Below are positions 1-40,589 of a stretch of 40,589 bases of DNA, one piece after another. Under the pieces are notes generated by a model. The model saw only the letters and a program-made list of their open reading frames with translations, was not told where the DNA came from and ran no database searches. Origin of the DNA: a virus (taxonomy: Duplodnaviria > Heunggongvirae > Uroviricota > Caudoviricetes). How positions within the stretch are numbered: position 1 is the stretch's first letter; the number at the start of each line of letters is the position of its first letter. The translations under genes and the position numbers were made by a program. Where the stretch lies: the IMG/VR virus record IMGVR_UViG_2718217867_000004, positions 1 to 40,589 of that record; one strand, given 5' to 3'.

Positions 1-8
1 CCTGTTCC

Positions 9-1163
9 TCATGTTGCCCAGGTTATCGTTCCGGTCACCGGCAGCTCTCCCTGCGACAGCGTGATGTTGCTGTCAGGAGACACCAGAATGAACCCGTCTG
101 TCCCCTCTGTGTCCGCAATGGCGTACCAGAGGTCTGAAAGGTGAATCACCCCGCTGCCGTCCGGTTCACCCACGTTGTACAGCACCTCGCTGATGGCACT
201 CTCCACCCGTGCCTTCAGTGCCGCCGTGGCACTGCTCAGCCCCTGTATCTCAAAATCAATGCTTCTGGCCACCGGCGACATCACGTACACCACCGCCGTG
301 ACCGGCTGGTACTGCCGGATATGGTCCGCCACCGTCAGCTGCACCCCCGTGGCTTTCCGGTCCGTCCAGTCCTCATCCGTTGCCACCCCGTCCGTGCCGT
401 CAGGAAAGCCCCCGGCGTTGTCTTCATCATCTCCGTCCGTCATGATGTAAACACCCACCGTCCCGAACCCCAGTGCACGGTTCACACACCATGCACGGGT
501 CACACCGGGAACTTCCAGCGCCCACTGCACATAGTCCGCCGCCGCCCCGCCCTGAGGCGGGTTCTGGTACGCATACAGCACGCGCTGGCGGTACGCTTCC
601 TCATCCTCAGTGTCACTGCCGCCGGTGGCGGCACTCACCATCGTCACCGTTGAGTCGATGCCTGACCAGGTGACATCCGGTGTCAGGGTCGTTCCGGCAT
701 CCGCGTTACCGTCATCACCACCGCCGGTGCGGTCATCCGTCGGGTCCGGCAGCACCGCCGTGATGCTCCCCGTGCCGCTGCCGTCACTGTCAATGCTCAC
801 ATCCTCATCCAGCGTGTACTGATACCCGTCCGCACGGTTCAGCACCGCCTCCGCGCTCACCGTGCTGCCCGGTGTGCCAGTAAAGCGCACCGCCTCACAG
901 GTGGCCGCCACTGCTGCCCTGCGGATGATGCCCTTCAGTGCCCCCCACGCCGCCAGATATTCCCCGGTGGCCGTGGCCGGTGTGCACTGCTGCGCTATCC
1001 AGTCAAGATAGCCGTAATGCAGATGCGTCATGCCCGCCACGGCATCCGCCAGAATCCCCAGCGTGGAAAACCGCAGCAGGGCACCGGCCTCATCCAGCTG
1101 GCCGGTCACATACGACCGGCTTTTCTCACGCAGTTCGCTTAATCCGGGACGCTCAAACGGCAT
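9..1163 (-). CDS. Baseplate J-like protein (Mu gp47-like)
   Basis: Long minus-strand ORF with Thr/Gly/Asp-rich central region typical of baseplate J proteins; sits downstream of gp46/gp45-like genes in Mu gene order. Start moved to the internal ATG (MPFERPG...) that overlaps the upstream stop; the stop at 9-11 overlaps the ATG of a further gene truncated by the window edge. Confidence 0.8.
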   Translation of the reverse strand: MPFERPGLSELREKSRSYVTGQLDEAGALLRFSTLGILADAVAGMTHLHYGYLDWIAQQCTPATATGEYLAAWGALKGIIRRAAVAATCEAVRFTGTPGSTVSAEAVLNRADGYQYTLDEDVSIDSDGSGTGSITAVLPDPTDDRTGGGDDGNADAGTTLTPDVTWSGIDSTVTMVSAATGGSDTEDEEAYRQRVLYAYQNPPQGGAAADYVQWALEVPGVTRAWCVNRALGFGTVGVYIMTDGDDEDNAGGFPDGTDGVATDEDWTDRKATGVQLTVADHIRQYQPVTAVVYVMSPVARSIDFEIQGLSSATAALKARVESAISEVLYNVGEPDGSGVIHLSDLWYAIADTEGTDGFILVSPDSNITLSQGELPVTGTITWAT

Positions 1164-1164
1164 C

Positions 1165-1602
1165 TCATACCTCCCACACCCGGTAAAATTTCTGGTATTC
1201 CGTCGTGTCCGCATCCGGACGCTGGTATGCAATGGTCATGTACAGCCGGTCTGGCGGCACTATCCACGCCTCCACATCCAGCGAGGCCACCACGCCGTCA
1301 TCCTTCAGCCACTGCAGCGCCTCCCGGGCGTATGCCTCCGCCTTAAGCGCCACCTGTGTGGTCAGTTTCTGCCTGCGCAGCAGCCACAGCCGGGAGCCGA
1401 CCCGGTAGTCCTGCTCAAGGTCACCCCACCATCCGCGCCGGTTTCCGTCATCCGTCTCATCTGATGCATCCGCCAGCCTGTCCGTGAACAGGCTGATGAG
1501 AATGGCCGTCTGCAAATCATTTCCGCAGACAATGTCACCTGTGCCCACGGACCAGTCGCACCGCAGCGCCTCTTCATCGTACAAAAGCGTGATATCGCTC
1601 AT
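1165..1602 (-). CDS. Baseplate protein, phage GP46 family (Mu gp46-like)
   Basis: 145 aa; sequence and size typical of the GP46 family; conserved position between spike and J-like genes. Confidence 0.75.
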   Translation of the reverse strand: MSDITLLYDEEALRCDWSVGTGDIVCGNDLQTAILISLFTDRLADASDETDDGNRRGWWGDLEQDYRVGSRLWLLRRQKLTTQVALKAEAYAREALQWLKDDGVVASLDVEAWIVPPDRLYMTIAYQRPDADTTEYQKFYRVWEV

Positions 1603-1603
1603 C

Positions 1604-2185
1604 TCACACCGTCCCCGTGGTTGCCTGACTTGTCACCGTGCTGCCGCCGCTCTCCACACCGCTGACCGGGTGGGTGTGGATGTTGTATGCCTCCCGCAGC
1701 GCCTTCAGCGTGGTGCTGTTGGTTTCACAGTTGTCCGTGATATCCCCCGTCACCTTCAGCGACGGCGTTTCAAGGGTGACCCCGTCCGTCGCCGTTACCT
1801 TCAGCGTGGTGGCCCTGTTCACCGTCACCGGCTGCCCGGAGGCCTCCACCACAATCCCGTCCTCACCCAGACGGACGAACTGCCCCCACTGGTTGTAGAC
1901 CACCACCTCACCGCTGCTCAGACCGTTAATCCGGTATGACTGATGGCCGGACGCCACCACCACCGCGCTGCTGCGGTTACCGGCAAGACTCATCACCACC
2001 ACATCCGTTCCGTCGGGCAGCACCGAGGAAAAACCAAACTGCTGAAGAACCGGCGTGTCGCTGCGTACCTCTGACGGACTCTGCACCTGCACGGTCTGCA
2101 CCACACCGCTGTCATCACCCGCCGTCACGCGCCCCACGCTCAGCAGTGACACCAGACGGCGAAAAAGCACCTGTACAGGATTCAT
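1604..2185 (-). CDS. Baseplate spike / assembly protein V (Mu gp45-like)
   Basis: 193 aa, N-terminal OB-fold-like region and Gly/Val/Thr-rich C-terminus typical of gpV spike proteins; gene order. Confidence 0.75.
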   Translation of the reverse strand: MNPVQVLFRRLVSLLSVGRVTAGDDSGVVQTVQVQSPSEVRSDTPVLQQFGFSSVLPDGTDVVVMSLAGNRSSAVVVASGHQSYRINGLSSGEVVVYNQWGQFVRLGEDGIVVEASGQPVTVNRATTLKVTATDGVTLETPSLKVTGDITDNCETNSTTLKALREAYNIHTHPVSGVESGGSTVTSQATTGTV

Positions 2186-3270
2186 GACGACACATCCCTT
2201 CCGGCCACGCCGGAATAAAAACGGTACGGCTGCACGCTGAACGCCTCCGGCGGCATCAGGACCAGCGATGCCGTGGTCCCCGTCTCATCGTCACGGCTGA
2301 ACGTCACCTCAGAGACCAGCCAGTTCAGACTGTCCGCCCCCAGTGCCGGTATGCTCACCGGCACAAAGGTGTTGGGCTGCCACAGCGTTCCCGCACTGTC
2401 ACGCCAGCTGTCCACCGTGACGTTCACTGCCATGGAACGCCCGTAGCGCCGGTTCATTTCCCAGTTCACCGCCTGCTGTGCACACCCCGTCGTCATCAGC
2501 GTGCTCTCCACTATCGTCACGTGACGACGGGTGCGCATACCGGCGGCTTCCGGGTCACGGGCCGTCGCCAGCAGCACGCTGTCATAACCGGATGCCGGTG
2601 ACAGCTCGCTGAGGCTGTTCACCGACACCGACAGCCCGGTGTATTCCGAAAACCGTTCATTCATGCTTCGTGTGTACTCCGCCTTCTGCAGGTTCACCCC
2701 CTGCGTCACCCCGCTGGCTGCCGACGCCGTTCCTGCCCGCGTCAGGAACAGGCTGCCATCCGGCAGGTCGTAATACAGCAGCCCCTCATACCGGCAGATG
2801 CGGTCAATGATTTGCTGCGACGACTCCCCCCAGTTGATGACAAAATCCGGCACCGTGGTGAAACTGTCGATGTCTGTCGTCACCGTGATGCCGTACACCG
2901 ACGCCAGTTTTCTGATGATGGCCAGCGCATCGCCGCCCTTTATCATGTTGTTCTCCCACCAGGCGGCGCAGTCCACAAGGTCCTGGCACATTCCCCTGCC
3001 CGTCACCCGGATATCATGCGACTGCGGCGTCAGGGTGTTCACCCACTGGTCGACATAGCCGGTCATCACCCGGTCATCACCAATGGATATCGTGCAGTTG
3101 CTCCCCGGCGGGGCCAGCTGAAAGCCCTCCTGCGGATACCAGTCCGTCAGCGAAAGCTCAAAATCCGACGGCAGGCGCTCAATACCCCGCGTCACCCGGA
3201 TATGGCTCCATCCCGACATGACGGTGTTGTTCACCTTCAGCGTCAGGGTGTCATCTGTGGTTGTACTCAT
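2182..3270 (-). CDS. Baseplate hub / tail protein (Mu gp44-like, phage late control D family)
   Basis: 362 aa ORF translationally overlapping its neighbours, in the position of Mu P (gp44). Confidence 0.7.
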   Translation of the reverse strand: MSTTTDDTLTLKVNNTVMSGWSHIRVTRGIERLPSDFELSLTDWYPQEGFQLAPPGSNCTISIGDDRVMTGYVDQWVNTLTPQSHDIRVTGRGMCQDLVDCAAWWENNMIKGGDALAIIRKLASVYGITVTTDIDSFTTVPDFVINWGESSQQIIDRICRYEGLLYYDLPDGSLFLTRAGTASAASGVTQGVNLQKAEYTRSMNERFSEYTGLSVSVNSLSELSPASGYDSVLLATARDPEAAGMRTRRHVTIVESTLMTTGCAQQAVNWEMNRRYGRSMAVNVTVDSWRDSAGTLWQPNTFVPVSIPALGADSLNWLVSEVTFSRDDETGTTASLVLMPPEAFSVQPYRFYSGVAGRDVSS

Positions 3271-4691
3271 GTGTTTCTCGCTGTGAAGGAAAGCGGCATG
3301 AACGCCGGATGGACGGGAGAGACCGCCTGTACCAGTTCGTCCGCACGCGAGGCGTCCTGATACAGCCGGTTTGCCAGCGCCAGCGACGGCTGCGGTGAGC
3401 GGCTGGTCACCTTCATCACGTCCTGTTGTGACAGATAATTCGTCTGCCAGTGGGTGACAAACTGCGTGTACTGCGCATTCAGCGCGTCATAACTGTCGTC
3501 ATCCGTACGGTCAGCCAGTAACAGCAGGACGGTTTCCGTCACCGTGCGGGCCTTCCGCATCACCAACACCGCGTCGTCGTGACCACGGGGGGAATACTGC
3601 ATCAGCCGCCACAGCATCGCTCCGGCCCCCAGTGTGCGGATAAGGGCCTGCACCGCCGCAGAGATGGCATTTGCCGCCTCCCCTTCGTAATACGTCCCGT
3701 CTTCCGCCGACGCAATCTCAGCCATGACGCGGATTTTCTCCGTGTCGCTGCCCGTGGCCTCCGCCAGAGTGATAATGACCGCCTGTATCGCGGACACGGC
3801 ACCGGACACGGATGTGATATCCTCCAGCACCGCTGTCGCCGACTCCGCCGCCGACCGGTCCTGCACGGAGCAGGCCTGAATGGTTTCCAGGATACTGTCA
3901 TCATCCGCATCCGTGGTGGCAAGCCACGTTGCAAGCGACGAGGCCGTGCTGCCCGACGGCGTATCACTGCCCCGACAGTAACGCCCGTAACTGTCAGGCG
4001 AATACAGGGATGACACCGTGCTGGTCATGCTGGTCACCGACGTCACCGCCCGCGAAAATATCGTCTTCCACGCGCTCACCGTGCTCTTTATCGTTTTTAC
4101 CGCGCCGGTGACACTGTTCATCTCACCGGTAATCGCCGCCAGCGTCACGGTGGCCGTTGTGGTCAGCGTCTGATACCACGTCTCCGATGACGTGGAGGTT
4201 GTCCCCGTCACCAGTGAAAACGCTTTTTCCCCTGACTCAATGACGGTCAGCGTGAACGAAAACACACGCCCGGACTCCACGCCCTCTTCAATACGCAGAC
4301 CTCCGTCCGGGACATACACCGTCATCTCACCCAGCGTCGGATGGACCAGCAGACCTCCGCCGGATGTTTCACAGGCCGCCACCAGGGCATCCCGCTGACT
4401 GAACACATCCCCCGCGCTGTACACCAGACTGTCCTGTATCAGGAACCCGCGCAGTGTGAACTTCCGGGCGCTGCGCCCCAGGTCTTCCACCCAGACCGTA
4501 TCGCGGTACGGGTATTCATGCACCGCCACCCGGCGACCATATACCCCCTCTCCGGCAATCACGCCAAACGGCACGCCACAAAATGACGCCTGGTGAATAT
4601 GCGACTGCCACTCCCACCCGCCGGAGGAAGACAGCCCCAGGGCGGATGACACCGCGTCTGTGATAATGCCCATCTTCTGCTCCTCACACAT
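3267..4691 (-). CDS. DNA circulation protein-like tail protein (Mu gp43-like)
   Basis: 474 aa ORF directly downstream of the tape measure gene; Ser/Thr-rich central region; gene order matches Mu N. Confidence 0.65.
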   Translation of the reverse strand: MCEEQKMGIITDAVSSALGLSSSGGWEWQSHIHQASFCGVPFGVIAGEGVYGRRVAVHEYPYRDTVWVEDLGRSARKFTLRGFLIQDSLVYSAGDVFSQRDALVAACETSGGGLLVHPTLGEMTVYVPDGGLRIEEGVESGRVFSFTLTVIESGEKAFSLVTGTTSTSSETWYQTLTTTATVTLAAITGEMNSVTGAVKTIKSTVSAWKTIFSRAVTSVTSMTSTVSSLYSPDSYGRYCRGSDTPSGSTASSLATWLATTDADDDSILETIQACSVQDRSAAESATAVLEDITSVSGAVSAIQAVIITLAEATGSDTEKIRVMAEIASAEDGTYYEGEAANAISAAVQALIRTLGAGAMLWRLMQYSPRGHDDAVLVMRKARTVTETVLLLLADRTDDDSYDALNAQYTQFVTHWQTNYLSQQDVMKVTSRSPQPSLALANRLYQDASRADELVQAVSPVHPAFMPLSFTARNT

Positions 4692-6642
4692 CCATCGCCG
4701 TGACCACCGCGCCCCCCTTCACCGTCCGTCGGGTTGTCTGCCCCGTGGCGGTGTTGGTGACGTTAATGTCCAGCCGGATTTTGTTTTCGCTGAAACCGCG
4801 ACTGATTTCATCCCGCACGTCAGTCCCTGAACTGCCGGACTGCGGCATGATGATGCTGCCGCCGGATACCTGTGACATGTGCCTGAACACCTTCAGCGCG
4901 TAGGTCTGTGTCTCCTGCGGCATCCCCTTCTGTCCGCGAAGCCAGGCGCTCATATTGCCTTCGCCCCAGTTGTACGCCTGAAAGGCGCGCTGCATGTCAC
5001 CACCATACTGCGCCATCAGCCCCGCCAGTTTTCTGGCGGCTGCCTCCGAGGCCCGGTAAGGGTTGAATACATCCATACCGGAAAGACCATACTCCCGGGC
5101 CGTCGGGTCAATGAACTGAAACATCCCCTTTGCCGTGCCGTAACGGGTGAGCGGCCCGACAGCATCCGCCCGCCCGGACGACTCCGTCATGGCCAGACCG
5201 TACAGCGTGTTTTCCGGCAGGTTGTACTGCTTCTCCAGTGCCGCAAAATGCGCCCGCAGTTCAGGGGTGATATCACGACCACCGGCACCGTTTTTTTGTG
5301 GTGACGTGATCTGTGACAGGGCCGGAGACACCATAACTTTCGACAGATCGTCATTCAGCATCGTGGTAAGCGCATTCAGTCTGTCGGACCGCTGACCGGA
5401 CAGACGCGTGTGCATCTCCAGGAGATCTGATGTCGCGATATTGTTATCGAGATTGTATCTTTGCCGGGACGTCAGTGATTTCAGTTGCTCCGGATGGGCA
5501 TACAGATAACCGCGCAGCTCTGACAGACGGTCCCCCGTTTTCTGCTGACTGCTGCGCTGACCGGTCAGGACATCGGTCGCCCAGTCCACGGAGGCGGTGA
5601 CAGCATCACTGCCCAGTACCTTCGCCTTCATCCTGCCGGTGAAACCATCCCACGCGGCTGACAGACGGTTCAGGTTGCTGTTCGCCTGAACCAGCTTCGC
5701 ATTCAGACTGTCCGGCATCGACAGCCCCAGACGATCGGACTCCGCCAGCGCCGCATTCAGGTTTTTCGTTCCCCGCAGCAGCGCCAGTTGTGCATCCGAC
5801 AGCCCCAGCGCGTCTGCCACCACCTTCTGCGACGAACTGTTCAGTCGCCCGAAGGCATCAATCAGGTTCTGCGTGCTCTTTTCCAGGTTCACCGTGTGGT
5901 CGCTATTCTCCGCCAGCTTCACACCAAACTGGTTAAGAATGCCCGTGACCTCCGGTGAACGGGTGTTCAGCGCATCGTTCAGTGTCGTGAACAGTGCACC
6001 GGTCTCCGCCTGTGCCTGATCTGCCGACAGGCTCATCAGACGGAACACCCCGGCAAAGCGGCTGAACGCACTCACGCGCATTCCGGCGTTCCTTGCGTTC
6101 ACATCCAGGCTGTATGCCGCTTTCGAGGCATCATAAAGATTACTGACGACCGCCTTCACCGCCATGCCACCGCCAGCGACCACAAGCCCCGCAAGACCTC
6201 CGCGCCCCAGCGCACTGAACAACTCTGATGACAGTGCCCCGACATTGCGCAGCGGCGGCACAATATCCCCGAAATGCTGTGACGTGTCCTTCCCCAGCCG
6301 GGACAGCCGTTCAAAATATCCGGACATCCTGTCCGCATTCTCCTGACTCTCCCTTCCCAGCGCCCTGTTACCCGCCCTGTCTGTGGCCAGCAGCGCGTTC
6401 ATCAGTAGCGTAACCGAATCGTGGATCTGCGTTATCTTCCCGCCCAGCGCATCCGCCGCACCGGATGCCCCGTTCAGGGACGTGTCATTTACTTCACCCA
6501 GCTCCTCAGACAGACCTGACACGCTGGCCGCCGCCTGCTCTGCGTTACCTGCCAGCAGTCCTGCAGCCTCTGAGGCTCTCAGTAAAAGCGCATCCGCGTT
6601 ACCCTTTGCATTCAGCTCAAAAACAAAAGCATTACCCGCCAT
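4684..6642 (-). CDS. Tail tape measure protein with C-terminal lytic transglycosylase (SLT) domain
   Basis: About 650 aa, Ala/Leu-rich alpha-helical N-terminal two-thirds; C-terminal motif LAMTESSGRADAVGP...GMFQF...AYNWG matches the SLT catalytic signature. Start placed at the ATG with a GGAG SD (the track uses an upstream GTG at 6648). Confidence 0.85.
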   Translation of the reverse strand: MAGNAFVFELNAKGNADALLLRASEAAGLLAGNAEQAAASVSGLSEELGEVNDTSLNGASGAADALGGKITQIHDSVTLLMNALLATDRAGNRALGRESQENADRMSGYFERLSRLGKDTSQHFGDIVPPLRNVGALSSELFSALGRGGLAGLVVAGGGMAVKAVVSNLYDASKAAYSLDVNARNAGMRVSAFSRFAGVFRLMSLSADQAQAETGALFTTLNDALNTRSPEVTGILNQFGVKLAENSDHTVNLEKSTQNLIDAFGRLNSSSQKVVADALGLSDAQLALLRGTKNLNAALAESDRLGLSMPDSLNAKLVQANSNLNRLSAAWDGFTGRMKAKVLGSDAVTASVDWATDVLTGQRSSQQKTGDRLSELRGYLYAHPEQLKSLTSRQRYNLDNNIATSDLLEMHTRLSGQRSDRLNALTTMLNDDLSKVMVSPALSQITSPQKNGAGGRDITPELRAHFAALEKQYNLPENTLYGLAMTESSGRADAVGPLTRYGTAKGMFQFIDPTAREYGLSGMDVFNPYRASEAAARKLAGLMAQYGGDMQRAFQAYNWGEGNMSAWLRGQKGMPQETQTYALKVFRHMSQVSGGSIIMPQSGSSGTDVRDEISRGFSENKIRLDINVTNTATGQTTRRTVKGGAVVTAMDV

Positions 6643-6777
6643 CGCCACTCCTCAGCCTGTTGATCCGCTCTGCCTGTGACAACCACCAGAGAATTTCCCC
6701 TGACGTCAGCCCCCACGCCTCGCGCGGGGACCAGTGAAAGAACCACGTCAGTTCAGCCGCCCTCGCCTGCCACTGGC

Positions 6778-7056
6778 TCAGGCCTCTAGGAAAAAACCCG
6801 TCAGGAACCGCTCACACTTTTTGTAATCGGACACCGCCATGAATTTCAGCGGGGCAGACGGCACGCCCGCCACTGCCGCAATCAGCTCACGCATGGCCGC
6901 CATTGCGCCCAGTGAGGCGGTATTGCGGTGAAAGTCCTCCGCCTGGAACAGCACCGGCTCTTTCAGTCGCAGCTCACGGAACTCGGTCCTGGTATCCGGA
7001 TCCTTCACCGGACGTTTCAGCGTCACCACCAGTTCTTCGGTCTGTTTCTCATTCAT
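6778..7056 (-). CDS. Tail assembly chaperone (G-like); probable -1 frameshift extension continues to about 6632
   Basis: 92 aa ORF between tail tube and tape measure; a slippery TTTTTTC heptamer three codons before the stop; the -1 frame stays open across the whole 135-nt gap to the tape measure start. Confidence 0.7.
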   Translation of the reverse strand: MNEKQTEELVVTLKRPVKDPDTRTEFRELRLKEPVLFQAEDFHRNTASLGAMAAMRELIAAVAGVPSAPLKFMAVSDYKKCERFLTGFFLEA

Positions 7057-7058
7057 TG

Positions 7059-7424
7059 TCAGCTCTCCGTCACTTCCCGCCCCTCAAAACGGGCCGTAAA
7101 GGTTGCATCGTTGTTGTCTGTCTCAATCCGGCCAGTCAGCCACATGTTCTGACCGAGAATGGTCTTGCCGTTCACCAGATAGGCCGCCACCGTCACATCC
7201 GTATATGCCGCAAAATCCTTCAGTGACAGTGAACCGGAATCACGCACCGTCATCTCGATAAACGGCGCTTTGTACGACTCCTTAAAGCCATGTATGCCGC
7301 TCATCCCCGTGAGCGTTTCACGCTCGATTTCACCCACGGAATATCTGAACGTTCCGGCCACATTGACCGACACGCCGTCAATCGTCACGGTACAGGTGCC
7401 CGCTAACGCGTTCTGACTCATCAT
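7059..7424 (-). CDS. Tail tube protein (Mu gpM-like)
   Basis: 121 aa, immediately downstream of the sheath gene; size and order typical of contractile tail tubes. Confidence 0.75.
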   Translation of the reverse strand: MMSQNALAGTCTVTIDGVSVNVAGTFRYSVGEIERETLTGMSGIHGFKESYKAPFIEMTVRDSGSLSLKDFAAYTDVTVAAYLVNGKTILGQNMWLTGRIETDNNDATFTARFEGREVTES

Positions 7425-7463
7425 CGTCTCCCGTAAAAAAGCCGCCCGCAGGCGGCATCATGG

Positions 7464-8966
7464 TTAATCGCTGCGGCTGTTCAGCCTGAACTGGTTCAGC
7501 ACCGCAAAGATGCGTAACTGGTTCATCAGGCGGCCCGGCCACACCACGTTCACGCGGTTCGGGTTGTCACTGTCACGCTCAACCACCAGTTGCTCCGCAA
7601 ACGCATCCGCATTCTGCACGTAGCCGTTGCTCGCCAGCGTCCGGAACCGGGCGATCAGCTCAGCACGAATAATCGCAGGTGTGGCTATCGCAGCCCCTGC
7701 CGGAATATTCGCGTCGTCATCTGCCAGCTTCATCCGTCCAAACTTCGAGGTCACCTGTGTGCGCATGTCGCGGCATACATACATCAGCGTGTACATCGTC
7801 TCGATCTGCAGGTAGCTGTCGTCTGTCGCACCGTATCGGTTGGTCTGGTACGTGGTGATGGTATTCTCAAGCGTCACCGTATCGTCGGCCGACACCGTGA
7901 AGGTTGAGATACCGCTGTAGAGAAGCGTGTTCCGCTCCGTCAGGGTGAAACGGCTTGCCAGCGGCGGGGCCAGCACACCGGATACCGGCAGCGTCTGGGT
8001 GGGTCTCGCCGGATCGTTGCGGACCGACTGCGCCAGCGCCCCCACCATCGCGGCGGCATAGTCATATGAGGTGTTCGGACCGTCATACACTCCCCAGAGT
8101 GTCATGTGCTGGTCGTTGCGGCGCTCTCCCTTGTCTGCCAGCTCGCCATAGCTGCCGTTTACCGCCGTGAAGGCATGGCCGTAAATTTGTTTGTCCCACG
8201 CCCAGCGACCTTCGTCATCCGACAGAAAATCCTTCATGTCGTTGAGCGATGTGGTGTCGGAATACGCCAGGACAATGAAATCAAACGTGCGGTCGCCCAG
8301 AGAGGCGAGCGCATCCGCAAGGTCCGGCGCACCCTCCCCGCCACTCATCGCCGTGATGGTCAGCGTCAGGCCGTCCGGGGTGGACTCGCCGCCGGATGAC
8401 CCGAGATAGTTCAGCCGGATATCAATGGTGTTTCCCGTCTCACCGGCATTTCTGGCCGTAAGCTCAACGGTCGTGCCATCACGGGGCACGGAGGCCGTCA
8501 CCGGCAGCCCGGAGGTGGCGTTGATTCTGTCTGCCAGCAGACTGGCAATCTCTGCCCGCGTGTACGCTGGCTTCACCGTCAGGCGCACGCGGGTGCCTGC
8601 GATGTACAGGTAAATAACGCCGGATGCCGTCGGCACACTGTCAACAGATATACTGCCTGTGGCCGTCGTCATGCTGCTGTCATCATCTGCCAGCGGCAGC
8701 AGCCAGGTCTCTCCGTAGCTGTCATTTTTAAGGTAGGCCATCAGCATGGTATGCAGCATGGAGCCTTCCCCGCACAGCCCGGCAGCCATGGAGGCCGATG
8801 AACAGCGGTATGCCGTCCCTGCCGTGGCCGTTCCCGCAGCCGTCATCTGACCAATCAGCAGGGTGCGCTGCGTCTCCGTGGCGCTGTTCGCCATTGAGTT
8901 GTCCACTTCAACATAGAACAGTGGCACACGGAGATTTGACGGGATATTGCTGAACGATACCGTCAT
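7464..8966 (-). CDS. Tail sheath protein
   Basis: 500 aa ORF with a sequence typical of contractile tail sheath proteins; followed by tube and chaperone genes. Confidence 0.9.
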   Translation of the reverse strand: MTVSFSNIPSNLRVPLFYVEVDNSMANSATETQRTLLIGQMTAAGTATAGTAYRCSSASMAAGLCGEGSMLHTMLMAYLKNDSYGETWLLPLADDDSSMTTATGSISVDSVPTASGVIYLYIAGTRVRLTVKPAYTRAEIASLLADRINATSGLPVTASVPRDGTTVELTARNAGETGNTIDIRLNYLGSSGGESTPDGLTLTITAMSGGEGAPDLADALASLGDRTFDFIVLAYSDTTSLNDMKDFLSDDEGRWAWDKQIYGHAFTAVNGSYGELADKGERRNDQHMTLWGVYDGPNTSYDYAAAMVGALAQSVRNDPARPTQTLPVSGVLAPPLASRFTLTERNTLLYSGISTFTVSADDTVTLENTITTYQTNRYGATDDSYLQIETMYTLMYVCRDMRTQVTSKFGRMKLADDDANIPAGAAIATPAIIRAELIARFRTLASNGYVQNADAFAEQLVVERDSDNPNRVNVVWPGRLMNQLRIFAVLNQFRLNSRSD

Positions 8967-9199
8967 GCATCACCCCCTTTCGCCGTGCTGGCAGACGTGC
9001 TGCCTGTTGCTGTCGTGGACGCGGTCACTTTGCCGGTGGCTGCCGTGGTGGCCCTGTCAGCCAGTACCACATCCCCCTGCTTCAGGCGGCGTCGCCAGAA
9101 CAAATCACGATCCGGCACCTCCGCCCCCTCATCAGGCAGCAGACGTGACGGGTCGCCGGGGTAGCGCACCCTGCGCCCCGGTACAGGTTTCACAAACAT
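8963..9199 (-). CDS. Small virion-associated protein (DUF2635-like), hypothetical
   Basis: Start placed at an ATG with an AGGAG SD 7 nt upstream, after the stop of the upstream gene; Thr/Ala-rich C-terminus. Confidence 0.45.
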   Translation of the reverse strand: MFVKPVPGRRVRYPGDPSRLLPDEGAEVPDRDLFWRRRLKQGDVVLADRATTAATGKVTASTTATGSTSASTAKGGDA

Positions 9200-9212
9200 G
9201 GAATTTCTCCTG

Positions 9213-9776
9213 TCAGGTTTCACTGCCGGTTTCATCACCGGCAGACAAATCAAAATGCAGGCGGAATGACGGATACACGCCGCGCACGTTCACCTCACGC
9301 AGCGGGACAATCTCAGACGGGAAGAAATCCTCCGGCCCCTGGTAGTACTCCAGATCCAGCTCCAGCACCACAATACCGGTGTGCGCTTCACCGTCGGAAT
9401 CCACGCCGATATGCGACCGGATCCTGCTGATTTGCTGAAACTTCATGCGGACGTCCGGATTACCGATGACGGCACGCTCTATCGCCTCCTTCATCGCCTC
9501 CGCCTCTTCCCACGCCACGCCTGCTGCATTTTCCGTCTCGTCCCCGCTGTCATACGCCAGCACGCGACCGTCGATACGCAGGGTCGTGGTGGTGGTGAAC
9601 TGCGGCACATGCCGCCCCTGTGACACCTTGTGTTCGGACTGCACGGACACAATGATGAGCGGGTACTGGTCCGGCATCACCGGCAGGGTGCGCGGGGAAT
9701 ACACCCGACCGCCAAAACCGGAACAGTCGTTCAGTGCCCGGGTGACAATTTTTCTGGCTTCTGCGGTATTCATCAC
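9213..9776 (-). CDS. Tail completion / neck protein (Mu gp37-like), hypothetical
   Basis: 187 aa ORF between head-completion genes and the tail sheath; function assigned from position only. Confidence 0.5.
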   Translation of the reverse strand: MMNTAEARKIVTRALNDCSGFGGRVYSPRTLPVMPDQYPLIIVSVQSEHKVSQGRHVPQFTTTTTLRIDGRVLAYDSGDETENAAGVAWEEAEAMKEAIERAVIGNPDVRMKFQQISRIRSHIGVDSDGEAHTGIVVLELDLEYYQGPEDFFPSEIVPLREVNVRGVYPSFRLHFDLSAGDETGSET

Positions 9777-10108
9777 TTCACCCTGTTCAGTTCAAGTCGC
9801 GTGCCGCCGTGGCTGTCCGGTTGCACATCCCGCACGATATACAGCTCCCCCGTGCGCACGATGAGGAAAATATCGCCCTGCTTCGGCTTCACGCGACACG
9901 CCGCATCCCGCACGCCCAGCACGGGCAGCGTGGAGTTTGATTCCGTGCCCCCGTCCTCGCCGACAAGCTGCTGCGTGTACGCCCGGTCAAAAATCCCGGT
10001 CAGCCGGTACGCCTCACCGCCACGCGGGCGGTGTTCGCATTCCTCACCAAACACCCCGAACAACGGGGACAACAGATTTTTGTCCCAGTCAACCGGTCCG
10101 GCCATCAC
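9773..10108 (-). CDS. Head-tail connector / head completion protein, hypothetical
   Basis: 111 aa ORF, start overlaps the preceding gene; function assigned from position between capsid and tail genes. Confidence 0.45.
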   Translation of the reverse strand: MMAGPVDWDKNLLSPLFGVFGEECEHRPRGGEAYRLTGIFDRAYTQQLVGEDGGTESNSTLPVLGVRDAACRVKPKQGDIFLIVRTGELYIVRDVQPDSHGGTRLELNRVK

Positions 10109-10274
10109 CCTTCATCTCCGCCAGTGGAACAATCACCCCCAGACGCAGAAGACGCTGCGCCTCGCTTTCGCTCAGGGTGATCACATTACCCTGCGCCACC
10201 CGTTGTCCGTTGTGCTGCACACAACCGCGCAGCACAACATAGTCAACCGGCGCGCCCTTTTTGCCGGACGCCAT
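10089..10274 (-). CDS. Small head-associated protein, hypothetical
   Basis: Start placed at the internal ATG (MASGKKG...) just after the capsid gene stop; 61 aa. Confidence 0.35.
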   Translation of the reverse strand: MASGKKGAPVDYVVLRGCVQHNGQRVAQGNVITLSESEAQRLLRLGVIVPLAEMKGDGRTG

Positions 10275-10275
10275 C

Positions 10276-11331
10276 TCACACCACCGACGCGCACAGGCAC
10301 GCATTGACACGGGACGGGATGACAATCGGTGCCGACTGCATCATCAGGAAACGCTGTGCCGGATCCTGCTGATCCCACATTTTCGGGGCATAGGCCATCT
10401 GGCCGTAATTAAACGCCGGATCCATGATACAGCCGAACGCGCGGGTCCCCATCAGGGCCGCCCCGGTCAGAATGACGTTGCCGTCATCCAGCATCGGTTT
10501 TTCGGTTCCGTCATCCGGATCGATGAACCAGTCGTTATACAGCCAGAGGTTGAAGTTCCCCCACCTGCCCTTGTACACCGCACCGGTGTTGATCTGCGTC
10601 CCCGGGTTCACCACGTTGCTGGTCGGGTTCAGGGCGGGCATGTTGATGGCGTTCTCACGAATGAAACTGTCGTTCATGAACGCTGTCCAGGCTGACGGCG
10701 TGAAAATCACCTCGGTCGGGTACGCACCGGATTTTTTCAGCATCAGCGTCGCCCACGCCTCAAGGCAGGAGGTCGGGATCGTGCTGCTTTCCTCAGAAGG
10801 CCAGACATCATCCCCGCTCAGTGTCACCGTCAGGTCGCTGTCACGACGAAAATCCACTTCCGTGGTCGGGTAGCCCTCACCGGCGATCGTCACCTTCGCG
10901 TACTGGAGCGCCTGTGCCGCCATCCATTCAAGACGACGGTTCAGCATGTTGATCTGGTCGGCCATCTCGTACTGGAGGTTCAGCATTGCACGCTCTGCTG
11001 GCGTGTACTCACGCCCGCCCAGGCGTTCGCCGATCATACGGCGCACCGGACGAAGCAAATCGGGAACGCGCTTATCCTTGATGTAGGCCGGTCTGAAGGT
11101 GTTGGTCTGGTACGGCAGGGCCTCAACCATTGGTCCTTCCACCAGAGGGGAGCAGAACGGTGACATACGGCGTGCGCCCACTTCCACATCAATGGCCACA
11201 TACTCCGTATCGCTCAGCACGATATTCGGGAAGAAACTGTCCAGCAGCCAGTTCTGAGCCACAAACAGGTTCGGCACCACCTGCGCCAGAAACGCGGTGT
11301 CGTACAGCAGATTAAAGTCTTTTTCGCTCAT
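10276..11331 (-). CDS. Major capsid protein, lambda gpE family
   Basis: 351 aa; C-terminal GTRAFGCIMD...YAPKMW...DPAQRFLMMQSAPIV parallels the lambda E C-terminus (TYGCIQD...YPKNW...DPAREFTMIQSAPLM). Confidence 0.9.
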   Translation of the reverse strand: MSEKDFNLLYDTAFLAQVVPNLFVAQNWLLDSFFPNIVLSDTEYVAIDVEVGARRMSPFCSPLVEGPMVEALPYQTNTFRPAYIKDKRVPDLLRPVRRMIGERLGGREYTPAERAMLNLQYEMADQINMLNRRLEWMAAQALQYAKVTIAGEGYPTTEVDFRRDSDLTVTLSGDDVWPSEESSTIPTSCLEAWATLMLKKSGAYPTEVIFTPSAWTAFMNDSFIRENAINMPALNPTSNVVNPGTQINTGAVYKGRWGNFNLWLYNDWFIDPDDGTEKPMLDDGNVILTGAALMGTRAFGCIMDPAFNYGQMAYAPKMWDQQDPAQRFLMMQSAPIVIPSRVNACLCASVV

Positions 11332-11341
11332 AAAAATCCCA

Positions 11342-11366
11342 TAAAAAAAGCCGCATCATGCGGCTG
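11342..11366 (-). terminator. Rho-independent terminator between decoration and capsid genes
   Basis: Minus-strand hairpin AGCCGCATGATGCGGCT followed by a T7 run. Confidence 0.5.
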
Positions 11367-11386
11367 TCAGGCTGTCAGAGGGGAGA

Positions 11387-11788
11387 TCACGGTACCGTGA
11401 CCGGATTGCGCAGAAAGATTTTCTCTTTCTCCAGCGCCACGCTCAGATCATCAATGTCCCAGCTTTCATCAAAAATCACCCGGTTTGCGTTGAACTCACC
11501 CATCAGGTAGACACCGGCCAGCACATCACCGGACGAGGCATCCGCCATGTCCGCCAGAATCGCCACCGGCGTTTCGCTGCCGTCCGTCACGCCTGCCCCC
11601 TGCTTGCAGAGGGTGTACGCCCCACTTTCCGTCATGCGCCCCAGCACCGTACCTCGCTGATACACCTCGCCACCAGTGATGGTCACAGTTTTTGTGACCA
11701 CCTGAAGCGGTCCGCACAGCAGCTGGTCCGGCTGGTATGCACCGGACCAGTAACCCGGTACCGACGGGTTGTTTCCGTATGTGCTCAT
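11387..11788 (-). CDS. Head decoration protein (lambda gpD-like)
   Basis: 133 aa ORF immediately upstream of the major capsid gene, in the gpD position; size matches. Confidence 0.7.
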   Translation of the reverse strand: MSTYGNNPSVPGYWSGAYQPDQLLCGPLQVVTKTVTITGGEVYQRGTVLGRMTESGAYTLCKQGAGVTDGSETPVAILADMADASSGDVLAGVYLMGEFNANRVIFDESWDIDDLSVALEKEKIFLRNPVTVP

Positions 11789-12366
11789 TGCGCTTTACCT
11801 CCCGTCGCCTCGTTGTACAGTTTCATGGCGTGCTGTGCCATCGCGTGCGCCTCCGTCGGTGCAGGGCGGACATCACGTCCGGTTCCCGGCTGTGGTACAT
11901 GCTGCATACGGGCAGTCAGTCCGCCTTTCTGGCCTGCGCCCCCTGCCACCGCCGCTTTCATCACGGCTCTGGCCTGTTTCACACTCATGCGGGTGTTGAA
12001 GGCCAGCTCTGCGGCAAGGGCCGGATTTTTCGCTGCATACGGCGTGGCGAAGATGGCTGCGCAGCGATGACGTTCGCTGGCGCGGGCCTTTTCTTCGTCA
12101 TCGTCGTCTTCTGCGTTTTCATCGTCGTCGTTATCGTCATCATCCGCACGGGAGCGCGCCTTACGGCTTTCGCGGCGGTCATCGTCGTCATCCGCCTGCC
12201 CGTCGTCGTCGTTATCGTCGTCATCCGCACGGGAGCGCGCCTTACGGCTTTCGCGACGGTCCTCGTCATCCTCCGCATTCTCCCCGTCGCGTTTGTCCTC
12301 CGGATCGTCATCCATTCGCGAACGACCGCCCATGCCTACCAGGTGCATGAAAGAAAATTTACCCAT
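11785..12366 (-). CDS. Acidic repeat-containing protein, probable scaffold (Nu3 position)
   Basis: 193 aa; N-terminal half is extremely Asp/Glu-rich with the unit DRRESRKARSRADDDDNDDD duplicated; lies between prohead protease and decoration gene, where lambda has Nu3. Confidence 0.55.
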   Translation of the reverse strand: MGKFSFMHLVGMGGRSRMDDDPEDKRDGENAEDDEDRRESRKARSRADDDDNDDDGQADDDDDRRESRKARSRADDDDNDDDENAEDDDDEEKARASERHRCAAIFATPYAAKNPALAAELAFNTRMSVKQARAVMKAAVAGGAGQKGGLTARMQHVPQPGTGRDVRPAPTEAHAMAQHAMKLYNEATGGKAQ

Positions 12367-13219
12367 TGTTTGCTGTCTCCTTTAACAGAAAAGAAAAGGC
12401 CTCATCCGGCGACATCACGTCGTCGGCAAGCCCTGCCTGCACCCCTTCGTCAGCCCGCAACGTCCGGGCCTCAAGTGCACGCACCGCATCCGCGCTGATG
12501 CCACGGTTGCGGGCAACGGTTTCGATAAAAAGCGTGCCTGCAGCGTCAGTGTCCGCCTGAAGTGCCGCCTGTGCCGCCTCACTCAGCGGACGCAGCGGAC
12601 TGGTCTCCGCCTTCCGGCTGCCGCAGGTGATGATGGTCACGTTCAGCCCCTCATCCTTCATCTGGCGCGACATGTCACAGTGCACGTAGATGACACCGAC
12701 GGATCCCACGCCGCCCGTGCGGGGGACCAGGATCCGGTCTGCGGCACTGGCAAGGGCATAGGCCGCCGAGTACGCCGACTCCGAGAGAATGGCGTGCACC
12801 GGTTTCTGCCCGCGACAGGCAAAAATCGTGTCCACCAGATCAAAACACCCGGCCACTTCTCCGCCGGGTGAATCGATATCAAGACAGATGCCCTTCACAT
12901 CAGGGTCGTTAAGCGCCGTCAGAAAATTTCGCCGGATGCCGTCATACCCCGTCATGCCGGAGTAAGGCCGTAGCGTCCCCAGTTTCTGTACCAGGGTGCC
13001 GTGCACGGGAATGATGGCGATCCCCTCCAGAATGTCGTACCCGCTTTCACGGGCGGGACGGCAGAAATCGTCTTCATCATCGTCATACCAGGCCCCCGTT
13101 TTTATCCGGGTGATCCCGAGTCGTTCTGCCAGTGCCGTAACAATGATTTCCGCTTTTCGCGGATGAATGGCCAGCGGCGTGTTCAGCAGGCGCTGGCTTA
13201 ACAGTGCAAGTTGATTCAT
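12359..13219 (-). CDS. Prohead protease, S49 (SppA/ClpP-like) family (lambda gpC-like)
   Basis: 286 aa; IDSPGGEV motif and overall sequence typical of S49 peptidases; directly downstream of the portal gene. Confidence 0.9.
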   Translation of the reverse strand: MNQLALLSQRLLNTPLAIHPRKAEIIVTALAERLGITRIKTGAWYDDDEDDFCRPARESGYDILEGIAIIPVHGTLVQKLGTLRPYSGMTGYDGIRRNFLTALNDPDVKGICLDIDSPGGEVAGCFDLVDTIFACRGQKPVHAILSESAYSAAYALASAADRILVPRTGGVGSVGVIYVHCDMSRQMKDEGLNVTIITCGSRKAETSPLRPLSEAAQAALQADTDAAGTLFIETVARNRGISADAVRALEARTLRADEGVQAGLADDVMSPDEAFSFLLKETANNG

Positions 13220-14856
13220 GAAACATCAGGCTCCTTCGGCTCTGCCGGGTCACTGCCCGTCGGTGTGGAGGCAAACTGCTCTGCCTGAAACCAGGAAGGC
13301 GGTGTCAGGCCTCTTTCCTTAAAGGCCCGCTCTTCTCGCGCCCGCTGATCGAGAATGTCCTCGAAATCTTCCCCCACGTTCTCAGCCACTTCGATTTCCA
13401 GCGTGGACATGCCGGCCTCCATCGCCAGAATCGCCCCTTTTTTCTCCGCGACCGGATCCACCCAGCCACGCCCCGGTCCCATCCAGTGGGCACGGGTGTA
13501 AGCGGCCCGCGCCGCCAGAAAATCCGGTGCGTCTGCAGGCAGCGGCAAATCCTCTTCTTCGTGCAGCTCTTCCAGAAACGCCGTCAGCACCGGCTGGGCA
13601 AAGCCAACCGCAAACTCATCACGACGGCGGGTCAGTGTTTTCCACGCCTCAAGGAGTGCCGCGCGGGCAGAGCTGTAGTTAACGTCCGACCAGTCCTGTG
13701 TCACCTGCTGGGTGGACAGACCCAGTGCAGCGGCAATATTCCTGAGCACCGTGCCCTCGAACTCCTTAAAGTTACTGACCGGGCGGGCGGCGCTCACGGC
13801 TTTTGGCTCTTCGCCGGGGAACGTAATGGGAATACGCACGCCCGACATCGAAATCCGGTTAGTATCGTGATACTTCATGCGCGCATCCTGGTAGCCATTA
13901 ATCACCTCCGCGTCACTCATCAGATCTTCTGTCAGTTTCGGGTCATAGGGCGACGTGATGAAAAAACCGAACATGGCATTGATGATGGCGGCTTCCAGCT
14001 CCACCTGGTCGTACTTGATAAGCATTTTCAGACGCTGAACCACGGGATTGAGAATACCGACACCACGATGCTGGCCCGCACGGTCATGATCAAAGTCATG
14101 CACCACCACCGGCCTTCCCCACGACGTTTCACGCGGCACGCGTTCCCAGTGCATCGTGTCACTGCCGCTCCACCAGTCCCCCATGTGTGCGGACCGGATG
14201 TGATAGGCTACCGGCACCCCGTCCGCGTCAATTTCCACACCGCCACGAATATGCGGCATGTCAAACGCATCGTTCGGGTTACTCAGCCGGTCGGGGTCAA
14301 TCACCTGTACCACCGTACCGTAACGCCCGCGACCGGGGGCTATTCTGTCCGGTCGCCAGTGGATGACCGCCAGCGCATCGCCGTCGATCATCTTGTGGCG
14401 GAATGCCAGCCGGAAAAGCTGCGACAGGGTCTGTCTGCGTTCAAGGTCGCAGTAACACCCGGCATCACTGGCCCAGTTGCGCCAGTGTGCCTCCACACAG
14501 CGCCCGTACTCATCCGCCCAGTCTGCATCAAATGCCCGGTTGCCGCTCATCTCTGCCAGCATCCGGTAGTCAGGCTTCATCCTCGGGCGAAAAACCACCC
14601 CCATGGCATTGTCCAGCAGACGGGTGATACTGCCATTCGCCCAGCCGTCATTGCGGACAAGGTCGCGCATTCTGGCAACCATACGGTTACGCCAGATATT
14701 CACTTCATTGTCCGGTGACCACAGTACCGGGTTCCAGCCCGCCACCGAACCGTGCGAGAAACCGGCAGAGTCGTAGGGGATCCGCCCGCTGTCATTCAGT
14801 GCGCGTTTTTTTTCCGTCTGTTGCGGAAAAGGTCTGCCATTTTTATCGACTATCAT
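13216..14856 (-). CDS. Portal protein (lambda gpB family)
   Basis: 546 aa ORF between gpW-like and protease genes, overlapping both; size and position of a lambda-type portal. Confidence 0.9.
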   Translation of the reverse strand: MIVDKNGRPFPQQTEKKRALNDSGRIPYDSAGFSHGSVAGWNPVLWSPDNEVNIWRNRMVARMRDLVRNDGWANGSITRLLDNAMGVVFRPRMKPDYRMLAEMSGNRAFDADWADEYGRCVEAHWRNWASDAGCYCDLERRQTLSQLFRLAFRHKMIDGDALAVIHWRPDRIAPGRGRYGTVVQVIDPDRLSNPNDAFDMPHIRGGVEIDADGVPVAYHIRSAHMGDWWSGSDTMHWERVPRETSWGRPVVVHDFDHDRAGQHRGVGILNPVVQRLKMLIKYDQVELEAAIINAMFGFFITSPYDPKLTEDLMSDAEVINGYQDARMKYHDTNRISMSGVRIPITFPGEEPKAVSAARPVSNFKEFEGTVLRNIAAALGLSTQQVTQDWSDVNYSSARAALLEAWKTLTRRRDEFAVGFAQPVLTAFLEELHEEEDLPLPADAPDFLAARAAYTRAHWMGPGRGWVDPVAEKKGAILAMEAGMSTLEIEVAENVGEDFEDILDQRAREERAFKERGLTPPSWFQAEQFASTPTGSDPAEPKEPDVS

Positions 14857-14864
14857 CGCTCACC

Positions 14865-15116
14865 TCAGTAACGCACGCTCAGAGACCTTCTCGTCCTTAT
14901 CCCCAGCGCCCGCTGGAGCGTCGCGATCAGCGCCAGCAAATCAGCACTGCTGGCCTGTGAATAAGTCACGGTGCGCGTGCCGTCTCCCTGTGCATAGGAG
15001 AAACTCACGCCACGCCGCCCTGAAAGCAGCTCAATATAGGCCGCCTGAGCTTCATTCAGTGCCGTCTTCAGTTGTTCTTTTGACATTCCGGCAAACACGC
15101 CGGGGGTATTCATCAT
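14865..15116 (-). CDS. Head-tail joining protein gpW-like
   Basis: 83 aa ORF between terminase large subunit and portal, the conserved gpW position. Confidence 0.7.
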   Translation of the reverse strand: MMNTPGVFAGMSKEQLKTALNEAQAAYIELLSGRRGVSFSYAQGDGTRTVTYSQASSADLLALIATLQRALGIRTRRSLSVRY

Positions 15117-17092
15117 CGTCTCACTCCTGCAAGCCTCATATGCAGCGGTATTTTCTTACGGGGTATCTCCGGTGCTTTTGCGCCCGGCATACTTAAACTG
15201 ATTTTTTCTTCCGGCTGCGCGGGAGGCGGCTCCAGGAATGACAGATCCTGCGCCGCCCGTTCAGCCAGACGGTTCAGTTTCAGACCGTGATGCAGCAGCC
15301 CCTTCAGGGCCGCGTAACCGTACACCATGCAGTCCAGCGCCTCATTCGCCCGTCCGGCAGACAGCTCCCAGACACGGTACACCTGCCCGCCGTTCTCCTT
15401 ACGCACCAGACGCTCAGAGAGCAGCTGACTGAAATAATGCAAATCCAGAAACGACGGAAAATGGATACAGCCTGCGGCAGGCGCGCCTGCCGGATCCGGC
15501 TCAATATGGAGCCGGTGCCTGATGTCGTCCTTCGCGGAGTTCACCCCCAGAATGACGGGGCGAAAGGATTTCCGGTTGCGGGAAGAAACACTGCGCGTCG
15601 GCCAGACGGGATTACGTTTGCCGCCAGTGGCGGACTCACCTTTTGTCGCCCAGATACGACGCCCGATACGCGCCTTCGAGAACTCATACACTTTGTTGGT
15701 GTGATGACCGCCCGAGTCATGGCAGACCGCCGAGAGCGTCAGCCCGAAACCGTCAGCCCGCCGCCAGACCTGCTTCAGATACGCATCAAGGCGCTCCCAC
15801 GGCTCTTCTGTTTCAAGGTCACCAAAAATCACGTCATGCGCAATCACCCAGCATTCTTCGTTCATGCCCCAGCCGAGAACGGTGATTTCGAAGCGGTCAT
15901 CCTGCGTATCCACCCCGGCGGTCAGCAGGAGCACGCCATACGGCACCTCCGCTCCCCAGACCTCGACACGGGCAATCAGCCGCTGTTCACTCATCGCAAA
16001 CTCGCCTGCATCCTCGTAAGGCTCGCCCAGCGTGGTATTGATGAATGTCTGGCGCATCAGCGGATCGTCCTTCACCCTCAGCCATTCGGCGACCAGATTC
16101 GGCCAGGAGGCATTTGAGTTCGGGCTGTAGCCCGTCCAGATATGAAAACCGGCATGCCCCCTGAATGGTGCACCGGCACGCCATTCGCCTTTTGCCAGCA
16201 TCCCGGGCAGTTCACTGTGCACAATCACACAGCCGTGGTGACGGCACAGATAGTAAGCGGTCTCCGGCAGCCCGTTACCTTCGCTGTCCTTTTCCCACTT
16301 GATGCCGTAAGGGGTGCTTTTGCTGCCCCACTCCAGCACCTGATATTCACCGCAGTGAGGACAGGGCACGAAGTAGCGGCGCTGATCGCTTTCCAGCCAG
16401 GCTTTTTCAATACGGCTCACGCCTTTCACGGTTGGCGTTGAGCCGAGAACAATCTTGCGGTTCCAGAAGGTTTCGGAACGTTTTGTTCCCAGCGCAATCT
16501 GATCCCCTTCGGACCCTGCGCCCCCTGCCGGATACCCGTCCACCTCATCAAAAAGGATGATGCGGCATGTGATACGGCGAAAACCGCCGGGGGAGTTGGC
16601 CCCGACCAGCGTGAGGTTTGCGCCGTTGGAAAAGGTTTTGCGAAGAATGGTCTGGTTGCTGTTTTTTGCCTTCGGGTCGCCGCTGATGGCTGCCAGCACC
16701 GGCGTGTCGCGCAACATCGGGGCAATTTCGATTTTACTGTAGTCTTCGGCATCCTCCACCCTCGGCTGAACCACCAGGATGGAGGACGGATCATGTGCCA
16801 GGTAATAGCCCACCACATGGTCAAGAATTTTCGTGTATCCCACACGGGCTGATTTCATCACAGACACATACGTGACTGACGGGTCGGTGATGGCATCCAT
16901 TATGCCGTCCTGATAGGGATAGGAGCGGAATTTCCCCGTCTGGGCACTGGTCTCACGGGACAGTACAGCGAAGGTGTTGGCCCACTGGCTTAAGGATAAT
17001 GGCGGCGGAGGCGCAAGATAACGCGGACACGAAAGCAGCGCCTCCTCAAACTGTATCTCCGTGGGTTTCGCGCCTGTCAAATGCAAGTTCAT
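15113..17092 (-). CDS. Terminase large subunit (lambda gpA family)
   Basis: 659 aa; overall sequence typical of gpA-type terminases; overlaps the small subunit gene. Confidence 0.95.
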   Translation of the reverse strand: MNLHLTGAKPTEIQFEEALLSCPRYLAPPPPLSLSQWANTFAVLSRETSAQTGKFRSYPYQDGIMDAITDPSVTYVSVMKSARVGYTKILDHVVGYYLAHDPSSILVVQPRVEDAEDYSKIEIAPMLRDTPVLAAISGDPKAKNSNQTILRKTFSNGANLTLVGANSPGGFRRITCRIILFDEVDGYPAGGAGSEGDQIALGTKRSETFWNRKIVLGSTPTVKGVSRIEKAWLESDQRRYFVPCPHCGEYQVLEWGSKSTPYGIKWEKDSEGNGLPETAYYLCRHHGCVIVHSELPGMLAKGEWRAGAPFRGHAGFHIWTGYSPNSNASWPNLVAEWLRVKDDPLMRQTFINTTLGEPYEDAGEFAMSEQRLIARVEVWGAEVPYGVLLLTAGVDTQDDRFEITVLGWGMNEECWVIAHDVIFGDLETEEPWERLDAYLKQVWRRADGFGLTLSAVCHDSGGHHTNKVYEFSKARIGRRIWATKGESATGGKRNPVWPTRSVSSRNRKSFRPVILGVNSAKDDIRHRLHIEPDPAGAPAAGCIHFPSFLDLHYFSQLLSERLVRKENGGQVYRVWELSAGRANEALDCMVYGYAALKGLLHHGLKLNRLAERAAQDLSFLEPPPAQPEEKISLSMPGAKAPEIPRKKIPLHMRLAGVRR

Positions 17093-17663
17093 TCAGCGCC
17101 TCGTAAATCAGTTCCTGCAATGCCGCCGTGAATCCCTGATCGTCTGTCATCCCCGCCAGCGCCCGCAGACGGGGACCATGTTCCGGCGCAAGGGCAACAA
17201 GGCGCGTCCTCACCCGGGTATACTCCGCCCCGACCCGCTCAATGATGGGTTTCCAGGGAAGCAGTGTTCCTTTCTTTTCGTCATACTCGAGTTTTGCCAG
17301 CAGCGCGAAGTAGTTCTCTTTCATGGTTCTGGCTTCATCGAGCGTCATCATGGCTCCGTGGCTGGCAATGAACTGTTCGACCCGTGCTTCTTTCGATACA
17401 TCAGAGGAGTCATCGTACAGGGCAATGCTGTTACCTTCGTTGTTACCCGGAGTGTTACCTTCGGATGTTACCCTGTTACCTAAAGTGTTACCTTTTTGCT
17501 CATTTTTTATTCGGGTAACAGTTTTCCGGTAACGCCGGATCCGCTCGTTTGAGGCATCAACATCGATGTCCTCACCGTCCAGAACCAGCCAGCCACGGGC
17601 CTTCCACGCCGTTACCGTCTTGCGACTGACACCGTGAAGTTTTGCGAATTCCGCCTGATTCAT
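17046..17663 (-). CDS. Terminase small subunit (Nu1-like, N-terminal HTH)
   Basis: 205 aa starting MNQAEFAKLHGVSRKTVTAWKARGW (HTH comparable to lambda Nu1); contains a GNT-type peptide repeat encoded by GGTAACA nucleotide repeats. Confidence 0.8.
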   Translation of the reverse strand: MNQAEFAKLHGVSRKTVTAWKARGWLVLDGEDIDVDASNERIRRYRKTVTRIKNEQKGNTLGNRVTSEGNTPGNNEGNSIALYDDSSDVSKEARVEQFIASHGAMMTLDEARTMKENYFALLAKLEYDEKKGTLLPWKPIIERVGAEYTRVRTRLVALAPEHGPRLRALAGMTDDQGFTAALQELIYEALNELAFDRRETHGDTV

Positions 17664-17690
17664 CTGTTACCCTCTGTTACCTGTTACCCA
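17664..17690 (-). repeat. Three tandem GGTAACAG repeats immediately upstream of the Nu1 start (candidate cosB/terminase-binding sites)
   Basis: Minus strand reads GGGTAACAGGTAACAGAGGGTAACAG-ATG; six more copies of GGTAACA(N) lie inside Nu1 at about 17440-17500. Confidence 0.5.
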
Positions 17691-17766
17691 AATTTCAAAA
17701 TTTTATAGCTAGCGAAACACCGCGCTCGCGCAATGCCCGTGCAATAAGGTCTCCAGGAAGGACCCG

Positions 17767-17886
17767 TTACCCTGCCAGGCGACAGTGTCGACACCCGCTT
17801 GCGGTTTCAAAAATCTCAAGATAACGATAAATCACAATGCCATCACAAAACCCTGTGATGATTTTTTCACGACTGATGGTTTTCAT
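17767..17886 (-). CDS. Small hypothetical protein (39 aa)
   Basis: ATG with a GAGGAA SD 6 nt upstream, directly after the stop of the upstream 67-aa gene; not in the ORF track (below the size cutoff). Confidence 0.25.
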   Translation of the reverse strand: MKTISREKIITGFCDGIVIYRYLEIFETASGCRHCRLAG

Positions 17887-17894
17887 ATATTTCC

Positions 17895-18098
17895 TCACGT
17901 TTCATCAGACAATAACGCAACCAGATGGCAGGTCGCCTCCTTATTGAGAGGGAACACGAGCGTTTCACCTCCTGTGCGGTGGATATACAATGTCCTGCCC
18001 CCGGATTCATCTCTTTCAACATCAAGATATGAAACAACGGGGCGGCATATCGCTATGCCGCGTTCGCTAATGTGAGTTTTGTTTATGAGGTTATTCAT
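17895..18098 (-). CDS. Hypothetical protein (67 aa)
   Basis: ORF whose ATG overlaps the stop of the upstream ORF (ATGA). Confidence 0.4.
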   Translation of the reverse strand: MNNLINKTHISERGIAICRPVVSYLDVERDESGGRTLYIHRTGGETLVFPLNKEATCHLVALLSDET

Positions 18099-18427
18099 GG
18101 GAATACTCTCCGAATTAAATACACTTCTGGAAAAGATACCACTCTGAAAAAAACTTCAGTCAGTCCCACAGGAAATAGAAGATTTGAAGCGAAGAGTTGC
18201 TGAACTGGAATCGAACCATTGTTCTGCAACCAGCGCACAATTCTGTCCCAAATGCCAAAAAGCGTCTTTTCAGCTCGACAGAACTGAAAATGATCCAACG
18301 TTTGGAGTATTAGGCCTTCAGCGGGACATTTATGTTTGCAGAGAGTGTGGTTACTCTCGCCATGAATCACGTTAATAAAAACGCTGCTGGCACGTTCTTT
18401 CTTCAGGGCAACAATGCCCTGCATCAC
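18095..18427 (-). CDS. Hypothetical protein (110 aa)
   Basis: ATGA overlaps at both ends with flanking same-strand genes support translation; composition is unremarkable; an antisense zinc-ribbon-like ORF (18184-18375, +) competes for this locus. Confidence 0.35.
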   Translation of the reverse strand: MMQGIVALKKERASSVFINVIHGESNHTLCKHKCPAEGLILQTLDHFQFCRAEKTLFGIWDRIVRWLQNNGSIPVQQLFASNLLFPVGLTEVFFRVVSFPEVYLIRRVFP

Positions 18428-19089
18428 TTCGCCGTCTTTAAAGCCTGTTCAAGCGCCACACTCAGCTCCGTCTTCATGAGACGCGATGCCATGTTGTGTG
18501 CCAGCGCCTGATAACCCAGTACCGGCGTGACCGGCAGTGCATCACCAAAACGTATCAACAGCTTTGGTGAGCGGCTTTTTTTGCGGGGAGCGCGTGTGCC
18601 ATTGGGGGAGCGTTTTCTCCGCTTCCTGGTTTTTGCCACTTTTTTCGCTTTCTTACGCTGCCAGACGCCACCAACATCCTCACCATAGTTGTTCGTCACC
18701 TTACCGATGAACACATCCGGTCTGGCCTTCAGCTGTTGCAGTTTTGCCTTTGGCAGGTTGCCGTATTTGTTCAGCCGGATATTTTTCGGGTTCAGTACAG
18801 CTTTCTGCCCCTCACCGAGATAATGCAGCCCGCCCACCTCAAAGGGTTCAAGGTAAGGCACGGCGGTATCCATGATGAACACCCGACCGGTCAGATTGTC
18901 CCTTGTTGCCCCTTTTGAGCGCACCGAGTTCACGGTGAACGGCGTCGGGTTATCCAGCTTCCGGCGAAGGTTTTCTTTCTCTGCCGCTTCAATTTTTCTC
19001 ACCGTGGCAGTGATGGCGCGCGCAGTGGCAAAACGCACCTGCTTCTGCATTCCCAGAAGCTGTCTGTGAAGGTCGTTAAGGTCAGCCAT
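18424..19089 (-). CDS. Basic hypothetical protein (about 221 aa)
   Basis: Start placed at MADLNDL (AGGTGG SD); Lys/Arg-rich segment KKAKKVAKTRKRRKRSPNGTRAPRKKSRSPK suggests nucleic-acid binding; no recognisable catalytic motif. Confidence 0.5.
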   Translation of the reverse strand: MADLNDLHRQLLGMQKQVRFATARAITATVRKIEAAEKENLRRKLDNPTPFTVNSVRSKGATRDNLTGRVFIMDTAVPYLEPFEVGGLHYLGEGQKAVLNPKNIRLNKYGNLPKAKLQQLKARPDVFIGKVTNNYGEDVGGVWQRKKAKKVAKTRKRRKRSPNGTRAPRKKSRSPKLLIRFGDALPVTPVLGYQALAHNMASRLMKTELSVALEQALKTAK

Positions 19090-19148
19090 ATTCCACCTTC
19101 TCATGCTGCATTATCGCAGCCCCTCACTGAAGGGCTGCTGTAATGCTG

Positions 19149-19448
19149 TTACTCAGTAACTACCGCACCTTCCGGTAATTCCATACCGGCAAATACCGGA
19201 CAACCAGGATGACGCTTATCTTCTGTTGCTTCCAGCATTGACTCACCAAACCACTCCGTCGTGGCGCGACCATCAGCTGCTTTGTAGTGGATCAGGTACT
19301 GGTTTTCGCCATCCGCATACTGCGCGCGGGCTTTAATCTCACCCCATTCATCACTGATGCGCATCTCCACCAGTTGAGACAACTCAAACTTAAACGGAGC
19401 AGCATCAGCACCAATTACAAACGGTTTGTTTTCTGTTTTTTCCATCAT
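19149..19448 (-). CDS. Hypothetical protein (about 100 aa)
   Basis: Start at MMEKTENK with a CAGGAG SD; acidic soluble protein, no recognisable motif. Confidence 0.45.
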   Translation of the reverse strand: MMEKTENKPFVIGADAAPFKFELSQLVEMRISDEWGEIKARAQYADGENQYLIHYKAADGRATTEWFGESMLEATEDKRHPGCPVFAGMELPEGAVVTE

Positions 19449-19618
19449 CGTCTCCTGATATCTAAGCCCGTCGCCGCACCGGATACTGATCAACATTTGA
19501 GTATTCGCGGCGACATAAAGAATTTATTTTATTGAATAACCACAAACTCAGAATTTCATGCTTTCCGGTCGCTGACGCACCCTTCATTTTCAGCAAAATG
19601 TTCTGCTCTTACAGGCAA

Positions 19619-19801
19619 TCAGTTCTGCAGACACTGCCGAACATCGTCGACAATTTCACAGACCTGAGAAGCTGTATCGAAAAGCTGGCGCGCTTTATCC
19701 AGGCTGACGCATCCCACCAGGAAAAAAGGCACCAGTATCGCTACCAGTGCCCATTTCACCGCCGCTCGCGGCATTCTGTGTGTCCAGTGTTTTCTGCTCA
19801 T
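19619..19801 (-). CDS. Putative lipoprotein (spanin-like / Bor-like)
   Basis: Start at MSRKHW (AGGTGG SD); signal peptide with lipobox LVGC; directly downstream of the endolysin. Confidence 0.4.
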   Translation of the reverse strand: MSRKHWTHRMPRAAVKWALVAILVPFFLVGCVSLDKARQLFDTASQVCEIVDDVRQCLQN

Positions 19802-19815
19802 AACCCACCTGGTTA

Positions 19816-20199
19816 TCAGCGTTTCAACTGAAAATGAGGTCCGTCTTTCAGTGTTTTCCAGTCGCCGCCCCATTCGATGGCAGTTCCCAGCTCTGCGGCA
19901 GCCTGCTTAAATGCCTGCGCGATTTTCTCGTACAGAGGCCAGTCCCATGACACCTGGCTGCCAATGTAGGCCACAACATCCACCGCATCACCGGTCAGGT
20001 GGCGGCTGTTCATGGTCTGGCTTTTTCCTTCCGCGACCAGTTGTTTCTGGCGCTCTTTCGTGCGCAGACCTTCCGTAATACCAAAATCAACCTCCGTCAG
20101 TTCAAGGGCACGGCGAACTACAGCAACCAGCTGTGGTCTGACACCCTCCAGATTTTTCTCGCTCCGGCGGCTGAATCTGAATTTACCCGACATATTCAC
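19816..20199 (-). CDS. Endolysin, peptidase M15 family (L-alanyl-D-glutamate endopeptidase-like)
   Basis: 127 aa; SRHLTGDAVD and WGGDW motifs typical of zinc-dependent M15 cell-wall peptidases; sits in the lysis cassette. Confidence 0.85.
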   Translation of the reverse strand: MNMSGKFRFSRRSEKNLEGVRPQLVAVVRRALELTEVDFGITEGLRTKERQKQLVAEGKSQTMNSRHLTGDAVDVVAYIGSQVSWDWPLYEKIAQAFKQAAAELGTAIEWGGDWKTLKDGPHFQLKR

Positions 20200-20471
20200 C
20201 TCAACAATGGAAAGATTCTTGTGACGTTCCCGCGTGCGCGTATCACCAGCACGCAGAACAGCAGATTAAAAAACACCTCCAGCCAGCCCGTTGCTAACGA
20301 GCGACCACACAGATAGCTGAGGGGGGCAAAGGCATACAGCAGCATCAGCAGCCAGGCCAGCCATGACATCAGCGGTTTGTGCCTGGAGTCACGACGACGA
20401 TAAAAAAAGAGCGTCAGCACGATAACCGTGCATAACGCCACATTCAGCAATCCGGGAAGGTTACTTAACAT
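20196..20471 (-). CDS. Membrane protein of lysis cassette (holin/antiholin-like)
   Basis: 91 aa, strongly hydrophobic with several predicted TM helices; between holin and endolysin. Confidence 0.5.
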   Translation of the reverse strand: MLSNLPGLLNVALCTVIVLTLFFYRRRDSRHKPLMSWLAWLLMLLYAFAPLSYLCGRSLATGWLEVFFNLLFCVLVIRARGNVTRIFPLLR

Positions 20472-20856
20472 TGCCGCCTCCTCCGCCCCGCAGGCGCGAG
20501 AACAGACCAGACACCAGTGATGCGATATCCTGCTGGTGGATGAATGACATAATCTTTACCGACACCAGCGATACCAGCACCGCACACAATGCATCTGCAG
20601 ACGTGCCGTCATAACCAGTTTTTGATGCCACCCAGGCTGAAAGCAAACGCGCACCCAGTACGCCGACGATAAATGACACAAGAAAATGTGCCGCCACCCG
20701 CCATGCTGAAAGCGCCTGCGGTATCGTTGCAACAAACAACGCCCCCGCAAATGCGCCAAACACAATCCCGAAATCCGTTCCGGTAAACAGCCCGAAAACA
20801 GTCGCCCCACCGAGCGCAGCAGCTGTGCCGGAACCGGATAAGGGTTCAGACATACT
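20461..20856 (-). CDS. Holin-like membrane protein
   Basis: Start at MSEPLSG (CAGGAG SD); Gly/Ala-rich multi-TM protein; first gene after a strong terminator. Confidence 0.6.
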   Translation of the reverse strand, partial: SMSEPLSGSGTAAALGGATVFGLFTGTDFGIVFGAFAGALFVATIPQALSAWRVAAHFLVSFIVGVLGARLLSAWVASKTGYDGTSADALCAVLVSLVSVKIMSFIHQQDIASLVSGLFSRLRGGGGGNVK

Positions 20857-20892
20857 TTTTCTCCTGTAAATTAAAAAAGGCCACCAGCGGAC

Positions 20893-20942
20893 CAAAAAAA
20901 ACACCACACCAAAGACATCCGCAGATGCCTTTGTGTGGTGTT
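20893..20942 (-). terminator. Rho-independent terminator upstream of the lysis cassette
   Basis: Minus-strand hairpin with 14-bp arms (ACACCACACAAAGG / CTTTGGTGTGGTGT) followed by T8. Confidence 0.6.
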
Positions 20943-21653
20943 ATTCAGATTTGATATGTATGGGACGTGGAGCGAATACAACAAAGCCCGTCAGAACAGG
21001 CCTCAAAAAAAAGCCAGCTCTGGGGAGGCTGGCAGGAATGAAAAATGACTCTCGAGATTATTCATCACAAAACGGATTACTTTGCGCTGAACAGAATGCT
21101 CCTTCATCGTATATTTCTCAACTGGAGAGACTCATTTTCAGATTTTGTTATCTGTCATATTGACAGTCCCCACTTCTCCGGGGTAGTGAAGTAAGTGGCG
21201 TTTGCTTCCTGTAAATACCCGAGGGTTATCCATGATCTCTTGTATAAGGCATTCCTCAGTGGACTAATTTCGGAGTTATCATCCCGTTCAATTTCATCCA
21301 GGATCCCCTACTAAATAAGTTCACCATTCTTCAGGTGGCAGTTTCTTTCAGCCAGCCGTGCACTCAACAGCATATTCTTGTCGGACTCAGAATAACTCCT
21401 GCAAATGCAACAATGATGGCCGTCGCCCCAATAACCTTGTGCTGCCCGCATCTGTAAAAAGCGAAGGCCCCAAATTACCAGAATAAAACTGAGCAGATAT
21501 CCGACCTTCGTTACCGCATTGACTTCATTGTCTCATACACCAGGAGCAGCGAATTGCAAAGGATGAAGCACGCCCCATGAAGATTCTCCCAAAAACTATA
21601 ATTGTAAAAACCAAAGTAGCGGAAGCGAGCACTTGTAACCCCGAACTTTGAAT

Positions 21654-21680
21654 AAAAAAAAACCGCCTGGAGCGGCGGTT
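21654..21680 (-). terminator. Rho-independent terminator downstream of the tRNA pair
   Basis: Minus-strand hairpin ACCGCCGCTCCAGGCGGT followed by T9. Confidence 0.6.
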
Positions 21681-22032
21681 AATGGCATATAAAAACGCAT
21701 GATTTAATTTTATTCAGAAGTGTCGGGTGCCACCCGAAGCATCCAGCCCCACAAGGATACTGTGGTTTCCCGCTAAACCGACTCTTTAAACCACCCTCGC
21801 ACTGAGGAACACCTCTGTAGTGTTTTTACAACACCGGGATAGTGCATCATCAGCCCTGCCAGGAAATACTAAATCTCCACCGATAATGCACCATTCCATT
21901 GTTGTAAAAAATCAGCACTGAGGCTATAACCGACCTCAAACCATAGCCTGAGGACCAAAGATGTATTAAAACAACCTGCCCCCACGTAAAAAAACACGCC
22001 AGTGCTGTATAATTCGTGTTGCCAGAATAATG

Positions 22033-22107
<75 letters not shown>

Positions 22108-22110
22108 CAT

Positions 22111-22186
<76 letters not shown>

Positions 22187-22352
22187 CATTGGTTCCTCAG
22201 GTGTGGATGAGATGCCCGGATACATAAATTACCCTCCCTTGGAACCGACGAAGAATAATAATGAATTCCGCTCCTGTTTCAATACAAACAATGTCAGGTA
22301 TTTAAAACATAATTATACAATATTATAAAAATTAAAAAGTTCGCAAAAAAAG

Positions 22353-23399
22353 TTAACTATTGTTTCTTACTTCATCAACCGTTTGATTAAACCTATCCGT
22401 TTCCAGCTCTACACCAATAGCTCTACGTTCCAGATAGAGCGCAGCCTTTATAGTCGCCCCCGATCCCATAAAAAAGTCTGCAACCAGTTCCCCCGGACGA
22501 CTGCTGGCTGTAATTATCTGCCGCAACATATCTGCTGGCTTCTCACACGGATGTTTACCCGGATAATACTGCACAGGTTTGTGCGTCCAGACATCCGTAT
22601 AAGGAACGGCAGCTGATACGGAAAAATAACGCCGCAAAGATTTATACTCTTCCAGCAGGCTGACATATTGCCGGTTCAGTTCGCTGTATGTGCTGACCAG
22701 ATGGTGGTGTGGCTTTTCCAGTTCTCCGCGTTGATGTTTTTCTGCTGCAACACGCGCAAACAACGCCTGCAGCTTTCTGTAATCAGCTTCGTTCGGTAAC
22801 TGCCACTGGCTGGCACCAAACCAGTGCGAAGCCATGTTTTTCTTTCCGGTGGCTTCCGCTATCTGTTTCGGCGTTATCCCCAGTGATTCACGCGCATCAC
22901 GAAAGTAAGAAATCAGCGGAGCCATGACATGCTGTTTAAGCTCGCGCCCCTTTGCCACATAGCCATCATTTTTTGGCCGATATGGCCCCTGGTAATGTTC
23001 AGCAAACAGTATGTGCTCTGTTGCCGGGAAATATGCCCTCAGGCTTTCCTTCCTGCACCCGTTCCAGCGTCCGGACGGCTTCGCCCAGATGATATGGTTA
23101 AGCACGTTGAAATGTTCACGCAACATGATCTCGATATCAGATGCCAGACGATGCCCACAGAACAGATAAAGACTTCCGGCGGGCTTCAGTACCCGCCAGA
23201 ACTGCGCCAGACACTGGTCCAGCCACTTCAGGTAATCATCGTCACCCTTCCACTGGTTATCCCAGCCCTCGGGCTTCACTTTAAAGTATGGCGGGTCTGT
23301 GACTATCAAATCGACAGAGTTTTCCGGTAAGGTCTGGATAAATCCCAGGCAATCAGCGTTGATTAACTCACAACTGGATATTTTTACAGTGTTAACCAT
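22353..23399 (-). CDS. DNA methyltransferase (N6-adenine/N4-cytosine, beta class), orphan
   Basis: 348 aa; N-terminal DPPY motif (VTDPPYF) and C-terminal FxGxG motif (FFMGSGAT); no adjacent restriction endonuclease gene. Confidence 0.9.
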   Translation of the reverse strand: MVNTVKISSCELINADCLGFIQTLPENSVDLIVTDPPYFKVKPEGWDNQWKGDDDYLKWLDQCLAQFWRVLKPAGSLYLFCGHRLASDIEIMLREHFNVLNHIIWAKPSGRWNGCRKESLRAYFPATEHILFAEHYQGPYRPKNDGYVAKGRELKQHVMAPLISYFRDARESLGITPKQIAEATGKKNMASHWFGASQWQLPNEADYRKLQALFARVAAEKHQRGELEKPHHHLVSTYSELNRQYVSLLEEYKSLRRYFSVSAAVPYTDVWTHKPVQYYPGKHPCEKPADMLRQIITASSRPGELVADFFMGSGATIKAALYLERRAIGVELETDRFNQTVDEVRNNS

Positions 23400-23620
23400 A
23401 GATCAATAAGCACTTCTCTGATAGGCTCATTCCGCTTTTGCGCAAAGCAGATGGGCCTGAGGTTTGCTTGTGACCCCAACGCATGAGCAGATGGCTGGCA
23501 GGTGCCGCTAACACCCACCAGCCGCCCATTACCACAAATAAAAAAGCCTTCACTGCGGAAGGCGTCTGTAACAACCGAACTGATAATCAGCCAGGCCCGC
23601 CATAACAAGCTGGGTCAGTA

Positions 23621-23740
23621 TTAGCGCTCGCGTGAAAGGTAAGTATTCTGCGCAATCTCCCCGACGGTCGCCGGTTCGGTGACGCTTAATTCATTAAACA
23701 CAACTCTGGCGGTTTCGGTCATATCCTGCTGTTTTAGCAT
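23621..23740 (-). CDS. Small hypothetical protein (39 aa)
   Basis: Start at MLKQQDM with a weak AAGGGA SD; the longer track ORF needs a GTG start. Confidence 0.25.
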   Translation of the reverse strand: MLKQQDMTETARVVFNELSVTEPATVGEIAQNTYLSRER

Positions 23741-23861
23741 GTCTTTTTCCCTTTTCTGGTTAACGTGACATACCAATAACTCATGTCGAAAAAGCCAGCA
23801 AGCAGAAAGACCAGTATTAATAACCACAGCACATTTAACGCACTGCGCTACTTTGCGAGCA

Positions 23862-23885
23862 CAAAAAACCCGCTCAGAGGCGGGT
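23862..23885 (-). terminator. Rho-independent terminator downstream of the CPBP gene
   Basis: Minus-strand hairpin CCCGCCTCTGAGCGGG followed by T6. Confidence 0.6.
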
Positions 23886-24025
23886 TCAGGCTATGCAGTG
23901 AAATAACCACTCTTAAAAGCATACATGATTTTTTACGTACGTAAATACTTTGCCGTGCATATTTCTCATGCAAATGTCACATCCTGCTATTTTTCAGTGT
24001 TATAAATTTAAGGCCATAGAAAAAA

Positions 24026-24850
24026 TCAATTATGTTTTAAGAATGGATAGGTAAAGAATAACAAGTGACACAGATTCAGACCAAAATGGAAAAGGGTTGC
24101 CACCCACAAGCGCCCACTCCACATCCATGACAATCCATACACAACACCAGATAACGTGGCAAATAATACAAGTAAAGCACCACCTGAATAGTGAAAAAGA
24201 CCAAACAACAAAGACGCCACAATTAACGCAATCAATGGAGACGTTACTTCTGATAGCCGTGATTGAATATACCCTCTAAATAATGATTCCTCTGCCAGAG
24301 ACACAAAAAACAAATTAGCCAATATAAACTCTGGCAACCACTCAGGAAAATGAATCTCTGGCTTTAACCCACCAAAAAAAACAGCCCAAAAAAGGATAAG
24401 AGGAACAGAGAGCAACAGAGCCCCCCATTTCCACAAAGACACTTCTGATTTCACTTCTTTTTTAAACAAAGAAGCTGTACACAGGACTAACAAAAATGGC
24501 ACCAGCGCTTTATCAAAATTAAAATACATTGTATAGGGAGTGCTTTGAGGTCCGACAGTAACAGACTTTAGCACTACAGGATTGTGAAACCCTGGCCATA
24601 AATGGAAAGATAATGCTATGGCTGATAAAACTATGCCAGCTTCATATATGGATTTAGCCCAGGCGTTATATTTCCAGTTGAACTTCAAAATAATAAAAAA
24701 AACGATTGTAGCAACAAAAAACAACACAGGCCAATCAATAATATCATTAAGCACAGCCAGGACAACAGACACCGTCAACAATGAAAAAGCCACTACCTTA
24801 TGCCAACTGAGAGTTGACAGTGACAGTGCTAACACAATCCACATAAACAC
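24026..24850 (-). CDS. CPBP family intramembrane metalloprotease (CAAX protease / Abi family)
   Basis: 274 aa polytopic membrane protein with EExxxR (LAEESLFRGY), FxxxH (FGLFHYS) and a second His motif (LFHFGLN); strong AAGGAG SD; markedly low GC; first gene downstream of Q. Confidence 0.85.
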   Translation of the reverse strand: MFMWIVLALSLSTLSWHKVVAFSLLTVSVVLAVLNDIIDWPVLFFVATIVFFIILKFNWKYNAWAKSIYEAGIVLSAIALSFHLWPGFHNPVVLKSVTVGPQSTPYTMYFNFDKALVPFLLVLCTASLFKKEVKSEVSLWKWGALLLSVPLILFWAVFFGGLKPEIHFPEWLPEFILANLFFVSLAEESLFRGYIQSRLSEVTSPLIALIVASLLFGLFHYSGGALLVLFATLSGVVYGLSWMWSGRLWVATLFHFGLNLCHLLFFTYPFLKHN

Positions 24851-24994
24851 TCCTTTTATTTAATGATGAAGATTGATTATCAATATTTTCAATTCACCTG
24901 GCAACATTTTGTTTACTTTCCATAAAATTCACGACCACAAAATAAACACATTGATTATAAACATAGGAAACATAACCATAGTCACTATATATCC

Positions 24995-25369
24995 CTACCG
25001 CATATCCATATCTAACCTGACATTCAGAGCCATAAGCATTCCTTCAATAATACCTTCTGCTTTATAAAGTCTTTTACCAATAAGCCCATCAGAACATCTA
25101 TGCTTACGTGCAAGAGCCATAAATGTCATTCCACCTACGTAATAATCCACCAACAAATTGTGCAAATACTGATTATTCTTGTTTAATCGTGCCATACAGC
25201 CACAAATTATCATGGCGTCATCATCAGAACACTGAGGACGTGATTTCACTTTAGCCGGGATTAATCCTTTAAAACCAGCAGCTATCGAGGGCCATGTTAC
25301 ATCTTCATGATTATTTGCTGCCCATGCTCCCCACCGCTCCATAACCAGCTGAATATCACGCAACATCAT
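24995..25369 (-). CDS. Late-gene antiterminator Q (933W-type Q family)
   Basis: 124 aa; closely matches the Stx-phage 933W Q sequence as I recall it (RDIQ...[16 protein letters not shown]...IICGCMARL...GMLMAL). Confidence 0.9.
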
Positions 25370-25727
25370 TACATCCTCTTATTACGAATATATTCACACC
25401 CAGTCGCCCACCGCAAACAGGCAGACCACGCACAATATTGATTTCATCAAACTGCTCGTCGTCTATGAGTAGTCCGGCATGCGTCAGCGCATCCAGTGGT
25501 GCTTTCAGGATATTGTCCAGGTCACGACGGCGCTTATCCGGTGGCTCTGCAATAATCTTTATCGCCAGCCTTCCGGACAGGTTTAATTTCAACCGCTGCT
25601 GGCAAACAATTAGCGCCACATCACGGCGATAACGCTTTCCGGCTTCTGAGATGAAATACGTATTGCCATGACGTCGCCAGTAGGTATTCACCGTCGGCGG
25701 GTAAGGCAAAACAAACTCTATACGCAT
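25356..25727 (-). CDS. rusA: Holliday junction resolvase RusA
   Basis: 123 aa; [20 protein letters not shown] motif matches the RusA active-site region. Confidence 0.9.
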
Positions 25728-25739
25728 CAGTAACCTCTT

Positions 25740-26789
25740 TTACCCAAGCACGCCGGTTGCAAAGGCGTGATCAAGAAAACGAAAAATTAAATCAACCTGG
25801 GAACCATGCTTTTCTTCGAACGCCTGCGGATCTGCATGAAGTTCGTTGTGATGTTCCCGACACAGCGGCAACGTAAAAATATCGTGGGCTTTTGTCCCCA
25901 TCCCGCCCTGACCGTGACCAATCAGGTGATGGGGATCGTCTGCTGGCTTACCACAACACGTACACGGCTGTGTCTTCACCCAGCGCGTATATTTCTCATT
26001 TACCCAACGGCGACGTTTAGGCCGCCTCATGAAAGATTCCGGTGACTCCGGATCAACGGTGATGCTGACCACCGTCTTTTCCTGTGGTGGGTTTTGTTGC
26101 TGGTGGGCGTGAGATGGCTGCACAAGATTTTTTGTGCGCTGCTTCAGTACGCTGGTGGCTGTCTGCTCTCCCGGTATGATGTCGCTTTCGCGGTACACCG
26201 AGCGGATTTTTTCCGCACGCAATCCCAGAGAACGACGTAATACTGCCTCCGGAAGCGCGTCCGCCACTTGATTGCAGACCGCCCACCAAGATAATTCAGC
26301 TAGCGATAACTCTCGCTCCTGTGTGCCATTCATTGCGTGACGGATGACGTCAATCATCCATGCTGACAAGTTTTGGTGAGCTAGTAGCCCGAGTGATTCG
26401 GAGGTCTGGTCACGCAACTGGTTGTCGCAGTGCCAGCACAACACCATCGCGCCAGAGTCATAACGGTGAATGACGGTTTCACTGTGGTGATAATCGCCGT
26501 GTGGCCACTGGCAGGATTTAACATGGCGCAGTAACCAGTGAGACAATGCGCCAGCGCCACCAGCAGCACGAATCACTCGTTCGTCGCTGAAAAATGACAG
26601 TAATGATTTATCCTCCGCCAGCGGCTGGCGAACGGCAGGGACGACTCCGGACGGCAGACCGAGCATGCTTTTCGGTTCCGGCTCCACCAGCACTCGAGGA
26701 TTGTGAAATACCTGCATGGATTCACGACCTGGTTTAAGGACCACCAGCCCGAGTTCCGGTACCAGAACAGGTCGAAGTAATACCCGCAC
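25740..26789 (-). CDS. DUF968-like protein with C-terminal HNH-type zinc-binding motif
   Basis: 349 aa; C-terminal CTCCGKPADDPHHLIGHG...CREHHNELH; nin-region position upstream of rusA; start codon uncertain (GTG in the track). Confidence 0.7.
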   Translation of the reverse strand: MRVLLRPVLVPELGLVVLKPGRESMQVFHNPRVLVEPEPKSMLGLPSGVVPAVRQPLAEDKSLLSFFSDERVIRAAGGAGALSHWLLRHVKSCQWPHGDYHHSETVIHRYDSGAMVLCWHCDNQLRDQTSESLGLLAHQNLSAWMIDVIRHAMNGTQERELSLAELSWWAVCNQVADALPEAVLRRSLGLRAEKIRSVYRESDIIPGEQTATSVLKQRTKNLVQPSHAHQQQNPPQEKTVVSITVDPESPESFMRRPKRRRWVNEKYTRWVKTQPCTCCGKPADDPHHLIGHGQGGMGTKAHDIFTLPLCREHHNELHADPQAFEEKHGSQVDLIFRFLDHAFATGVLG

Positions 26790-26790
26790 G

Positions 26791-27063
26791 TTACCTCCAG
26801 ATCCGTTGCTGGAATGTGCGGGACGGACGCGGTGGGCGTTCGGAGTAAGGAAGCCTGACGGAGATTATCCAGTGACGATAATCGAGGCTGAGGGCTTTCT
26901 TAATCTCGTATCCGTGTCTGCGGTAGCACTGAATTAGCCATTCAGCTTGTTCTTCAGTACATGGGGGATGCTGGTACCAATCAGATTTAAATGCGCGAGA
27001 GCGCCGCCCGTGCCTGCTGGCAAGGTCGGTATCAGAATTGTGATGTTTGGTATTGTGCGCCAT
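26791..27063 (-). CDS. Hypothetical nin-region protein
   Basis: Start placed at the first ATG (MAHNTKHH); the track's longer ORF needs a TTG start. Confidence 0.45.
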   Translation of the reverse strand: MAHNTKHHNSDTDLASRHGRRSRAFKSDWYQHPPCTEEQAEWLIQCYRRHGYEIKKALSLDYRHWIISVRLPYSERPPRPSRTFQQRIWR

Positions 27064-27249
27064 CTGTTTTCTCTGCAGGCGCAGCAGGTGCCAGTTGTTC
27101 AGGCTGGCGTGCGGCAATATTGTCTCTGATTTCTGTTGTCGTCAACCGCTTCTGCGCTTACTCACTTGATGAGTGAGGCGATTAACTTTACTATTTACTT
27201 AACAGGTTTTTCCTGTACCACAATTCCCCAATACAGGAGGCCATCATGA

Positions 27250-27582
27250 GTGACGACAAAAAAATTGAGTTCAGCACCAGCTGATGTGTTGAATGCTTTA
27301 CTCCATCGCCATCAGAATATGCAACATCTTGCAACACAGGAAAGCGTTGATAACTTACGTCGCGAGATTGATAGTCGATTTAATGCTTCACAAGAAAACG
27401 TTGATAATCTGCGTCGGGAAGTCGATAGTCGCTTTAACTCTTTGCAAAATCAGTTAATGTCGGTTGATAAGCGTCTGGATAAACTGGAAACCAAGTTTGA
27501 CCGACTCCAGTGGTTTATCGTTGCCGCTGCTCTGGCACTCATCTTTAAAGATTACATCCTCAGGTTTATGGGTGCTTTATAA
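27250..27582 (+). CDS. Coiled-coil protein with C-terminal transmembrane helix (membrane-anchored)
   Basis: 110 aa; internal repeat (SVDNLRREIDSRFNASQ / NVDNLRREVDSRFNSLQ), C-terminal hydrophobic helix; GTG start 10 nt after an AGGAGG SD, with an ATG four bases upstream in another frame; convergent with hok. Confidence 0.55.
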   Translation: MTTKKLSSAPADVLNALLHRHQNMQHLATQESVDNLRREIDSRFNASQENVDNLRREVDSRFNSLQNQLMSVDKRLDKLETKFDRLQWFIVAAALALIFKDYILRFMGAL

Positions 27583-27585
27583 AAC

Positions 27586-27609
27586 CATAAAAAACCCGCC
27601 GAAGCGGGT
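27586..27609. terminator. Bidirectional terminator between the coiled-coil gene and hok
   Basis: Hairpin CCCGCCGAAGCGGG flanked by an A-run upstream and TT downstream on the plus strand; strong T-run on the minus strand. Confidence 0.6.
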
Positions 27610-27678
27610 TAAGTGCGGGTGCGTTGAGGATGCCTGACACATCAGAGGTGGCGAGGGATTTCTCCCCCGCCTGGTCTC

Positions 27679-27834
27679 TTACTCCTCAGGTTCGTAAGCT
27701 GTGAAGACAGCGACCTCCGTCTGGCCGGTTCGGATTCGTACCTCGCAGAGGTCTTTCCTCGTTACCAGTGCCGTCACTATGACGGTTAAACAGATGACGA
27801 TCAGGGCGATTAACATCGCCTTTTGCTGCTTCAT
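27679..27834 (-). CDS. hokD: Hok/Gef family type I toxin (HokD/RelF-like)
   Basis: 51 aa MKQQKAMLIALIVICLTVIVTALVTRKDLCEVRIRTGQTEVAVFTAYEPEE: single TM helix plus the conserved Hok motif; matches the HokD sequence as I recall it. Confidence 0.9.
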   Translation of the reverse strand: MKQQKAMLIALIVICLTVIVTALVTRKDLCEVRIRTGQTEVAVFTAYEPEE

Positions 27835-27892
27835 AGCCTGCTTCTCCTTGCCTTTCGGCACGTAAGAGGCTAATCTTCAGTTGTCGAGACAT
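27686..27892 (-). CDS. mok-like overlapping reading frame (modulator of killing)
   Basis: 68-codon ORF starting upstream of hok and overlapping it in another frame, as in hok/mok/sok loci. Confidence 0.45.
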   Translation of the reverse strand: MSRQLKISLLRAERQGEAGYEAAKGDVNRPDRHLFNRHSDGTGNEERPLRGTNPNRPDGGRCLHSLRT

Positions 27893-28264
27893 AAGACTGG
27901 CCTCACTTCGATTTATAGTCGGGTGGGGCTTTTCTCTATCTGCCGTTGGTGTTCATGCCCGAGGCAGATAGCCTCAAGCACCCGCAGCAATTCTACTTAA
28001 CTCCCATCACCTCGCCAATATGAAATCAATCAGAAAGGTGATCCATGAGAACAATAACAAGACAATAAATTGCCATTACAGCCACAATAGCCAGCGCGCA
28101 TTTCAGAACCAGCACGATAACCTCCCACATTTAGCGTGCACGTGCATGATAAATATGTGTCCGTGTTATCACAGCAGCAATAGAAGATAAGATTTCGTTA
28201 TGTCGATATTTAACTCTGTGCGTTAAGCGCCCTGCTTATGTACACAAGGCGCGTTCTTAATGCC

Positions 28265-28348
28265 TTACCCCCAGCGGCAAATCGAATACACCACCAGCGC
28301 CACCGCCATCGCAATTCCTGCCGTTGCAAATGCTTCAGGCCAGCTCAT
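28265..28348 (-). CDS. Small hydrophobic peptide (27 aa), hypothetical
   Basis: ATG overlapping the DUF551 stop (ATGA) with a GGAGGTGA SD; peptide MSWPEAFATAGIAMAVALVVYSICRWG is one TM helix; below the ORF-track cutoff. Confidence 0.35.
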   Translation of the reverse strand: MSWPEAFATAGIAMAVALVVYSICRWG

Positions 28349-28725
28349 TGACTCACCTCCTGCGGCGGTTCCGGTAGCTGCATCCAGTGAGTTGCTTGCT
28401 CAATACCATTACCCGGCTTAATCGTTGCATCTCCGCGCCGAAAGGTGCTTCCGGTATAGCGTGCGGAGCATATTAGCGGTTCAACCAGAGAGCTATCGAA
28501 ATTCACTGAAATAAGCACGTTCTCGCCCTTTTCAGGCATTCGCGCACTACAGCTTATCCAACCATCCGGAGTTACCGGATAGTTGCGCATTGCGATCTTA
28601 AATACCTCATAGAAGCAACCTTTCAGATTATTGAACTGACGCCCGTTCAGAGGGCCATGTTCTGTCAATATGTTGTGTAATTTCCATGCCGCGTCGTTAA
28701 CTTCGTTGGATGACATGGGAGGCAA
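28345..28725 (-). CDS. DUF551-like phage protein
   Basis: 126 aa ORF in the nin region; family assigned from memory of the sequence type. Confidence 0.7.
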   Translation of the reverse strand: MPPMSSNEVNDAAWKLHNILTEHGPLNGRQFNNLKGCFYEVFKIAMRNYPVTPDGWISCSARMPEKGENVLISVNFDSSLVEPLICSARYTGSTFRRGDATIKPGNGIEQATHWMQLPEPPQEVSQ

Positions 28726-28746
28726 CTTGCAAGTTTGGCTTACAGG

Positions 28747-28869
28747 TTATGCTTCCAGCGAGGCTAACGCTATTTCATAAGCTCGGCGCTCAATATTGTC
28801 TCTCACGTCCAGGCTGCCTATGCGCTCTTTGATTTCTTTAATCATTTCTTTGTCGGTAAAAGTGCTCAT
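28747..28869 (-). CDS. Small hypothetical protein (40 aa)
   Basis: MSTFTDKEMIKEIKERIGSLDVRDNIERRAYEIALASLEA with an AGGAG SD 7 nt upstream; below the track cutoff. Confidence 0.4.
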   Translation of the reverse strand: MSTFTDKEMIKEIKERIGSLDVRDNIERRAYEIALASLEA

Positions 28870-28870
28870 A

Positions 28871-29470
28871 TCAATCTCCTTTGGTACCAATGTTTACAGC
28901 CTGGCAAGCCTCTTTGAGTACCCAATCAACAGCGTCTTTCCATGCTCCGGTTTCGACTGGCGGATTTTCACGCTTAACCTGTTCATAGAAGCGCACTGCT
29001 TTAACCAGTCCTTTCGGTACTACTGGCGATGGCTGTTTGGCTTCCAAATCAGCAATTCTGTCAACCACGGCATCGACGGCATCTGAAAAGCCGAACCAGT
29101 TACTCCACTCCGGCCTGTTACCGGTTGCTGCAAAGTACATATCATCTAAAGCAGACTCAGCATGGTCACGCTCATTGATGAGTTGTTCTTCGCTTTTCTC
29201 CAGTTCTGCTATGCGCTTGTTTTGGGTTTCCCGTTCATCCAGCAACTCCTGCGCTACTTCTGGGTTGAAAGCTGCGATATAACGAGCGTTGTTCTCTGCG
29301 TTTTTCTGTTCGTCGAATCCAGGCCAGTCGACAATATCTCCGTGATGATTATCTCCTGGTGTGTGCACGGCGTACGTGCCGTGTTTGCCCGGCGAAATAA
29401 ATGCGCCCCATTCGCCCTGTGTTGCCTGTTTTGCTATCTCACGCAGTGCCTGATAGTTAATTTCTCTCAC
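28871..29470 (-). CDS. Ead/Ea22-like protein
   Basis: 199 aa; N-terminus (INYQALREIAKQATQGEWGAF) typical of the Ead/Ea22 family; GTG start overlapping the upstream stop. Confidence 0.75.
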   Translation of the reverse strand: MREINYQALREIAKQATQGEWGAFISPGKHGTYAVHTPGDNHHGDIVDWPGFDEQKNAENNARYIAAFNPEVAQELLDERETQNKRIAELEKSEEQLINERDHAESALDDMYFAATGNRPEWSNWFGFSDAVDAVVDRIADLEAKQPSPVVPKGLVKAVRFYEQVKRENPPVETGAWKDAVDWVLKEACQAVNIGTKGD

Positions 29471-29687
29471 TTCGAACCTCTCTGTTTACTGATAAGCTCC
29501 AGATCCTCCTGGCAACTGGTACAAGTCCGGCCCCCCTTAACGGCCAGTCGCCGCCGTTTATCTATCGGCTCGCCACACTCACAACAATGAGTGGAGGATA
29601 CGGAACGAAAATTTGTCTGGTATTTTGCAGGGCACTATTGCGCTGAAGTTCTTCGATCTCTGATGCCTGATCGGCAATATCAGCCAT
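29467..29687 (-). pseudogene. TraR/DksA-family C4 zinc-finger gene, frameshifted
   Basis: N-terminal frame MADIADQASEIEELQRNSALQNTRQ... stops after 41 codons; the -1 frame encodes the zinc finger ...HCCECGEPIDKRRRLAVKGGRTCTSCQEDLELISKQRGSK up to a stop overlapping the Ea22 start; frames meet near a T4 run at about 29606-29613. Confidence 0.6.
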
Positions 29688-29862
29688 TTTGTTCTTCCTC
29701 TTCGTCTTTTATTTCGTAATATGAGTAATTGCAGTAGTTAAAGAAAATTTCTTTTGCTTCGTCATTTATTTCATCAGGTGTCGCATCATCGTCCACTTCG
29801 AATACATCCTCAAAATTTCCACCAGCTATTCCCGTTTCAATAATTATTTTGAACTTTCGCAT
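29680..29862 (-). CDS. Small acidic hypothetical protein (60 aa)
   Basis: ATG with an AAGGA SD; AT-rich; stop overlaps the start of the TraR-like gene. Confidence 0.4.
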   Translation of the reverse strand: MRKFKIIIETGIAGGNFEDVFEVDDDATPDEINDEAKEIFFNYCNYSYYEIKDEEEEQNG

Positions 29863-29957
29863 ATTGCTACCGTCCTTTCGGGCAGCCTCCTGATGTTCTG
29901 AGGGTGCAGAAATCCCTCCGGTTAAGGATTAAATTAAATTTGCTGTGCTAAATTTAA

Positions 29958-30413
29958 TTATTCAGTTTTTATTCCCGTTCTCAAAACAGCCTCTGCCATT
30001 CTGATATCCGGATTTTCTGAAATCATCTTTTCTGGCGAATCGCAGTCACCACCACATTCAGTTATGCGTTCATGACCCAAACGAATTGTGGTTTTATGCG
30101 CATTAATCATTTGTGTAAGCGCGTCTGTCAATTCTGCAATGCGATTTTTTGCTGCATCCAGCTCGTCCAGCAGTGACAGTACGTCAGGATCGCTAACATC
30201 AACGACGGTTACACGCGATTTCAGGTAATGCTCATCCGCAAAAGTTCGACCAAACTTTAAATATCCATCATCCCCCTCGCCTGTGCAGGCATACACAATA
30301 TGCGTTCCGGAAGATATGCGCTGCATCGACATTTCCTCGCCACAAACAGAGCATTCAGGTACTGGCTTAGGTGAATAACGTTCCCGTAGCGCCTGATAAT
30401 CAGTCTTGCTCAC
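29958..30413 (-). CDS. Zinc-ribbon-containing hypothetical protein
   Basis: GTG start with a perfect AGGAGG SD 6 nt upstream, overlapping the DUF4406 gene end; N-terminal CSVCGEEM...YACTGEG and C-terminal ECGGDC cysteine clusters. Confidence 0.5.
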   Translation of the reverse strand: MSKTDYQALRERYSPKPVPECSVCGEEMSMQRISSGTHIVYACTGEGDDGYLKFGRTFADEHYLKSRVTVVDVSDPDVLSLLDELDAAKNRIAELTDALTQMINAHKTTIRLGHERITECGGDCDSPEKMISENPDIRMAEAVLRTGIKTE

Positions 30414-30705
30414 TGGCTGCCTCCTGAAAAATAACCGCATGTCCCAGTTTCTCCGCCAGCGCCAGTTCTGCCTTAGCGCCTGCCGACCGCTGCCAGCCTT
30501 TCAGCATGTAAATCGCATCCACGCAACGAATCATTGCCATACAGATATCCATGTAATGCGGCTGTGTCAGCCCGTCCGGAAGCACTGCCGGATTCAGGAC
30601 GGTATGCCCTTCCCGTTTCAGTTCCTCTTCCGCCTTGTGAAATGCCTCACGGTTGAAATTTTCATACCCCGTCATTGGACCGGCGATAGAAACCCTCACT
30701 CTCAC
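30400..30705 (-). CDS. DUF4406-like protein (nucleoside 2-deoxyribosyltransferase-like fold)
   Basis: 101 aa starting MRVRVSIAGPMTGYENFNREAF, the signature N-terminus of this family. Confidence 0.75.
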   Translation of the reverse strand: MRVRVSIAGPMTGYENFNREAFHKAEEELKREGHTVLNPAVLPDGLTQPHYMDICMAMIRCVDAIYMLKGWQRSAGAKAELALAEKLGHAVIFQEAASEQD

Positions 30706-31019
30706 TCCTGAACCCTCCTGTCGAAATAAACATAGTTATTCACCGTGCGCAGCGGCATTTCGAATTTTTCCGCTATCTCGCGACGTGAAATGCCCTGCTC
30801 ATGTAGCTGTCGTATCACCTCAACGCTGCTCCGGGGCATTTTTACCGACTGGTGAAAATCACCCCGCAACATCAGACTGATACCCAGTTCCCGCGCTTTT
30901 GTTCTTACTGCCGCCTCCGTACGCCCCGTCAGCTTCCCGATGTCTTTCACCCGCATGGTTCCCGCACACTGCCGGAGTATCAGGGTTTCAGCCCTGCACC
31001 ACGTCTTCCGGTTGCCCAC
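30702..31019 (-). CDS. Putative HTH DNA-binding protein (NinH-like C-terminus)
   Basis: Two HTH-like segments (DIGKLTGRTEAAVRTKARELGI; ISRREIAEKFEMPLRTVNNYV); start uncertain (GTG at 31019, GTG at 31106 or ATG at 30956). Confidence 0.45.
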   Translation of the reverse strand: MGNRKTWCRAETLILRQCAGTMRVKDIGKLTGRTEAAVRTKARELGISLMLRGDFHQSVKMPRSSVEVIRQLHEQGISRREIAEKFEMPLRTVNNYVYFDRRVQE

Positions 31020-31021
31020 TG

Positions 31022-31768
31022 CTATTGTTCTCCGGTAGCTGCAATCTTCCGGAGAATATCCCTGTGTTTGTTCAGCTCCCGCAGCGCAGCACAGACACGC
31101 TCCCACTTCCGGATATCACTTTTCACCCTACGCAGCTCGCGGTTTGCCTGTCGCAGCGATGGCAGAACCAGATTATCCACTCGCTTTTCCGTTACCGATG
31201 ACTGCGACTGTACAATGTCCGCCACAGTTTCTGTTTTAATATCTTCCTGTGCTGCAGCTTCCTGTACTGGTAACGCAACACCTGCTGGCTGAGGAAAGGC
31301 TTTACCATTGGTTTCCGCTACCGATTCAACTTTCGGCTCTACTGGTAAATTATCACCCGGTATGCAGTAACGAAATTTACCGTTCTGATTTACGCGAATC
31401 AGGCGTCCTTTGCTGATTGCCATAGCCAGCGTTGAAGCCACTTTGCGTGATGTGGTACCGAACAACGTAGCCAGTTCATCCGCAGTTAGTGGACCACGTT
31501 GTTCAATCGTCGCGGTTAAATCGCACTCCGGTATTTTCGCGACTGTTGCCGTGGTGGTTTCTTCCGGCGGTTCTGCCTGCTCTGGCTGTTCCTGCTGAGC
31601 GTTGTTATCAGCCACACGCCAGGTGTATACGCTTTTATCAACGAAACCAGCCTTTTTCAGCTCCCACAGCTCGTTCAGCACTTCTTCACGACTGATATCA
31701 AGTCGCGCAGCCAGCTCTACCGACGTGGCTTTGCCCATTGCTTTCAGTGCGTCAAAAACGGTTTCCAT
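31022..31768 (-). CDS. Winged-helix-like protein (DUF1627-like), hypothetical
   Basis: Start placed at [13 protein letters not shown] (GGGAGA SD); central Pro/Glu/Gln-rich linker; sits between the DnaC-like gene and the nin region. A 1-nt mismatch between my stop reading and the track coordinates is unresolved. Confidence 0.55.
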
Positions 31769-31790
31769 AAAATTTTTCTCCCGGTAAAAA

Positions 31791-32537
31791 TTACTTCTCT
31801 GTTCCTGGCTGACCGACATTCGAACGCCAGCTTTCCCAGTTAAAATTCACCCAGCGACCACCGTTCATGGTCATGCGGTCCATCACTCGCTCTCCCAGAA
31901 GGGTGCTCATCGCGGTATGGTTCAGGTTCGTCAGCATCCCGACACTGCGCATCGAAGCCGTTCTGCGGTCGACTATCTGGTTCAGAGTGACCTGTTCATT
32001 GCGTGTATCACGCTGCATGCCAATCTCATCCAGAACCAGCAGGTCAACGTTGCACAATCCCTGCAAAAACTTTTCACCCGAGTTTTTGTTGTCGTAGCTG
32101 CCGTGCAACGCCAGCATCACATCAGCCACAGTGACCACAATCACACTCCGCCCCTTCGCCAGAAGATGGTTGCCGATGGCTGCCGCAAGGTGATTTTTTC
32201 CGGTACCCGGCTTACCGCTGAACACGAAATTTGTGCACCTGGTCATAAGTTCGTCCGCGATGGATTTTGCATGACTCAGCGCGTGGCGTTGCCCGTCGTT
32301 CTGCACCCGGTAATTCGCAAACGAACACTTCTGGTGCAACGGCTGGATACCCGAACGGTTCAGAATTTTTTCCGCATGAATCTTGTTATTCAGGCGATTA
32401 ATCTCCTCACTACGTTTTCGCCCTTCAGCAAGCCACCACTCGTACCACTCTTCCCGTGTCCGGTACGGCGCGGTTACATGCTGTGGGGCCAGTCTGCGGA
32501 TACGTTCAAGAACACCGCTTGCCGCAATATTTTTCAT
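31791..32537 (-). CDS. DnaC-like helicase loader (IstB-type AAA+ ATPase)
   Basis: 248 aa; Walker [18 protein letters not shown] and Walker B LLVLDEIG. Confidence 0.9.
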
Positions 32538-32543
32538 GGTCAG

Positions 32544-33350
32544 TTACCCCCTGAAGCCTGGCGGGATCGCACTATCCGGTAACGAGACGGTGTTAACCTG
32601 TCGGAGTAACGTCTCAGGTCGAACACCTTTCGGCGCGAACAAGCCCTGGTATTCATTGGCGATGCTGTGTCGAATCACCTGCTCAGGTGAAAAACCCTGC
32701 TGGCGGAATTTTTCCAGCTCCCGTATCGCCCCGTTAGCGCCCTGCTCCGTTCGAATCGGTTTTCGCAATGCCTGGCGAAATTCAACCCACTCACGCCAAA
32801 GCGAGACAGAAATCCAGTTCGGCAAAGCAATATCCAGAGGGTCAAACTTTTTGACACCTCGATTCCCCCGGGGGGGATTTAGGGGGGGATCTGTTTTTAG
32901 ATCTTTATCTGTATCTTTATTAGTTGCCTTTGTGTTCGCGCCATGTTCAAACACCATTTCAACGTCTGTTTGAACACCTGTTAAATTTCGCTCGTGTTTT
33001 GTTTGAGCATATGATTCCTTTCTGTTTCTCCTGGCCTGAACAGATGCTTTTCCCGCAGCCGATTTTTTTATTGATTTTTCCCTGACTGATGCCAGATCTT
33101 CCTCAATCCGAAGGTGCATCCATTCATCGCCGTTATCGCAAAAAAACTCCCGCAAGGATGGTTCAACATCAGCCCATCGCTCGTTAGTCAGACGGGCAAT
33201 TTTTGCCAGCCTGTTTTTAGGTATTGGCTTTCCTGTTTGCCAGTAATTGAACATCAGTAACAAATACGCACCATGCTCCTCTGCTGACAAATGCATGGTG
33301 TCGGCCAGGTAATCAGCTATGTACAGTTGCATGTATGGTAATGCGGCCAT
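32544..33350 (-). CDS. Replication initiation protein (YdaU-like N-terminus, DnaT-like C-terminal domain)
   Basis: 268 aa; N-terminus MAALPYMQLYIADYLADTMHLSAEEHGAYLLLMFNYWQ, basic linker, C-terminal DnaT-like region; sits upstream of the DnaC-like gene as in the Rac ydaU-ydaV arrangement. Confidence 0.75.
   Translation of the reverse strand: MAALPYMQLYIADYLADTMHLSAEEHGAYLLLMFNYWQTGKPIPKNRLAKIARLTNERWADVEPSLREFFCDNGDEWMHLRIEEDLASVREKSIKKSAAGKASVQARRNRKESYAQTKHERNLTGVQTDVEMVFEHGANTKATNKDTDKDLKTDPPLNPPRGNRGVKKFDPLDIALPNWISVSLWREWVEFRQALRKPIRTEQGANGAIRELEKFRQQGFSPEQVIRHSIANEYQGLFAPKGVRPETLLRQVNTVSLPDSAIPPGFRG
32841..32940. promoter_or_regulatory. Candidate replication origin inside the initiator gene
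   Basis: GTCAAACTTTTTGAC palindrome, CCCCCGGGGGGG and GGGGGGG tracts, two GATCT units (Dam sites) and an A/T-rich stretch, all within the linker-coding region. Confidence 0.4.
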
Positions 33351-33420
33351 AATTGCCTCTTCTGATACCGAATCTCTTAATCACGCACTACCGGAAGCGA
33401 TCCAGTATAAATATTGCCAG

Positions 33421-33845
33421 TCAATGCACCGCCACGGCATTTCCTGCCGGACCACCGCGATTCATCTGGTCGAACAGAACGATCGCTGATGCAACGAACT
33501 CATCGATATCTTTCACCAGCCGATCCCGTCGCTCGACAATCTCCCGGTGATACTCCGAACTGTGACTACGCATTCGGGCCACCAGCGGTGGCGGCATTGC
33601 CTTTTCGATCGCTGGTAACAACGCCTGAATTTTTTAACCGCATCAGGAGTATCTTTCTCCACCCAGCGGAAAATTTTCTGAGTATTGCGAGCCAGGGCTT
33701 CTGGGTGTGAATCGTCGTACAGTTCCGGAAACGTCATACCCAGCTCAAAATAAGCCCGGGTTATTTCAGCCGCCGGAACTTTTTCACCGTCCGGATACGC
33801 CCAGGCATTCATCGCCATGCGGATGTGTTCATGCTTGATTTTCAT
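33421..33845 (-). pseudogene. YdaT-like gene split by a frameshift in an A6 tract
   Basis: N-terminal ORF (33513-33845, MKIKHEHI...) and a +1-frame ORF (33421-33621) overlap; inserting one A in the AAAAAA run at about 33628-33633 joins them into a single ORF of about 140 aa. Confidence 0.55.
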
Positions 33846-34057
33846 GAATCATTCTTTCCTTCGTTCGAGGTGTTATCCTGCTTCTTGTAAAGTTCTGGAT
33901 TGTATTTCAATTCACCGTTAGTAATTTCATCCAGCTCCATTGCGCGAAGTTTGGGAATAACTGCTTTCCACCGCACAACAGCCACATGTGAAATTCCAAG
34001 AGCCTCAGCTACTAGTCGCTTTTTTTTGAAATAGCGCAGAACATCATCTTTGAACAT
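33842..34057 (-). CDS. Cro-like HTH regulator (YdaS/Cro family)
   Basis: 71 aa with HTH KKKRLVAEALGISHVAVVRWK; divergent from cI across an operator-bearing gap; ATGA overlap with the YdaT-like gene. Confidence 0.8.
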   Translation of the reverse strand: MFKDDVLRYFKKKRLVAEALGISHVAVVRWKAVIPKLRAMELDEITNGELKYNPELYKKQDNTSNEGKNDS

Positions 34058-34085
34058 AAAACTCTCCTGTTATTTCGAACAAGAG

Positions 34086-34150
34086 GGTAACAATAGTTAC
34101 ATAATGATGTCAACCATAGTAACATTACTTGGTAGTAACATTGGTTACAT
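34086..34150. promoter_or_regulatory. OR-like operator cluster between cro and cI
   Basis: Three sites with inverted GTAAC/GTTAC half-sites (GGTAACAATAGTTAC, GTAACATTACTTGG, GTAACATTGGTTAC) in the divergent promoter region. Confidence 0.6.
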
Positions 34151-34823
34151 GAAAAACACTATCAGCGAACGTATTCGGAATCGTCGAAAAGACGTTGGAC
34201 TAACTCAACAGCAGGTTGCGAAAGCAATCGGCATATCTCGCGTATCCGTAACAAAATGGGAAAATGGCTCTTCAAAACCTGACGGTGAGAATTTGCATCT
34301 GCTGTCAAAATTGCTTTCCAAATCTCCTGAATGGATTCTTTATGGAAAGGATGGTCACGATAAAACCGACGATCTGCGTCTGAATCAGCACCTTTACATT
34401 AGTGACAACATCGCCCGGTTGCCCGTTTTAACGTGGGAACAGGCTGGTTATTGGGATATGAGTTGCCCAGTAACCGAGATTCCTGGTATTAAGAATTGGG
34501 TTGATGTCATGACAAAAACCGCTGAAAACTCTTTTTTATTGCGCGTTGAGGGAGATGCGATGACGAACTCTAACGGCCTCCCAACCATCCCCGACGGATC
34601 TACCGTGCTGATCACTCCATGCTCAAGTAACATTAGAGAACTGGTGGGAAAAATAATCTTAATCCAATTGGAAGGAACGCCGAACGTAACACTAAAAAAA
34701 GTTGCGATTGACGGACCAAACATCTATCTGCTGTCACTGAATCCGCTTTACAAACCCATTGAACTGAATGGTGGTTACACTATTAAAGGTAAAGTTTCAC
34801 AAATACATCAATATTTAGACTGA
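34149..34823 (+). CDS. cI-like repressor (N-terminal HTH, C-terminal S24 LexA-like peptidase domain)
   Basis: HTH (LTQQQVAKAIGISRVSVTKWENG) and S24 autocleavage domain (VEGDAMT...KGK); start chosen at MKNTIS just after the operators; the track ORF begins at 34050. Confidence 0.85.
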   Translation: MKNTISERIRNRRKDVGLTQQQVAKAIGISRVSVTKWENGSSKPDGENLHLLSKLLSKSPEWILYGKDGHDKTDDLRLNQHLYISDNIARLPVLTWEQAGYWDMSCPVTEIPGIKNWVDVMTKTAENSFLLRVEGDAMTNSNGLPTIPDGSTVLITPCSSNIRELVGKIILIQLEGTPNVTLKKVAIDGPNIYLLSLNPLYKPIELNGGYTIKGKVSQIHQYLD

Positions 34824-34828
34824 GTCAG

Positions 34829-34855
34829 AACCCGCATTCATTGCGGGTTTTTTTG
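34829..34855 (+). terminator. Rho-independent terminator after cI
   Basis: Hairpin CCCGCATTCATTGCGGG followed by T7. Confidence 0.6.
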
Positions 34856-34874
34856 CGGCCCTATATGTACCTTT

Positions 34875-34915
34875 TGCAACATCATGTTGACTTTGCTGGT
34901 AACTCTTGTTACCTT
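34875..34915. promoter_or_regulatory. OL-like operator sites / early promoter region
   Basis: Palindromes CAACATCATGTTG and GGTAACTCTTGTTACC (same GTAAC half-site as OR) upstream of the rightward early operon. Confidence 0.5.
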
Positions 34916-35095
34916 GACAACATACCAACCCACCCCGCCCCACAGAACGCCGGGCAATACTTCGAGTTACCAGGCAGGTGATCAGGGGTCAATGTAGCCA
35001 GCCCGAGGCATTCGAAAGTGACGGCAGGGTTCAACTTTTAACTATGCAGCAGGTTTTTGTTCCGCTACCCCGGCGATAAGGGGAAATGAGGTCAA

Positions 35096-35248
35096 CATGG
35101 AAACTATCGATCTTGGCAACAACGAATCTCTGGTGTGCGGCGTGTTTCCCAACCAGGACGGAACGTTCACGGCGATGACGTATACAAAAAGCAAAACGTT
35201 TAAAACCGAATCTGGCGCGCGTCGTTGGTTGGTAAGACATTCAGGTGA
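35096..35248 (+). CDS. Small protein, YdfA-like (50 aa)
   Basis: METIDLGNNESLVCGVFPNQDGTFTAMTYTKSKTFKTESGARSLVGKTFR with a GAGG SD; position and size match ydfA of the Qin dicB operon; below the track cutoff. Confidence 0.45.
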
Positions 35249-35253
35249 ATAAA

Positions 35254-35400
35254 ATGAACGAAACAGAATTAAAACACGTTATCGCTCTGCTTCTGGAGGA
35301 TGCAAAACGCCTCCAGCAACTGGAACCAAATGCAGGCACTGAAGCCCGCATCTGGCTGGCATTGCACGCTATTGAGTCAGGTCGTGATGATGAAGGTTAA
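35254..35400 (+). CDS. Small protein, YdfB-like (48 aa)
   Basis: MNETELKHVIALLLEDAKRLQQLEPNAGTEARIWLALHAIESGRDDEG with an AGGTGA SD 5 nt upstream. Confidence 0.45.
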   Translation: MNETELKHVIALLLEDAKRLQQLEPNAGTEARIWLALHAIESGRDDEG

Positions 35401-35598
35401 GCATCATCTAAGTTTTTTACATAGCGCCCATTAGATTCGGTAACAAGAACTCCGGGATTTTTCTTAACTTTTGAGGCCACTGATTCAGCAAGGTCAGCAA
35501 CAGATTCTTTGTCTTCATTCTTGCTTGAATATATATATTCGGCATTAGGAAGACGGTAGGTGTTCCCTAAAGAGGTTGTAATCGTTCTGGAGAATCCC

Positions 35599-35760
35599 AT
35601 GAAGCTTATCGTAATCAGCGGAACTGGAATCGCGAAGTTCGATCCTGACTGTAAATTTTGCCATTTTATCCTCCATTTAGGTTCTGGGTTAGAAATGGAG
35701 ACCAATACGGGGCTACGTGTGGTCGTGCGCCGGACACGGATAAGAATCCGGCACTGACAG
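35599..35760 (+). CDS. Small hypothetical protein (53 aa), possible ydfC-position gene
   Basis: ATG with a GGAG SD 6 nt upstream, on the operon strand; an antisense 67-aa ORF (35397-35600) competes for the adjacent AT-rich segment. Confidence 0.3.
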
Positions 35761-36000
35761 TTTACTGAAAGGATATATCCCTGAAAAGTCAGGGCATAAC
35801 ACGAAAGCGTACGGCGAAGGCCTTCACCTATGAGGTTTGTCGTTAAATTACTTCGACCGTGCGCTTCCGGTTGTGGCAATCCGCGAAATGGCGCGGCGGT
35901 AAGTATGGCGGGGTTATTCCTTCCCCCGTTGAGGACACCGGGTTGTCAGGTTGACCATACGCTTAAGTGACAACCTCGCTGCAACGCCCTCTGTTATCAA

Positions 36001-36058
36001 TTTTCTGGTGACGTTTGGCGGTATCAGTTTTACTCCGTGACTGCTCTGCCGCCCTTTT
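36001..36058 (+). ncRNA. dicF: DicF small RNA
   Basis: TTTCTGGTGACGTTTGGCGGTATCAGTTTTACTCCGTGACTGCTCTGCCGCCCTTTTT matches the DicF sequence as I recall it, with its intrinsic terminator; lies upstream of dicB. Confidence 0.85.
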
Positions 36059-36228
36059 TAAAGTGAATTTTGTGATGTGGTGAATGCGGCTAAGCGCACG
36101 CGGAACAGTTAAAACCAAAAACAGTGTTATGGGTGGATTCTCTGTATCCGGCGTTAATTGTTAACTGGTTAACGTCACCTGGAGGCACCAGGCACCGCAT
36201 CACAAAATTCATTGTTGAGGACGCGATA

Positions 36229-36411
36229 ATGGAAACGTTATTACCAAACGTTAATACGTCTGAAGGTTGTTTTGAAATTGGTGTCAGAATCAGTAACCCT
36301 GTATTTACTGAAGATGCCATTAATAAGAGAAAACACGAACGGGAGTTATTAAATAAAATATGCATTGTTTCAATGCTGGCCCGTTTACGCCTGATGCAAA
36401 AAGGACGCTGA
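36229..36411 (+). CDS. dicB: Cell division inhibitor DicB
   Basis: 60 aa METLLPNVNTSEGCFEIGVRISNPVFTEDAINKRKHERELLNKICIVSMLARLRLMQKGR; GAGGA SD; closely matches DicB as I recall it. Confidence 0.85.
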   Translation: METLLPNVNTSEGCFEIGVRISNPVFTEDAINKRKHERELLNKICIVSMLARLRLMQKGR

Positions 36412-36413
36412 CA

Positions 36414-36617
36414 ATGAATACAGCATTTGCACTCGTTCTGACAGTTTTTCTTAATACAGGCGAACCAGTCGATCTTGTTATTGGTATACATGACTCAATG
36501 AAAGAATGCATGGCTGCCGCAGCGGAACAGAAAATTCCCGGCAACTGTTATCCGGTTGATAAAGTTATTCGCATGGACAATAACGAAATCCCGGCAGGAC
36601 TTAAAGCAGCACCGTAA
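36414..36617 (+). CDS. ydfD: YdfD-like small membrane (lysis-associated) protein
   Basis: 67 aa MNTAFALVLTVFLNTGEPVDLVIG... with an N-terminal hydrophobic helix; AAGGA SD; immediately after dicB as in Qin. Confidence 0.75.
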   Translation: MNTAFALVLTVFLNTGEPVDLVIGIHDSMKECMAAAAEQKIPGNCYPVDKVIRMDNNEIPAGLKAAP

Positions 36618-36697
36618 TTAATATCCGGTTTCATTTTTAGATGCCAGCAATGGCAGGGATTTGTTCACCCTTAAATCTGTAATGAGGTTAAAACAAA

Positions 36698-39169
36698 ATG
36701 AGTAAAGTCTTTATTTGCGCCGCCATTCCGGACGAACAGGCAATAAAGGAAGAAGGTGCAGTTGCTGTAGCCACTGCCATTGAAGCCGGTGACGAACGCC
36801 GCGCCCGTGCCAAATTTACCTGGCAATTCCTGGAGCAATATCCGGCTGCTCAGGACTGCGCTTATAAATTTCTTGTCTGCGAGGATAAACCCGGCATGCC
36901 CCGCCCTGCTATCGACTCCTGGGATACCGAATATATGCAGGAAAACCGCTGGGATGAGGAATCCGCTTCCTTTATTCCGGTCGAACCAGAATCCGATCCG
37001 ATGAACGTCAATTTTGACAAGCTGTCCCTTGAAGTACAGAACGCGGTCCTGGTTAAGTTCGGTACATGTGAAAACATCACCGTTGATATGGTGATTAGTG
37101 CTCAGGAATTACTGCAGGAAGACATGGCAACATTCGATGGGCATATCGTTGAGGCATTGATGAAAATGCCTGAAGTTAACGTCATGTATTCAGAGCTTAA
37201 GCTGCTCGCCATCGGGTGGGTTAAACATAAATGTAAGCCGGGTGCAAAATGGCCTGAGATCCAGACAGAATTACGCACCTGGAAAAAACGTCGCGAAGCC
37301 GAACGCAAAGAAACCGGGAAATACATGTCTGTTGTTGATCTTGCCCGCGCCAGAGTCAACCGGCAGAACACTGAAAACTCAGTAGCGAAAATCCCCCCAG
37401 CCACTGCCACCATTCGTCGCGAATACAAGCAGACATGGAAAACACTGGATGATGAACTGGCCTACGCTCTGTGGCCTGATGACATTGATGCCGGAAACAT
37501 TGACGGCAGCATCCATCGCTGGGCAAAAAATGAAGTTATCGACAACGACCGCGAAGACTGGAAGCGTATCTCGGCATCAATGCGCAAACAGCCTGATGCC
37601 CTTCGCTACGACCGCCAGACTATTTTTGGCCTTGTCCGTGAACGTCCGATCGACATTCACAAAGACCCTGTGGCACTGAACAAATACATTACTGAATACC
37701 TGACTACAAAGGGCGTGTTTGAAGATGAAGGAACAAATCAGAGCGCAACTGATACTCTCTCGTCGCCAGTACCAGAAACTGATGCAGTGGAAACGGCAAT
37801 TCCGGACAACGAAAAAACCGAATGCAAAGTGGAAGTCGAACCATCTGTAGAGCGTGAGGGGCCGTTCTACTTCCTCTTCACAGATAAAGATGGCGAAAAA
37901 TATGGTCGTGCAAACAAACTTTCTGGTCTGAATAAGGCGCTGACTGCAGGGGCTACTGAAATCACGAAAGAAGAATATTTTGCCCGCAAAAACGGTACAT
38001 ACTCAGGCTCACAACAAAATACTGGTGCATCTGACACGACCGCACAACCAGAGCCGGTAAAAGTTACCGCTGAAGAAGTAAACAAAATTATGCAGGCAGC
38101 CAATATCAGCCAGCCTGACGCCGATAAGTTGCTTGCTGCCTCTCGCGGAGAATTTGTTGCAGGGATTAGCGACCCGAATGATCCGAAATGGGTGAAGGGG
38201 ATTGAAACCCGCGATTCTGTAAACCAGAACCAGCAAGAATCGGAACAGAACGACCAAAAAGCGGAACAAAACAGCCCAAATGCGTTACAAAACGAGCCAG
38301 AAACGAAACAATCCGAACCAGTAGCGCAACAGGAACCGGAAAAAGTCTGCACCGCCTGCGGTCAGAGCTGTGGCGGCAACTGCCCTGATTGTGGCGCGGT
38401 GATGGGCGACGCAACATACCAGGAAACATTCGATGAAGAGAATCAGGTTGAAGTTCAGGAAAATGATCCGGAGGAAATGGAAGGCGCTGAACATCCACAC
38501 AAGGAGAACCCTGGCGGCAATCAGCATCACGCCAGCGATAATAAAACTGGCGAGGCGACAGATCCCTTAATTGAGGTGAACGGTCATCATAAGCTCACAT
38601 CCACCAGCAGAGCGGGGATTCATCTGATGATCGACCTTGAAACCATGGGAAAAAATCCCGATGCCCCGATTATCTCAATAGGCGCAATATTTTTCGATCC
38701 ACAAACCGGAGATATGGGACCGGAATTTAGCAAGACCATCGATCTGGATACTGCTGGCGGAGTCATTGATCGTGACGTCATTAAATGGTGGCTGAAGCAA
38801 TCACGTGAGGCGCAATCTGCCATTCTGACCGATGAAATTCCGTTAGATGATGCACTACTGCAATTGCGGGAATTTATCGACGAAAACTCCGGTGAATTTT
38901 TTGTTCAGGTCTGGGGAAATGGAGCCAACTTCGACAACGTGATTTTACGCCGTTCATATAAACGGCAGGGTATCCCCTGCCCGTGGCGCTACTACAACGA
39001 TCGCGATGTACGCACAATCATTGAACTGGGAAAATCCATAGACTTCGATGCCAGGACGCCTATTCAATTCGAAGGCATACGCCACAATGCGCTGGATGAT
39101 GCCCGTCACCAGGCGAAATACGTTTCAGCAATCTGGCAAAAACTGATCCCGAATCAGTCTGATTTTTAA
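36698..39169 (+). CDS. Large multidomain protein with C-terminal DEDDh 3'-5' exonuclease domain (YdfE-like)
   Basis: 823 aa; C-terminal IDLETMG (Exo I), WGNGANFD (Exo II), RHNALDDARH (Exo III); central Cys4 cluster CTACGQSCGGNCPDCG; acidic/Gln-rich linkers; position corresponds to ydfE in Qin. Confidence 0.85.
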   Translation: MSKVFICAAIPDEQAIKEEGAVAVATAIEAGDERRARAKFTWQFLEQYPAAQDCAYKFLVCEDKPGMPRPAIDSWDTEYMQENRWDEESASFIPVEPESDPMNVNFDKLSLEVQNAVLVKFGTCENITVDMVISAQELLQEDMATFDGHIVEALMKMPEVNVMYSELKLLAIGWVKHKCKPGAKWPEIQTELRTWKKRREAERKETGKYMSVVDLARARVNRQNTENSVAKIPPATATIRREYKQTWKTLDDELAYALWPDDIDAGNIDGSIHRWAKNEVIDNDREDWKRISASMRKQPDALRYDRQTIFGLVRERPIDIHKDPVALNKYITEYLTTKGVFEDEGTNQSATDTLSSPVPETDAVETAIPDNEKTECKVEVEPSVEREGPFYFLFTDKDGEKYGRANKLSGLNKALTAGATEITKEEYFARKNGTYSGSQQNTGASDTTAQPEPVKVTAEEVNKIMQAANISQPDADKLLAASRGEFVAGISDPNDPKWVKGIETRDSVNQNQQESEQNDQKAEQNSPNALQNEPETKQSEPVAQQEPEKVCTACGQSCGGNCPDCGAVMGDATYQETFDEENQVEVQENDPEEMEGAEHPHKENPGGNQHHASDNKTGEATDPLIEVNGHHKLTSTSRAGIHLMIDLETMGKNPDAPIISIGAIFFDPQTGDMGPEFSKTIDLDTAGGVIDRDVIKWWLKQSREAQSAILTDEIPLDDALLQLREFIDENSGEFFVQVWGNGANFDNVILRRSYKRQGIPCPWRYYNDRDVRTIIELGKSIDFDARTPIQFEGIRHNALDDARHQAKYVSAIWQKLIPNQSDF

Positions 39170-39232
39170 TGTTCAACCCCGGTCGTCGCCCCCAGCTATA
39201 GTGGCGGCGACCATGATTAGCGAACGATACTC

Positions 39233-39481
39233 ATGGCAAGACTTATTCTGCTCACTGAGTGGGCAAAAGAGGAATTCAGCGATCCGGTCCCTACTCCGGG
39301 CACGTTAAGTAAATACGCTAAAGCCGGAATGATATTTCCTCTCCCCAAAAAAGTTGGAAGACACTGGCGAGTGGATCCGCGAGCTCGCTTTGTCGGAATG
39401 GTAAACAAGCCGGAGGTGATCGCCACAGATCACCCTGCTTTAAAGAGGATACTGGAAGATGGCACGCCCGCGAAAATATAA
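39233..39481 (+). CDS. xis: Excisionase (Xis-like DNA-binding protein)
   Basis: 82 aa starting MARLILLTEWAKEEF; immediately upstream of and overlapping the integrase gene. Confidence 0.7.
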   Translation: MARLILLTEWAKEEFSDPVPTPGTLSKYAKAGMIFPLPKKVGRHWRVDPRARFVGMVNKPEVIATDHPALKRILEDGTPAKI

Positions 39482-40589
39482 AACCGCTGTTCCGGGATTA
39501 TCTCCGTATTTTGACAAAAGAAATAACAAAGTTTACTGGCGTTACAGGCATCCCATCACAGGTAAAAATCATGGACTCGGCAGTATTGACCAGAAACTGG
39601 CGGAAACCATTGCAGCAGAAGCGAACAGCCGTCTTGCCAGACAACAAATGGAGCAAATGCTCAGTCTGCAGGAGAAAATTATTAATGATACCGGCGGTTC
39701 ATCAACCGTTTCCATTTTTCTGAATAATTACAGAAAAATTCAACAGGAAAGATATGAAAACGGAGAAATCAAACTCAACACGCTGAAACAGAAAGCGGCC
39801 CCTCTCAGGGTTTTTGATGAACGTTTTGGCACCAGACCGTTAGATGCCATAACCGTAAAGGATGTGGTATCGGTGCTGGAAGAGTACAAGTCCAGAGGAC
39901 ATAACAGAATGGGACAAATTTTCAGGAAGGTACTGATCGATGTTTTCCGGGAGGCTCAGCAAACGGGCGATGTCCCGCCAGGCTTTAACCCTGCAGAATC
40001 GGCAAAAAAACCACAGGTGCGGATATCAAGACAGCGACTGACTTTTGATGAGTGGACGATGATTTATAACGCAGCGGAAAAGGATGGTTACTTTTTACAG
40101 CGCGGTATGCTGCTGGCACTGATGACAGGCCAGCGCCTTTCAGATATTTGCAAAATGCAATTTTCGGATATCCGGGATGGTTATCTTCATGTCGAACAGC
40201 AAAAAACAGGAACCCGGATTGCCATCCCTCTGGCTCTGCGTTGCGATAAATTAAATCTCACCCTGGATGATGTGGTGTCATCCTGTCGCGATTGCGTTCT
40301 TAGTCCGTGGCTATTGCACCATCATCACGCGAAAGGGACAGCTAAGCGCGGCGGGATGGTTAAGCCAGCAACGTTAACCGTTGCATTTAAAAAAGCGCGG
40401 GATTCTGTGGATTACAACTGGCGTGCTAATGGCACCCCACCCTCTTTCCATGAGCAGAGATCTTTATCAGAGCGATTGTTCAGAGAGCAGGGAATTGATA
40501 CCCAAATTTTGCTGGGTCATTCGAATCAAAAAATGACCGATATTTACAACGATGCACGCGGCAAGGAGTGGAAAAAACTGGTCATTTGA
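39459..40589 (+). CDS. int: Tyrosine integrase, lambda Int family
   Basis: 376 aa; C-terminus ...FHEQRSLSERLFREQGIDTQILLGHSNQKMTDIYNDARGKEWKKLVI parallels the lambda Int catalytic region (HELRSLSARLY...LLGHKSDTMASQYRDDRGREWDKIEI); stop is the last codon of the window. Confidence 0.95.
   Translation: MARPRKYKTAVPGLSPYFDKRNNKVYWRYRHPITGKNHGLGSIDQKLAETIAAEANSRLARQQMEQMLSLQEKIINDTGGSSTVSIFLNNYRKIQQERYENGEIKLNTLKQKAAPLRVFDERFGTRPLDAITVKDVVSVLEEYKSRGHNRMGQIFRKVLIDVFREAQQTGDVPPGFNPAESAKKPQVRISRQRLTFDEWTMIYNAAEKDGYFLQRGMLLALMTGQRLSDICKMQFSDIRDGYLHVEQQKTGTRIAIPLALRCDKLNLTLDDVVSSCRDCVLSPWLLHHHHAKGTAKRGGMVKPATLTVAFKKARDSVDYNWRANGTPPSFHEQRSLSERLFREQGIDTQILLGHSNQKMTDIYNDARGKEWKKLVI

Follow-up and report, generated by a model that had tools for sequence, protein, structure and literature searches.

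An in-frame 81-bp tandem repeat in a putative stand-alone Nu3-type scaffolding gene of an Escherichia coli prophage

Head operon and organization of the 193-residue protein

The window (the whole stretch of DNA that was analysed, 40 589 nucleotides, IMG/VR record IMGVR_UViG_2718217867_000004) carries a lambda-type head operon on its minus strand (Table 1). The genes for TerL, a W-like protein, the portal, an S49 protease, a 193-residue protein, a decoration protein and an E-type capsid protein follow one another in the same order as lambda A-W-B-C/Nu3-D-E. The source is a phiNP/BZS1-like temperate myovirus prophage of E. coli, and its capsid protein is 65.5% identical to that of phage phiNP. 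The initial annotation had assigned the 193-residue ORF to the scaffold position. This assignment was upheld: the ORF lies between the S49 protease gene and the genes of the HDPD and E-family capsid proteins, with the decoration gene directly downstream, and its C-terminal domain appears to be homologous to Nu3 (see below).

Table 1. Positions of the genes and features described in this study (numbering of the window)
Feature	Position	Strand	Basis or remark
Large terminase	15113-17092	-	
W-like adaptor	14865-15116	-	
Portal protein (lambda B family)	13216-14856	-	Pfam Phage_portal_2, E 2.3e-99
S49 (SppA/ClpP-clan) prohead protease, 286 aa	12359-13219	-	Pfam Peptidase_S49, E 6.8e-26
Shine-Dalgarno AAGGAG, 10 nt 5' of the putative scaffold ATG	12377-12382	-	Read from the sequence
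Putative stand-alone Nu3-type head scaffolding protein gene, 193 aa, PHROG 6382 member	11785-12366	-	phrog_6382, homologues, synteny
Conserved N-terminal motif KFSFMHLVG (family consensus F-A-H-L-L-G)	12334-12360	-	Alignments
Acidic mixed-charge region, predicted intrinsically disordered, aa 18-92	12091-12315	-	Composition and AlphaFold
Predicted three-helix domain, aa 89-143, core ERHRCAAIF...AAELAFNTRMS	11938-12102	-	Probably homologous to lambda Nu3 aa ~110-165
C-terminal tail, net basic, with predicted L..RM helix (aa 150-155) and amphipathic helix (aa 172-187, ...MKLYNEA)	11788-11937	-	
81-bp tandem repeat array	12097-12276	.	TRF period 81, score 276
Unit A	12097-12177		Second copy in the protein
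Unit B	12178-12258		First copy in the protein
Partial unit	12259-12276		
Head decoration protein (lambda D family)	11387-11788	-	Pfam HDPD, E 1.6e-17; phrog_49
Major capsid protein (lambda E family)	10276-11331	-	Pfam Phage_cap_E, E 2.9e-58

The protease was compared with the family of lambda gpC. It matched phrog_53 at profile positions 5-293 of 583 (E 5.7e-107) and, by BLASTP, it was aligned with residues 5-293 only of lambda gpC (36% identity, E 2e-56), without the Nu3 part. The lambda scaffold Nu3 is a separate product that corresponds to gpC residues 239-439. Since the protease aligns to gpC 5-293 only, the slot of the Nu3 C-terminal part is left to the 193-residue ORF.

The ATG of this ORF (12364-12366) overlaps the stop codon of the protease gene (ATGGGTAA), and the two genes overlap by 8 nt. 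Fusion of protease and scaffold into a gpC-like protein by frameshift or readthrough was considered and rejected. The scaffold frame is +1 relative to that of the protease in the window and in phiNP and is in frame after a stop codon in phage BZS1; because this relation differs among the three, such a fusion is unlikely, and no slippery site was evident. A split pseudogene of a gpC-like fusion was also rejected, since members throughout the family have this stand-alone layout and a conserved N-terminal motif of their own. Two other ORFs overlap the gene, one of 253 aa on the plus strand (11737-12498) and one of 108 aa on the minus strand (11985-12311, overlapping the repeat). Both were taken as shadow ORFs of this GC-rich and repeat-rich gene, because the 193-residue frame has hundreds of homologues and a conserved synteny.

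The protein has 481 homologues and matches phrog_6382 over its full length (E 5.9e-34), with aa 4-191 aligned to positions 6-200 of the 201-position profile. A small PHROG that bears the label "head maturation protease" is matched as well, by residues 86-145. PHROG 6382 is annotated as of "unknown function", and "hypothetical" is the annotation in NCBI and in the phage records examined. No other known function was found for the protein.

Three parts can be distinguished: a conserved F-x-H-L-x-G motif at the N-terminus, a stretch of about 75 predicted disordered residues in which basic and poly-Asp segments alternate, and a basic C-terminal domain predicted to be helical. In the motif, F6, H8 and L9 do not vary in alignment A2; in the alignment of close relatives (A1), the same holds for K3 and F4. 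Residues 18-92 contain 55% D+E and two basic RRESRKARSR blocks, for a net charge of -27. The protein is thus a charge dipole, with a net charge of -22 in its N-terminal half and +8 in its C-terminal half (pI 10.4). The structure was predicted with AlphaFold2 using the family alignment. Residues 1-88 were given a pLDDT mostly of 45-61, without secondary structure, and are predicted to be disordered. Only residues 89-143 were modelled with confidence, as a domain of three helices (89-106, 115-124 and 129-143; pLDDT 91-96). The tail helices (150-155 and 172-187) had a pLDDT of about 54-76, and the LYN..G.K tail is kept in the enterobacterial members. Disorder is expected of a Nu3-type scaffold, and the model predicts it here.

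Relationship to lambda Nu3 and the wider family

Direct comparison of the 193-residue protein with lambda Nu3 by BLASTP gave no alignment. Alignments were then compared using hhalign. With a 28-member family alignment, aa 90-161 were placed on Nu3 110-183 (E 2.1e-5, probability 77%), and an alignment of the C-terminal part only was placed on gpC 354-421 (E 7.7e-5); hhalign probabilities were only 62-77%, with a single sequence as template. In the reverse search, lambda Nu3 matched phrog_6382 (E 4.7e-5). A further profile, phrog_17040, was matched both by Nu3 (1.6e-12) and by the 193-residue protein (4.4e-8), and on phrog_53, the gpC family profile, the matches of both proteins fall at the same positions (~345-465). 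The L..RM of the tail aligns to 'LDRLM' of Nu3. A search of the BFVD viral models with Foldseek returned prohead or S49 proteases as the top three matches, and the PDB gave no meaningful match to the domain by sequence or by Foldseek. These matches are reciprocal and backed by synteny, and they suggest distant homology between the C-terminal helical domain and the C-terminal part of Nu3/gpC. From these sequence comparisons the ORF was concluded to encode a putative stand-alone scaffolding protein of the Nu3 type.

The profile of the C-terminal domain retrieved 2507 representatives (50%-identity clusters) at E ≤ 0.001, 715 of them at E ≤ 1e-10. The best 150 of the 2507 are all 116-276 aa long and have the domain at the C-terminus. 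In 126 of these 150 the pattern F.H[LM] (consensus F-A-H-L-L-G) was found within the first 30 aa. The core motif is present in 128 of them, and in these the region ahead of the core measures 33-186 aa (median 110), with medians of 34% D+E and of -16 for the net charge, against +6 for the C-terminal part. The family thus conserves the charge dipole and the N-terminal motif, while its acidic tract varies in sequence and length.

Two members of the family belong to isolated phages: phiNP_023 of Citrobacter phage phiNP (WOZ57184.1) and phiBZS1_p06 of Serratia phage vB_SspM_BZS1 (QNO00900.1). Both phages are myoviruses, in which a head like that of lambda is combined with a Mu-like tail. Megablast and tblastn searches of the phage collection with the whole protein and with its C-terminal half gave no matches, and the two homologues were found instead through the capsid protein and synteny. 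The null searches are thus attributed to low-complexity filtering and divergence, not to absence of homologues. In the papers examined, no naming of these proteins as scaffolds was apparent. Mass spectrometry of BZS1 virions identified 13 proteins, namely p07 (decoration), p08 (capsid) and eleven tail proteins (PMC7556043). The protease p05 and the homologue p06 were not among them, and the portal was also missed (PMC7556043). The absence of p06 is consistent with a scaffold that leaves the head; it is a weak indication, as the portal also went undetected.

The initial annotation had described the acidity of the protein as unusual for a scaffold, and this was confirmed in part. The highest D+E content in a window of 75 aa is 0.55, against 0.19-0.37 in Nu3, T7 gp9 and phi29 gp7, so the local density is indeed above that of these scaffolds. 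On the other hand, the pI of the whole protein (4.79) is ordinary, the values for lambda Nu3, T7 gp9 and phi29 gp7 being 4.53, 4.31 and 4.66. Within its own family a dense acidic N-terminal region is the norm, as the above medians indicate, and the 75-aa maximum reaches 0.60 in phiNP and 0.57 in BZS1.

Such local acidity (55% D/E over 75 aa) could also be that of an acidic internal head protein or DNA mimic that enters the head along with the genome and is either injected against host defences in the manner of Ocr, ArdA or the T4 internal proteins, or kept as a counter-ion peptide, and the repeat would then tune the length of the mimic. Weak compositional matches to the acidic tracts of CDC45, Nop14 and nucleophosmin go in the same direction, and they reflect only a general likeness to acidic tails. 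The matches to CDC45 and Nop14 (Pfam), to cobaltochelatase (NCBIfam) and to nucleophosmin (PDB) were dismissed as sub-threshold and lying on acidic tracts. This origin of the acidity was judged very improbable. Rigid DNA mimics differ from the acidic region, which is predicted to be disordered and is broken up by basic blocks; what is conserved in the protein is its basic Nu3-like domain; the gene occupies the scaffold slot of a late head operon; and the BZS1 homologue went undetected in virions (PMC7556043). No Pfam match to anti-restriction families was obtained, and none of the characters of Ocr and ArdA (a folded acidic surface, expression early or from a leading region, a family signature) was found.

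Tandem repeat and its copy number

The repeat array was delimited with Tandem Repeats Finder (2.2 copies, 87% matches). The 81-bp tandem duplication that had been noticed at 12120-12262 falls inside this array and is confirmed. Units A and B are identical at 72 of 81 positions, and the longest exact run that they have in common is 35 nt. Most mismatches are located in the first third of the unit. A core that is at least 93% identical extends over ~12122-12195, with its partner 81 bp further on, and the two differences in the repeat core are both synonymous. The array encodes two copies of DRRESRKARSRADDDDNDDD. In protein order, the units read ENAEDDED-RRESRKARSRADDDDNDDD and GQADDDDD-RRESRKARSRADDDDNDDD; the incomplete third unit after them is ENAEDDDD-EEKARASER. 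The best internal repeat of the protein scored 20, and 100 composition-preserving shuffles gave a mean of 3.9 and a maximum of 6, so the repeat is not due to chance. As in a coding VNTR, the units are arranged head to tail and their length is a multiple of 3 (81 bp in the window and 75 bp in the L006 allele).

Seven complete E. coli genomes contain the gene with two copies (576-582 bp, 95-99.5% identity), and hundreds of contigs code for an identical or nearly identical protein. The repeat of the window is thus not an assembly artefact, the objection raised with the initial annotation, which the seven complete genomes rule out.

The expectation that copy number might vary between isolates also proved correct, as one, two and three copies were found in otherwise near-identical E. 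coli genes. The common forms have two copies and 190-193 aa (the window, P0001, P0002, P0121 and P0136); P0136 alone was found in 606 contigs. Six forms of 165-166 aa have one copy (P0004, P0135, P0137, P0138, P0139 and P0145), and one form of 215 aa has three (P0141, WP_086214719). WP_074507775 is a one-copy protein. These one-copy and three-copy alleles come from draft, Logan or metagenome assemblies, and all seven complete genomes have two copies. P0137 is 100% identical to the protein of the window except for a gap of 27 aa, P0138 has lost the same single unit in a second allele background, and P0145 has a different deletion breakpoint. At the DNA level, the one-copy allele L007 differs from the window by a clean deletion of 81 bp. 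In the three-copy allele L006 the unit is 75 bp long and is present in 3.1 copies with 94% identity.

Short-read collapse or expansion might produce such differences, in which case only the two-copy form would be natural. The seven complete genomes, all with two copies, and the draft, Logan or metagenome origin of the other forms agree with this explanation. It was nevertheless considered improbable. The longest exact run between units A and B is shorter than the final k-mers of common assemblers. The one-copy form P0137 recurs in 11 contigs from independent samples and different assemblers. At least two deletion breakpoints (P0137 and P0145) and two allele backgrounds are represented among the one-copy forms, and collapse cannot produce a three-copy array. 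The repeat is therefore still unstable, and alleles with one, two and three copies are in circulation. Because two copies are present in all three close allele lineages, the most plausible reading of the one-copy and three-copy forms is that a unit was secondarily lost or gained, through slippage or unequal recombination.

Internal repeats were also looked for in the 128 family representatives that have the core motif. In 53 of them (~40%) a repeat scored beyond at least 98% of the shuffles. Their units are unrelated, with periods of 9 to 71 residues, which indicates that the acidic linker evolves through recurrent tandem duplication. Given these unrelated repeats and the range of linker lengths across the family, differences in copy number are most likely tolerated and near-neutral and do not act as a switch. 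The duplication is an ordinary length polymorphism in a flexible linker.

Proposed role and comparison with known systems

The 193-residue protein is likely to be a stand-alone procapsid scaffold of the Nu3 type, with a basic C-terminus that would bind the capsid, an acidic spacer and a near-neutral number of repeats. In lambda, Nu3 is the C-terminal third of gene C; here the corresponding gene would be separate and translationally coupled, placed after the S49 domain. By analogy with Nu3, P22 gp8 and T7 gp9, the basic C-terminal domain would bind the capsid protein on its inner face, perhaps also the portal or the protease, and would drive shell assembly. The major capsid protein is the presumed binding partner. 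The acidic disordered half would project into the cavity as a flexible and self-repelling spacer. It would probably also aid the exit of the scaffold, or of its proteolytic fragments, when the S49 protease has acted and DNA is entering. The 81-bp duplication adds one basic-plus-acidic module to this linker and arose by slippage or by unequal recombination between direct repeats.

Lambda Nu3 interacts with B, C, E and itself and is needed for the incorporation of the portal (PMC3224144). It is described as intrinsically disordered (Medina et al. 2011, as cited in PMC11565965). The protease of the window is untethered, unlike that of lambda, so that something else must load it into the procapsid, and the conserved N-terminal motif possibly does so.

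The protein might accordingly be an accessory assembly factor, recruiting the S49 protease and/or the portal through its Nu3-like domain and F-A-H-L-L-G motif, with scaffolding proper carried out by the capsid protein itself or by another gene. The protease has no Nu3-like tail, unlike gpC, and needs a route into the procapsid; the N-terminal motif is conserved in most of the best representatives; and Nu3 binds C and serves portal incorporation in lambda (PMC3224144). Against these points, the interval from the portal gene to the capsid gene contains no other candidate for a scaffold. The capsid protein (351 aa) is matched end to end by the E profile and has no N-terminal extension resembling a delta domain. 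In addition, lambda Nu3 is both scaffold and recruiter, so the two roles are not exclusive. A purely accessory function was thus considered unlikely, and the protein was retained as a probable bulk scaffold.

It is also conceivable, and in our opinion quite doubtful, that the protein behaves as a blocky polyampholyte. Multivalent self-attraction between the RRESRKARSR and poly-Asp blocks, along with the basic C-terminal domain, would then condense the scaffold inside the procapsid into a core held by electrostatic forces, the N-terminal motif would dock the protease or the portal, and the number of modules would set the valency. The F-A-H-L-L-G motif might dock the S49 protease in the way the IGF/LGF loops of ClpX and ClpA dock on ClpP, or it might dock the portal. 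If this were true, the kinetics of assembly, the loading of the protease or the fidelity of the capsid would not be the same for the one-copy, two-copy and three-copy alleles.

The preferred reading, that of a Nu3-type scaffold with a near-neutral repeat, would assign a function to a widespread family (PHROG 6382, more than 2500 representatives at 50% identity), including the genes of phiNP and BZS1. The scaffold of lambda, which is nested in the protease gene, would have a split-gene counterpart, and this raises the question of how an untethered protease enters the shell. The alleles with one, two and three copies, together with the 33-186 aa spread of the linker, form a natural series on the length and charge of a disordered segment in capsid assembly. 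The current understanding of scaffolds is not overturned: the repeat is an ordinary in-frame VNTR in a disordered linker, in a previously unannotated family.

The protein was compared with scaffolds of other phages. P22 gp8 and T7 gp9 are, like it, largely flexible proteins. The P22 scaffold binds the coat protein electrostatically through its positively charged C-terminal region (PMC9962691), and T7 gp9, judging from its sequence, has an acidic N-terminal part and a basic C-terminal end. No relation of sequence or fold to the 193-residue protein was detected for either of them. No similarity to gp8's helix-turn-helix at the C-terminus was found, and the charge logic alone is similar. P22 and T7 also differ in having no maturation protease, and the acidic regions of their scaffolds have a lower density and do not consist of tandem repeats.

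Lambda gpNu3 has the corresponding place in its gene order (portal, S49 protease, scaffold, decoration protein D, capsid protein E). The C-terminal helical regions can be described by the pattern E..R...I......A...LA....M-V..A, together with L..RM in the window and LDRLM in lambda. Both proteins are largely disordered, by prediction here, and acidic overall (pI 4.5 for gpNu3 and 4.8 here). The differences concern gene layout and the N-terminus. Nu3 is made from an internal in-frame start in gene C and has sequence in common with the protease, whereas the putative scaffold of the window is encoded separately, in another frame, by a gene that has a Shine-Dalgarno sequence of its own and overlaps the protease stop by 8 nt; it does not start in frame inside the protease gene. 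The N-terminus of Nu3 is part of the S49 domain, and the 193-residue protein has instead the F-x-H-L-x-G motif and a hyper-acidic, mixed-charge repeat tract (maximum D/E in 75 aa of 0.55, against 0.19 in Nu3).

True members of the family are phiNP_023 and phiBZS1_p06, which are found at the same position, are 199-200 aa long and have the same three-part architecture. They also carry repeats: BZS1 p06 has its own internal repeat, with two copies of KEKGKKAKSRRAEE, and the phiNP homologue has internal repeats resembling DAEDDDRE. Neither the acidic-region sequence nor the repeat unit is that of the window, which points to independent duplications in these phages.

The prophage and its head module

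The window (positions 1-40,589) is a temperate myovirus prophage similar to Citrobacter phage phiNP and Serratia phage vB_SspM_BZS1 (BZS1). Its head is of the lambda type and its tail is contractile. The main features are listed in the table. The scaffold gene (Nu3-type head scaffolding protein) was found in only 7-8 of 5,426 complete E. coli genomes, and the head module of the window is therefore rare in this species. Immediately after the major capsid gene, and overlapping the 3' end of that gene, comes a small ORF that encodes a DUF7210 domain; this ORF precedes the head-tail attachment protein gene. Genes annotated as hypothetical occupy the matching position in phiNP and BZS1.

Features of the prophage and scaffold homologues
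Feature	Sequence	Position	Strand
Tape measure with SLT domain	window	4684-6648	
Sheath	window	7464-8966	
78-aa ORF, DUF7210 domain	window	10089-10325	-
N-terminal motif of scaffold (family consensus F-A-H-L-L-G)	window	12334-12360	-
Protease/scaffold overlap	window	12359-12366	
N6/N4 DNA methylase	window	22353-23399	
DUF968/HNH protein	window	25740-26789	
110-aa ORF	window	27250-27582	+
54-bp tandem duplication	window	27335-27437	
CI-like S24 repressor	window	34050-34823	
823-aa ORF	window	36698-39169	+
21-bp repeats	window	38225-38311	
Lambda-type integrase, reaching window end	window	39459-40589	
phiNP_023, annotated hypothetical	phiNP (L002)	4901-5503	
p06, annotated hypothetical	BZS1 (L003)	4888-5487	

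Protease/scaffold junction and N-terminal motif

The start codon of the scaffold gene overlaps the stop codon of the S49 protease gene (ATGGGTAA), and its Shine-Dalgarno sequence (AAGGAG) sits within the 3' end of the protease gene. This arrangement points to translational coupling of the two genes. Programmed recoding at the junction was also considered and is unlikely, because the frame relationship is not conserved between the window, phiNP and BZS1.

The scaffold N-terminus carries a motif with the consensus F-A-H-L-L-G, which was present in 126 of 150 family representatives (the best 150 of 2,507 matching the C-terminal domain profile). This motif might serve to recruit the portal or the S49 protease, which is not tethered to the scaffold here. 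It may resemble the IGF/LGF docking loops of ClpX/ClpA.

Other tandem repeats in the window

A second in-frame tandem duplication (54-bp unit, 1.9 copies, 79% identity) gives two copies of the 18-aa unit (Q/S)QE(S/N)VDNLRRE(I/V)DSRFN; the 110-aa protein that carries them has a hydrophobic tail at its C-terminus. The sole Pfam match of this protein was YwqH-like, weak and sub-threshold. An 823-aa protein contains a linker rich in Q, E and N that is encoded by 21-bp repeats in about 3.7 copies. The C-terminal part of this protein (aa 642-813) is a 3'-5' exoribonuclease domain of the Rv2179c-like type; no Pfam match was obtained across its N-terminal 640 aa.

Scaffold homologues in phiNP and BZS1

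BZS1 p06 and phiNP_023 could be re-annotated as Nu3-type scaffolds. Both contain internal repeats. BZS1 p06 carries KEKGKKAKSRRAEE twice, and phiNP_023 has DAEDDDRE-like units. These units differ from each other and from the scaffold repeat of the window.

Follow-up and report, generated by a model that had tools for sequence, protein, structure and literature searches.

The GGTAACA heptamers that flank and enter the small-terminase gene terS are probably the R elements, or putative TerS-binding sites, of a cos site of the lambda type with a split cosB, one part upstream of terS and the other inside it. This reading comes from sequence comparison. On the minus strand of the 40,589-base stretch of prophage DNA that we analyzed at its full length (the window), cosQ is followed by cosN, an I2-like block, three heptamers, the terS ATG and the codons for the wHTH of TerS, two inverted heptamers and six direct ones. 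The first-pass annotation had raised the possibility that the array serves the small terminase as its cosB recognition element, and that idea is strongly supported by the lambda-homologous cos, the R3 position of the first repeats, their covariation with TerS across 112 loci, natural domain swaps and the constraint on the repeats as DNA.

Heptamer arrays around the start of terS

The features of the locus are the following, with positions given for the window.

15113..17092, minus strand: terL, gpA-type large terminase (Pfam GpA_ATPase, 2.5e-75; GpA_nuclease, 4.3e-81)
17046..17663, minus strand: terS, small terminase, 205 aa (phrog_57 terS, E = 9.5e-28)
17429..17492, minus strand: distal array, six direct GGTAACA heptamers within the codons for the disordered TerS linker
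17514..17534, plus strand: two inverted heptamers, GGTAACA at 17514-17520 and GGTAACG at 17528-17534 (+130/+144 of terS)
17611..17616, minus strand: GGTAAC(G) copy within the recognition-helix codons K-T-V-T (ACG GTA ACG)
17665..17688, minus strand: proximal R cluster, three GGTAACAG heptamers (17682-17688, 17675-17681, 17665-17671)
17690..17717, minus strand: conserved cosN-proximal block (lambda I2-like), TTTCGCTAGCTATAAAATTTTGAAATTT, which aligns with lambda GGGTTTTCGCTATTTATGAAAATTTT
17725..17738, minus strand: cosN, putative cohesive-end (nicking) region, GGGCATTGCGCGAG, which aligns with lambda GGGCGGCGACCT and BZS1 GCATTGCGCGCC
17758..17765, minus strand: cosQ-like heptamer, GGGTCCTT (8 bp as written), a single copy in the window
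17766..17771, minus strand: extra GGTAAC(G) copy immediately left of cosQ, at -108 from the ATG

The window holds 16 copies of GGTAACA, compared with 3.26 +/- 1.66 in shuffled sequences (maximum 8), and 10 of the 16 fall within 17429-17688. The shorter GGTAAC hexamer occurs 37 times (12.2 +/- 3.2 in shuffles). Thirteen of these lie within 17429-17771, a span of ~342 bp where ~0.1 would be expected by chance, and 10 of the 13 read GGTAACA. They are divided among the terS start codon (three), the TerS linker (six), the inverted pair (two), the HTH-coding sequence (one) and the left side of cosQ (one). Nine GGTAACA repeats had been reported at the outset, three upstream of terS and six inside it. 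Those repeats are real, but one in-gene copy (17429-17435) lies outside the range of about 17440-17500 first given for them, and four further copies had been missed: the two inverted ones and those at 17611-17616 and 17766-17771.

Measured from the nick, the proximal cluster occupies bp ~51-74; 2 nt separate it from the ATG (17663-17661), and its third GGTAACAG copy (17665-17671) overlaps the ribosome-binding site, or Shine-Dalgarno region. A scan for promoters and terminators found none on the gene strand near the repeats. The inverted heptamers are at bp ~205-225 from the nick and correspond to R2, or to rR2 of N15. Further in, the direct copies of the distal array (17486-17492, 17474-17480, 17466-17472, 17453-17459, 17441-17447 and 17429-17435) are spaced 8-13 bp apart and encode the peptide GNT LGN RVT SE GNT PGN NE GNS. 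The in-gene copies had been described as encoding a GNT/GN repeat, which holds for the five of six that read Gly-Asn; the sixth, at 17466-17472, is in another frame and reads Val-Thr within R-V-T.

Relatives of the locus were retrieved as 52 genome loci and 80 + 80 viral contigs, and the window-type loci, here called group A, number 92 unique. The two isolated GGTAAC(G) copies are less widespread. The copy within the recognition-helix codons (+47) has a counterpart in only 34 of the 92 group-A loci and may be incidental, and the copy beside cosQ is confined to the six loci of the E. coli subgroup.

The terS gene lies directly upstream of terL and overlaps its start. An AlphaFold model of TerS (AF2, mean pLDDT 70.5) has a wHTH at residues 1-47, a disordered linker at residues 48-86 and a helical C-terminal domain, with helices at 3-10 and 14-23, a hairpin at 27-32 and a helix at 35-49. 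The pLDDT is below 50 across residues 48-86, which are exactly the part encoded by the repeats, and a linker disordered as the model predicts could tolerate both imposed codons and changes in length.

The gene had been labeled Nu1. The label is imprecise. The product is a small terminase (phrog_57) with an N-terminal wHTH, and its gene overlaps terL, but TerS has no match to Pfam Phage_Nu1 (PF07471) even at E <= 10, where lambda Nu1 scores 2.5e-100. An hhalign comparison of TerS with lambda Nu1 aligned HTH residues 2-32 only (probability 54%), the same comparison with N15 gp1 gave no detectable similarity (probability 1.9%), and searches of Pfam, NCBIfam and PDB sequences yielded no TerS family assignment beyond weak HTH matches. 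TerS appears to work like Nu1 yet lies outside the Pfam Nu1 family.

A Foldseek search of the PDB with the TerS N-domain returned non-significant wHTH matches (E >= 0.4) to Pukovnik Xis, BldC-DNA complexes, MerR and RacA. At that level of significance we do not claim that TerS belongs to the Xis/BldC/MerR structural family, whose members give the best, if weak, fold matches of the domain but act as regulators or excisionases and not as terminase subunits. Both Xis and BldC bind to direct repeats in a head-to-tail arrangement. By analogy, binding of this kind would suit direct heptamers ~12 bp apart.

Anatomy of the cos site and its known counterparts

Among sequenced phages, the closest relatives are Citrobacter phage phiNP and Serratia phage vB_SspM_BZS1 (BZS1), whose TerS proteins are 57-59% identical to that of the window; a protein-level search found them, and a nucleotide search of the phage collection returned no relatives. 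We aligned the cos regions of the window, BZS1, phiNP, six other loci and phage lambda. The cosQ heptamer, known as a highly conserved 7-bp site (Feiss 2015, PMC4669245) and expected ~30 bp to the left of cosN in a lambda-like cos, is present as GGGTCCTT in lambda and all related loci aligned, without variation and at the same distance from cosN. Within the putative cosN, GGGCATTGCGCG of the window and the lambda cohesive end GGGCGGCGACCT are identical at 6 of 12 positions and their flanks are conserved, the ends having been measured only in the relative BZS1. That phage has a 12-nt 5' overhang; PhageTerm identified it, and sequencing of both the cos junction and the phage ends bore it out (PMC7556043). 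Its record opens with the annotated 12-nt cohesive end GCATTGCGCGCC, 62 nt before terS. As aligned here, the terS region is a lambda-homologous cos site. A pac site had been offered as the alternative to cosB for the array; we set it aside because the relative BZS1 has unique, measured 12-nt cohesive ends and because TerL of the window is gpA-type and its cosQ/cosN lambda-like.

The I2-like block is common to all TerS specificity classes, which are described below, and is recognizable in lambda. Homology between the classes stops exactly at the first heptamer. In all classes the first heptamer pair follows immediately on this block and covers bp ~51-64 counted from the nick, which is the position of R3 both in lambda (critical bp 55-63) and in N15 (bp 48-59) (PMC4669245, PMC9026076). 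Between the repeat clusters of the window and of the relatives examined there is no exact match to the IHF consensus WATCAANNNNTTR. The spacer found at the place of lambda I1 is 70-83% AT in groups B and D and consists of coding DNA in group A.

The likeness to lambda cos thus comprises an identical cosQ heptamer, a homologous cosN flank and I2-like block, a first repeat at the R3 distance, and inverted followed by direct elements further in. It extends to the proteins, a gpA-type TerL and a TerS with an N-terminal wHTH whose gene overlaps terL. In lambda, IHF brings R3 and the inverted R2 together, and R1 is accessory. The locus studied here differs in several respects: its R elements are 7 bp long and present in 10-13 copies, compared with three ~16-bp sites in lambda; ~76 bp separate the nick from its terS start, where lambda has 191 bp; the place of the I1/IHF spacer is taken by wHTH codons, and its distal sites fall in coding DNA; and it has no IHF consensus and a TerS outside Pfam Nu1.

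By analogy, the 'simple' cosB of N15 offers a closer parallel than lambda, with an R3 followed by an in-gene rR2, but with many copies in the phages studied here. In N15 terS starts at bp 89, and here at ~bp 76; in both, the element at the R3 position alone precedes the gene, and an inverted element lies inside the TerS gene, with rR2 at bp 249-260 and the inverted heptamers here at +130/+144 (bp ~205-225). The two differ in copy number: there is one rR2 in N15, and here a further 4-11 direct copies that translate into a peptide repeat. Their R sequences are unrelated (N15 R3 is GAGGTTGTTGTT, compared with GGTAACA here), as are, to the limit of detectable similarity, their TerS proteins. The Monarch cosB is 'complex', lies wholly upstream and has the same specificity as N15 (PMC4669245), a pairing that parallels group D and group A below. 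Unequal crossover between R clusters has been proposed as the N15 origin (Feiss et al. 2015, PMC4669245). The Xenorhabdus vietnamensis loci L023 and L024 carry both layouts, in-gene and all-upstream, which fits such an origin.

The pac site of P1 has hexamer clusters on both sides of the cut. In P22 (gene 3) and SPP1 (pacL/pacR), pac sites lie inside the small-terminase genes (PMC4669245). These three systems have in common with the present locus multiple short repeats arranged in clusters and, for P22 and SPP1, TerS sites within the TerS gene. They differ from it by headful packaging, where the present locus has a lambda-type cosQ/cosN, a gpA-type TerL and a cut outside and upstream of the gene.

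Constraint on the repeats as DNA and covariation with TerS

Throughout group A the repeats keep their positions. The three upstream copies are found at -27/-20/-8 in 75 of the 92 loci and the inverted +144 copy in 88; direct copies occur at +171, +183, +195, +207/210, +222 and +234, with 4-6 of them in 84 of the 92. Their number also changes over short distances: among near-identical E. coli prophages, TerS varies from 201 to 251 aa and carries 5 to 11 in-gene direct copies.

We compared codon use in 29 loci whose proteins are 57-60% identical to that of the window. All 132 Gly-Asn pairs in their linkers are written GGT-AAC and followed by a codon that starts with A. Elsewhere in the same loci, Gly is encoded as GGT 33% of the time and Asn as AAC 57% of the time, and the other Gly-Asn pairs read GGTAAC in only 4 of 29 cases. 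The seventh base of the heptamer is A in 99-100% of copies, and flanking positions are 33-64% conserved. The uniform GGT-AAC-A codons, together with a class described below whose GGTTAAC and GGTTGAC copies read Val-Asn and Val-Asp, show that what is held constant in the in-gene copies is the DNA and not the protein. Conservation at the DNA level beyond protein constraint, which the first-pass annotation had proposed to look for in relatives, is what the 132 identical pairs and their variable flanks display.

The heptamer also changes along with the protein. In 112 unique loci (101 + 10 + 1), the top repeated 7-mer tracks the class of the TerS recognition helix with zero exceptions.

Helix VSRKT[VIA]TxWK: GGTAACA, 101 loci
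Helix GV[DN]RKTIxRWI: TGGGACA, 10 loci
Helix GVTRQTIYDW: GTGTCAA, 1 locus

Group B has another N-terminal domain (MSISKYAKHVGVNRKTITRWI...) joined to the same C-terminal domain as the window type, and it carries 5-10 TGGGACA copies in the same cos layout and no GGTAACA. Group C has a third N-domain, found with GTGTCAA/TTGACAC. Group D reverses the combination, with the window-type N-domain and an unrelated C-terminal domain; it keeps GGTAACA, with every copy upstream of the gene, and its linker is without Gly-Asn. The order in group D is two direct copies at the R3 position, a spacer of 70-83% AT, two inverted copies, three or four direct copies and the ATG.

Pairwise blastn comparisons delimit the exchanged segments. 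Between groups A and B, homology covers the cosQ-cosN-I2 block as far as the first heptamer and resumes in the C-terminal half of terS. Groups B and C differ only in -164..+141, which consists of the repeats and the 47-residue wHTH. The group-A locus L024 and the group-D locus L044 show 89.5% identity over -239 to +140, and their similarity is lost at the start of the in-gene array. The covariation is partly confounded by linkage, given that the repeats adjoin the wHTH codons and would be co-inherited in any case; the swaps still count as evidence because the swapped block encodes nothing else.

The pairing reaches well beyond these groups. Distant viral contigs of 57-69% GC have the helix VSRKTVTxWK with GGTAACA both upstream and in the linker. 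A further class of distant high-GC contigs has the helix VSK[PQ]AV[GS]KW (VSKPAVGKW or VSKQAVSKW) with GGTT[A/G]AC. Its GGTTAAC or GGTTGAC motif lies upstream of the ATG and again inside the linker, there translated as Val-Asn or Val-Asp, and in four loci (L281, L285, L290 and L293) all GGTT[A/G]AC copies of the ~3-kb locus are confined to the upstream and linker clusters. Each motif class is repeated 5-13 times in the same architecture.

Alternative readings, mechanism and implications

The in-gene repeats could be a protein feature, a flexible Gly-Asn linker whose DNA identity reflects recent duplication or homogenization. The linker is predicted to be disordered, and its copy number varies among near-identical E. 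coli prophages (201-251 aa), a sign of active duplication and slippage. We give this account hardly any credence, and the codon and covariation data already contradict it. Across genera with 57-60% identical proteins, 132 of 132 Gly-Asn pairs use a single one of the eight possible codon pairs, then A, while the 5-nt spacers between the heptamers are not conserved. The heptamer is repeated in upstream non-coding DNA and in other frames (Val-Thr), another class has GGTTAAC/GGTTGAC (Val-Asn/Val-Asp) at the same place, and group D combines the same wHTH with upstream repeats and a linker that lacks Gly-Asn. It is also very unlikely that the heptamers are non-functional hitch-hikers, relics of cos-cassette recombination or sites for some host factor. 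Phage cos regions are mosaic, and one locus with a TGGGACA-class TerS does have a GGTAAC triplet left of cosQ; but the positions and sequence of the repeats are kept in 92 unique loci and from Enterobacterales to contigs of 57-69% GC, several independent motif classes each show 5-13 repeats in the same architecture, and the motif of a host factor would not switch together with the phage wHTH.

Two further readings are regulatory. The first-pass annotation had noted that GTAAC is also an operator half-site, which is correct: perfect GTAAC-N4-GTTAC palindromes occur at 34087, 34135 and 34899 in the immunity region, and only there in the whole window. Three of the six operator half-sites read GGTAACA in full, and the HTH segments of cI and TerS are identical at 9 of 22 positions. 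The suggested link to the repressor is not supported. The terS region (17400-17800) contains no GTAAC-N4-GTTAC palindrome, and so no inverted copy with the N4 spacing of an operator. BZS1 and phiNP keep their GGTAACA arrays with no such palindrome in their whole genomes, and they have different cI HTH sequences and different operator-like motifs, of TGCGCA/ACGCA type, between cI and cro. The heptamer instead tracks the TerS wHTH class in 112 loci. That a cI-like repressor binds the repeats, or that they link packaging to immunity, is to our minds extremely improbable, and the shared GTAAC core is best treated as a coincidence or, at most, as similar HTH chemistry. A TerS-centered alternative fares somewhat better but is still unlikely, namely that the heptamers are TerS sites mainly for the autoregulation of terS/terL, acting as a roadblock or translational brake. 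The third upstream copy overlaps the Shine-Dalgarno region and stops 2 nt short of the ATG, transcription runs through the in-gene array, and the in-gene rR2 of N15 is dispensable for packaging (PMC4669245). Against this, the arrays of groups D and B lie wholly upstream in the cosB-typical, lambda-like order of R3, AT-rich spacer, inverted R and direct R, and the first cluster is at the R3 distance from cosN in every class. Autoregulation could coexist with a role in packaging rather than replace it.

If the heptamers are R elements of a split cosB, the wHTH domains of oligomeric TerS would bind them, and the cosN-proximal cluster would set the gpA-type TerL at a fixed distance from cosN, for staggered nicking. 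The inverted and direct copies of the distal part, which lie 130-240 bp further in, may be drawn in by looping or by wrapping around the TerS oligomer. There they would stabilize the post-cleavage complex on the left chromosome end, as lambda R2/R1 do and as has been proposed for N15 rR2. Because the distal sites lie in coding DNA, the linker would be forced to read Gly-Asn followed by a codon starting with A. We infer that the in-gene array contributes to packaging, though perhaps only marginally, because the in-gene rR2 of N15 is not essential (PMC4669245).

Parts of this arrangement were already known, namely cos itself, cosB with its R elements and, in N15 rR2, an accessory site inside the gene. 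What appears to be new is a 7-bp, multi-copy R element, arrays whose place in the linker codons enforces a repeated peptide, polymorphism in copy number (201-251 aa for TerS) and at least four matched helix/heptamer classes. Full-text literature searches, with most subscription-journal papers outside their scope, found no earlier description of the heptamers, and the BZS1 paper (PMC7556043) makes no mention of them. We lean toward a broader proposal, in which these loci represent a large undescribed group of lambda-type cos sites whose cosB consists of arrays of 7-bp TerS sites, whose array dictates the linker, and whose helix/heptamer pairs, at least four in number, amount to a recognition code. 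The proposed group would extend from Enterobacterales prophages to high-GC contigs, and in many of its members the arrays straddle the wHTH codons and continue into the linker.

Should this proposal be right, each duplication would change the number of DNA sites and the length of the TerS linker together, and the array would dictate a linker of Gly-Asn for GGTAACA and of Val-Asn or Val-Asp for GGTTAAC or GGTTGAC. The locus would then be a case of overlapping codes, where protein-binding DNA sites arrayed within a gene determine which codons a disordered linker uses and which amino acids it contains. Three specificities have been characterized among lambda-like cos phages (lambda, 21 and N15; PMC4669245), and at least four helix/heptamer pairs would represent far more diversity than these. 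Packaging specificity decides which DNA a phage or a hijacking satellite encapsidates. With several matched pairs of helix and 7-bp site and clean natural domain swaps at hand, a TerS recognition code can be put to a direct test, and cosmids, transducing particles or phage therapy chassis could be given an engineered specificity. The motif layout would also provide a simple way to locate cos in prophages of the group. In existing records, the terS-type gene is widely mis-annotated as 'RNA polymerase subunit sigma-70'.

Codon choice and copy number of the in-gene heptamers

The peptide K-T-V-T appears twice in the small terminase (TerS), and its two occurrences are written with different codons. 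We compared both with the corresponding positions in 92 unique related loci of the window's type, and the two copies were kept to different extents:

17608-17619: K-T-V-T at TerS residues 15-18, where ACG-GTA-ACG gives a forward GGTAAC; kept in only 34 of the 92 loci
17511-17522: K-T-V-T at TerS residues 47-50, where ACT-GTT-ACC gives an inverted GGTAAC; kept in 88 of the 92 loci

Among near-identical E. coli prophages (window 17429-17533; relatives P0001-P0017, L062 and L063), TerS varies in length from 201 to 251 aa because the linker has undergone tandem duplications, either of 12-nt units or of one 75-nt unit. Each copy of the 75-nt unit, which encodes KKTVTR.KNEQKGN.LGNRVTPEGN, carries three direct heptamers and one inverted heptamer, and the number of direct heptamers inside the gene runs from 5 to 11 across these prophages.

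Several genome loci hold truncated or frameshifted terS ORFs of 85-124 aa, in which the frame changes within the repeat region, and the contigs of many draft assemblies end inside terS (broken-gene and contig-end cases: L033, L040, L041, L046, L050; L047, L048, L051-L055). Such cases could stem from decay of the prophage, from slippage, or from breaks in the assembly that fall either at the repeats or at sequence common to multiple prophages.

Heptamers upstream of terS and beside cosQ

Two Xenorhabdus vietnamensis loci (L023 and L024) possess a full complex cosB upstream of terS, made up of two direct, two inverted and three direct heptamers, together with an inverted-plus-direct array inside the gene; they may be intermediates between the upstream and the in-gene architectures.

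Further copies lie on the other side of cosQ. In four Xenorhabdus or Photorhabdus loci (L008, L013, L036 and L045), the 3′ end of an upstream ORF carries three additional GGTAAC motifs, some 20-45 bp to the left of cosQ, and one of these loci, L036, has this trio despite encoding a TerS of the TGGGACA class. The window itself has a single GGTAACG at 17766-17771, adjoining cosQ. These copies may have been left behind by an exchange of cassettes, or they may serve as a right-end element. Separately, the distance from cosN (17725-17738) to the first heptamer changes by 1 bp, which is inside the tolerance reported for lambda.

Naming of the terS product and its likeness to the repressor

The product of terS (17046-17663) and its homologues are publicly named 'RNA polymerase subunit sigma-70' in NCBI and UniRef. 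Its position, PHROG match and context identify it as the small terminase, and the sigma-70 name is therefore a mis-annotation, inherited from the HTH.

The GTAAC core recurs in the immunity region, which contains the following genes:

34149-34823: cI-like gene
33842-34057, minus strand: cro-like gene

Three perfect GTAAC-N4-GTTAC operators (34087-34148 and 34899-34912) are accompanied there by a related AGTAACATTACT element. The HTH of the repressor (TQQQVAKAIGISRVSVTKWENG) and that of TerS (NQAEFAKLHGVSRKTVTAWKAR) are identical at 9 of 22 positions, a similarity that might explain why both proteins would share a GTAAC core in their putative recognition sequences.

Genes neighbouring cos

A short distance upstream of cos and away from the tail genes, a gene at 18424-19104 (minus strand) encodes a 226-aa protein that matches phrog_1924, 'minor tail protein' (4.3e-51). 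Its BZS1 homologue, p72, occupies the same conserved position, and the BZS1 authors questioned a structural role for it (PMC7556043). Close to cos on the opposite strand is a small 63-aa ORF (18184-18375, plus strand) that contains CxxC...CxxC motifs and weakly matches a PHROG of HNH endonucleases (4e-4); it might be spurious or might encode a zinc-ribbon protein.

Follow-up and report, generated by a model that had tools for sequence, protein, structure and literature searches.

A candidate tail completion protein gene next to cos and a mobile insertion at the right end of a mosaic Escherichia coli prophage

The DNA between the lysis genes and the cos site of tailed phages may hold small ORFs, and the question raised by the present locus is whether such a row of ORFs forms one block of accessory genes or several pieces with separate histories. 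In this work we focused on an E. coli prophage which combines a lambda-like head and packaging module with a Mu-like contractile tail (IMG/VR record IMGVR_UViG_2718217867_000004; the whole stretch analysed, 40,589 nucleotides, is called the window). An earlier note on this DNA had described five uncharacterised genes forming a single coupled cassette between the lysis genes and cos. The ORF list of the window contains these five frames where they had been placed, all on the minus strand and upstream of cosN at 17725-17736; they are numbered here ORF1 to ORF5 from the lysis side. The supposed five-gene cassette is, however, composed of three unrelated, independently inherited pieces at the right end of the prophage, and the region would represent the final stretch of the late operon ahead of cos.

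Layout of the region and ORF1

The start/stop overlaps on which the cassette had been based are present: ORF2 and ORF3 are joined by GTGA/TGATG, ORF3 and ORF4 by ATGA, and ORF4 and ORF5 by GTGA. An imperfect inverted repeat (19470..19514) lies between the lysis lipoprotein gene and ORF1, with 8-bp arms (GTCGCCGC at 19470-19477 and GCGGCGAC at 19507-19514) and a 5-bp inner stem. The arms had been noted earlier and are real. The idea that they delimit a separate transcription unit is not borne out, since the terminator and promoter scan found no U-run, no recognisable terminator and no adjacent minus-strand promoter-like site. No promoter or terminator marking the region off was found by scanning the minus strand, and an Rfam scan of 17400-20100 returned no match.

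ORF1 is open on the minus strand from 19496 to 19149. Its true start is likely at 19445 (19149..19445, 98 aa), because the homologues and a frameshift of the DS26-1 copy upstream of residue 19 both point to this position. The predicted protein is acidic (pI 4.6), soluble and devoid of transmembrane segments; it matches phrog_1935 (E 1e-58), is 94% identical to L33 of phiP27 and belongs to a family of 76 clusters, the named ones of which come from E. coli, Shigella or Salmonella. Judged by this conservation ORF1 is a real protein, confined to E. coli and Salmonella prophages and co-inherited with the phiP27-type lysis module, and it was rightly called uncharacterised. Searches in Pfam, NCBIfam, PADLOC and the PDB (including a PDB profile search) gave no match, nor did the PHROG families of the lysis category. 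A role as spanin or antiholin was considered and rejected: the maximal Kyte-Doolittle 19-residue window reaches 0.82, and the N-terminal part has no Cys-containing lipobox.

The intergenic region between ORF1 and ORF2 contains a GC-rich hairpin (19116..19141) with a 46-bp match to Fels-1, and similarity of the phiP27 type stops at ~19100-19130 of the window. By these sequence comparisons the hairpin is the mosaic junction at which the lysis/ORF1 module meets the ORF2/packaging module.

Sequence and predicted fold of ORF2

ORF2 (minus strand) has an open frame from 19104 to 18424 and a true start at 19089, giving a basic protein of 221 aa (18424..19089; pI 10.9). The Lys/Arg-rich stretch reported earlier is present in this protein, yet it is not a tail: it forms an internal loop at about residues 145-176, with 53% Lys plus Arg, and is followed by a 45-residue C-terminal segment containing a long helix. 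Across the ORF2 family, which comprises 2,907 representatives at 50% clustering, the length of this loop varies from 7 to 46 residues.

Profile searches link ORF2 to tail proteins. It matches phrog_1924 with E 4.3e-51 over residues 6-226 and profile positions 6-237 of 237, and all 57 of 57 diverse relatives match the same family, whose label 'minor tail protein' is an annotation only, no experimental characterisation having been found in the literature searched. The profile of the tail completion proteins (TCP/Neck1, phrog_27) is reached by ORF2 at E 1e-3 and by 16 of the 57 relatives (best E 3e-6), and PF06763 (Minor_tail_Z) gives below-threshold matches with nine of the 57 (best E 4.7e-4). 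ORF2 of the window has no Pfam or NCBIfam match at threshold. A direct hhalign comparison with lambda gpZ, made against a single-sequence template, yielded a colinear alignment of residues 13-221 with 6-188 (E 6.7e-4, probability 27%). No significant similarity was found to HK97 gp10 by hhalign, nor in PDB sequence searches with ORF2 profiles. When viral contigs were scanned with lambda gpZ, all matches were copies 99-100% identical to lambda, from which no gpZ profile could be built.

The fold was predicted with AF2. A shallow alignment of relatives with at least 59% identity gave a model with pLDDT 59 and meaningless Foldseek matches, and hhalign of this alignment against gpZ, HK97 gp10 and a 187-aa neck protein of the window found no match; it was replaced by a diverse alignment, which resulted in a model with pLDDT 91 and pTM 0.79. 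In this model an N-terminal helix (residues 4-44) is followed by a beta domain and a C-terminal helix (residues 193-219). This agrees with the TCP architecture described for 80alpha and predicted for gpZ, in which a long bent helix at the N-terminus and a long one at the C-terminus are accompanied by a loop or beta element, in gpZ a beta domain (PMC11661146). Foldseek of the ORF2 model against the PDB gave no match at E < 1e-3. The match of highest probability (0.57) was 9mu2_P, with a TM-score of 0.53 on the target and an rmsd of 3.6 Å over 83 columns; we take this chain to be the TCP gp51 of the SaPI1/80alpha neck, its 109 residues fitting the modelled span 7-115. The BFVD matches include models labelled HK97-gp10, Neck Ne1 or tail component, the top matches carrying no names.

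Taken together, sequence profiles, predicted fold and the conserved gene order described below make it probable that ORF2 belongs, as a divergent member, to the tail completion proteins (TCP/Neck1) and is a distant relative of gpZ, within an explanation of the region by three modules. This grade is a joint one and covers the whole explanation, i.e. ORF1, ORF2 as a TCP, the insertion described below, and the dismissal of ORF3 and ORF5. The earlier note had itself named a match to a known structural protein as evidence against its reading, and ORF2 falls into such a class.

Compared with gpZ (PF06763; 192 aa), the prototype TCP, ORF2 is similar in length (221 aa) and aligns weakly, though colinearly from end to end. 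A long helix near either terminus, a beta domain and an internal Arg/Lys-rich stretch are common to the two proteins, and their phages share a Nu1/A terminase of the lambda type and cos ends of 12 nt. Unlike gpZ, ORF2 stays below the Pfam threshold, and the tail of its phage is contractile and Mu-like. With gp51 of 80alpha (9mu2 chain P), gp16.1 of SPP1 and the HK97 gp10 family (Neck1/Ne1, phrog_27), ORF2 would have the fold class in common, as far as the model goes, but it is about twice as long as these proteins and has an added beta domain and the basic loop. It is a full-length member of phrog_1924, which includes gp44 of Rhodobacter phage RcCronus, and shares with this family its position as the last gene before the cos end.

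ORF2 next to cos and the terminase genes

The cos region (17664..17771, minus strand) shows colinear homology to lambda cosQ-cosN-I1. It contains a GGTAACGG site together with a cosQ-like ACGGGTCCTTCC at 17756-17771, and the cosN sequence GCATTGCGCGAG at 17725-17736. It also includes an IHF-like stretch rich in AT, and right next to the start of terS the GGTAACAG site occurs three times in tandem (17664-17688). The motif GGTAACRG occurs in 13 copies, against 1.8 expected, eight of them within 17428-17771. The position of cosN, assigned by homology, agrees with experiments on BZS1, a related phage, which established the 12-nt overhang GCATTGCGCGCC (PMC7556043); the window sequence matches this overhang. 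Another lambda-cosN-like 12-mer, AGGAGGCGACCT, lies inside ORF4 (~17932-17943; 10/12 matches to GGGCGGCGACCT) and was dismissed as cos because it is the segment 17664-17771 that is colinear with lambda and matches the BZS1 overhang. Downstream follow, on the same strand, the Nu1-like small terminase subunit (17046..17663; phrog_57, E 1e-27) and a lambda gpA-type large subunit (15113-17092), the latter according to the PGAP annotation of locus L001.

This neighbourhood is conserved. In 73 of 80 related IMG/VR loci the ORF2 homologue is followed on the same strand by terS and terL, and in six of the remaining seven a contig end truncates the locus. The same gene order is found in Serratia BZS1, Citrobacter phiNP, Acetobacter phiAP1, Rhodobacter RcCronus and Dinoroseobacter R4C. 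The ORF2 gene is thus not at the usual TCP position, between the head-closure and the tail-terminator or major tail genes, where in lambda the gpZ gene is flanked by FII and U of the tail module; instead it lies between the lysis genes and cos-terS and is the last conserved gene before cos. We suppose that it left the tail module and came to reside directly ahead of cos and the genes for terminase. In the window the canonical slot, between the FII-like and the sheath genes, is occupied by a gene (9213-9776) for an unrelated, uncharacterised 187-aa protein (phrog_6774). This protein could itself be the TCP, in which case ORF2 would be redundant or do something else. In RcCronus no Ne1 gene is annotated between the head-closure gene and the tail gene, and the ORF2 homologue may fill the Ne1 role there.

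The linkage to cos also bears on a different reading, in which ORF2 is no virion protein and acts as a DNA-binding accessory factor associated with cos and terminase, using its basic loop in the initiation or termination of packaging. Such a factor would be inherited with cos, terS and terL, as ORF2 is, and the strict adjacency to cos/terS in hosts of the alpha-, beta- and gamma-proteobacteria, in a siphovirus (RcCronus) as well as in a myovirus (BZS1), would be explained, as would the high pI with the basic loop and the location outside the tail module. On the other hand, the predicted fold and the profile links indicate a TCP/Neck1 protein, the basic loop is highly variable in length, and the RcCronus homologue may serve in the place of the Ne1 gene. 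Furthermore TCPs themselves contact the DNA end (PMC11661146), so that linkage to cos suits a TCP equally well. We therefore regard a packaging factor as improbable and retain the interpretation of ORF2 as a TCP.

TCPs are common in long-tailed phages, and their location and role were unsettled before the 80alpha neck structure of 2024; the binding of one DNA end by lambda gpZ, proposed long ago, was never confirmed (PMC11784142, PMC11661146). By analogy with the 80alpha structure and with the genetics of lambda gpZ, one or a few copies of ORF2 would reside inside the neck lumen of the finished tail. [quoted passage not shown] The strict linkage of gpZ-like genes with cos and terminase could mean that TCPs recognise the specific right cohesive end. 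If ORF2 is indeed a TCP, a large gpZ-like family (clustering at 50% gives ~2,900 representatives) travels with cos and a lambda-type terminase and not with the tail module, its cos linkage in both siphoviruses and myoviruses would lend comparative support to a DNA-end-specific role, and BZS1, phiNP and RcCronus would be tractable phages for investigating this role.

The insertion between ORF2 and cos

Alignment with two near-identical prophages (L010 and L011) and base composition delimit an insertion of 646 bp (17773..18418) between the ORF2 stop codon and the cosQ-like sequence. It stands in place of 15 bp in these prophages, the flanks of which are otherwise 95-99% identical, and its GC content is 44%, as compared with 53-54% in the flanks. 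Atypical composition and presence/absence polymorphism among near-identical phages are two of the marks of a moron, and the insertion displays both. At the DNA level the insertion had no match in the phage collection. In relatives the same slot carries HicA/HicB (L111) or a secreted protein (L142), or is empty, as in L010 and L011. The gap between ORF2 and cos is thus a cargo hot spot of this phage group, filled by HicAB, a secreted protein or the gene pair described below according to the relative; here it holds an uncharacterised mobile two-gene module. The earlier notion of uncharacterised cargo accordingly holds only for the insertion and fails for the rest of the region.

ORF3, ORF4 and ORF5 all sit in this insertion, and only ORF4 is retained as a gene. 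ORF3 (18095..18427, minus strand, 110 aa) has no homologue in Pfam, NCBIfam, PHROG or the relatives. It crosses the insertion junction (18418/18419), its first codons coming from the flank, and runs antisense to a gene on the opposite strand which the earlier reader had overlooked, the zinc-ribbon gene (18097-18375). In every divergent zinc-ribbon locus the equivalent antisense frame contains 4-6 stop codons, and by this comparison ORF3 is an antisense shadow of the zinc-ribbon gene. ORF5 (17767..17898, minus strand; 43 aa, or 39 aa from an ATG at 17886) exists only in identical copies and has no counterpart after ORF4 homologues; a hairpin at the end of the insertion (17840-17861) falls within its frame, which continues into the site flanking cos, and its status as a gene is unsupported. 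ORF3 and ORF5, devoid of conservation, are thus read as non-genes.

These results decide on the proposal that the five ORFs make up one translationally coupled cargo cassette, possibly a transcription unit of its own, with functions in host interaction or superinfection exclusion. The common strand, the overlapping stop and start codons, the hot-spot nature of the ORF2-cos gap among relatives and the absence of an assigned function for ORF1, ORF4 and the zinc-ribbon protein would all agree with it. Yet the region is a mosaic of three modules, each with a different distribution, ORF2 is a protein of a structural class, the ORF3 frame is open in this lineage only, ORF5 has no homologue, the minus strand has no promoter-like site and the inverted repeat no terminator, and PADLOC matches are limited to generic zinc-ribbon noise. 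The proposal is already largely refuted by the indel polymorphism and the ORF3 antisense comparison, and we consider it very improbable.

According to the three-module explanation, the insertion would carry a mobile pair, with ORF4 on the late strand and the zinc-ribbon gene head-to-head on the other. The zinc-ribbon gene (18097..18375, plus strand) has 92 codons and encodes an N-terminal coiled coil and a CPxC...CxxC motif. Its homologues (90-92 aa, 34-63% identity) have conserved Cys and Trp residues, and a length of ~92 aa is found in 76 of 76 clusters. In the window a TGA (18145-18147) replaces the codon of the invariant Trp17, and the gene is a probable pseudogene, knocked out, as it would seem, by this nonsense codon in the present lineage. 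Read-through of the TGA was rejected as the main reading, since a sister copy (L186) with an intact TGG17 bears an independent nonsense mutation at codon 32 (CGA to TGA). The N-terminal part of the protein matches phrog_8828 'HNH endonuclease' (E 2.7e-7 to 2.3e-8), but only over the first 64-68 positions of this 205-aa profile, which correspond to the coiled coil and the zinc ribbon; the nuclease part is wholly missing, and the protein has no HNH catalytic domain. Pfam gave only sub-threshold zinc-ribbon models and PADLOC only generic noise (Cas12a C-terminal zinc ribbon, E 6e-5).

ORF4 (17895..18098, minus strand) encodes a soluble protein of 67 aa. Its start codon overlaps that of the zinc-ribbon gene (CATG), and the ribosome-binding site of each gene lies within the other. 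Three other divergent lineages have homologues with 34-41% identity, each time interlocked with the zinc-ribbon gene in this way, and on this conservation ORF4 is a real gene. It has no family match in Pfam, NCBIfam or PHROG, its homologues have none in Pfam, and a weak PADLOC match to HamC/DUF3223 (E 0.006) was observed for the window copy. The DS26-1 copy is frameshifted.

Could this pair be an active two-component switch or a toxin-antidote-like module, with mutually exclusive expression and a zinc-ribbon protein that is harmful in E. coli lysogens and counter-selected? The head-to-head order, the overlapping starts and the embedded ribosome-binding sites have been kept in four divergent enterobacterial lineages and several genomic contexts, two independent nonsense mutations occur among about eight variable sites in near-identical copies, ORF4 is intact in the IMG/VR copies, and the low GC content and polymorphism of the segment also fit. 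Against this, neither protein resembles any known toxin, antitoxin or defence family in PADLOC or Pfam, the zinc-ribbon gene is found alone in Burkholderia-type phages, the DS26-1 frameshift suits decay of the whole module, and selection cannot be proved from only two nonsense mutations. Nor do promoters speak for a switch, as scans of the window and of relatives revealed no consistent sites. An active switch appears unlikely to us. We are similarly doubtful that the pair represents an undescribed type of mobile module, in which each ribosome-binding site lies in the first codons of the partner gene and obligatory 5' antisense transcripts would flip expression between the lysogen (zinc ribbon) and the late lytic state (ORF4), and consider this quite unlikely; were it true, the two independent nonsense mutations in this E. 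coli lineage would stem from selection against a zinc-ribbon protein that is harmful or of the exclusion type.

The insertion, read here as a mobile cargo pair, is reminiscent of lambda bor and other right-end morons. Like bor, the zinc-ribbon gene is located between the lysis genes and cos and oriented against late transcription, and its segment is low in GC and polymorphic for presence or absence. A moron would also have a promoter and a terminator of its own for expression from the repressed prophage. Ahead of the zinc-ribbon start lie two plus-strand promoter-like sites, both weak and no more numerous than in shuffled sequence; scans of relatives showed no consistent promoter; and a strong terminator follows the zinc-ribbon homogue of one relative (L191), while none is present here. 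Unlike bor, to which it has no sequence relationship, it belongs to a head-to-head pair with overlapping starts and is, on the opposite strand, a probable pseudogene here. This arrangement has escaped automatic annotation: PGAP calls the ORF3 artefact as a gene in one genome, and leaves the zinc-ribbon gene and ORF4 unannotated in both genomes checked.

Mosaic region between the lysis genes and cos

The window is an E. coli prophage, and its studied region is identical to IMG/VR contig 3300011840_000036 and 99.4-99.5% identical to prophages of four complete E. coli genomes. All late genes lie on the minus strand. They start with two holins, an M15 endolysin and a 60-aa lipoprotein (20907-19619), followed by the ORF1-ORF5 region (19496-17767) and, after cos, by a Nu1-like terS (17663-17046) and a lambda gpA-like terL. 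Then come the gpW, portal, protease, decoration protein and major capsid protein genes, a FII-like head-closure gene and a Mu-like contractile tail module (sheath, tube, chaperone and tape measure), which ends the order.

All five ORFs described in the earlier note were found on the minus strand of the window, together with the overlaps between stop and start codons and the inverted repeat with 8-bp arms. The ORFs had been read as one cassette of uncharacterised genes, possibly with its own transcription unit. Nothing marks a separate unit: the inverted repeat lacks a U-run, and the minus strand beside it shows no promoter-like site. The single cassette was not borne out either, as the region is a mosaic in which ORF1 goes with the lysis module, ORF2 with another module, and ORF3 to ORF5 lie in an insertion. 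ORF1 and ORF4 stand as real small genes of unknown function; ORF2 encodes a structural-class protein, ORF3 is an artefact and ORF5 is unsupported. The original observation was partly confirmed and its interpretation partly supported; a real opposite-strand gene, now a probable pseudogene, had been overlooked.

In phiP27 and about 370 other E. coli prophages, similarity spans the lysis genes and ORF1 and ends in the hairpin between ORF1 and ORF2. Judged from these alignments, the region from ORF2 onward is a module separate from the lysis genes and ORF1. The GC-rich hairpin (GCAGCCC...GGGCTGC, 19116-19141) coincides with the junction, and a 46-bp stretch around it shows 94% identity to Salmonella phage Fels-1.

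ORF1 is a real small protein of 98 aa, its start being set from homologues and from a frameshift upstream of residue 19 in E. coli DS26-1. The protein is acidic, with a pI of 4.6, and lacks a hydrophobic segment; it is not of the spanin or holin type. It matches phrog_1935, of unknown function (E 1e-58), and is 94% identical to phiP27 L33. The family is narrow (76 clusters, those named by source all being from E. coli, Shigella or Salmonella), and no match was found in Pfam, NCBIfam, PADLOC or PDB.

The 60-aa lipoprotein (19619-19801, minus strand), encoded after the endolysin, has a signal peptide, an LVGC lipobox and a mature part of about 30 aa with three Cys, and belongs to phrog_7528, of unknown function. 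It looks like an o-spanin; no i-spanin gene (Rz-like, with an N-terminal transmembrane segment) was seen embedded in or beside it. The stretch from a DNA methyltransferase gene to the lysis genes holds tRNA-Gly(TCC) and tRNA-Thr(TGT) (22034-22187, minus strand, and 22353-23399). In phiP27 the same slot carries tRNA-Ile, tRNA-Arg and the Stx2e genes, whereas that of the window holds no toxin genes.

ORF2 and the tail completion proteins

Of the searches proposed in the earlier note, profile and structure searches led to the tail completion protein class for ORF2, and profile searches to phrog_1935 only for ORF1 and to no known family for ORF4. ORF2 belongs, over its full length, to phrog_1924 'minor tail protein' (E 4e-51), and itself weakly matches phrog_27 'tail completion or Neck1'. 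Its family is large, with 1,277 clusters in a word-indexed search and, at 50% clustering, 2,907 representatives. Of 57 diverse members, 16 matched phrog_27 (best E 3e-6), 10 matched phrog_4688 'minor tail protein' and nine matched Pfam Minor_tail_Z, below threshold. An end-to-end alignment of the family profile with the lambda gpZ sequence reached E 6.7e-4; no alignment was obtained with HK97 gp10 or with the 187-aa neck protein of the window.

The AlphaFold model of ORF2, built from a diverse alignment, is confident (pLDDT 91, pTM 0.79) and consists of a long N-terminal helix, a beta domain, a basic loop of lower confidence and a long C-terminal helix. What had been taken for a Lys/Arg-rich tail of this 221-aa protein is an internal loop. 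The same architecture has been reported for 80alpha gp51, the first tail completion protein to be solved, and predicted for gpZ with an extra beta domain (PMC11661146). In a Foldseek search of PDB the highest-probability match was 9mu2_P, from a SaPI1/80alpha neck entry (TM 0.53 on the target, E-value not significant), which we take to be gp51 because its 109 residues match the modelled gp51 span. Against predicted viral structures some matches were significant, and the search also gave many models with the names HK97-gp10, Neck Ne1, tail component or minor tail protein. ORF2 has the predicted fold of the class; it stays short of the curated sequence thresholds and lies outside the usual position. 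We file it as a putative divergent tail completion protein.

As the proposed synteny check showed, terS and terL follow the ORF2 relative on the same strand in 73 of the 80 IMG/VR loci encoding one, and six of the seven exceptions are interrupted by a contig end. The position is the same in Serratia BZS1, Citrobacter phiNP, Acetobacter phiAP1, Dinoroseobacter R4C and the group of Rhodobacter RcCronus; in all of these it is the final gene ahead of the genome end. Since RcCronus, with its 13-nt cohesive ends, is a siphovirus (PMC8601537) and BZS1, which carries an ORF2 homologue, a myovirus, the gene goes with the lambda-type packaging module and not with the type of tail. No Ne1 gene is annotated between the head-closure and tail genes of RcCronus.

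This linkage would also suit a less likely rival reading in which ORF2 is purely a packaging accessory, against which stand the predicted fold and the family matches to gpZ and phrog_27. Tail completion proteins are located in or near the neck; that of 80alpha touches the tape-measure N-termini as well as the DNA end, while binding to one DNA end and admission of DNA to the tail have been proposed for gpZ (PMC11784142, PMC11661146). From this published location and contact we infer that ORF2, as a tail completion protein, may act inside the neck at the last-packaged, cos-proximal DNA end, which would explain its linkage to cos. Such a displaced, cos-linked tail completion gene is worth following up.

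Between the FII-like and sheath genes, the minus strand encodes two uncharacterised neck-region proteins, of 187 aa (phrog_6774; 9213-9776) and 96 aa (DUF2635; 8963-9253). Homologues of the former in the phage collection were found only in BZS1, phiNP and phiAP1, which also carry an ORF2 homologue.

The cos region

terS is preceded by 109 bp colinear with lambda cosQ-cosN-I1. The 12-nt overhang of BZS1 has been determined experimentally as GCATTGCGCGCC (PMC7556043), and the BZS1 GenBank record terminates precisely at the corresponding ...CACGG. Its equivalent in the window is GCATTGCGCGAG (17725-17736). The window has 13 copies of the motif GGTAACRG where 1.8 would be expected, and eight of them lie within 17428-17771: three in tandem abutting the terS start codon, four inside the 5' part of terS and one flanking the cosQ-like sequence. 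These clustered copies are likely TerS recognition sites, predicted by analogy with the cosB R sites. Another candidate cos, AGGAGGCGACCT in ORF4 (17932-17943, minus strand), agrees at 10 of 12 positions with the lambda cohesive end GGGCGGCGACCT; as the real cos lies at 17725-17736, this likeness was judged to be chance.

The insertion and its opposite-strand gene

In the near-identical prophages of strains 'numer 3' and 2015C-4136CT1, only 129 bp separate the ORF2 stop codon from the terS start. Pairwise alignment places 15 bp there against a 646-bp segment in the window (17773-18418), with a GC content of 44% versus 53-54% in the flanks. This insertion contains ORF3, ORF4 and ORF5, the flanks supplying the first codons of ORF3 and the last two of ORF5. 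The gap between ORF2 and cos varies among relatives in length, from 125 to about 2,500 bp, and in content: one locus (L111, 5023-5712) has a HicA/HicB-like toxin-antitoxin pair, and L142 (4650-5186) a protein of 178 aa, encoded on the opposite strand, that carries a signal peptide. The L142 type is shared by a large group of loci in which the gap measures 817 bp. This gap is thus a cargo hot spot. The cargo reading of the earlier note holds for this slot and not for ORF2, a structural-class protein.

On the plus strand, the insertion carries a gene of 92 codons (18097-18375) whose product combines an N-terminal coiled coil with a CPxC...CxxC zinc ribbon. Prophages including those of Morganella, Photorhabdus, Xenorhabdus, Salmonella, Burkholderia and Achromobacter encode homologues of 90-92 aa that share 34-63% identity. 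In an alignment of five sequences, the four Cys and Trp17 do not vary, and every intact homologue read has kept them. In the window and most near-identical copies, codon 17 is TGA (18145-18147) instead of TGG; the sister copy in locus L186 keeps TGG17 and has CGA32 changed to TGA (3094-3096 of L186). Two nonsense changes are thus found among about eight variable sites in 279 bp of the near-identical prophage copies. By these codons, the gene has been knocked out twice independently and is a probable pseudogene in the window. The zinc-ribbon protein is similar to the first 64 positions alone of an 'HNH endonuclease' PHROG, whose nuclease part is absent from it, and neither it nor ORF4 matched a known family beyond generic zinc ribbons.

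ORF3 lies entirely antisense to this gene. Its frame contains four to six stops in every divergent homologous locus, so ORF3 was rejected as a gene. PGAP annotates the artefactual ORF3 in one genome, E. coli DS26-1, and calls neither ORF4 nor the zinc-ribbon gene in the two genomes checked. ORF5 was found in identical copies only, with no equivalent elsewhere, and is unsupported as a gene on sequence comparison.

ORF4, in the orientation of late transcription, is a real gene. Three further divergent lineages have similar proteins (64-65 aa, 34-41% identity), in each case encoded head-to-head with the zinc-ribbon gene, the start codons overlapping in ...TCATGGG... There the pair lies between the Q antiterminator and holin genes or beside the endolysin gene. 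This interlocked module is worth following up. In the DS26-1 copy, frameshifts affect ORF4 and the sequence preceding the ORF1 start (L001, 3899-4100 and 5151-5503). In Burkholderia-type viral contigs of high-GC phages (L201-L205, about 2100-3270), the zinc-ribbon gene has no ORF4 beside it, and it and terS-terL are transcribed in divergent directions, so that it again adjoins packaging genes in distant hosts.

Follow-up and report, generated by a model that had tools for sequence, protein, structure and literature searches.

The stretch between the tRNA gene pair and the lysis cassette is, with good probability, the cargo slot of a lambdoid late operon, made up of three independently inherited modules: a structured RNA that includes a putative STnc100-like small RNA (sRNA) (module A), a decayed protein gene with its terminators (module B) and the leader of the holin gene (module C). 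On this account, an apparently empty stretch of a prophage is explained by known biology, namely an sRNA, a dead gene and terminators. The window (the whole 40,589-nt stretch of DNA that was analysed) is an E. coli lambdoid prophage with its late genes on the minus strand. The features that define the region, hereafter the gap, and its surroundings are as follows.

24995-25369: Q antiterminator gene, in the late region upstream of the gap
24904-24876: pR'-like promoter, upstream of the gap in the Q region
Between Q and the DNA methyltransferase gene: gene for a CPBP-family protease, followed by a small ORF
23887-23866 and 23563-23546: two further upstream terminators, in cargo-plus-terminator units
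22353-23399: DNA methyltransferase (methylase) gene, upstream of the tRNA pair
22282-22255, minus strand: promoter-like site TTGAAA-16-TATTAT
22187-22112, minus strand: tRNA-Thr(UGU)
22108-22034, minus strand: tRNA-Gly(UCC)
22033-21650, minus strand: module A, a non-coding unit of ~370 nt directly 3' of tRNA-Gly that ends at terminator T1
21649-20974, minus strand: module B, a decayed gene with terminators T2a/T2b, in five genomes only
20973-20854, minus strand: module C, the holin leader, with T3, T4 and the Shine-Dalgarno sequence GGAG
20853-20851, minus strand: ATG start codon of the holin gene, directly after the leader
20853-20461, minus strand: holin gene, the first of the lysis cassette

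Both tRNA genes were recognized by ARAGORN and by the Rfam tRNA model (69.8 and 65.6 bits), and the pair delimits the conserved module on its 5' side. The holin gene, annotated by PGAP as 'putative holin' in near-identical genomes, is accompanied in the lysis cassette by a second holin and an M15 peptidase. Because the gap is placed between Q and the lysis genes, it corresponds to the classical cargo ('moron') slot, which in Stx phages is occupied by the toxin genes (Tree et al. 2014, PMC4104026). The promoter-like site, a consensus match only (10 of 12 positions), lies between the methylase gene and tRNA-Thr, 68 nt 5' of the latter, and is a candidate for the promoter of a tRNA and sRNA unit.

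The first-pass annotation of this DNA had described positions 20950-22032 as poor in open reading frames, and we could confirm this. Two mechanically called ORFs of at least 60 aa touch the region, neither of them credible.

20933-21163, plus strand: ORF of 76 aa with a GTG start, spanning terminator hairpins
21869-22066, minus strand: ORF of 65 aa, extending into the tRNA-Gly gene

Neither gave a significant match to Pfam or PHROG. The only listed match, to XRN1_DBM, was spurious and lay below the threshold (E 0.075; 13.4 bits, cut-off 27), and PGAP annotates nothing in the gap in the two near-identical genomes E24377A and PapM-36-2. We regard it as highly improbable that the region encodes small proteins such as the 76-aa ORF or a 49-aa ORF on the plus strand (21045-21194). 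Both ORFs do exist, the shorter has a start of the form GGA-N7-ATG, and its first codons recur in the related locus L007 (MTFEITRH and MTLEIIHH). However, neither matched a Pfam or PHROG family, ORF length and sequence are lost in L007 and in a second related locus, L006, and both ORFs run antisense across terminator hairpins.

The gap is rich in terminators. Nine terminator-like sites were counted in 20300-22700, against 2.6 ± 1.8 in shuffled sequences, and eight of the nine are on the minus strand. The two strong minus-strand terminators named in the first-pass annotation (T1 and T3 below) are indeed present.

21680-21652, minus strand: T1, AACCGCCGCTCCAGGCGGTT followed by a run of nine T, with a GC-rich stem of 7 bp and a 6-nt loop
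21033-21005, minus strand: T2a, GCCAGCCUCCCCAGAGCUGGC followed by eight U
21005-20974, minus strand: T2b, a G.U-rich hairpin of ten pairs with a weak U tail
20942-20894, minus strand: T3, a 19-bp stem followed by a run of eight T
20893-20873, minus strand: T4, a small hairpin followed by a T-run

T1, T2a and T3 were called by an intrinsic-terminator scan for a GC-rich stem-loop with a U tract immediately 3' of it on the transcribed strand, and they are more stable than shuffled sequences, while T2b, T4 and a structure within module A, designated T0, are weaker or atypical. All terminators in the gap are unidirectional. In the other family members that could be aligned across it, T1 is kept, and these copies differ only in the loop or by compensated changes.

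The structure of module A was then examined. An alignment of 14 copies gave an RNAalifold consensus of 67 pairs, comprising three domains and T1.

22006-21906, minus strand: D1, a cloverleaf-like domain (fold z = -2.6)
21911-21823, minus strand: Hc, a hairpin of ~33 pairs, UUUUUUACAACA...UGUUGUAAAAA
21822-21650, minus strand: D3, an STnc100/PasD-like core in which the outer helix GAGGUG/CACUUC encloses three inner hairpins, followed by an A/U-rich linker and T1

In this alignment 95.5% of cells were paired, against 36-53% with slid partners. Pairs altered on both sides numbered 21, whereas shuffles gave 6.4 ± 1.7 (0 of 500) and slid partners 7-9; these counts were made on the very alignment from which the structure had been predicted, and several of the 14 sequences are close relatives. 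Covariation supports the module A fold, and because frequent G.U pairs alternate with A-U or G-C pairs, the fold is specific to the minus strand.

D1 is closed by the helix AGCACUG/CAGUGCU (22006-22000 with 21920-21914) around three arms. The closing helix was paired in all 14 sequences (100%), with two compensated pairs, and a pair in one arm changes from GC to AU in six sequences. Among the arms is the near-perfect hairpin quoted in the first-pass annotation, which is real, with one mismatch (9 of 10 pairs), but lies at 21918-21952 and not at 21911-21946. A run of six U comes next (21911-21906) and may act as a weak terminator (T0). The largest hairpin of the region, the 33-pair stem of Hc (21911-21823), is absent from that annotation. 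Hc has a minimum free energy of -41.9 kcal/mol (z = -6.4; 0 of 200 shuffles equally stable), and its main helix (28 of the 33 pairs) was 97.4% paired in the 14 sequences, with seven pairs changed on both sides; in many positions of Hc a G.U pair is exchanged for A-U or G-C, combinations that can pair in the minus-strand RNA only. Rfam matches to microRNA precursors and snoRNAs in this region were artefacts of the hairpin shape. We consider Hc a candidate processing site for the double-strand RNase RNase III, or a candidate stabiliser.

The cloverleaf-like shape of D1 raises the question of whether D1, and perhaps more of the module, derives from a degenerate tRNA gene of a longer phage tRNA array; the first-pass annotation had also suggested tRNA remnants. 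D1 does have a 7-bp closing stem with three arms, the last of which abuts the 3' strand as a T-arm would, and related prophages carry three or four tRNAs at the corresponding place. When the threshold of ARAGORN was lowered to 50%, a tRNA-like fold of 95 nt was called at 21920-22014. However, the same run added five plainly spurious calls, the arm lengths of D1 do not fit a tRNA, and nothing was detected in 20880-22033 with the Rfam tRNA model at E ≤5 or with ARAGORN at default or -ps settings. Moreover, because D1 is conserved with compensatory changes, it does not resemble a decaying remnant. A tRNA relic is thus very unlikely, and the suggestion of tRNA remnants was not upheld.

The first-pass annotation had also proposed a covariance-model scan, a comparison with the equivalent region of Stx phages, and conservation in related prophages as checks. 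The scan with Rfam models gave only the tRNAs above the cut-offs, together with one suggestive sub-threshold match, STnc100 (RF02076) at 21839-21650 (19.3 bits, E 0.12-0.45, cut-off 47). The alignment was nevertheless full-length, covering model positions 1-206, and the homologous place in a related locus (L008) scored 24.4 bits. As for Stx phages, 933W carries a genuine STnc100 in the corresponding slot on the late strand; it is recognized by Rfam at 3789-3984 with 207.7 bits and is followed by a convergent AsxR. Conservation was also found, as 21650-22200 is present at 77-91% identity in hundreds of E. coli genomes.

We constructed a covariance model, R1, from ten D3 sequences including that of the window, with a short calibration that makes its E-values rough. 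R1 scores 203 bits at the D3 of the window, a self-match by construction, and matches the STnc100 of 933W (3789-3984) at 26 bits (E 4e-4 in a search of 48 kb, 8.5e-6 in 1 kb). On 80 IMG/VR loci collected by the core motif, R1 gave 41 matches graded from 30 to 218 bits, of which those at 30-50 bits are recognized by Rfam as STnc100 at 69-145 bits. The copy at 2675-2864 of locus L100 bridges the two groups, with 74.5 bits for R1 and 38.1 bits for the Rfam model. Profile searches between R1 and Rfam thus connect D3 and STnc100 reciprocally and transitively, within the limits of the rough E-values. In an optimistic global alignment, D3 and the STnc100 of 933W are ~70% identical, counted over gapped aligned pairs only. 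STnc100 copies in the IMG/VR loci often adjoin phage tRNAs, some in tandem arrays.

The architecture of D3 is also that of STnc100. Both display a 5' hairpin CCUC..GAGG, the core hairpin CGGGAGGCACCCG within an enclosing helix, an A/U-rich linker and a U-tailed intrinsic terminator, and both are ~190-200 nt long. The core hairpin, one of the inner hairpins of D3, is given here as the consensus; it is invariant save for one loop base in the window, where U replaces A, and two variants elsewhere. The location agrees as well, module A lying on the late strand in the cargo slot between Q or the tRNAs and the lysis genes. Because the core hairpin is common to both, the R1 and Rfam matches are reciprocal and the copy of L100 bridges the two groups, we concluded from sequence comparison that D3 belongs, as a divergent member, to the STnc100/PasD superfamily of prophage sRNAs. 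The suggestion of the first-pass annotation that the region could hold sRNAs is therefore supported by homology and predicted structure for 21839-21650 on the minus strand. The search has in addition yielded an STnc100/PasD subfamily that is overlooked by the Rfam model, carries a conserved, structured extension of 190 nt and goes together with phage tRNA genes. Its inclusion in RNA family libraries would close a gap in the annotation of many E. coli prophages and would offer more distant relatives for tracing the evolution of the Pas/STnc100 sRNAs.

Several features distinguish module A from the known members of the superfamily. STnc100 begins 75 nt after stx2B in Stx2 phages (PMC12370729), and the STnc100 that is convergent with AsxR 3' of stx2B is probably EcOnc27 of Tree et al. 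(2014). Module A, in contrast, directly follows tRNA genes, has a conserved 5' extension of 190 nt (D1 and the 33-bp Hc) that 933W lacks, and has no convergent AsxR/AgvB partner, T1 being unidirectional. Rfam searches of the gap for AgvB (RF02702) and AsxR (RF02703) gave no match at E ≤5, and BLAST against PasA gave only words of up to 14 nt. A convergent sRNA of the PasA/PasC or AgvB/AsxR kind next to the holin gene was also considered, and was rejected as there was no model or BLAST match and the terminators are unidirectional.

PasD1 and PasD2, present in EPEC E2348/69 and also in phage 434, have been described as structural relatives of STnc100 (2026 preprint, 10.64898/2026.05.13.724894); PasD2 itself reaches no more than 41.4 bits with RF02076. 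Like module A, they lie downstream of Q, are oriented in the sense of the late operon and end in a terminator. On the other hand, R1 did not match PasD2, blastn found only short words in common, and the PasD seed CUUGUGAG is absent from module A. The PasD sRNAs also have a clear promoter of their own; directly upstream of D3, inspection by eye for a sigma-70 promoter like that of PasD2 gave only a poor match.

The relationship between D3 and the preceding domains was addressed with a second covariance model, R2, built from D1 and Hc. R2 matches were found only directly 5' of R1 matches, even where no tRNA precedes them, and because of this we regard D1, Hc and D3 as one unit. In L100, a TTGAAA-16 promoter-like site follows an ORF of the size of a methylase and lies directly 5' of the copy of the unit; it shares the -35 hexamer and the spacing with the site before tRNA-Thr. 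A search for a second STnc100 copy within D1 and Hc, using R1 with filters off, gave none.

How such a unit might work can be outlined. In the lysogen, the promoter-like site at 22282-22255 would drive tRNA-Thr, tRNA-Gly and the ~370-nt RNA together, with transcription ending at T1. The tRNAs would be excised from the joint transcript, the long hairpin Hc may serve as a processing or stability site, and D3, with its A/U-rich linker and U-tailed terminator, would accumulate as a trans-acting sRNA. We tentatively raise the possibility that in Escherichia prophages the ~370-nt unit is a separate, uncatalogued composite RNA gene, transcribed along with the phage tRNAs as a 3' spacer and cut at Hc to give an Hfq-dependent regulatory sRNA; in that case the enzyme would probably be RNase III. 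If this is true, the tRNA supply of the phage would be linked to how host genes are regulated in lysogens.

There are precedents for RNAs of this kind, in sRNAs from tRNA-operon spacers of the 3'ETS-leuZ type and in the short terminated late transcripts lambda 6S RNA and StxS. As in module A, a structured RNA placed between the last tRNA or a promoter and the terminator of the operon could accumulate as a regulatory RNA. None of the three has any sequence relation to module A. An entry '3'ESTleuZ' is present in the tables of PMC8550237.

Alternatively, module A might act only in cis, as a 3' trailer of the tRNA operon with roles in maturation, stability and termination. There would then be no trans-acting sRNA, and the resemblance to STnc100 would reflect a shared ancestry of terminator regions without a shared function. 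Module A begins right after tRNA-Gly and stops at the first strong terminator, there is no clear promoter before the 3' domain, the STnc100 score is far under the cut-off, and the copy in the window is substituted in its most conserved loop, all of which is what one would expect of a trailer. Nevertheless, we judge this unlikely. The ~370-nt unit can also stand without a tRNA before it, as in L100, where it comes straight after the promoter-like site, and ~370 nt of covarying structure far exceeds what termination needs. Furthermore, relatives are common at this slot, and Hfq-dependent sRNAs are among them (PMC8550237, PMC5331693). Published work shows the STnc100/PasD sRNAs to be expressed and associated with Hfq, on which the PasD members depend for their stability (PMC8550237), and eleven STnc100 copies are transcribed in EHEC EDL933 (PMC5331693).

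Downstream of T1, module B was found to contain the remains of a protein gene.

21563-21174, minus strand: pseudogene related to the 164-aa hypothetical protein WP_021560133 (phrog_6315)

A DNA alignment showed the gap to be collinear with a locus of strain 2015C-4136CT1 (L006), which displays tRNA-Gly, the module terminator, an intact gene for the 164-aa protein and two hairpins. In a tblastn comparison with this protein, the pseudogene showed 60% identity over 43 aa (E 5e-11), and nucleotides 13-422 of the intact gene align to 21563-21174 with 64.6% identity. The pseudogene has accumulated seven frame-breaking indels, two in-frame deletions and internal stops, among them a tandem TAG TAG at ~21306-21311; the start codon is absent and the 3' end is diverged or deleted. 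After repair of the frame, the translation was 44% identical to the intact protein (E 7e-24). Searched against the PHROG profile, the repaired translation gave no match, while the intact relative matched phrog_6315 (E 2e-27), a family annotated as of unknown function. No Pfam, NCBIfam or PADLOC match was obtained for the intact relative, and the only relative of the 164-aa protein found in a phage was a hypothetical protein of Fels-2.

Because the near-identical genomes differ by substitutions only, the frame damage is common to them. Substitutions in module B amount to 2.05 per 100 nt, only slightly more than the ~1.2 elsewhere, both being small numbers from near-identical copies. T2a and T2b are also found 3' of the intact gene in L006 and are kept in L007, and T2b displays compensatory changes (C-G to U.G, U.G to U-A and U-A to C-G). 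T2a/T2b are the tandem terminators of a dead cargo gene. Two components of the region had gone unnoticed in the first-pass annotation, the ~390 nt of this gene and the last ~110 nt, the conserved holin leader (module C). The leader (~110 nt) is conserved in all six of the compared loci with this holin family, whatever lies upstream, and the fold of the T3 region is stable (z = -4.6).

With the terminators of all three modules identified, their combined effect on the lysis genes can be considered. T1, T2a/b and T3/T4, together with the upstream terminators at 23887-23866 and 23563-23546, would halt polymerase that has not been modified by Q; if so, only transcription that starts at the late promoter downstream of Q and is modified by Q would extend into the lysis genes. 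By analogy with other lambdoid phages, we infer that Q-modified transcription from the pR'-like promoter (24904-24876) alone reaches the lysis genes, the terminators keeping them silent until Q acts. Read-through to the lysis genes that depends on Q is established for lambda and 933W, and lambdoid late operons that are antiterminated by Q and carry cargo genes (morons) normally have such a series of terminators.

The idea that the region holds an attenuator system for late transcripts, put forward in the first-pass annotation, stands in this generic sense, as four to five co-directional terminators precede the holin gene, but not in the sense of a dedicated attenuator. That the hairpins form a dedicated cis-acting switch for read-through into the lysis genes, either a put-like antiterminator or an attenuator, seems to us scarcely credible. 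Large conserved RNA structures do lie 5' of several of the late-strand terminators. Against this, the upstream Q gene and the pR'-like promoter suffice for read-through, we found no alternative, mutually exclusive pairings with the terminator stems, and the unit terminates in a strong terminator of its own, as sRNA genes do.

The modules differ in their distribution. Of 5426 complete E. coli genomes, only 5 contain the gap as a whole, at ~99% identity, whereas 21640-22036 is matched at least partially in 427 of the 5426, so that about 8% of these genomes carry at least a part of the subfamily; in 130 genomes the match covers at least 80% of the length. Module A comes after tRNA-Gly irrespective of its neighbours: the gene upstream is either a methylase or DUF1133 Q-like, and on the downstream side there may be nothing, TerB with DUF3927, IS66, or the intact 164-aa phrog_6315 gene, depending on the prophage. 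A scan with 17-mers, covering one genome per species, did not find the subfamily in genera other than Escherichia. Almost all of its 40 matches were chance matches in unrelated high-GC genomes, and the outcome is Escherichia-only because Escherichia ruysiae was the sole real match.

The overall arrangement resembles that of 933W, in which the late order is Q, pR', qut, terminators, pT, tRNAs, terminator, stx2AB, STnc100/AsxR, esterase and S. The window follows the same order, with an antiterminator, cargo, a tRNA cluster with a promoter or promoter-like site, terminators, a putative sRNA and the holin. The contents differ: the cargo of the window consists of the CPBP protease, the small ORF, the methylase and the dead gene, with no Shiga toxin, and its tRNAs (Thr and Gly) and lysis cassette (two holins and an M15 peptidase) are not those of 933W. 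The annotated tRNA promoter of 933W, 'pT', occupies a place analogous to that of the promoter-like site at 22282-22255.

The structured non-coding RNA unit that follows tRNA-Gly in the window was found in other settings as well. A search with window 21640-22036 gave 40 plasmid-borne matching places. On the 130-kb plasmid pGPT24-02-A (NZ_OZ282454), the full unit of about 370 nt is present (locus L010, 2504-2848), flanked by IS200/IS605, IS3 and IS630 remnants and apart from any phage lysis genes. In phage SerU-LTIIb (KU052038; LT-IIb-associated fragment), the block consisting of a tRNA pair, the RNA unit and a holin is present twice, and the RNA units of the two blocks are divergent from each other.

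Blocks in SerU-LTIIb
Block 1: tRNA-Arg/Gly, RNA unit, holin1a
Block 2: tRNA-Thr/Gly, RNA unit, holin1

In strain EcPNK006 (locus L009, 2284-2595), the RNA unit ends abruptly past the long hairpin. PGAP calls a 103-aa hypothetical protein at this locus, whose start falls within the long-hairpin sequence and which may be a spurious annotation.

Concerning the individual domains, the cloverleaf-like D1 (window 21920-22014, minus strand) was reported by ARAGORN at a 50% threshold as a 'tRNA' of 95 nt whose anticodon has four bases, a noise-level call. For a conserved element lying directly 3' of a tRNA gene, however, its shape is curious: three arms closed by a 7-bp stem. The hairpin with the highest conservation (CGGGAGGCACCCG) has T (U in the RNA) at window position 21732, in its loop, whereas the near-identical E. 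coli genome E24377A and nearly all other members of the RNA family carry A there. STnc100-like elements also occur as tandem arrays in IMG/VR loci (L080, 342-1038; L136, 4380-5517; L069; L093; L107), with two to four copies at a spacing of about 220-490 nt, and phage tRNA genes often adjoin these arrays.

The pseudogene at 21174-21563 (minus strand) has an intact relative in strain 2015C-4136CT1 (locus L006, 3190-3684), encoding a 164-aa protein whose N-terminal half is hydrophobic. This is a cargo gene common to lambdoid and P2-like phages, since Fels-2, a P2-like Salmonella phage, encodes a homologue with 33% identity (NC_010463, 30367-30795).

Further cargo units lie in series in the late operon between the antiterminator gene Q and the tRNAs (window 22353-25369), most of them with their own minus-strand terminator.

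Features between Q and the tRNAs
24904-24876: pR'-like promoter
24026-24850: CPBP intramembrane protease gene; terminator 23887-23866 (minus strand)
23621-23827: small ORF; terminator 23563-23546 (minus strand)
22353-23399: DNA methyltransferase gene

In E24377A, the slot taken by the CPBP protease gene in the window is instead occupied by genes for a Ser/Thr kinase and a PP2C phosphatase.

Follow-up and report, generated by a model that had tools for sequence, protein, structure and literature searches.

The window analysed here, a stretch of 40,589 nucleotides, is made up of a prophage of Escherichia coli strain C8, a cow isolate, and its integration site adjoins ompW. The minus strand carries the early-right and late genes, namely the antiterminator gene Q, a gene encoding a CPBP-family protease, and the lysis and structural genes; all the features described below are on this strand and are given in window coordinates. 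Q (24995-25369, 124 aa) belongs to the Q21/Q933W family: it matches PF06530 at 171 bits and the Q21 structures 6P18 and 6JNX at E 5e-8, and it is 77% identical to the Q protein of 933W by BLASTP. It is devoid of a C-terminal tail of about 24 aa, which in 933W overlaps pR'. RusA and DUF968 genes, with a GC content of 50-54%, are found just upstream of Q. Directly downstream of Q lies an open reading frame at 24026-24850, in agreement with the sequence-only reading, which had described the protease gene as the first one after Q.

This gene almost certainly starts at the ATG at 24844 and encodes a protein of 272 aa (24026-24844), because a Shine-Dalgarno sequence, AAGGAG, read from the sequence at 24850-24855, is located 5 nt before this codon, all 32 aligned homologues open with Met-Trp and RefSeq uses the same start. 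The Shine-Dalgarno sequence claimed earlier is thus present; it overlaps the GTG from which translation had been assumed to start, and the length of 274 aa given at that time has to be revised. The assignment to the CPBP family of Rce1-like glutamic intramembrane endopeptidases is borne out by profile search, as PF02517 matches residues 171-260 of the 274-aa reading at 72.1 bits (E 4.7e-20), for a curated cut-off of 22.4 bits. The EExxxR, FxxxH and H motifs are also intact as reported: in the 272-aa numbering, they correspond to E185-E186-x3-R190, F214-x3-H218 and H253-x3-N257, which are invariant in the 32 homologues. The catalytic codons are at 24292-24287 (E185/E186), 24277-24275 (R190), 24193-24191 (H218), 24088-24086 (H253) and 24076-24074 (N257), and the protein displays a polytopic helical CPBP fold like that of Rce1 and SpdC. 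These intact, invariant motifs, together with the purifying selection described below, suggest that it is an active inner-membrane protease.

Within its family, the protein is distant from the members that have been solved or named. It is only 15-17% identical to MmRce1 (4CAD) and S. aureus SpdC/LyrA (6U0O), and differs from these solved members by four extra N-terminal helices and by a loop motif, PGFxN...S..(Y/F)xMYxNxDKAxxPF, which is invariant in and specific to an enterobacterial subfamily. A PDB sequence search with the protease gives no match. Its scores are far below all the cut-offs of the named NCBIfam CPBP subfamilies (myxosortases, MroQ and ABC-permease fusions), the best NCBIfam match of its domain being a CPBP domain fused to an ABC permease. 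In PHROGs, it is included in family 13291, the function of which is unknown there. A literature search (CPBP or CAAX combined with prophage, O157 or antiterminator, and the WP accession) retrieves no paper on this gene or its subfamily, and the gene goes unmentioned in the comparative paper on pR' (PMC6266700).

The position of the gene relative to the late promoter is given by comparison with 933W, in which, according to the annotation, pR' overlaps the last part of Q, and qut and a G+C-rich hairpin come next in that order. The Q gene of 933W aligns to window positions 25365-25004, and its annotated pR'/qut/hairpin to 23945-23863 (72.9% identity, E 9e-6), so that the distance between the Q and pR' blocks is 62 bp in 933W vs 1058 bp in the window. 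Compared to 933W, a low-GC cassette of ~1.06 kb (23946-25003), composed of a spacer, a putative promoter designated P1, the CPBP gene and its 3' region, is inserted between the end of Q and pR'. As the 933W pR' homologue is found downstream of the gene, the alignment shows that the cassette is located between Q and pR', upstream of the latter, and places it outside the predicted Q-antiterminated late operon and away from the stx position. We had also considered P1 as pR' itself, with a ATTGAAAAT/ATTGATAAT direct repeat as the Q-binding element and the cargo lying between pR' and tR', but the alignment of the annotated 933W pR' to a site downstream of the gene led us to drop this idea.

The pR' homologue (23918-23945) contains a -10 hexamer, TATGCT (23923-23918), with a 16-nt spacer counted from the TTTACG hexamer, and its -35 is overlapped by a palindrome, TTTACGTACGTAAA (23945-23932). 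It is followed by a late-transcript leader (23860-23915), conserved in phiP27, 933W and O157, which comprises a conserved block, TAAGAGTGGTTA (23915-23904), at about the place of the annotated 933W qut, and a G+C-rich hairpin with a T-run (23887-23866) detected by the terminator scan and kept, with base changes, in phiP27, 933W and O157. It is this hairpin that had been described as the gene's own intrinsic terminator. It starts 139 nt downstream of the CPBP stop codon, inside the late-promoter leader, and is present in phiP27 and 933W, both of which are devoid of the CPBP gene; it is therefore the hairpin of the pR' leader and not that of the cassette. The terminator scan reveals no terminator-like hairpin from the CPBP stop (24025) to 23888, and no terminator-like site between Q and the CPBP gene either. 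Further downstream, the scan detects a second terminator-like hairpin (23546-23563) between a small ORF and a methylase gene.

The palindrome is a probable, candidate Q-binding element. Its 933W counterpart, TTTACGATCGTAAA, differs only by a central TA/AT swap, and the same palindrome, together with the TAAGAGTG block, is found after a CPBP allele of 60% identity in L020, a Shigella prophage with a Q protein that is 80% identical. In phiP27, whose Q is only 48% identical, the -10, the leader and the hairpin are kept and a different palindrome is found at the same place, as expected if the palindrome binds Q. In O157:H7 strains containing both prophages, each Q might act on the late promoter of the other, including the one driving stx2, in view of the near-identical palindromes (23932-23945 in the window vs 1167-1180 in 933W, L024) and of the 77% identity between both Q proteins.

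The PR' promoter of Stx phages is constitutively active, as mapped experimentally, and a functional tR' is located 258 nt after PR' in Sp5/933W (PMC7547250). The pR' leader of the window (23860-23945) sits where Stx phages have the precursor of StxS (PMC7547250), and Rfam gives a sub-threshold match (21.7 bits, E 0.13) at 23863-23940 to isrK, a small RNA of Gifsy-1 encoded just after antQ. StxS and IsrK are small RNAs produced between pR' and tR', whereas the CPBP cassette is protein-coding, with an StxS/IsrK-like leader just downstream. In lysogens, this leader may give rise to a short RNA, and it would lie at the 3' end of any CPBP mRNA.

The gene had been assigned to the slot in which Stx phages carry stx, and its genomic context was here misread. 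In 933W and phiP27, stx is downstream of pR'/tR' and Q-dependent, whereas the CPBP cassette is upstream of pR' and without a terminator of its own; the gene (24026-24844) is thus not located, as stx is, downstream of pR' (23945-23918) and its terminator and upstream of the lysis genes. Furthermore, two Stx1d prophages display the order Q, CPBP, pR', stx1dAB and holin, so that CPBP and stx coexist in what are, as judged from this order, different slots. The closest Stx phage in the neighbourhood comparison, phiP27, displays the order Q, L22 (T5orf172/GIY-YIG), leader hairpin, small TrmB-like ORF, methylase, two tRNAs, stx2eAB and holins. The window has the same backbone, with CPBP replacing L22 and about 1.2 kb of unannotated DNA at the place of stx2e. 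This common backbone (22034-23399), assigned with PF01555, ARAGORN and the phiP27 map, comprises the DNA methyltransferase (22353-23399), tRNA-Thr (22112-22187) and tRNA-Gly (22034-22108), and it is only after these tRNAs that stx2e comes in phiP27. The first ORF after pR' is a small "TrmB-family" ORF (23553-23740; phrog_331), which is frameshifted: phiP27 L23 matches it in two frames by tblastn and RefSeq labels it "frameshifted". It is also frameshifted in the O157 prophage, and intact in phiP27 and others.

No stxA or stxB remnant is detected in the window. The stretch of about 690 bp between the tRNA genes and the holins (20954-21642), at the stx2e place of phiP27, contains neither an annotated feature nor a convincing ORF and is not similar to stx, TerB or the prophages used for comparison; only 6 of 5426 complete E. 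coli genomes contain it, and a strong terminator-like hairpin (21680-21661) adjoins it. Elsewhere in the window, two typical elements of Qin/Rac-like prophages give full-score Rfam matches, at 27829-27983 and 36003-36054: sok, which is the hokD antitoxin, and, beside dicB, DicF RNA.

The interval between Q and pR' seems to constitute a separate slot for cargo. Other cargo is observed there: phiP27 L22 (L002 8564-9793) encodes a T5orf172/GIY-YIG coiled-coil protein, and three further prophage loci (L005 3113-4668, L006 and L007) contain an ORF6N protein, which may be accompanied by an OB-fold protein. The L22 and ORF6N genes occupy the same interval as CPBP, from a Q21-family Q to the conserved pR' leader, and their proteins are unrelated to it; the slot is common, the function is not. 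In Sakai Sp17, a different 247-aa "membrane protein" without a Pfam match (ECs_3500, L028 16899-17642) is encoded first after a lambda-type Q, which is a second case of a membrane protein directly after Q. The CPBP cassette resembles the morons and lysogenic-conversion genes of lambdoid phages, as it is an extra gene with a promoter-like site, inserted in the general stx region between elements that are adjacent in related phages; its lower G+C content is shared with the adjacent Q gene. It differs from a moron by the lack of its own terminator, as the first hairpin belongs to the pR' leader.

The sequence-only reading had also noted a GC content lower than that of the rest of the prophage and had taken it as a sign of recent acquisition. 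The dip is real: GC is 0.354-0.384 across 24001-25000 vs 0.43-0.55 in the flanks, that of the CPBP coding sequence is 38.9%, the lowest-GC stretch of 819 bp in the entire window falls here, and the cassette (23946-24994) has a GC content of 36.8% vs about 48% in the early region. It is, however, not restricted to the protease gene, as the Q gene is equally AT-rich (40.8%), with a GC3 of 0.352 vs 0.374 for CPBP. The low-GC block therefore consists of Q and CPBP, and not of CPBP alone.

Nor does the distribution of the gene point to a recent event. Of 5426 complete E. coli genomes, 572 have it at 95-100% identity and in full length (coverage of 80% or more), and 572 of the 616 genomes containing this group of Q alleles carry it. 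According to record names, the carriers, among those listed, are mostly O157:H7, O26, O103, O111, O121 and O145. More divergent alleles, either 86-88% identical (Stx1d prophages and E. albertii) or 60-62% identical (E. coli and Shigella), occupy the same position behind a Q of the Q21 family. Comparison of the alleles gives a dN/dS of 0.12-0.30, indicative of purifying selection. Recent acquisition is thus unsupported, given this spread, the diverged alleles in place, the selection and the GC3 of Q, which is even lower than that of CPBP; the association of Q with CPBP appears to be old. The gene is not carried by the Sakai prophages Sp10, Sp11, Sp12 and Sp17. A tblastn search against 50,697 deposited phage genomes gives no match, so the carriers may mostly be cryptic prophages. 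Many of them do look degraded, and the gene is intact in them.

The same data bear on whether the gene could be a functionless passenger, retained only by its linkage to the essential Q gene. Its tight linkage to one group of Q alleles (572 of 616 genomes) would be accounted for in this way, and no phenotype is known. Purifying selection argues against it, as does the preservation of the full-length frame, of the catalytic residues and of the loop motif in alleles down to 56-60% identity, and the neighbouring small ORF has decayed by frameshift when the CPBP gene has not. We therefore consider a mere passenger to be highly improbable.

Full-length relatives of the protease (45-56% identity, 269-276 aa, same motifs) are widespread in Enterobacterales. 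Within 4 kb of them, neither Q, RusA, DUF968 nor holin genes are found in 80 species-representative loci (L029-L108). The identifiable neighbour clusters shared among these 80 loci are housekeeping genes: modF is found upstream in 39-48 of them, with modE, and gpmA, aroG or pnuC downstream in many. This modE-modF-CPBP-gal/gpmA-aroG-pnuC locus is encountered in Hafnia, Providencia, Photorhabdus, Xenorhabdus, Serratia, Enterobacter and others, and encodes a protein of the same length with the same motifs; these relatives are not phage-borne, whereas the window copy belongs to a group that lambdoid prophages of E. coli, Shigella and E. albertii carry beside Q. As judged from this gene order, the relatives represent a chromosomal gene with a conserved place, absent from E. 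coli and captured by lambdoid phages. Its absence from the E. coli chromosome is deduced from blastn, which finds a match of any kind in only 574 of 5426 genomes; the matches whose surroundings have been examined lie in prophages.

The phage-borne copies cluster in a neighbour-joining tree without bootstrap, in which P0009, the sister of the copy of a Q-lambda-type phage, is nevertheless chromosomal. It is hence not clear that the gene was captured by phages a single time, and this could have happened once or twice. An operon link between modF and CPBP was also considered and is weak, as the spacers are of 150-300 nt or more and a 5-nt gap in Hafnia results from an over-extended ORF call. To our knowledge, no membrane partner is known for ModF, an ABC ATPase.

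In Gram-positive bacteria, certain CPBP proteins provide immunity to bacteriocins, and it had been proposed, rightly as a conjecture, that the window protein could be linked to abortive infection or bacteriocin immunity. It would then be a recently acquired moron in a Q-controlled toxin slot, encoding a protease for abortive infection, exclusion or immunity. Besides the Gram-positive precedent and database names such as "CAAX amino terminal protease self-immunity", such a role would be in line with the position of the gene, first after Q in the variable interval between Q and lysis genes where many lysogenic-conversion genes sit, and with the other occupants of the slot, which are nuclease-like or antirepressor-like accessory genes. 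However, a search of PADLOC-DB v2 (5027 models, E <= 0.01) gives no family match for the protease, and no bacteriocin or toxin gene is found beside CPBP, either in the window, where its neighbours are Q and pR', or in the neighbour clusters shared among the 80 related loci. In addition, the relatives hold a conserved chromosomal position, unlike genes of defence islands, the association with Q is old, the gene coexists with stx1d and, lying upstream of pR', it is not Q-dependent here. All these results give no support to the proposed link, and we regard a defence or immunity role as quite improbable.

A putative sigma-70-like promoter, P1, is located in the spacer between Q and CPBP (24876-24904). 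It consists of TTGCCA, 17 nt and GATAAT, with 10 out of 12 matches to the consensus, and its pattern is kept in four alleles. Among alleles that have diverged by 4-15%, no change is seen in the -10 or in the part of the spacer next to it, and the -35 reads TTGCCA, TTGCCT or TTGTCA, while the other spacer sequence varies. Promoter-like matches are not enriched in this AT-rich region as a whole (12 found vs 8.9 expected in shuffled sequence). This conservation is consistent with P1 being the cassette's own promoter.

[quoted passage not shown] The protease would be produced just before lysis, either along with Q or, in other phages, as the product of the first late gene, and would process or remove a protein of the inner membrane; it could, for instance, block superinfection, disarm a host factor or tune the timing of holin. 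As no terminator separates Q from the gene, transcripts of the early operon should include it. Phage L021, of the Q-lambda type, has a homologue with 56% identity that comes after a pR'-like promoter and a terminator, directly before holin, that is, at the stx-type position; this homologue has no recognisable promoter of its own and looks like a Q-dependent late gene. L022 displays the same arrangement, and in E. albertii, Q and CPBP are followed by holin, lysozyme and Rz1 within 0.8 kb. The position beside Q thus recurs with two unrelated Q families. On the other hand, the interval between Q and lysis genes is a general hot spot for cargo, so that position says little, and the conserved promoter-like site precedes the gene in the window. 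The chromosomal relatives, moreover, work in phage-free cells, and the gene is kept intact in many degraded-looking carrier prophages. A specific lytic function is, in our opinion, unlikely.

Taken together, our results point most likely to an accessory envelope protease with its own promoter. More precisely, we favour, with modest confidence, the gene being an accessory, moron-type gene of a lambdoid prophage, a phage-borne copy of the chromosomal CPBP protease of Enterobacterales, expressed from its own promoter and endowed with an envelope function. In the lysogen, the putative conserved sigma-70-type promoter P1 would transcribe the gene and, during lytic growth, transcription would be increased by read-through from the Q-containing early operon, as no terminator separates Q from the gene. 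Transcripts of the cassette would extend across pR' and stop either at the leader hairpin or at the terminator that follows. The predicted inner-membrane protease would cleave a peptide or protein of the envelope, as its chromosomal relatives presumably do, and E. coli lysogens might thereby gain an envelope function that is missing from their chromosome.

A more specific possibility is that the prophage copy restores an envelope protease that most other Enterobacterales encode chromosomally, and acts as a lysogenic-conversion factor, constitutively expressed from its own promoter upstream of pR'. This appears rather improbable to us; in that case, the modified processing of envelope proteins might raise fitness, or resistance to phages or toxins, in cattle-associated STEC (O157:H7, O26, O103, O111, O121 and O145), and the CPBP mRNA would carry an StxS/IsrK-like pR' leader as its 3' end.

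Finally, the assignment to the CPBP family holds, and the gene is both real and conserved; it is an ordinary accessory gene, belonging to a known, annotated family, and not a new kind of system. The reading of the late region is nevertheless corrected, as stx-type cargo starts only after 23945-23860, and in the map of the late control region, Q is followed by a cargo slot, then by pR' and its leader, with the stx-type slot coming last; the Q-pR' interval is thereby recognised as a second place for cargo. This intact, selected gene is carried by roughly a tenth of the complete E. coli genomes, mainly, by strain name, in Shiga-toxin-producing serotypes. The protease, whose chromosomal relatives are equally unstudied, is a candidate fitness factor.

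Follow-up and report, generated by a model that had tools for sequence, protein, structure and literature searches.

The window was the whole 40,589-nucleotide stretch of the IMG/VR virus record IMGVR_UViG_2718217867_000004. The gene under study lies on the plus strand, where two candidate starts in different frames stand behind a single Shine-Dalgarno sequence; the start ambiguity raised in the original prediction is therefore real. The features at and around the locus were as follows.

27166 to 27194, plus strand: putative sigma-70 promoter, TTGATG, 17-nt spacer, TACTAT (8 of 12 consensus matches, read by eye from the sequence)
27235 to 27240, plus strand: Shine-Dalgarno sequence AGGAGG, kept in all E. 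coli alleles
27246 to 27284, plus strand: probable ancestral ATG and its leftover 12-codon frame, MSDDKKIEFSTS, ending in TGA (from translation and the homologue clusters)
27250 to 27582, plus strand: annotated 110-aa open reading frame (ORF) starting at GTG; residues 1-11 (MTTKKLSSAPA) are out of frame and the genuine frame runs from residue 12 on (DVLNALLH...)
27258 to 27264, plus strand: A7 run, which in the ATG frame forms the codons AAA AAA A(TT), Lys-Lys-Ile; not the site of the frameshift
27271 to 27284, no strand assigned: perfect palindrome TCAGC-ACCA-GCTGA, a 5-pair hairpin (hairpin scan and comparison with intact alleles)
27282, plus strand: one-base insertion of T, AGC|T|GAT versus AGC GAT or AGT GAT in intact alleles (DNA alignment)
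27325 to 27354, plus strand: HLATQESVDN, the most conserved motif of the family, at the junction of head and stalk (family alignments)
27335 to 27437, plus strand: 54-nt (18-residue) tandem repeat, ESVDNLRREIDSRFNASQ / ENVDNLRREVDSRFNSLQ, 1.9 copies with 79% matches
27511 to 27570, plus strand: candidate C-terminal hydrophobic tail anchor, WFIVAAALALIFKDYILRFM, preceded by a conserved KFDRLQ (hydrophobicity and conservation)
27593 to 27610, no strand assigned: GC-rich hairpin common to the window gene and hokD, a canonical terminator on the minus strand with no T-run on the plus strand

The spacer from AGGAGG is 5 nt to the ATG at 27246-27248 and 9 nt to the GTG at 27250-27252, and the GTG is in the +1 frame relative to the ATG. 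The ATG frame closes after 12 sense codons at the TGA at 27282-27284. These elements (the AGGAGG, the ATG with 12 codons and the +1 GTG opening the 110-aa ORF) had been described in the original prediction and were read directly in the sequence. The A7 run was also present as described, but its placement between the two starts did not hold, as it lies 3' of both start codons and 5' of the ATG-frame stop. Deleting one A does fuse the ATG to the long ORF, and any single-base deletion from 27250 to 27281 has the same effect. The same GTG ORF is the PGAP model WP_064757999.1 (“hypothetical protein”) of E. coli PapM-36-2, which is 100% identical to the window across 27100-27700.

Upstream of the gene, the 120 nt before the ATG were almost identical across three aligned E. 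coli alleles. The putative promoter at 27166-27194 fell below the promoter scan threshold of 9 of 12 and was therefore missed by the scan; it is a plausible but weak candidate that would give a 5' untranslated region of about 45 nt. An inverted repeat over the -35 region (CTCACT-TGATG-AGTGAG) was considered as an operator and dropped; it was not conserved in RM11911.

In the E. coli prophages examined, the gene was always a solo gene on the strand opposite the early-right/nin genes, which comprised replication genes, DUF1627, DUF4406, Ead/Ea22, DUF551 ... DUF968, RusA, and Q. It occupied a fixed slot between a 90-aa ORF upstream of DUF968 and the DUF551/hokD side. In the window the gene is convergent with hokD (27679-27834) and the sok RNA (Rfam RF01794, 27829-27983), and relatives that lack hokD carried their own plus-strand terminator, GCCCCG-TTTT-CGGGGC followed by a T-rich tail. 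Any allele of the gene was present in 5 of 5426 complete E. coli genomes, a presence/absence polymorphism at a fixed prophage slot, and a tblastn search with an intact homologue as query returned no match in 50,697 sequenced phage records.

Outside E. coli, the settings of family genes were diverse. In Photorhabdus the gene was directly downstream of icd in all 13 species sampled, with conserved upstream synteny; in Vibrio a family gene was found within a type-IV-secretion-like island; in Erwinia one adjoined a HicB-like gene amid IS elements; and in an Enc34-like phage one was located in the replication module. Neighbour clustering of 26 loci revealed no conserved partner gene, the only conserved association being the Photorhabdus synteny with icd. 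As read from these loci, the distribution appears to be the profile of a self-contained accessory gene (moron) that was domesticated in one genus.

Family alignments divided the proteins, which ranged from 88 to 173 aa, into four parts: a head of about 25 residues, a neck motif, a variable stalk, and a nearly invariant C-terminus. The head followed the consensus [I/F/L]-[ST]-x-x-[DEQ]-[VLI]-[LIM]-x-x-L-L-H. Within the neck motif H-x-A-T-Q-E-S-V-D, the residues H, A, T, Q, and E were invariant in the close family. The stalk differed among members in the number and type of its units. The internal repeat reported in the original prediction was confirmed in the window gene, with its 54-nt period and 1.9 copies, and its 18-residue unit occurred in one, two or three copies, giving E. 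coli alleles of 92-93, 110-111, and 129 aa. Other E. coli alleles carried an 11-residue unit (EQETERRFNKL), and proteins from Photorhabdus, Erwinia, and Pantoea carried a 7-residue unit (RFEQVDK). Units of 7, 11, and 18 residues would all keep the coiled-coil register, so that stalk length would vary while head and anchor stay fixed.

The C-terminus read K-[FL]-D-R-L-Q-W-F-I-V-A-A-A-L-A-L-I-F-K-[DE]-Y in nearly all members. An AlphaFold2 monomer model built with the family alignment gave a single continuous helix over residues 11-110 (mean pLDDT 77), and the maximum Kyte-Doolittle hydrophobicity in a 19-residue window was 1.76, at residues 89-107. Both the long helix and the hydrophobic C-terminus expected from the original prediction were thus recovered. 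The hydrophobic segment holds a conserved Lys-Asp/Glu pair and so is not a textbook transmembrane helix. Taken together, these parts suggest that the intact protein is a tail-anchored inner-membrane protein with a head, an HxATQE neck of the beta-layer type, a coiled-coil stalk, and an anchor.

The reading frame of the gene's start was examined in the two other E. coli allele types found among complete genomes, RM11911 and 04-00955. The upstream region, the Shine-Dalgarno sequence, the ATG, and the A7 run were conserved across the window, RM11911, and 04-00955. A three-way DNA alignment placed the break downstream of all of these, where the window reads ACCAGC-T-GATG versus ACCAGCGATG or ACCAGTGATG in the intact alleles. 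The extra base, T27282, sits 18 nt past the A-run and outside any homopolymer, and it creates the TGA in the ATG frame; its removal restores MSDDKKIEFSTSDVL... The PGAP start of the intact RM11911 and 04-00955 genes is the ATG, in frame with the whole gene. The differences among alleles near the start (GAC/GAT and AGC/AGT) left the protein unchanged when read in the ATG frame and changed residues when read in the GTG frame.

Homologues from a collection of 5.8 billion proteins formed 75 clusters, and 73 of these used the ATG frame at the start, most of them as MSDDKKIEFSTSDVLNALLH / MSDDKKIEFSTSD. The most common N-terminus was M-S-D-D-K-K-I-E-F-S-T-S-D-V-L-N-A-L-L-H. The 73 clusters came from E. 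coli, Salmonella, Photorhabdus, Erwinia, Serratia, Pantoea, and Vibrio. The two exceptions were cluster P0001, which starts MTTKKLSSAPA like the window protein and differs from it by a V-to-I change, and cluster P0075, a protein of 70 aa that spans only the C-terminal half of the query. The suggestion that the gene simply starts at GTG is therefore wrong for the family, and what would have refuted the original prediction, homologues uniformly starting at GTG, is the opposite of what was found.

The window allele itself was found repeatedly. The same start region, including the A7 run and AGCTGATG, was identical in nine other assemblies, some of them short-read metagenome contigs (L004 to L012, of which L007 is one and the same record as L001), and the exact window protein was indexed in 119 blocks of the assembly collection. 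Its recurrence in the nine other assemblies shows the insertion to be a genuine mutation rather than a homopolymer error or programmed slippage. Substitutions peculiar to the window lineage numbered 15 synonymous and 6 non-synonymous, with no other stops.

The inserted T also completes the palindrome at 27271-27284; the intact AGC allele, TCAGC-ACCA-GCGA, keeps one unpaired base. Such a completed palindrome is the trace that template-switch “quasi-palindrome” mutagenesis would leave, and T27282 may have arisen in this way, although the stem has only 5 bp.

With one frame, that of the ATG, shared by the relatives and broken in the window by an extra T, the window gene is read as a frameshift allele, or incipient pseudogene. 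The locus thus very likely holds, in frameshifted form, a conserved single-gene accessory unit (“moron”) of lambdoid prophages, with ATG 27246 as the native start and the GTG as a by-product. The oddity at the start is real and has an ordinary explanation, in which a single base was inserted outside the A-run and the GTG start is a by-product of annotation.

An unlikely alternative is that GTG 27250 is a genuine and sufficient start, in which case the annotated gene would work as it stands, with selection tolerating or even favouring the 11 new N-terminal residues. The 110-aa ORF has no interruption and was called by PGAP, but the residues that it replaces include the conserved hydrophobic position of the head IEF and the S/T position. 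A distance of 9 nt from a strong Shine-Dalgarno sequence is workable, yet the ATG 4 nt upstream, in the other frame, has the better spacing and the stronger codon and should take most initiation. The allele is widespread, as its 119 index blocks attest, and carries no secondary lesions alongside its excess of synonymous changes (15 versus 6), as would also be expected of a GTG-initiated gene that still works; however, its prevalence is explained by one spreading prophage lineage, the neighbours being identical. In Erwinia and Pantoea the homologous Met may be encoded by GTG or TTG, judging by the sequence upstream of SEDKK, whereas the ATG frame itself is kept in all but two of the 75 clusters.

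A second alternative concerns the role of the protein, which could be an XhlA-like lysis accessory factor working with the holin. The original prediction had drawn this resemblance from the coiled coil and C-terminal membrane segment, and it held at the level of architecture only. XhlA of the Bacillus prophage PBSX (PF10779) is likewise a small prophage protein with a coiled coil followed by a C-terminal hydrophobic, membrane segment, and matches to its family were seen, but none of the family members reached the Pfam cutoff: PF10779 matched 4 of 40 members, all below cutoff (best 1.5e-5, 25.5 bits versus a cutoff of 34.7), and was absent among the best 25 matches listed for the window protein. 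The “hemolysin” family phrog_937 also gave sub-threshold matches, at 0.0066 for the window protein and in 4 of 40 members.

Position spoke against a lysis role as well. The prophage holins (PF16931, PF05449) and an M15 endolysin are encoded at 19816-20907 on the minus strand, and the window gene lies in the nin region about 6.3 kb from this lysis cassette, on the opposite strand. Unlike XhlA, the family is hosted by Gram-negative bacteria, and its copy beside icd in Photorhabdus is a chromosomal gene standing alone. What defines XhlA is its membership in the xhlA-xhlB-xlyA operon, where it acts with XhlB and XlyA and is required (PMC5589764). Because the matches were below cutoff, the gene lies outside the lysis cassette, and XhlA is defined by its operon, the gene was not filed under XhlA; a lysis function of this type is considered quite improbable.

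The A-run was the remaining candidate for an explanation of the two frames. The tract was counted in relatives, a check proposed with the original prediction, and in 26 further related loci every copy encoding Lys-Lys-Ile (E. coli, Photorhabdus, Vibrio) had A7 and every copy encoding Lys-Lys-Val had A6, with no frame toggling. Twelve E. coli loci also carried A7, and the run was always in frame with the first Met. The lesion, for which a slippage-prone homopolymer had been one suggestion, is thus T27282 and not the A7 tract, which intact and frameshifted alleles have alike. Because the run is plain coding sequence without length variation, it was rejected as an error, a phase-variation site or a selected recoding site.

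Programmed recoding, in which the ribosome or RNA polymerase would shift +1 (or drop one A) at A7 and so join the ATG to the long ORF in a regulated manner, has very little probability. After a forward shift of one base, the tRNA-Lys on the second AAA could pair again without mismatch, and the product would be MSDDKK-LSSAPADVL..., in frame with the long ORF and carrying the junction peptide MSDDKKLSSAPADVL. However, intact relatives with the same A7 need no shift, so the run is not selected for recoding, and the next zero-frame codon, ATT, is neither a slow codon nor a stop; at most, low-level accidental rescue would be expected. A run of seven A's does not exceed the length needed for appreciable slippage by E. 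coli RNA polymerase. A sequencing or assembly error, or phase-variable slippage at the A7 run, can practically be dismissed, for although A7 runs are classic sites of indel errors and dropping one A restores the frame, the A7 is common to intact and frameshifted alleles, the additional T lies 18 nt further along, where the sequence is not repetitive, and the sequence recurs in the nine other assemblies and the 119 index blocks.

For the frameshift allele, the layout of the start region predicts how translation would proceed. The ATG at 27246, with its better codon and 5-nt spacing, would capture most ribosomes and lead them to termination after 12 codons. The long ORF would be open back to GTG 27250 only by chance, and gene callers would choose that GTG. 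Three residual routes to the remainder of the protein can be proposed: minor initiation at GTG 27250, which would use the same Shine-Dalgarno sequence at 9 nt in competition with the ATG; re-initiation two bases beyond the TGA, at GTG 27286, which is in frame; and rare +1 slippage at the A-run. It is unlikely that GTG initiation, re-initiation or slippage would reach the wild-type level.

The product of GTG initiation has LSSAPA in place of IEFSTS, so that the hydrophobic Phe9, conserved across the wider family, becomes Ser and a Pro is introduced. Beyond the lesion the ORF is intact, and therefore either the frameshift is young or residual function has been kept. The window allele, with its altered N-terminus, would most likely be strongly hypomorphic or a pseudogene of recent origin.

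For the intact gene, the orientation against phage early-right transcription, together with its own putative signals, suggests that it is probably expressed in the lysogen, where its product would act at the cytoplasmic membrane. The protein may insert by a tail anchor with its head in the cytoplasm, may assemble as a trimer, and may have a role at the membrane that would benefit the host or lysogen. The best guess for that role is a host- or lysogen-benefit function, e.g., exclusion of incoming elements or modulation of the envelope.

A fuller proposal is offered tentatively and is less likely to be right than wrong. The intact gene would belong to a so far unnamed clade whose members are tail-anchored alpha/beta coiled-coil proteins, probably trimers, with a DUF1640-like anchor and a head of their own. 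It would pass as a single gene from one kind of carrier to another (lambdoid prophages, Enc34-like phages, conjugative-type islands) and would have been domesticated beside icd across Photorhabdus. Its tunable stalk would set the distance of the head from the inner membrane, for a lysogen benefit such as blocking the entry or assembly of competing elements.

Several consequences follow for annotation and for study of the family. The record WP_064757999.1 describes a frameshifted copy and should be flagged, or should not serve as the reference for the family. More generally, when an alternative frame happens to be open, gene callers can miss an indel that is turning a gene into a pseudogene. 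Compact, widely mobile, uncharacterised and Pfam-less, the intact family is a probable membrane coiled coil in which head and neck are unusually conserved and the stalk varies in length by units that would preserve its register. Frameshift and intact alleles in otherwise similar prophages form a natural pair for finding the function.

Family-library searches with the window protein and 40 to 50 relatives returned no Pfam, NCBIfam or PADLOC model at cutoff, with generic coiled-coil matches only. Three PHROGs families recurred as matches across members: 6701, 12015, and 5553, all of them unannotated for function. Sequence and profile searches of the PDB returned influenza HA2 and other coiled coils, with no significant homology, and literature searches with family accession numbers or signature peptides found nothing.

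In overall plan the window family resembles ElaB, YqjD, and YgaM (DUF883), C-tail-anchored inner-membrane proteins of E. coli that are roughly 100 residues long and consist of a helical part in the cytoplasm and one anchor at the C-terminus. These are core stationary-phase genes and not mobile single-gene units, and they had no sequence relation to the window family among the matches listed.

A likeness was also seen to proteins with beta layers. The beta-layer motif is [aliphatic]-A-T-K-[polar]-[DE], and the stalk of DUF1640 membrane proteins begins with one (Hartmann et al., PMC4786415); DUF1640 genes have also been reported in prophage regions (PMC5291501). The L-A-T-Q-E-S-V-D-N of the family, likewise at the beginning of the stalk, has the same pattern as the nonad M-A-T-K-D-D-I-A-N (PMC4786415), with Q or R for K. 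The beta-layer coiled coils compared were those of Thermosinus Tcar0761 (PDB 5apz) and of the ATKEDIEAL-repeat protein 6h9l. The distant member P0169 carried extra internal KLATKEELAKLD units and had the Tcar0761 construct 5apz as its best PDB match, at motif level and not significant. The head profile had 6h9l as its best PDB match, aligned on the ATKEDI units (E 0.095, not significant). Both likenesses are to be read as motif-level, non-significant matches, in which coiled-coil composition inflates the scores.

The nearest known system was the DUF1640/CCDC90-like group (PF07798), whose members include MCUR1 and CCDC90B of mitochondria as well as numerous proteins of prokaryotes and prophages and which shares the order of head, A-T-K/Q/R-x-D/E motif, stalk, and anchor (PMC4786415). 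The window family differs from it in a head that is about 15-20 residues shorter and in a Q or R where the consensus has K. No PF07798 match was among those listed for the window protein or its close family; the model matched remote relatives only, at a sub-threshold 20-22 bits versus a cutoff of 33.5. The window family is thus not a demonstrated member of PF07798.

A more solid link to this group came from two viral contigs, L058 and L059. Their proteins have a DUF1640-type head, FDTLQASEELEGAGISREQA...VATKADI (in outline FDTL...AGISREQA...VATKADI), which reached 21 bits against PF07798 (cutoff 33.5), and a C-terminal module KFDRLQWF..FKE. They occupy the same slot, between the genes for an Enc34-type SSB and PolA, as the family member in the related phage L056. 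The C-terminal 57 residues of the L058 protein (EKRFDRLEQKFDRLQWFLLAGILGLLFKE...) aligned with the window family over 57 columns with an hhalign probability of 98.8% (E 1.2e-16). The heads were not alignable, the head profile scoring an hhalign probability of 0.3% against the DUF1640-like phage protein. The neck principle is probably also common to the window family and the DUF1640-like proteins. On these alignments, the family appears to be a sister group of the DUF1640-like proteins, with the stalk end and anchor module in common and a different, shorter head.

The putative 5′ UTR of the target gene, the frameshifted tail-anchored coiled-coil gene at 27246-27582, contained ACAGG at 27202-27206, CCTGT at 27212-27216, and a second ACAGG at 27233-27237. 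The second ACAGG overlapped the Shine-Dalgarno sequence of the gene. Judging from these motifs, the CCTGT could pair with either ACAGG, and this choice of partner would leave the ribosome-binding site exposed or occluded. Because the stems are just 5 bp, the pairing may also be due to chance.

Immediately downstream of the target gene, a hokD block occupied 27593-27983 on the minus strand and consisted of the following features:

27679-27834, minus strand: type I toxin gene hokD, in convergent orientation to the target gene
27829-27983, minus strand: sok RNA of hokD (Rfam RF01794, 116.8 bits)
27610-27593, minus strand: strong hokD terminator, located 11 nt past the stop of the target gene

This minus-strand terminator is also situated on the route of phage early-right transcription towards Q. 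The window and E. coli PapM-36-2 are not one and the same: compared with window positions ~27900-28350, PapM-36-2 had ~1.1 kb of extra sequence after hokD (L001 6807-7841). This stretch, absent from the window, carries the annotation of an IS remnant with a partial “integrase core domain”. Gene spacing in the window was that of L012 and L008, assemblies with the same frameshift allele, and unlike that of PapM-36-2. In L009, another assembly with this allele, the site of the remnant was occupied by an intact IS transposase of 388 aa.

Outside these genomes, a homologue was found directly after icd in 13 Photorhabdus species (loci L013-L016 and L024-L039), at about 8001-8396 or 5001-5400 of the locus. 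Upstream synteny at icd was fixed, while the downstream flank varied among species groups. In E. coli, phages (e14, phage 21) integrate at the 3′ end of icd. The Photorhabdus homologue looks like a lone gene kept from an old insertion.

In Enc34-like phage contigs the slot between SSB and PolA contained a true target-family member in L056 and a DUF1640-like gene in two others:

L058 3854-4312: DUF1640-like gene
L059 3845-4204: DUF1640-like gene

The DUF1640-like protein had the head FDTLQASEELEGAGISREQA, the neck VATKADI, and a C-terminal anchor module homologous to that of the target family. The L058 and L059 genes differed in an 11-residue unit of the stalk and in an extension at the N-terminus. 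The target-family profile also matched P0078 (7009 aa), P0084 (1344 aa), P0088 (1734 aa), and P0094 (1247 aa), each over many stretches (up to 14); these very large proteins are presumably long coiled-coil repeat proteins of the RFExVDK type.

Elsewhere in the window the prophage encoded:

19816-20907, minus strand: lysis cassette of two tandem holin-family genes, then a Peptidase_M15_4 endolysin
22034-22187, minus strand: prophage-borne tRNA-Gly(tcc) and tRNA-Thr(tgt) genes
24026-24850, minus strand: CPBP/Rce1-like intramembrane protease gene (PF02517, 72 bits)
36003-36054, plus strand: DicF antisense RNA (Rfam RF00039, 76.7 bits)

The two holin genes belonged to different families (PF16931 Phage_holin_8 and PF05449 Phage_holin_3_7), and the tRNA pair had the lysis genes on one side and a DNA methyltransferase gene on the other. 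Lying directly 3′ of the Q antiterminator gene, the protease gene is a further accessory gene in the late-promoter-proximal slot; in other prophages the slot after Q contained different cargo, namely ORF6N, a type I R-M system, and TfpB. DicF was positioned in the prophage immunity/early-left region, as it is in Qin-type prophages.

Follow-up and report, generated by a model that had tools for sequence, protein, structure and literature searches.

Does the Hok reading frame in the viral DNA examined here stand within a complete type I toxin-antitoxin locus, or is it what remains of one? Loci of the hok type are enriched in prophages and Hok has been found in thousands of them (bioRxiv survey), and in that recent large survey Sok and Mok were explicitly left unanalysed. 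We looked beyond the toxin gene in IMG/VR record IMGVR_UViG_2718217867_000004, a 40,589-nt stretch from a member of the Caudoviricetes that is referred to here as the window. Positions 27589-28018 on the minus strand very probably constitute a complete hok/mok/sok locus of the hokD/hokW type that is apparently intact, with promoter, tac, ucb, the mok ATG and its Shine-Dalgarno sequence (SD), dcb, the hok SD and ORF, fbi and terminator all unimpaired. The presence, order and conservation of these elements, together with both of the RNA conformations that they can adopt, were established in silico.

The surroundings of the locus were defined by comparison with a prophage of E. coli PapM-36-2, to which window positions 21107-34399 are 99.7-99.9% identical. 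Annotation of that prophage runs from Cro/CI, YdaT, YdaU and a DnaC-like gene through Ea22-like and DUF551 genes to hokD, DUF968, RusA, antiterminator Q and tRNAs. This gene order bears out the original prediction of a nin-type setting that lacks relBE: hok belongs to the nin-type (delayed-early) part of a lambdoid prophage, points in the same direction as the early operon and has no relBE at its locus in the window. In the PapM-36-2 copy, an IS element of 1.1 kb, flanked by a duplication of 6 bp, has inserted at the equivalent of window positions 27843-27848 and separates the hok SD from the sok -35 hexamer; in the window, this locus is uninterrupted.

The hok toxin gene (27679-27834, minus strand) encodes 51 amino acids and is preceded by the SD AAGGAG at 27843-27848. 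It agrees with K-12 hokD in 156 of 156 nt, its protein is identical to HokD, and the product matches both the Pfam family HOK_GEF (PF01848; E=1.2e-23, score 82.9 vs a cut-off of 22) and phrog_251, "MokW-like host killing" (2.8e-33). The predicted HokD-identical toxin is thus substantiated at the nucleotide as well as the family level. A transmembrane (TM) segment is predicted at residues 8-24, and the codon for Tyr47 is UAC in a UACG context (27693-27696). Judged by these matches, the ORF would encode a small membrane toxin (~50 aa) of the Hok/Gef family, and HokD was toxic when used as a control in the bioRxiv survey. The ORF list and frame analysis further revealed an overlapping mok frame of 68 codons (27686-27892, minus strand), as had been suspected. 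Its ATG at 27892 lies 58 nt upstream of the hok start, its own SD (GAGG, 27901-27904) lies 8 nt before that ATG, and the frame, which is out of register with hok, stops 7 nt before the hok stop codon. The Mok product matches phrog_37205 at 1.5e-29 and DUF5431 weakly, and hok would presumably be translated through mok. One point here weighs against our main reading, in that this mok frame is atypical for its subfamily. Of 86 related leaders, 76 have the upstream ATG in the hok frame, so that Hok is extended to 70 aa, and in 9 this ATG opens a 19-codon uORF; an out-of-frame mok of 68 codons occurs, among the 86 mRNAs, in the window allele only. We take the out-of-frame arrangement of the window to be the one that is present in plasmid R1.

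A promoter for hok is found at 27990-28018 (minus strand), where the hexamers TTGGCG (-35, 28018-28013) and TAGAAT (-10, 27995-27990) are separated by a 17-nt spacer and were matched at 9 of 12 positions in a promoter scan. Transcription is predicted to start at G27983, with the promoter ending 7 nt before; this nucleotide is position 1 of Rfam model RF01794 and coincides with the conserved GGGTGCTTGAGG in the 86 leaders. At the other end, a terminator scan identified an intrinsic terminator (27587-27610, minus strand) that consists of a stem at 27593-27610 followed by a U-tract. The predicted full-length mRNA extends from 27983 to 27589 on the minus strand (~395 nt) and folds with a minimum free energy (MFE) of -161.7 kcal/mol (z = -5.8 vs shuffles). 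The terminator had been supposed to be bidirectional and common to hok and a convergent coiled-coil gene. This idea had to be dropped: the hairpin scored on the minus strand only, neither the sequence nor the terminator scan gave a T-run after it on the plus strand, and the U-tract exists in the hok direction alone.

To describe the folding of this mRNA, we located the elements of the R1 hok/sok locus in the window and found the sok promoter hexamers, tac, ucb and fbi, as the original prediction had proposed should be looked for. On the minus strand, tac (GGGUGCUUGAGG, 27972-27983) forms the 5′ end of the mRNA; ucb (AAGCCCCACCC, 27921-27931), an element defined in PMC9841398, is the anti-SD of mok; dcb (GCCUC, 27866-27870) directly adjoins the sok -10 hexamer of the opposite strand; and the fold-back inhibition element fbi (CCUCAACGCACCC, 27617-27629) lies downstream of hok. 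In the MFE fold of the full-length RNA, nt 1-12 (tac) pair with fbi while AAGCCCCAC (ucb) pairs with the mok SD region, yielding a closed form. The predicted long-range pairing of tac with fbi between the 5′ and 3′ ends is also part of the RNAalifold consensus, and all 86 sequences retain it, the only changes in the fbi pairs being from G-C to G-U. Folds of the leader alone (27840-27983) and of a 3′-truncated mRNA (27638-27983) gave an alternative, open form, in which tac would pair with ucb around a 5′ stem-loop and the mok SD (GAGGC) would pair with dcb (GCCUC) in a hairpin that presents the mok start. Closed and open conformations related by this switch have been described for the R1 hok mRNA (PMC9841398).

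The 5′ stem-loop (27936-27971, minus strand) has 9-bp arms, CTATCTGCC at 27936-27944 and GGCAGATAG at 27963-27971, and corresponds to an inverted repeat that had been placed at about 27930-27965. The repeat is real, although that placement was imprecise and its right arm lies a few bases further right; its interpretation as a fold-back element did not hold, as the true fbi is the one found downstream of hok. The stem-loop is present in every fold, is the first helix of RF01794, and in 4 sequences shows a compensatory change of one pair from A-U to G-C. As modelled, the repeat is a conserved 5′ stem-loop that adjoins tac and is closed off by the tac stem; it is not fbi. A 3′ stem-loop (GGCGGGGGAGAAAUCCCUCGCC, 27650-27671, minus strand) appears in the folds of both the full-length and the truncated mRNA; its pairs are kept across the 86-mRNA alignment with one compensatory change, and it is likely to be the protective 3′ end of the processed mRNA. 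By RNAalifold, compensatory changes occur in three helices, namely the 5′ stem-loop, the helix between ucb and the mok SD (in short and long forms) and the 3′ stem-loop.

We then asked whether a Sok gene lies opposite this leader. The Rfam family "sok" (RF01794) matches window positions 27829-27983 over the full length of the model with 116.8 bits, as compared with a gathering score of 59 (E = 4e-26), a match to a curated model that is far beyond chance and argues for membership of this family. Because the match is on the hok-sense strand and the 3′ end of the model holds the hok SD and AUG, it denotes homology of the leader and sok region rather than the antisense transcript itself. Inspection of the plus strand revealed a candidate sok promoter at 27848-27876, with the -35 hexamer TTGCCT (27848-27853), a 17-nt spacer and the -10 hexamer TAATCT (27871-27876). 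These hexamers fell below the threshold of a generic promoter scan; they align with the positions of TTGCGC and TATCCT in an R1-type locus, and the region is identical to the CCTTGCCTTTCGGCACGTAAGAGGCTAACC of prophage Sp5 (primer YO-597) but for one base in the -10 hexamer. The predicted Sok RNA of ~55 nt would extend from about 27883 to 27937 on the plus strand. In its fold (-19.5 kcal/mol, z = -2.8) the first 11-16 nt stay unpaired as a 5′ tail, a hairpin occupies 27899-27929 and UUUUCUCU forms the 3′ end; the single-stranded 5′ tail is complementary to the mok start region, so that the modelled RNA would have the shape expected of a Sok. A sok-like antisense RNA had been expected at about 27850-27930; the promoter hexamers, the hairpin with its free tail and the match to the sokW region are consistent with this expectation and would place the predicted gene at ~27848-27937.

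These elements suggest a model in which transcript ends, processing, RNase III cleavage, toxicity and biological role are all drawn by analogy from the R1 and Sp5 systems. The weak promoter at 28018-27990 would give rise to a stable mRNA of ~395 nt, from 27983 to 27589. In the full-length RNA, tac would be paired with fbi and the mok SD held by ucb, leaving mok and hok untranslated and Sok binding barred. Slow 3′ trimming would then remove fbi and permit refolding, with tac pairing with ucb and the mok SD with dcb, such that the mok start is exposed in a hairpin. As long as the element is present and quiet, the short, unstable Sok (~27883-27937, plus strand) would pair through its free 5′ tail with the mok start region, blocking translation of mok and hence the coupled translation of hok and marking the duplex for RNase III. 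When Sok synthesis stops, whether through loss of the DNA or upon prophage induction as shown for hokW-sokW, mok and hok would be translated, and the 51-aa Hok would enter the inner membrane and kill or lyse the cell. By the same analogy, the most likely role of the locus in the window would be to aid lysis and phage release on induction, or to stabilize the prophage.

The conservation of this arrangement was assessed in the 80 IMG/VR loci that encode an identical HokD and in an alignment of 86 unique full-length hokD-type mRNAs (that of the window and 85 related ones) assembled from IMG/VR, phage and E. coli loci. Mean column identity across the 86 mRNAs is 96%. Within loci that are otherwise ~96% identical, a block of ~27 nt around the mok start, which corresponds to the 5′ tail of Sok, is hypervariable, with a diversity of 0.27 per site vs 0.012 at the third codon positions of hok. 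There are at least 16 alleles of this block, all of which, by eye, are able to form the target hairpin, and the allele of the window is rare: among 5426 complete E. coli genomes, 16 have it. We speculate, tentatively and with more doubt than confidence, that the block is a specificity cassette, either often exchanged or subject to diversifying selection, through which co-resident lambdoid prophages could keep the same HokD under mutually orthogonal Soks. Among co-resident prophages the Sok alleles were the same in 1 case and different in 2, from only 3 usable genome pairs, which are too few to have power.

Upstream of the hok promoter are two further short ORFs whose relation to the toxin locus had to be clarified. 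A hydrophobic ORF with an SD had been noticed at about 28038-28130. Both the ORF (28026-28130, minus strand) and the SD exist, whereas relatives place the start not at the ATG at 28130 but at a GTG at 28115, so that the gene spans 28026-28115 on the minus strand, encodes the 29-aa peptide MLVLKCALAIVAVMAIYCLVIVLMDHLSD and is preceded by the SD GGGAGG (28121-28126). The peptide has a single TM segment. In a diverged homologue, MSDDISLAMEGALAVIAVVGVYCLVVFLMDRLGN, most of the changes are synonymous or conservative, and the core YCLV..LMD.L is kept; as many synonymous positions differ while the core is kept, we consider the ORF a real coding gene. Further upstream, a gene for a second membrane peptide of 27 aa (MSWPEAFATAGIAMAVALVVYSICRWG, 28265-28348, minus strand) overlaps the DUF551 gene at its stop codon. 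It is present in 27 of the 80 hokD loci, often abutting the hok promoter directly. Lack of conservation of the small ORFs had been named as something that would speak against the original prediction; the 29-aa and the 27-aa ORF are both conserved. Neither is annotated in the records inspected, and the 29-aa ORF is unannotated in all 4 matching phage records. No homologue of either peptide was found in the K-12 prophages DLP12, Rac and Qin, and YlcH, YlcG and YlcJ are unrelated to them.

It could be argued that the 29-aa ORF, the 27-aa ORF or both belong to the toxin-antitoxin system, as a second toxin or as a leader peptide controlling hok. Only 8 nt separate the stop codon of the 29-aa ORF from the hok -35 hexamer, with no terminator-like site in between, hok follows directly downstream in 58 of the 67 loci that have this ORF, and a peptide with a single TM segment resembles many type I toxins. 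Against this, hok is missing from the other 9 of the 67 loci, and the 29-aa ORF occurs in 21 of the 80 loci with an identical HokD and is missing from 59, many of which have the 27-aa ORF or unrelated DNA at the promoter. Promoter and terminator scans also disclosed no antisense promoter or hairpin opposite the 29-aa ORF, and the 27-aa ORF occurs in prophages that lack hok as well. We therefore regard membership in the system as quite unlikely, which corrects the original grouping of small hydrophobic ORFs with the hok/mok locus. The simplest reading is that they are separate, conserved terminal genes of the upstream early operon, outside the toxin-antitoxin locus. Because the terminator scan found no terminator-like site between the small ORFs and the hok promoter, transcription of the early operon probably runs into the hok/sok locus. 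If so, prophage induction might shut off Sok by way of this read-through, a step that the hokW-sokW study left open.

Two other explanations compete with an intact, mRNA-based system. The locus might be a silent relic which, like the K-12 chromosomal hok genes, looks like hok/sok and makes neither toxin nor antitoxin. Chromosomal hok loci tested earlier gave no post-segregational killing (cited in the bioRxiv survey), the IS that splits the hok SD from the sok promoter in the near-identical PapM-36-2 prophage indicates that such copies do get inactivated, the adjoining coiled-coil gene is frameshifted in the window, and the sok -10 hexamer is weak. Yet all elements in the window are intact from promoter through terminator, the full leader is there where K-12 hokD is reduced to SD, ORF and 3′ UTR, and hokW-sokW, a sister locus whose leader is almost identical, does function (PMC8621323). 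These considerations make a relic unlikely, though less so than a role of the small ORFs in the system. The perfect 9-bp palindromic pair at 27936-27971, just downstream of the promoter, could alternatively act at the DNA level, as a protein operator or as a terminator of the upstream operon, and not be part of the mRNA. This we consider very improbable: the repeat is inside the transcribed leader, where it makes up helix 1 of the Rfam model, is paired in every RNA fold and shows the compensatory change from A-U to G-C; moreover, neither strand has a T-run after it, and it was not among the sites reported by the terminator scan. Sub-threshold Rfam matches to isrK, rsmX, mir-1473 and fungal SRP were not accepted as evidence. 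The preferred reading thus remains a complete and apparently intact hok/mok/sok locus.

The convergent gene beyond the hok terminator was originally described as encoding a 110-aa coiled-coil protein with a C-terminal anchor. An ORF of this kind does exist at 27250-27582 (plus strand), opens with GTG and is called a CDS by PGAP, and we keep its description as coiled-coil and anchored; as a gene, however, it is a frameshift remnant whose real start is an ATG at 27246 with the SD AGGAGG (gene 27246-27582, plus strand). The frame from this ATG comprises 12 codons, MSDDKKIEFSTS, before a TGA at 27282-27284, and the remainder lies in the +1 frame. We conclude that the ORF is a remnant because homologous DNA lacks one base at 27281/27282 and because deletion of this base in the window restores a protein of 111 aa. 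Programmed +1 frameshifting at AGC-UGA was rejected, given the missing base in the homologues and the lack of any slippery or RF2-like context. By sequence, the protein is a member of an enterobacterial family that has no name and comprises 75 proteins; these begin with MSDDKKIEFSTSDVLNALLH (family start MSDDKKIEFSTSDVL, here the ATG at 27246) and end with a hydrophobic segment. The homologues, from E. coli, Photorhabdus, Salmonella, Erwinia, Serratia and Vibrio, range from 70 to 173 aa and vary in length with the number of 18-aa repeats, represented in the window by a 54-bp tandem repeat at 27335-27437. Searches for membership among XhlA-like or DUF1640-like proteins gave no significant family-profile match; coiled-coil matches below threshold were to a YwqH-like profile (25 bits vs a cut-off of 33.7), phrog_937 "hemolysin" (0.0066) and phrog_17872 (5e-7), and one distant homologue carries PF10779. 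The stop codon of this gene is ~10 nt from the hok terminator hairpin. Since homologues occupy the same prophage slot without a hok locus and with terminators of their own, the link to hok is incidental.

The module as such is canonical, of a known kind and of essentially known sequence. It cannot be called novel, as hokW-sokW of the Stx phage Sp5 has been characterized experimentally and prophage hok loci have been catalogued, and its biology goes no further than the hok/sok paradigm. What merits the attention of specialists is the hypervariable Sok-recognition block beside an invariant toxin and the lack of a visible terminator between the early operon and the hok promoter; with the two unannotated small membrane-protein genes and the idea that read-through triggers Hok, these are the leads worth keeping. 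Genome pipelines call the hokD CDS alone, missing mok, Sok and the two conserved small membrane-protein genes.

Comparison with named systems places the locus among its relatives. With plasmid R1 hok/sok, for which the locus of an IncFII plasmid was used, the window shares the architecture, including a mok that overlaps hok and a Sok, predicted in the window, in which a 5′ tail precedes a hairpin, and the RNA switch from tac/fbi and ucb/SDmok pairing to tac/ucb and SDmok/dcb pairing. The R1 locus differs in being plasmid-borne rather than on a prophage, its leader sequence is largely different, and its Hok is 42% identical to that of the window over 45 residues. The Hok of the IncFII plasmid is presumably an exact match to the R1 Hok sequence. 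K-12 hokD (relF, Qin prophage) has an ORF identical to that of the window and a nearly identical 3′ UTR with fbi and terminator, but in the upstream direction homology reaches no further than ~17 nt from the ATG, the point at which relBE has been fused in. The K-12 locus has thus kept SD, ORF and 3′ UTR and is without tac, ucb, the mok start and the sok promoter, whereas the window has the full leader and so displays the form that the truncated hokD had until relBE took the place of its leader. The closest full-length relative at the DNA level is the "gef" locus of PPompW prophages of O157 and of an O145 plasmid (LC567818, NZ_CP031350), which is 96% identical over the hok mRNA and has the same short type of Sok hairpin as the window, and differs in its recognition block (CCCTATATGCTCGTCACATATAGATTGCC), its -35 region and its flanking genes (paa, rem).

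A close system of known function is hokW-sokW of Sakai prophage 5, an Stx2 phage, a working type I toxin-antitoxin pair for which both toxin and antitoxin activity have been shown (Takada et al. 2021, PMC8621323). Upon mitomycin C treatment sokW becomes depleted and HokW is induced, a response that depends on RecA, and deletion of hokW-sokW halves phage release (PMC8621323). A tblastn search of the 12-22 kb part of the 933W record did not find Hok, and our comparison with Sp5 is drawn from the primer sequences of the hokW-sokW paper. These primers reveal differences in the recognition block (GCTCAATCCATGCTGAACACATG), in the Sok hairpin, which is of the long form, in the upstream ATG, which is in frame with hok, and in the C-terminus of HokW (…DYESEK, primer YO-369). 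The two loci nonetheless have much in common: each is a hok/sok locus of a lambdoid prophage with a 51-aa toxin and a 27-aa ORF upstream (primer YO-432), and the leader sequence GCGGGTGCTTGAGGCTATCTGCCTCGGGCATGAACACCAACGGCAGATAG, 49 nt contained in the deletion primer, is identical to window positions 27985-27937.

Among hokD-type loci that encode an identical toxin, the segment in which the free 5′ tail of the predicted antisense RNA, Sok, would pair with the mok start region is hypervariable. In our alignment of 86 unique hokD-type mRNA sequences, this block (columns 107-134, window ~27866-27905) has a diversity of 0.27, as compared with 0.012 at the third codon positions of hok. It occurs in at least 16 alleles in the hokD-type loci, and these alleles differ in how the upstream ATG is phased with hok.

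Within the toxin gene, the Tyr47 codon lies in a UACG context (window 27693-27696, minus strand). A recent large-scale study of Hok reported A-to-I recoding at a hokD site; hokB is edited by TadA. The UACG at Tyr47 may correspond to that hokD site, although the residue is numbered Cys46 in the survey, which differs from Tyr47. In strain P4 the Tyr47 codon is TAA, truncating HokD to 46 aa.

We also inspected the neighboring genes. The small hydrophobic peptide ORF originally predicted near 28038-28130 proved to be a conserved gene at 28026-28115 (minus strand), encoding a 29-aa single-TM peptide whose family displays a clear pattern of synonymous substitution. A second conserved gene, for a 27-aa single-TM peptide, is located at 28265-28348 (minus strand). 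The two genes close the early operon, and neither is annotated in the phage and RefSeq records inspected. The convergent coiled-coil protein with a C-terminal anchor, originally predicted to have 110 aa, belongs to a tail-anchored gene at 27246-27582 (plus strand) that is frameshifted. Comparison with 75 homologues revealed a 1-nt insertion at 27281/27282, such that the frame from the conserved ATG is only 12 codons long; the GTG ORF of 110 aa that is annotated here is a remnant of the frameshifted gene. The same allele is found in E. coli PapM-36-2 and a few ENA contigs.

Elsewhere in the window, a full-length DicF sRNA was detected at 36003-36054 (plus strand; 76.7 bits), and downstream of the Q antiterminator region there are two tRNA genes (22037-22108 and 22115-22187, minus strand), Gly and Thr by annotation of the matching genome. 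In the hok 3′ UTR, the fold-back inhibition element and terminator are spanned by a sub-threshold Rfam match (27589-27670, minus strand; 30.5 bits against a gathering score of 50) to isrK, an sRNA borne on a Salmonella prophage; isrK and a hok 3′ end may share ancestry, or the match may be due to chance.

In the near-identical PapM-36-2 prophage, a 1.1-kb IS element (NZ_CP050646, 6750-7844 of the locus; equivalent to window 27843-27848) separates the hok SD from the sok promoter, accompanied by a 6-bp duplication and carrying an rve-type integrase annotated as partial. IS insertions have likewise inactivated hok loci on the K-12 chromosome.
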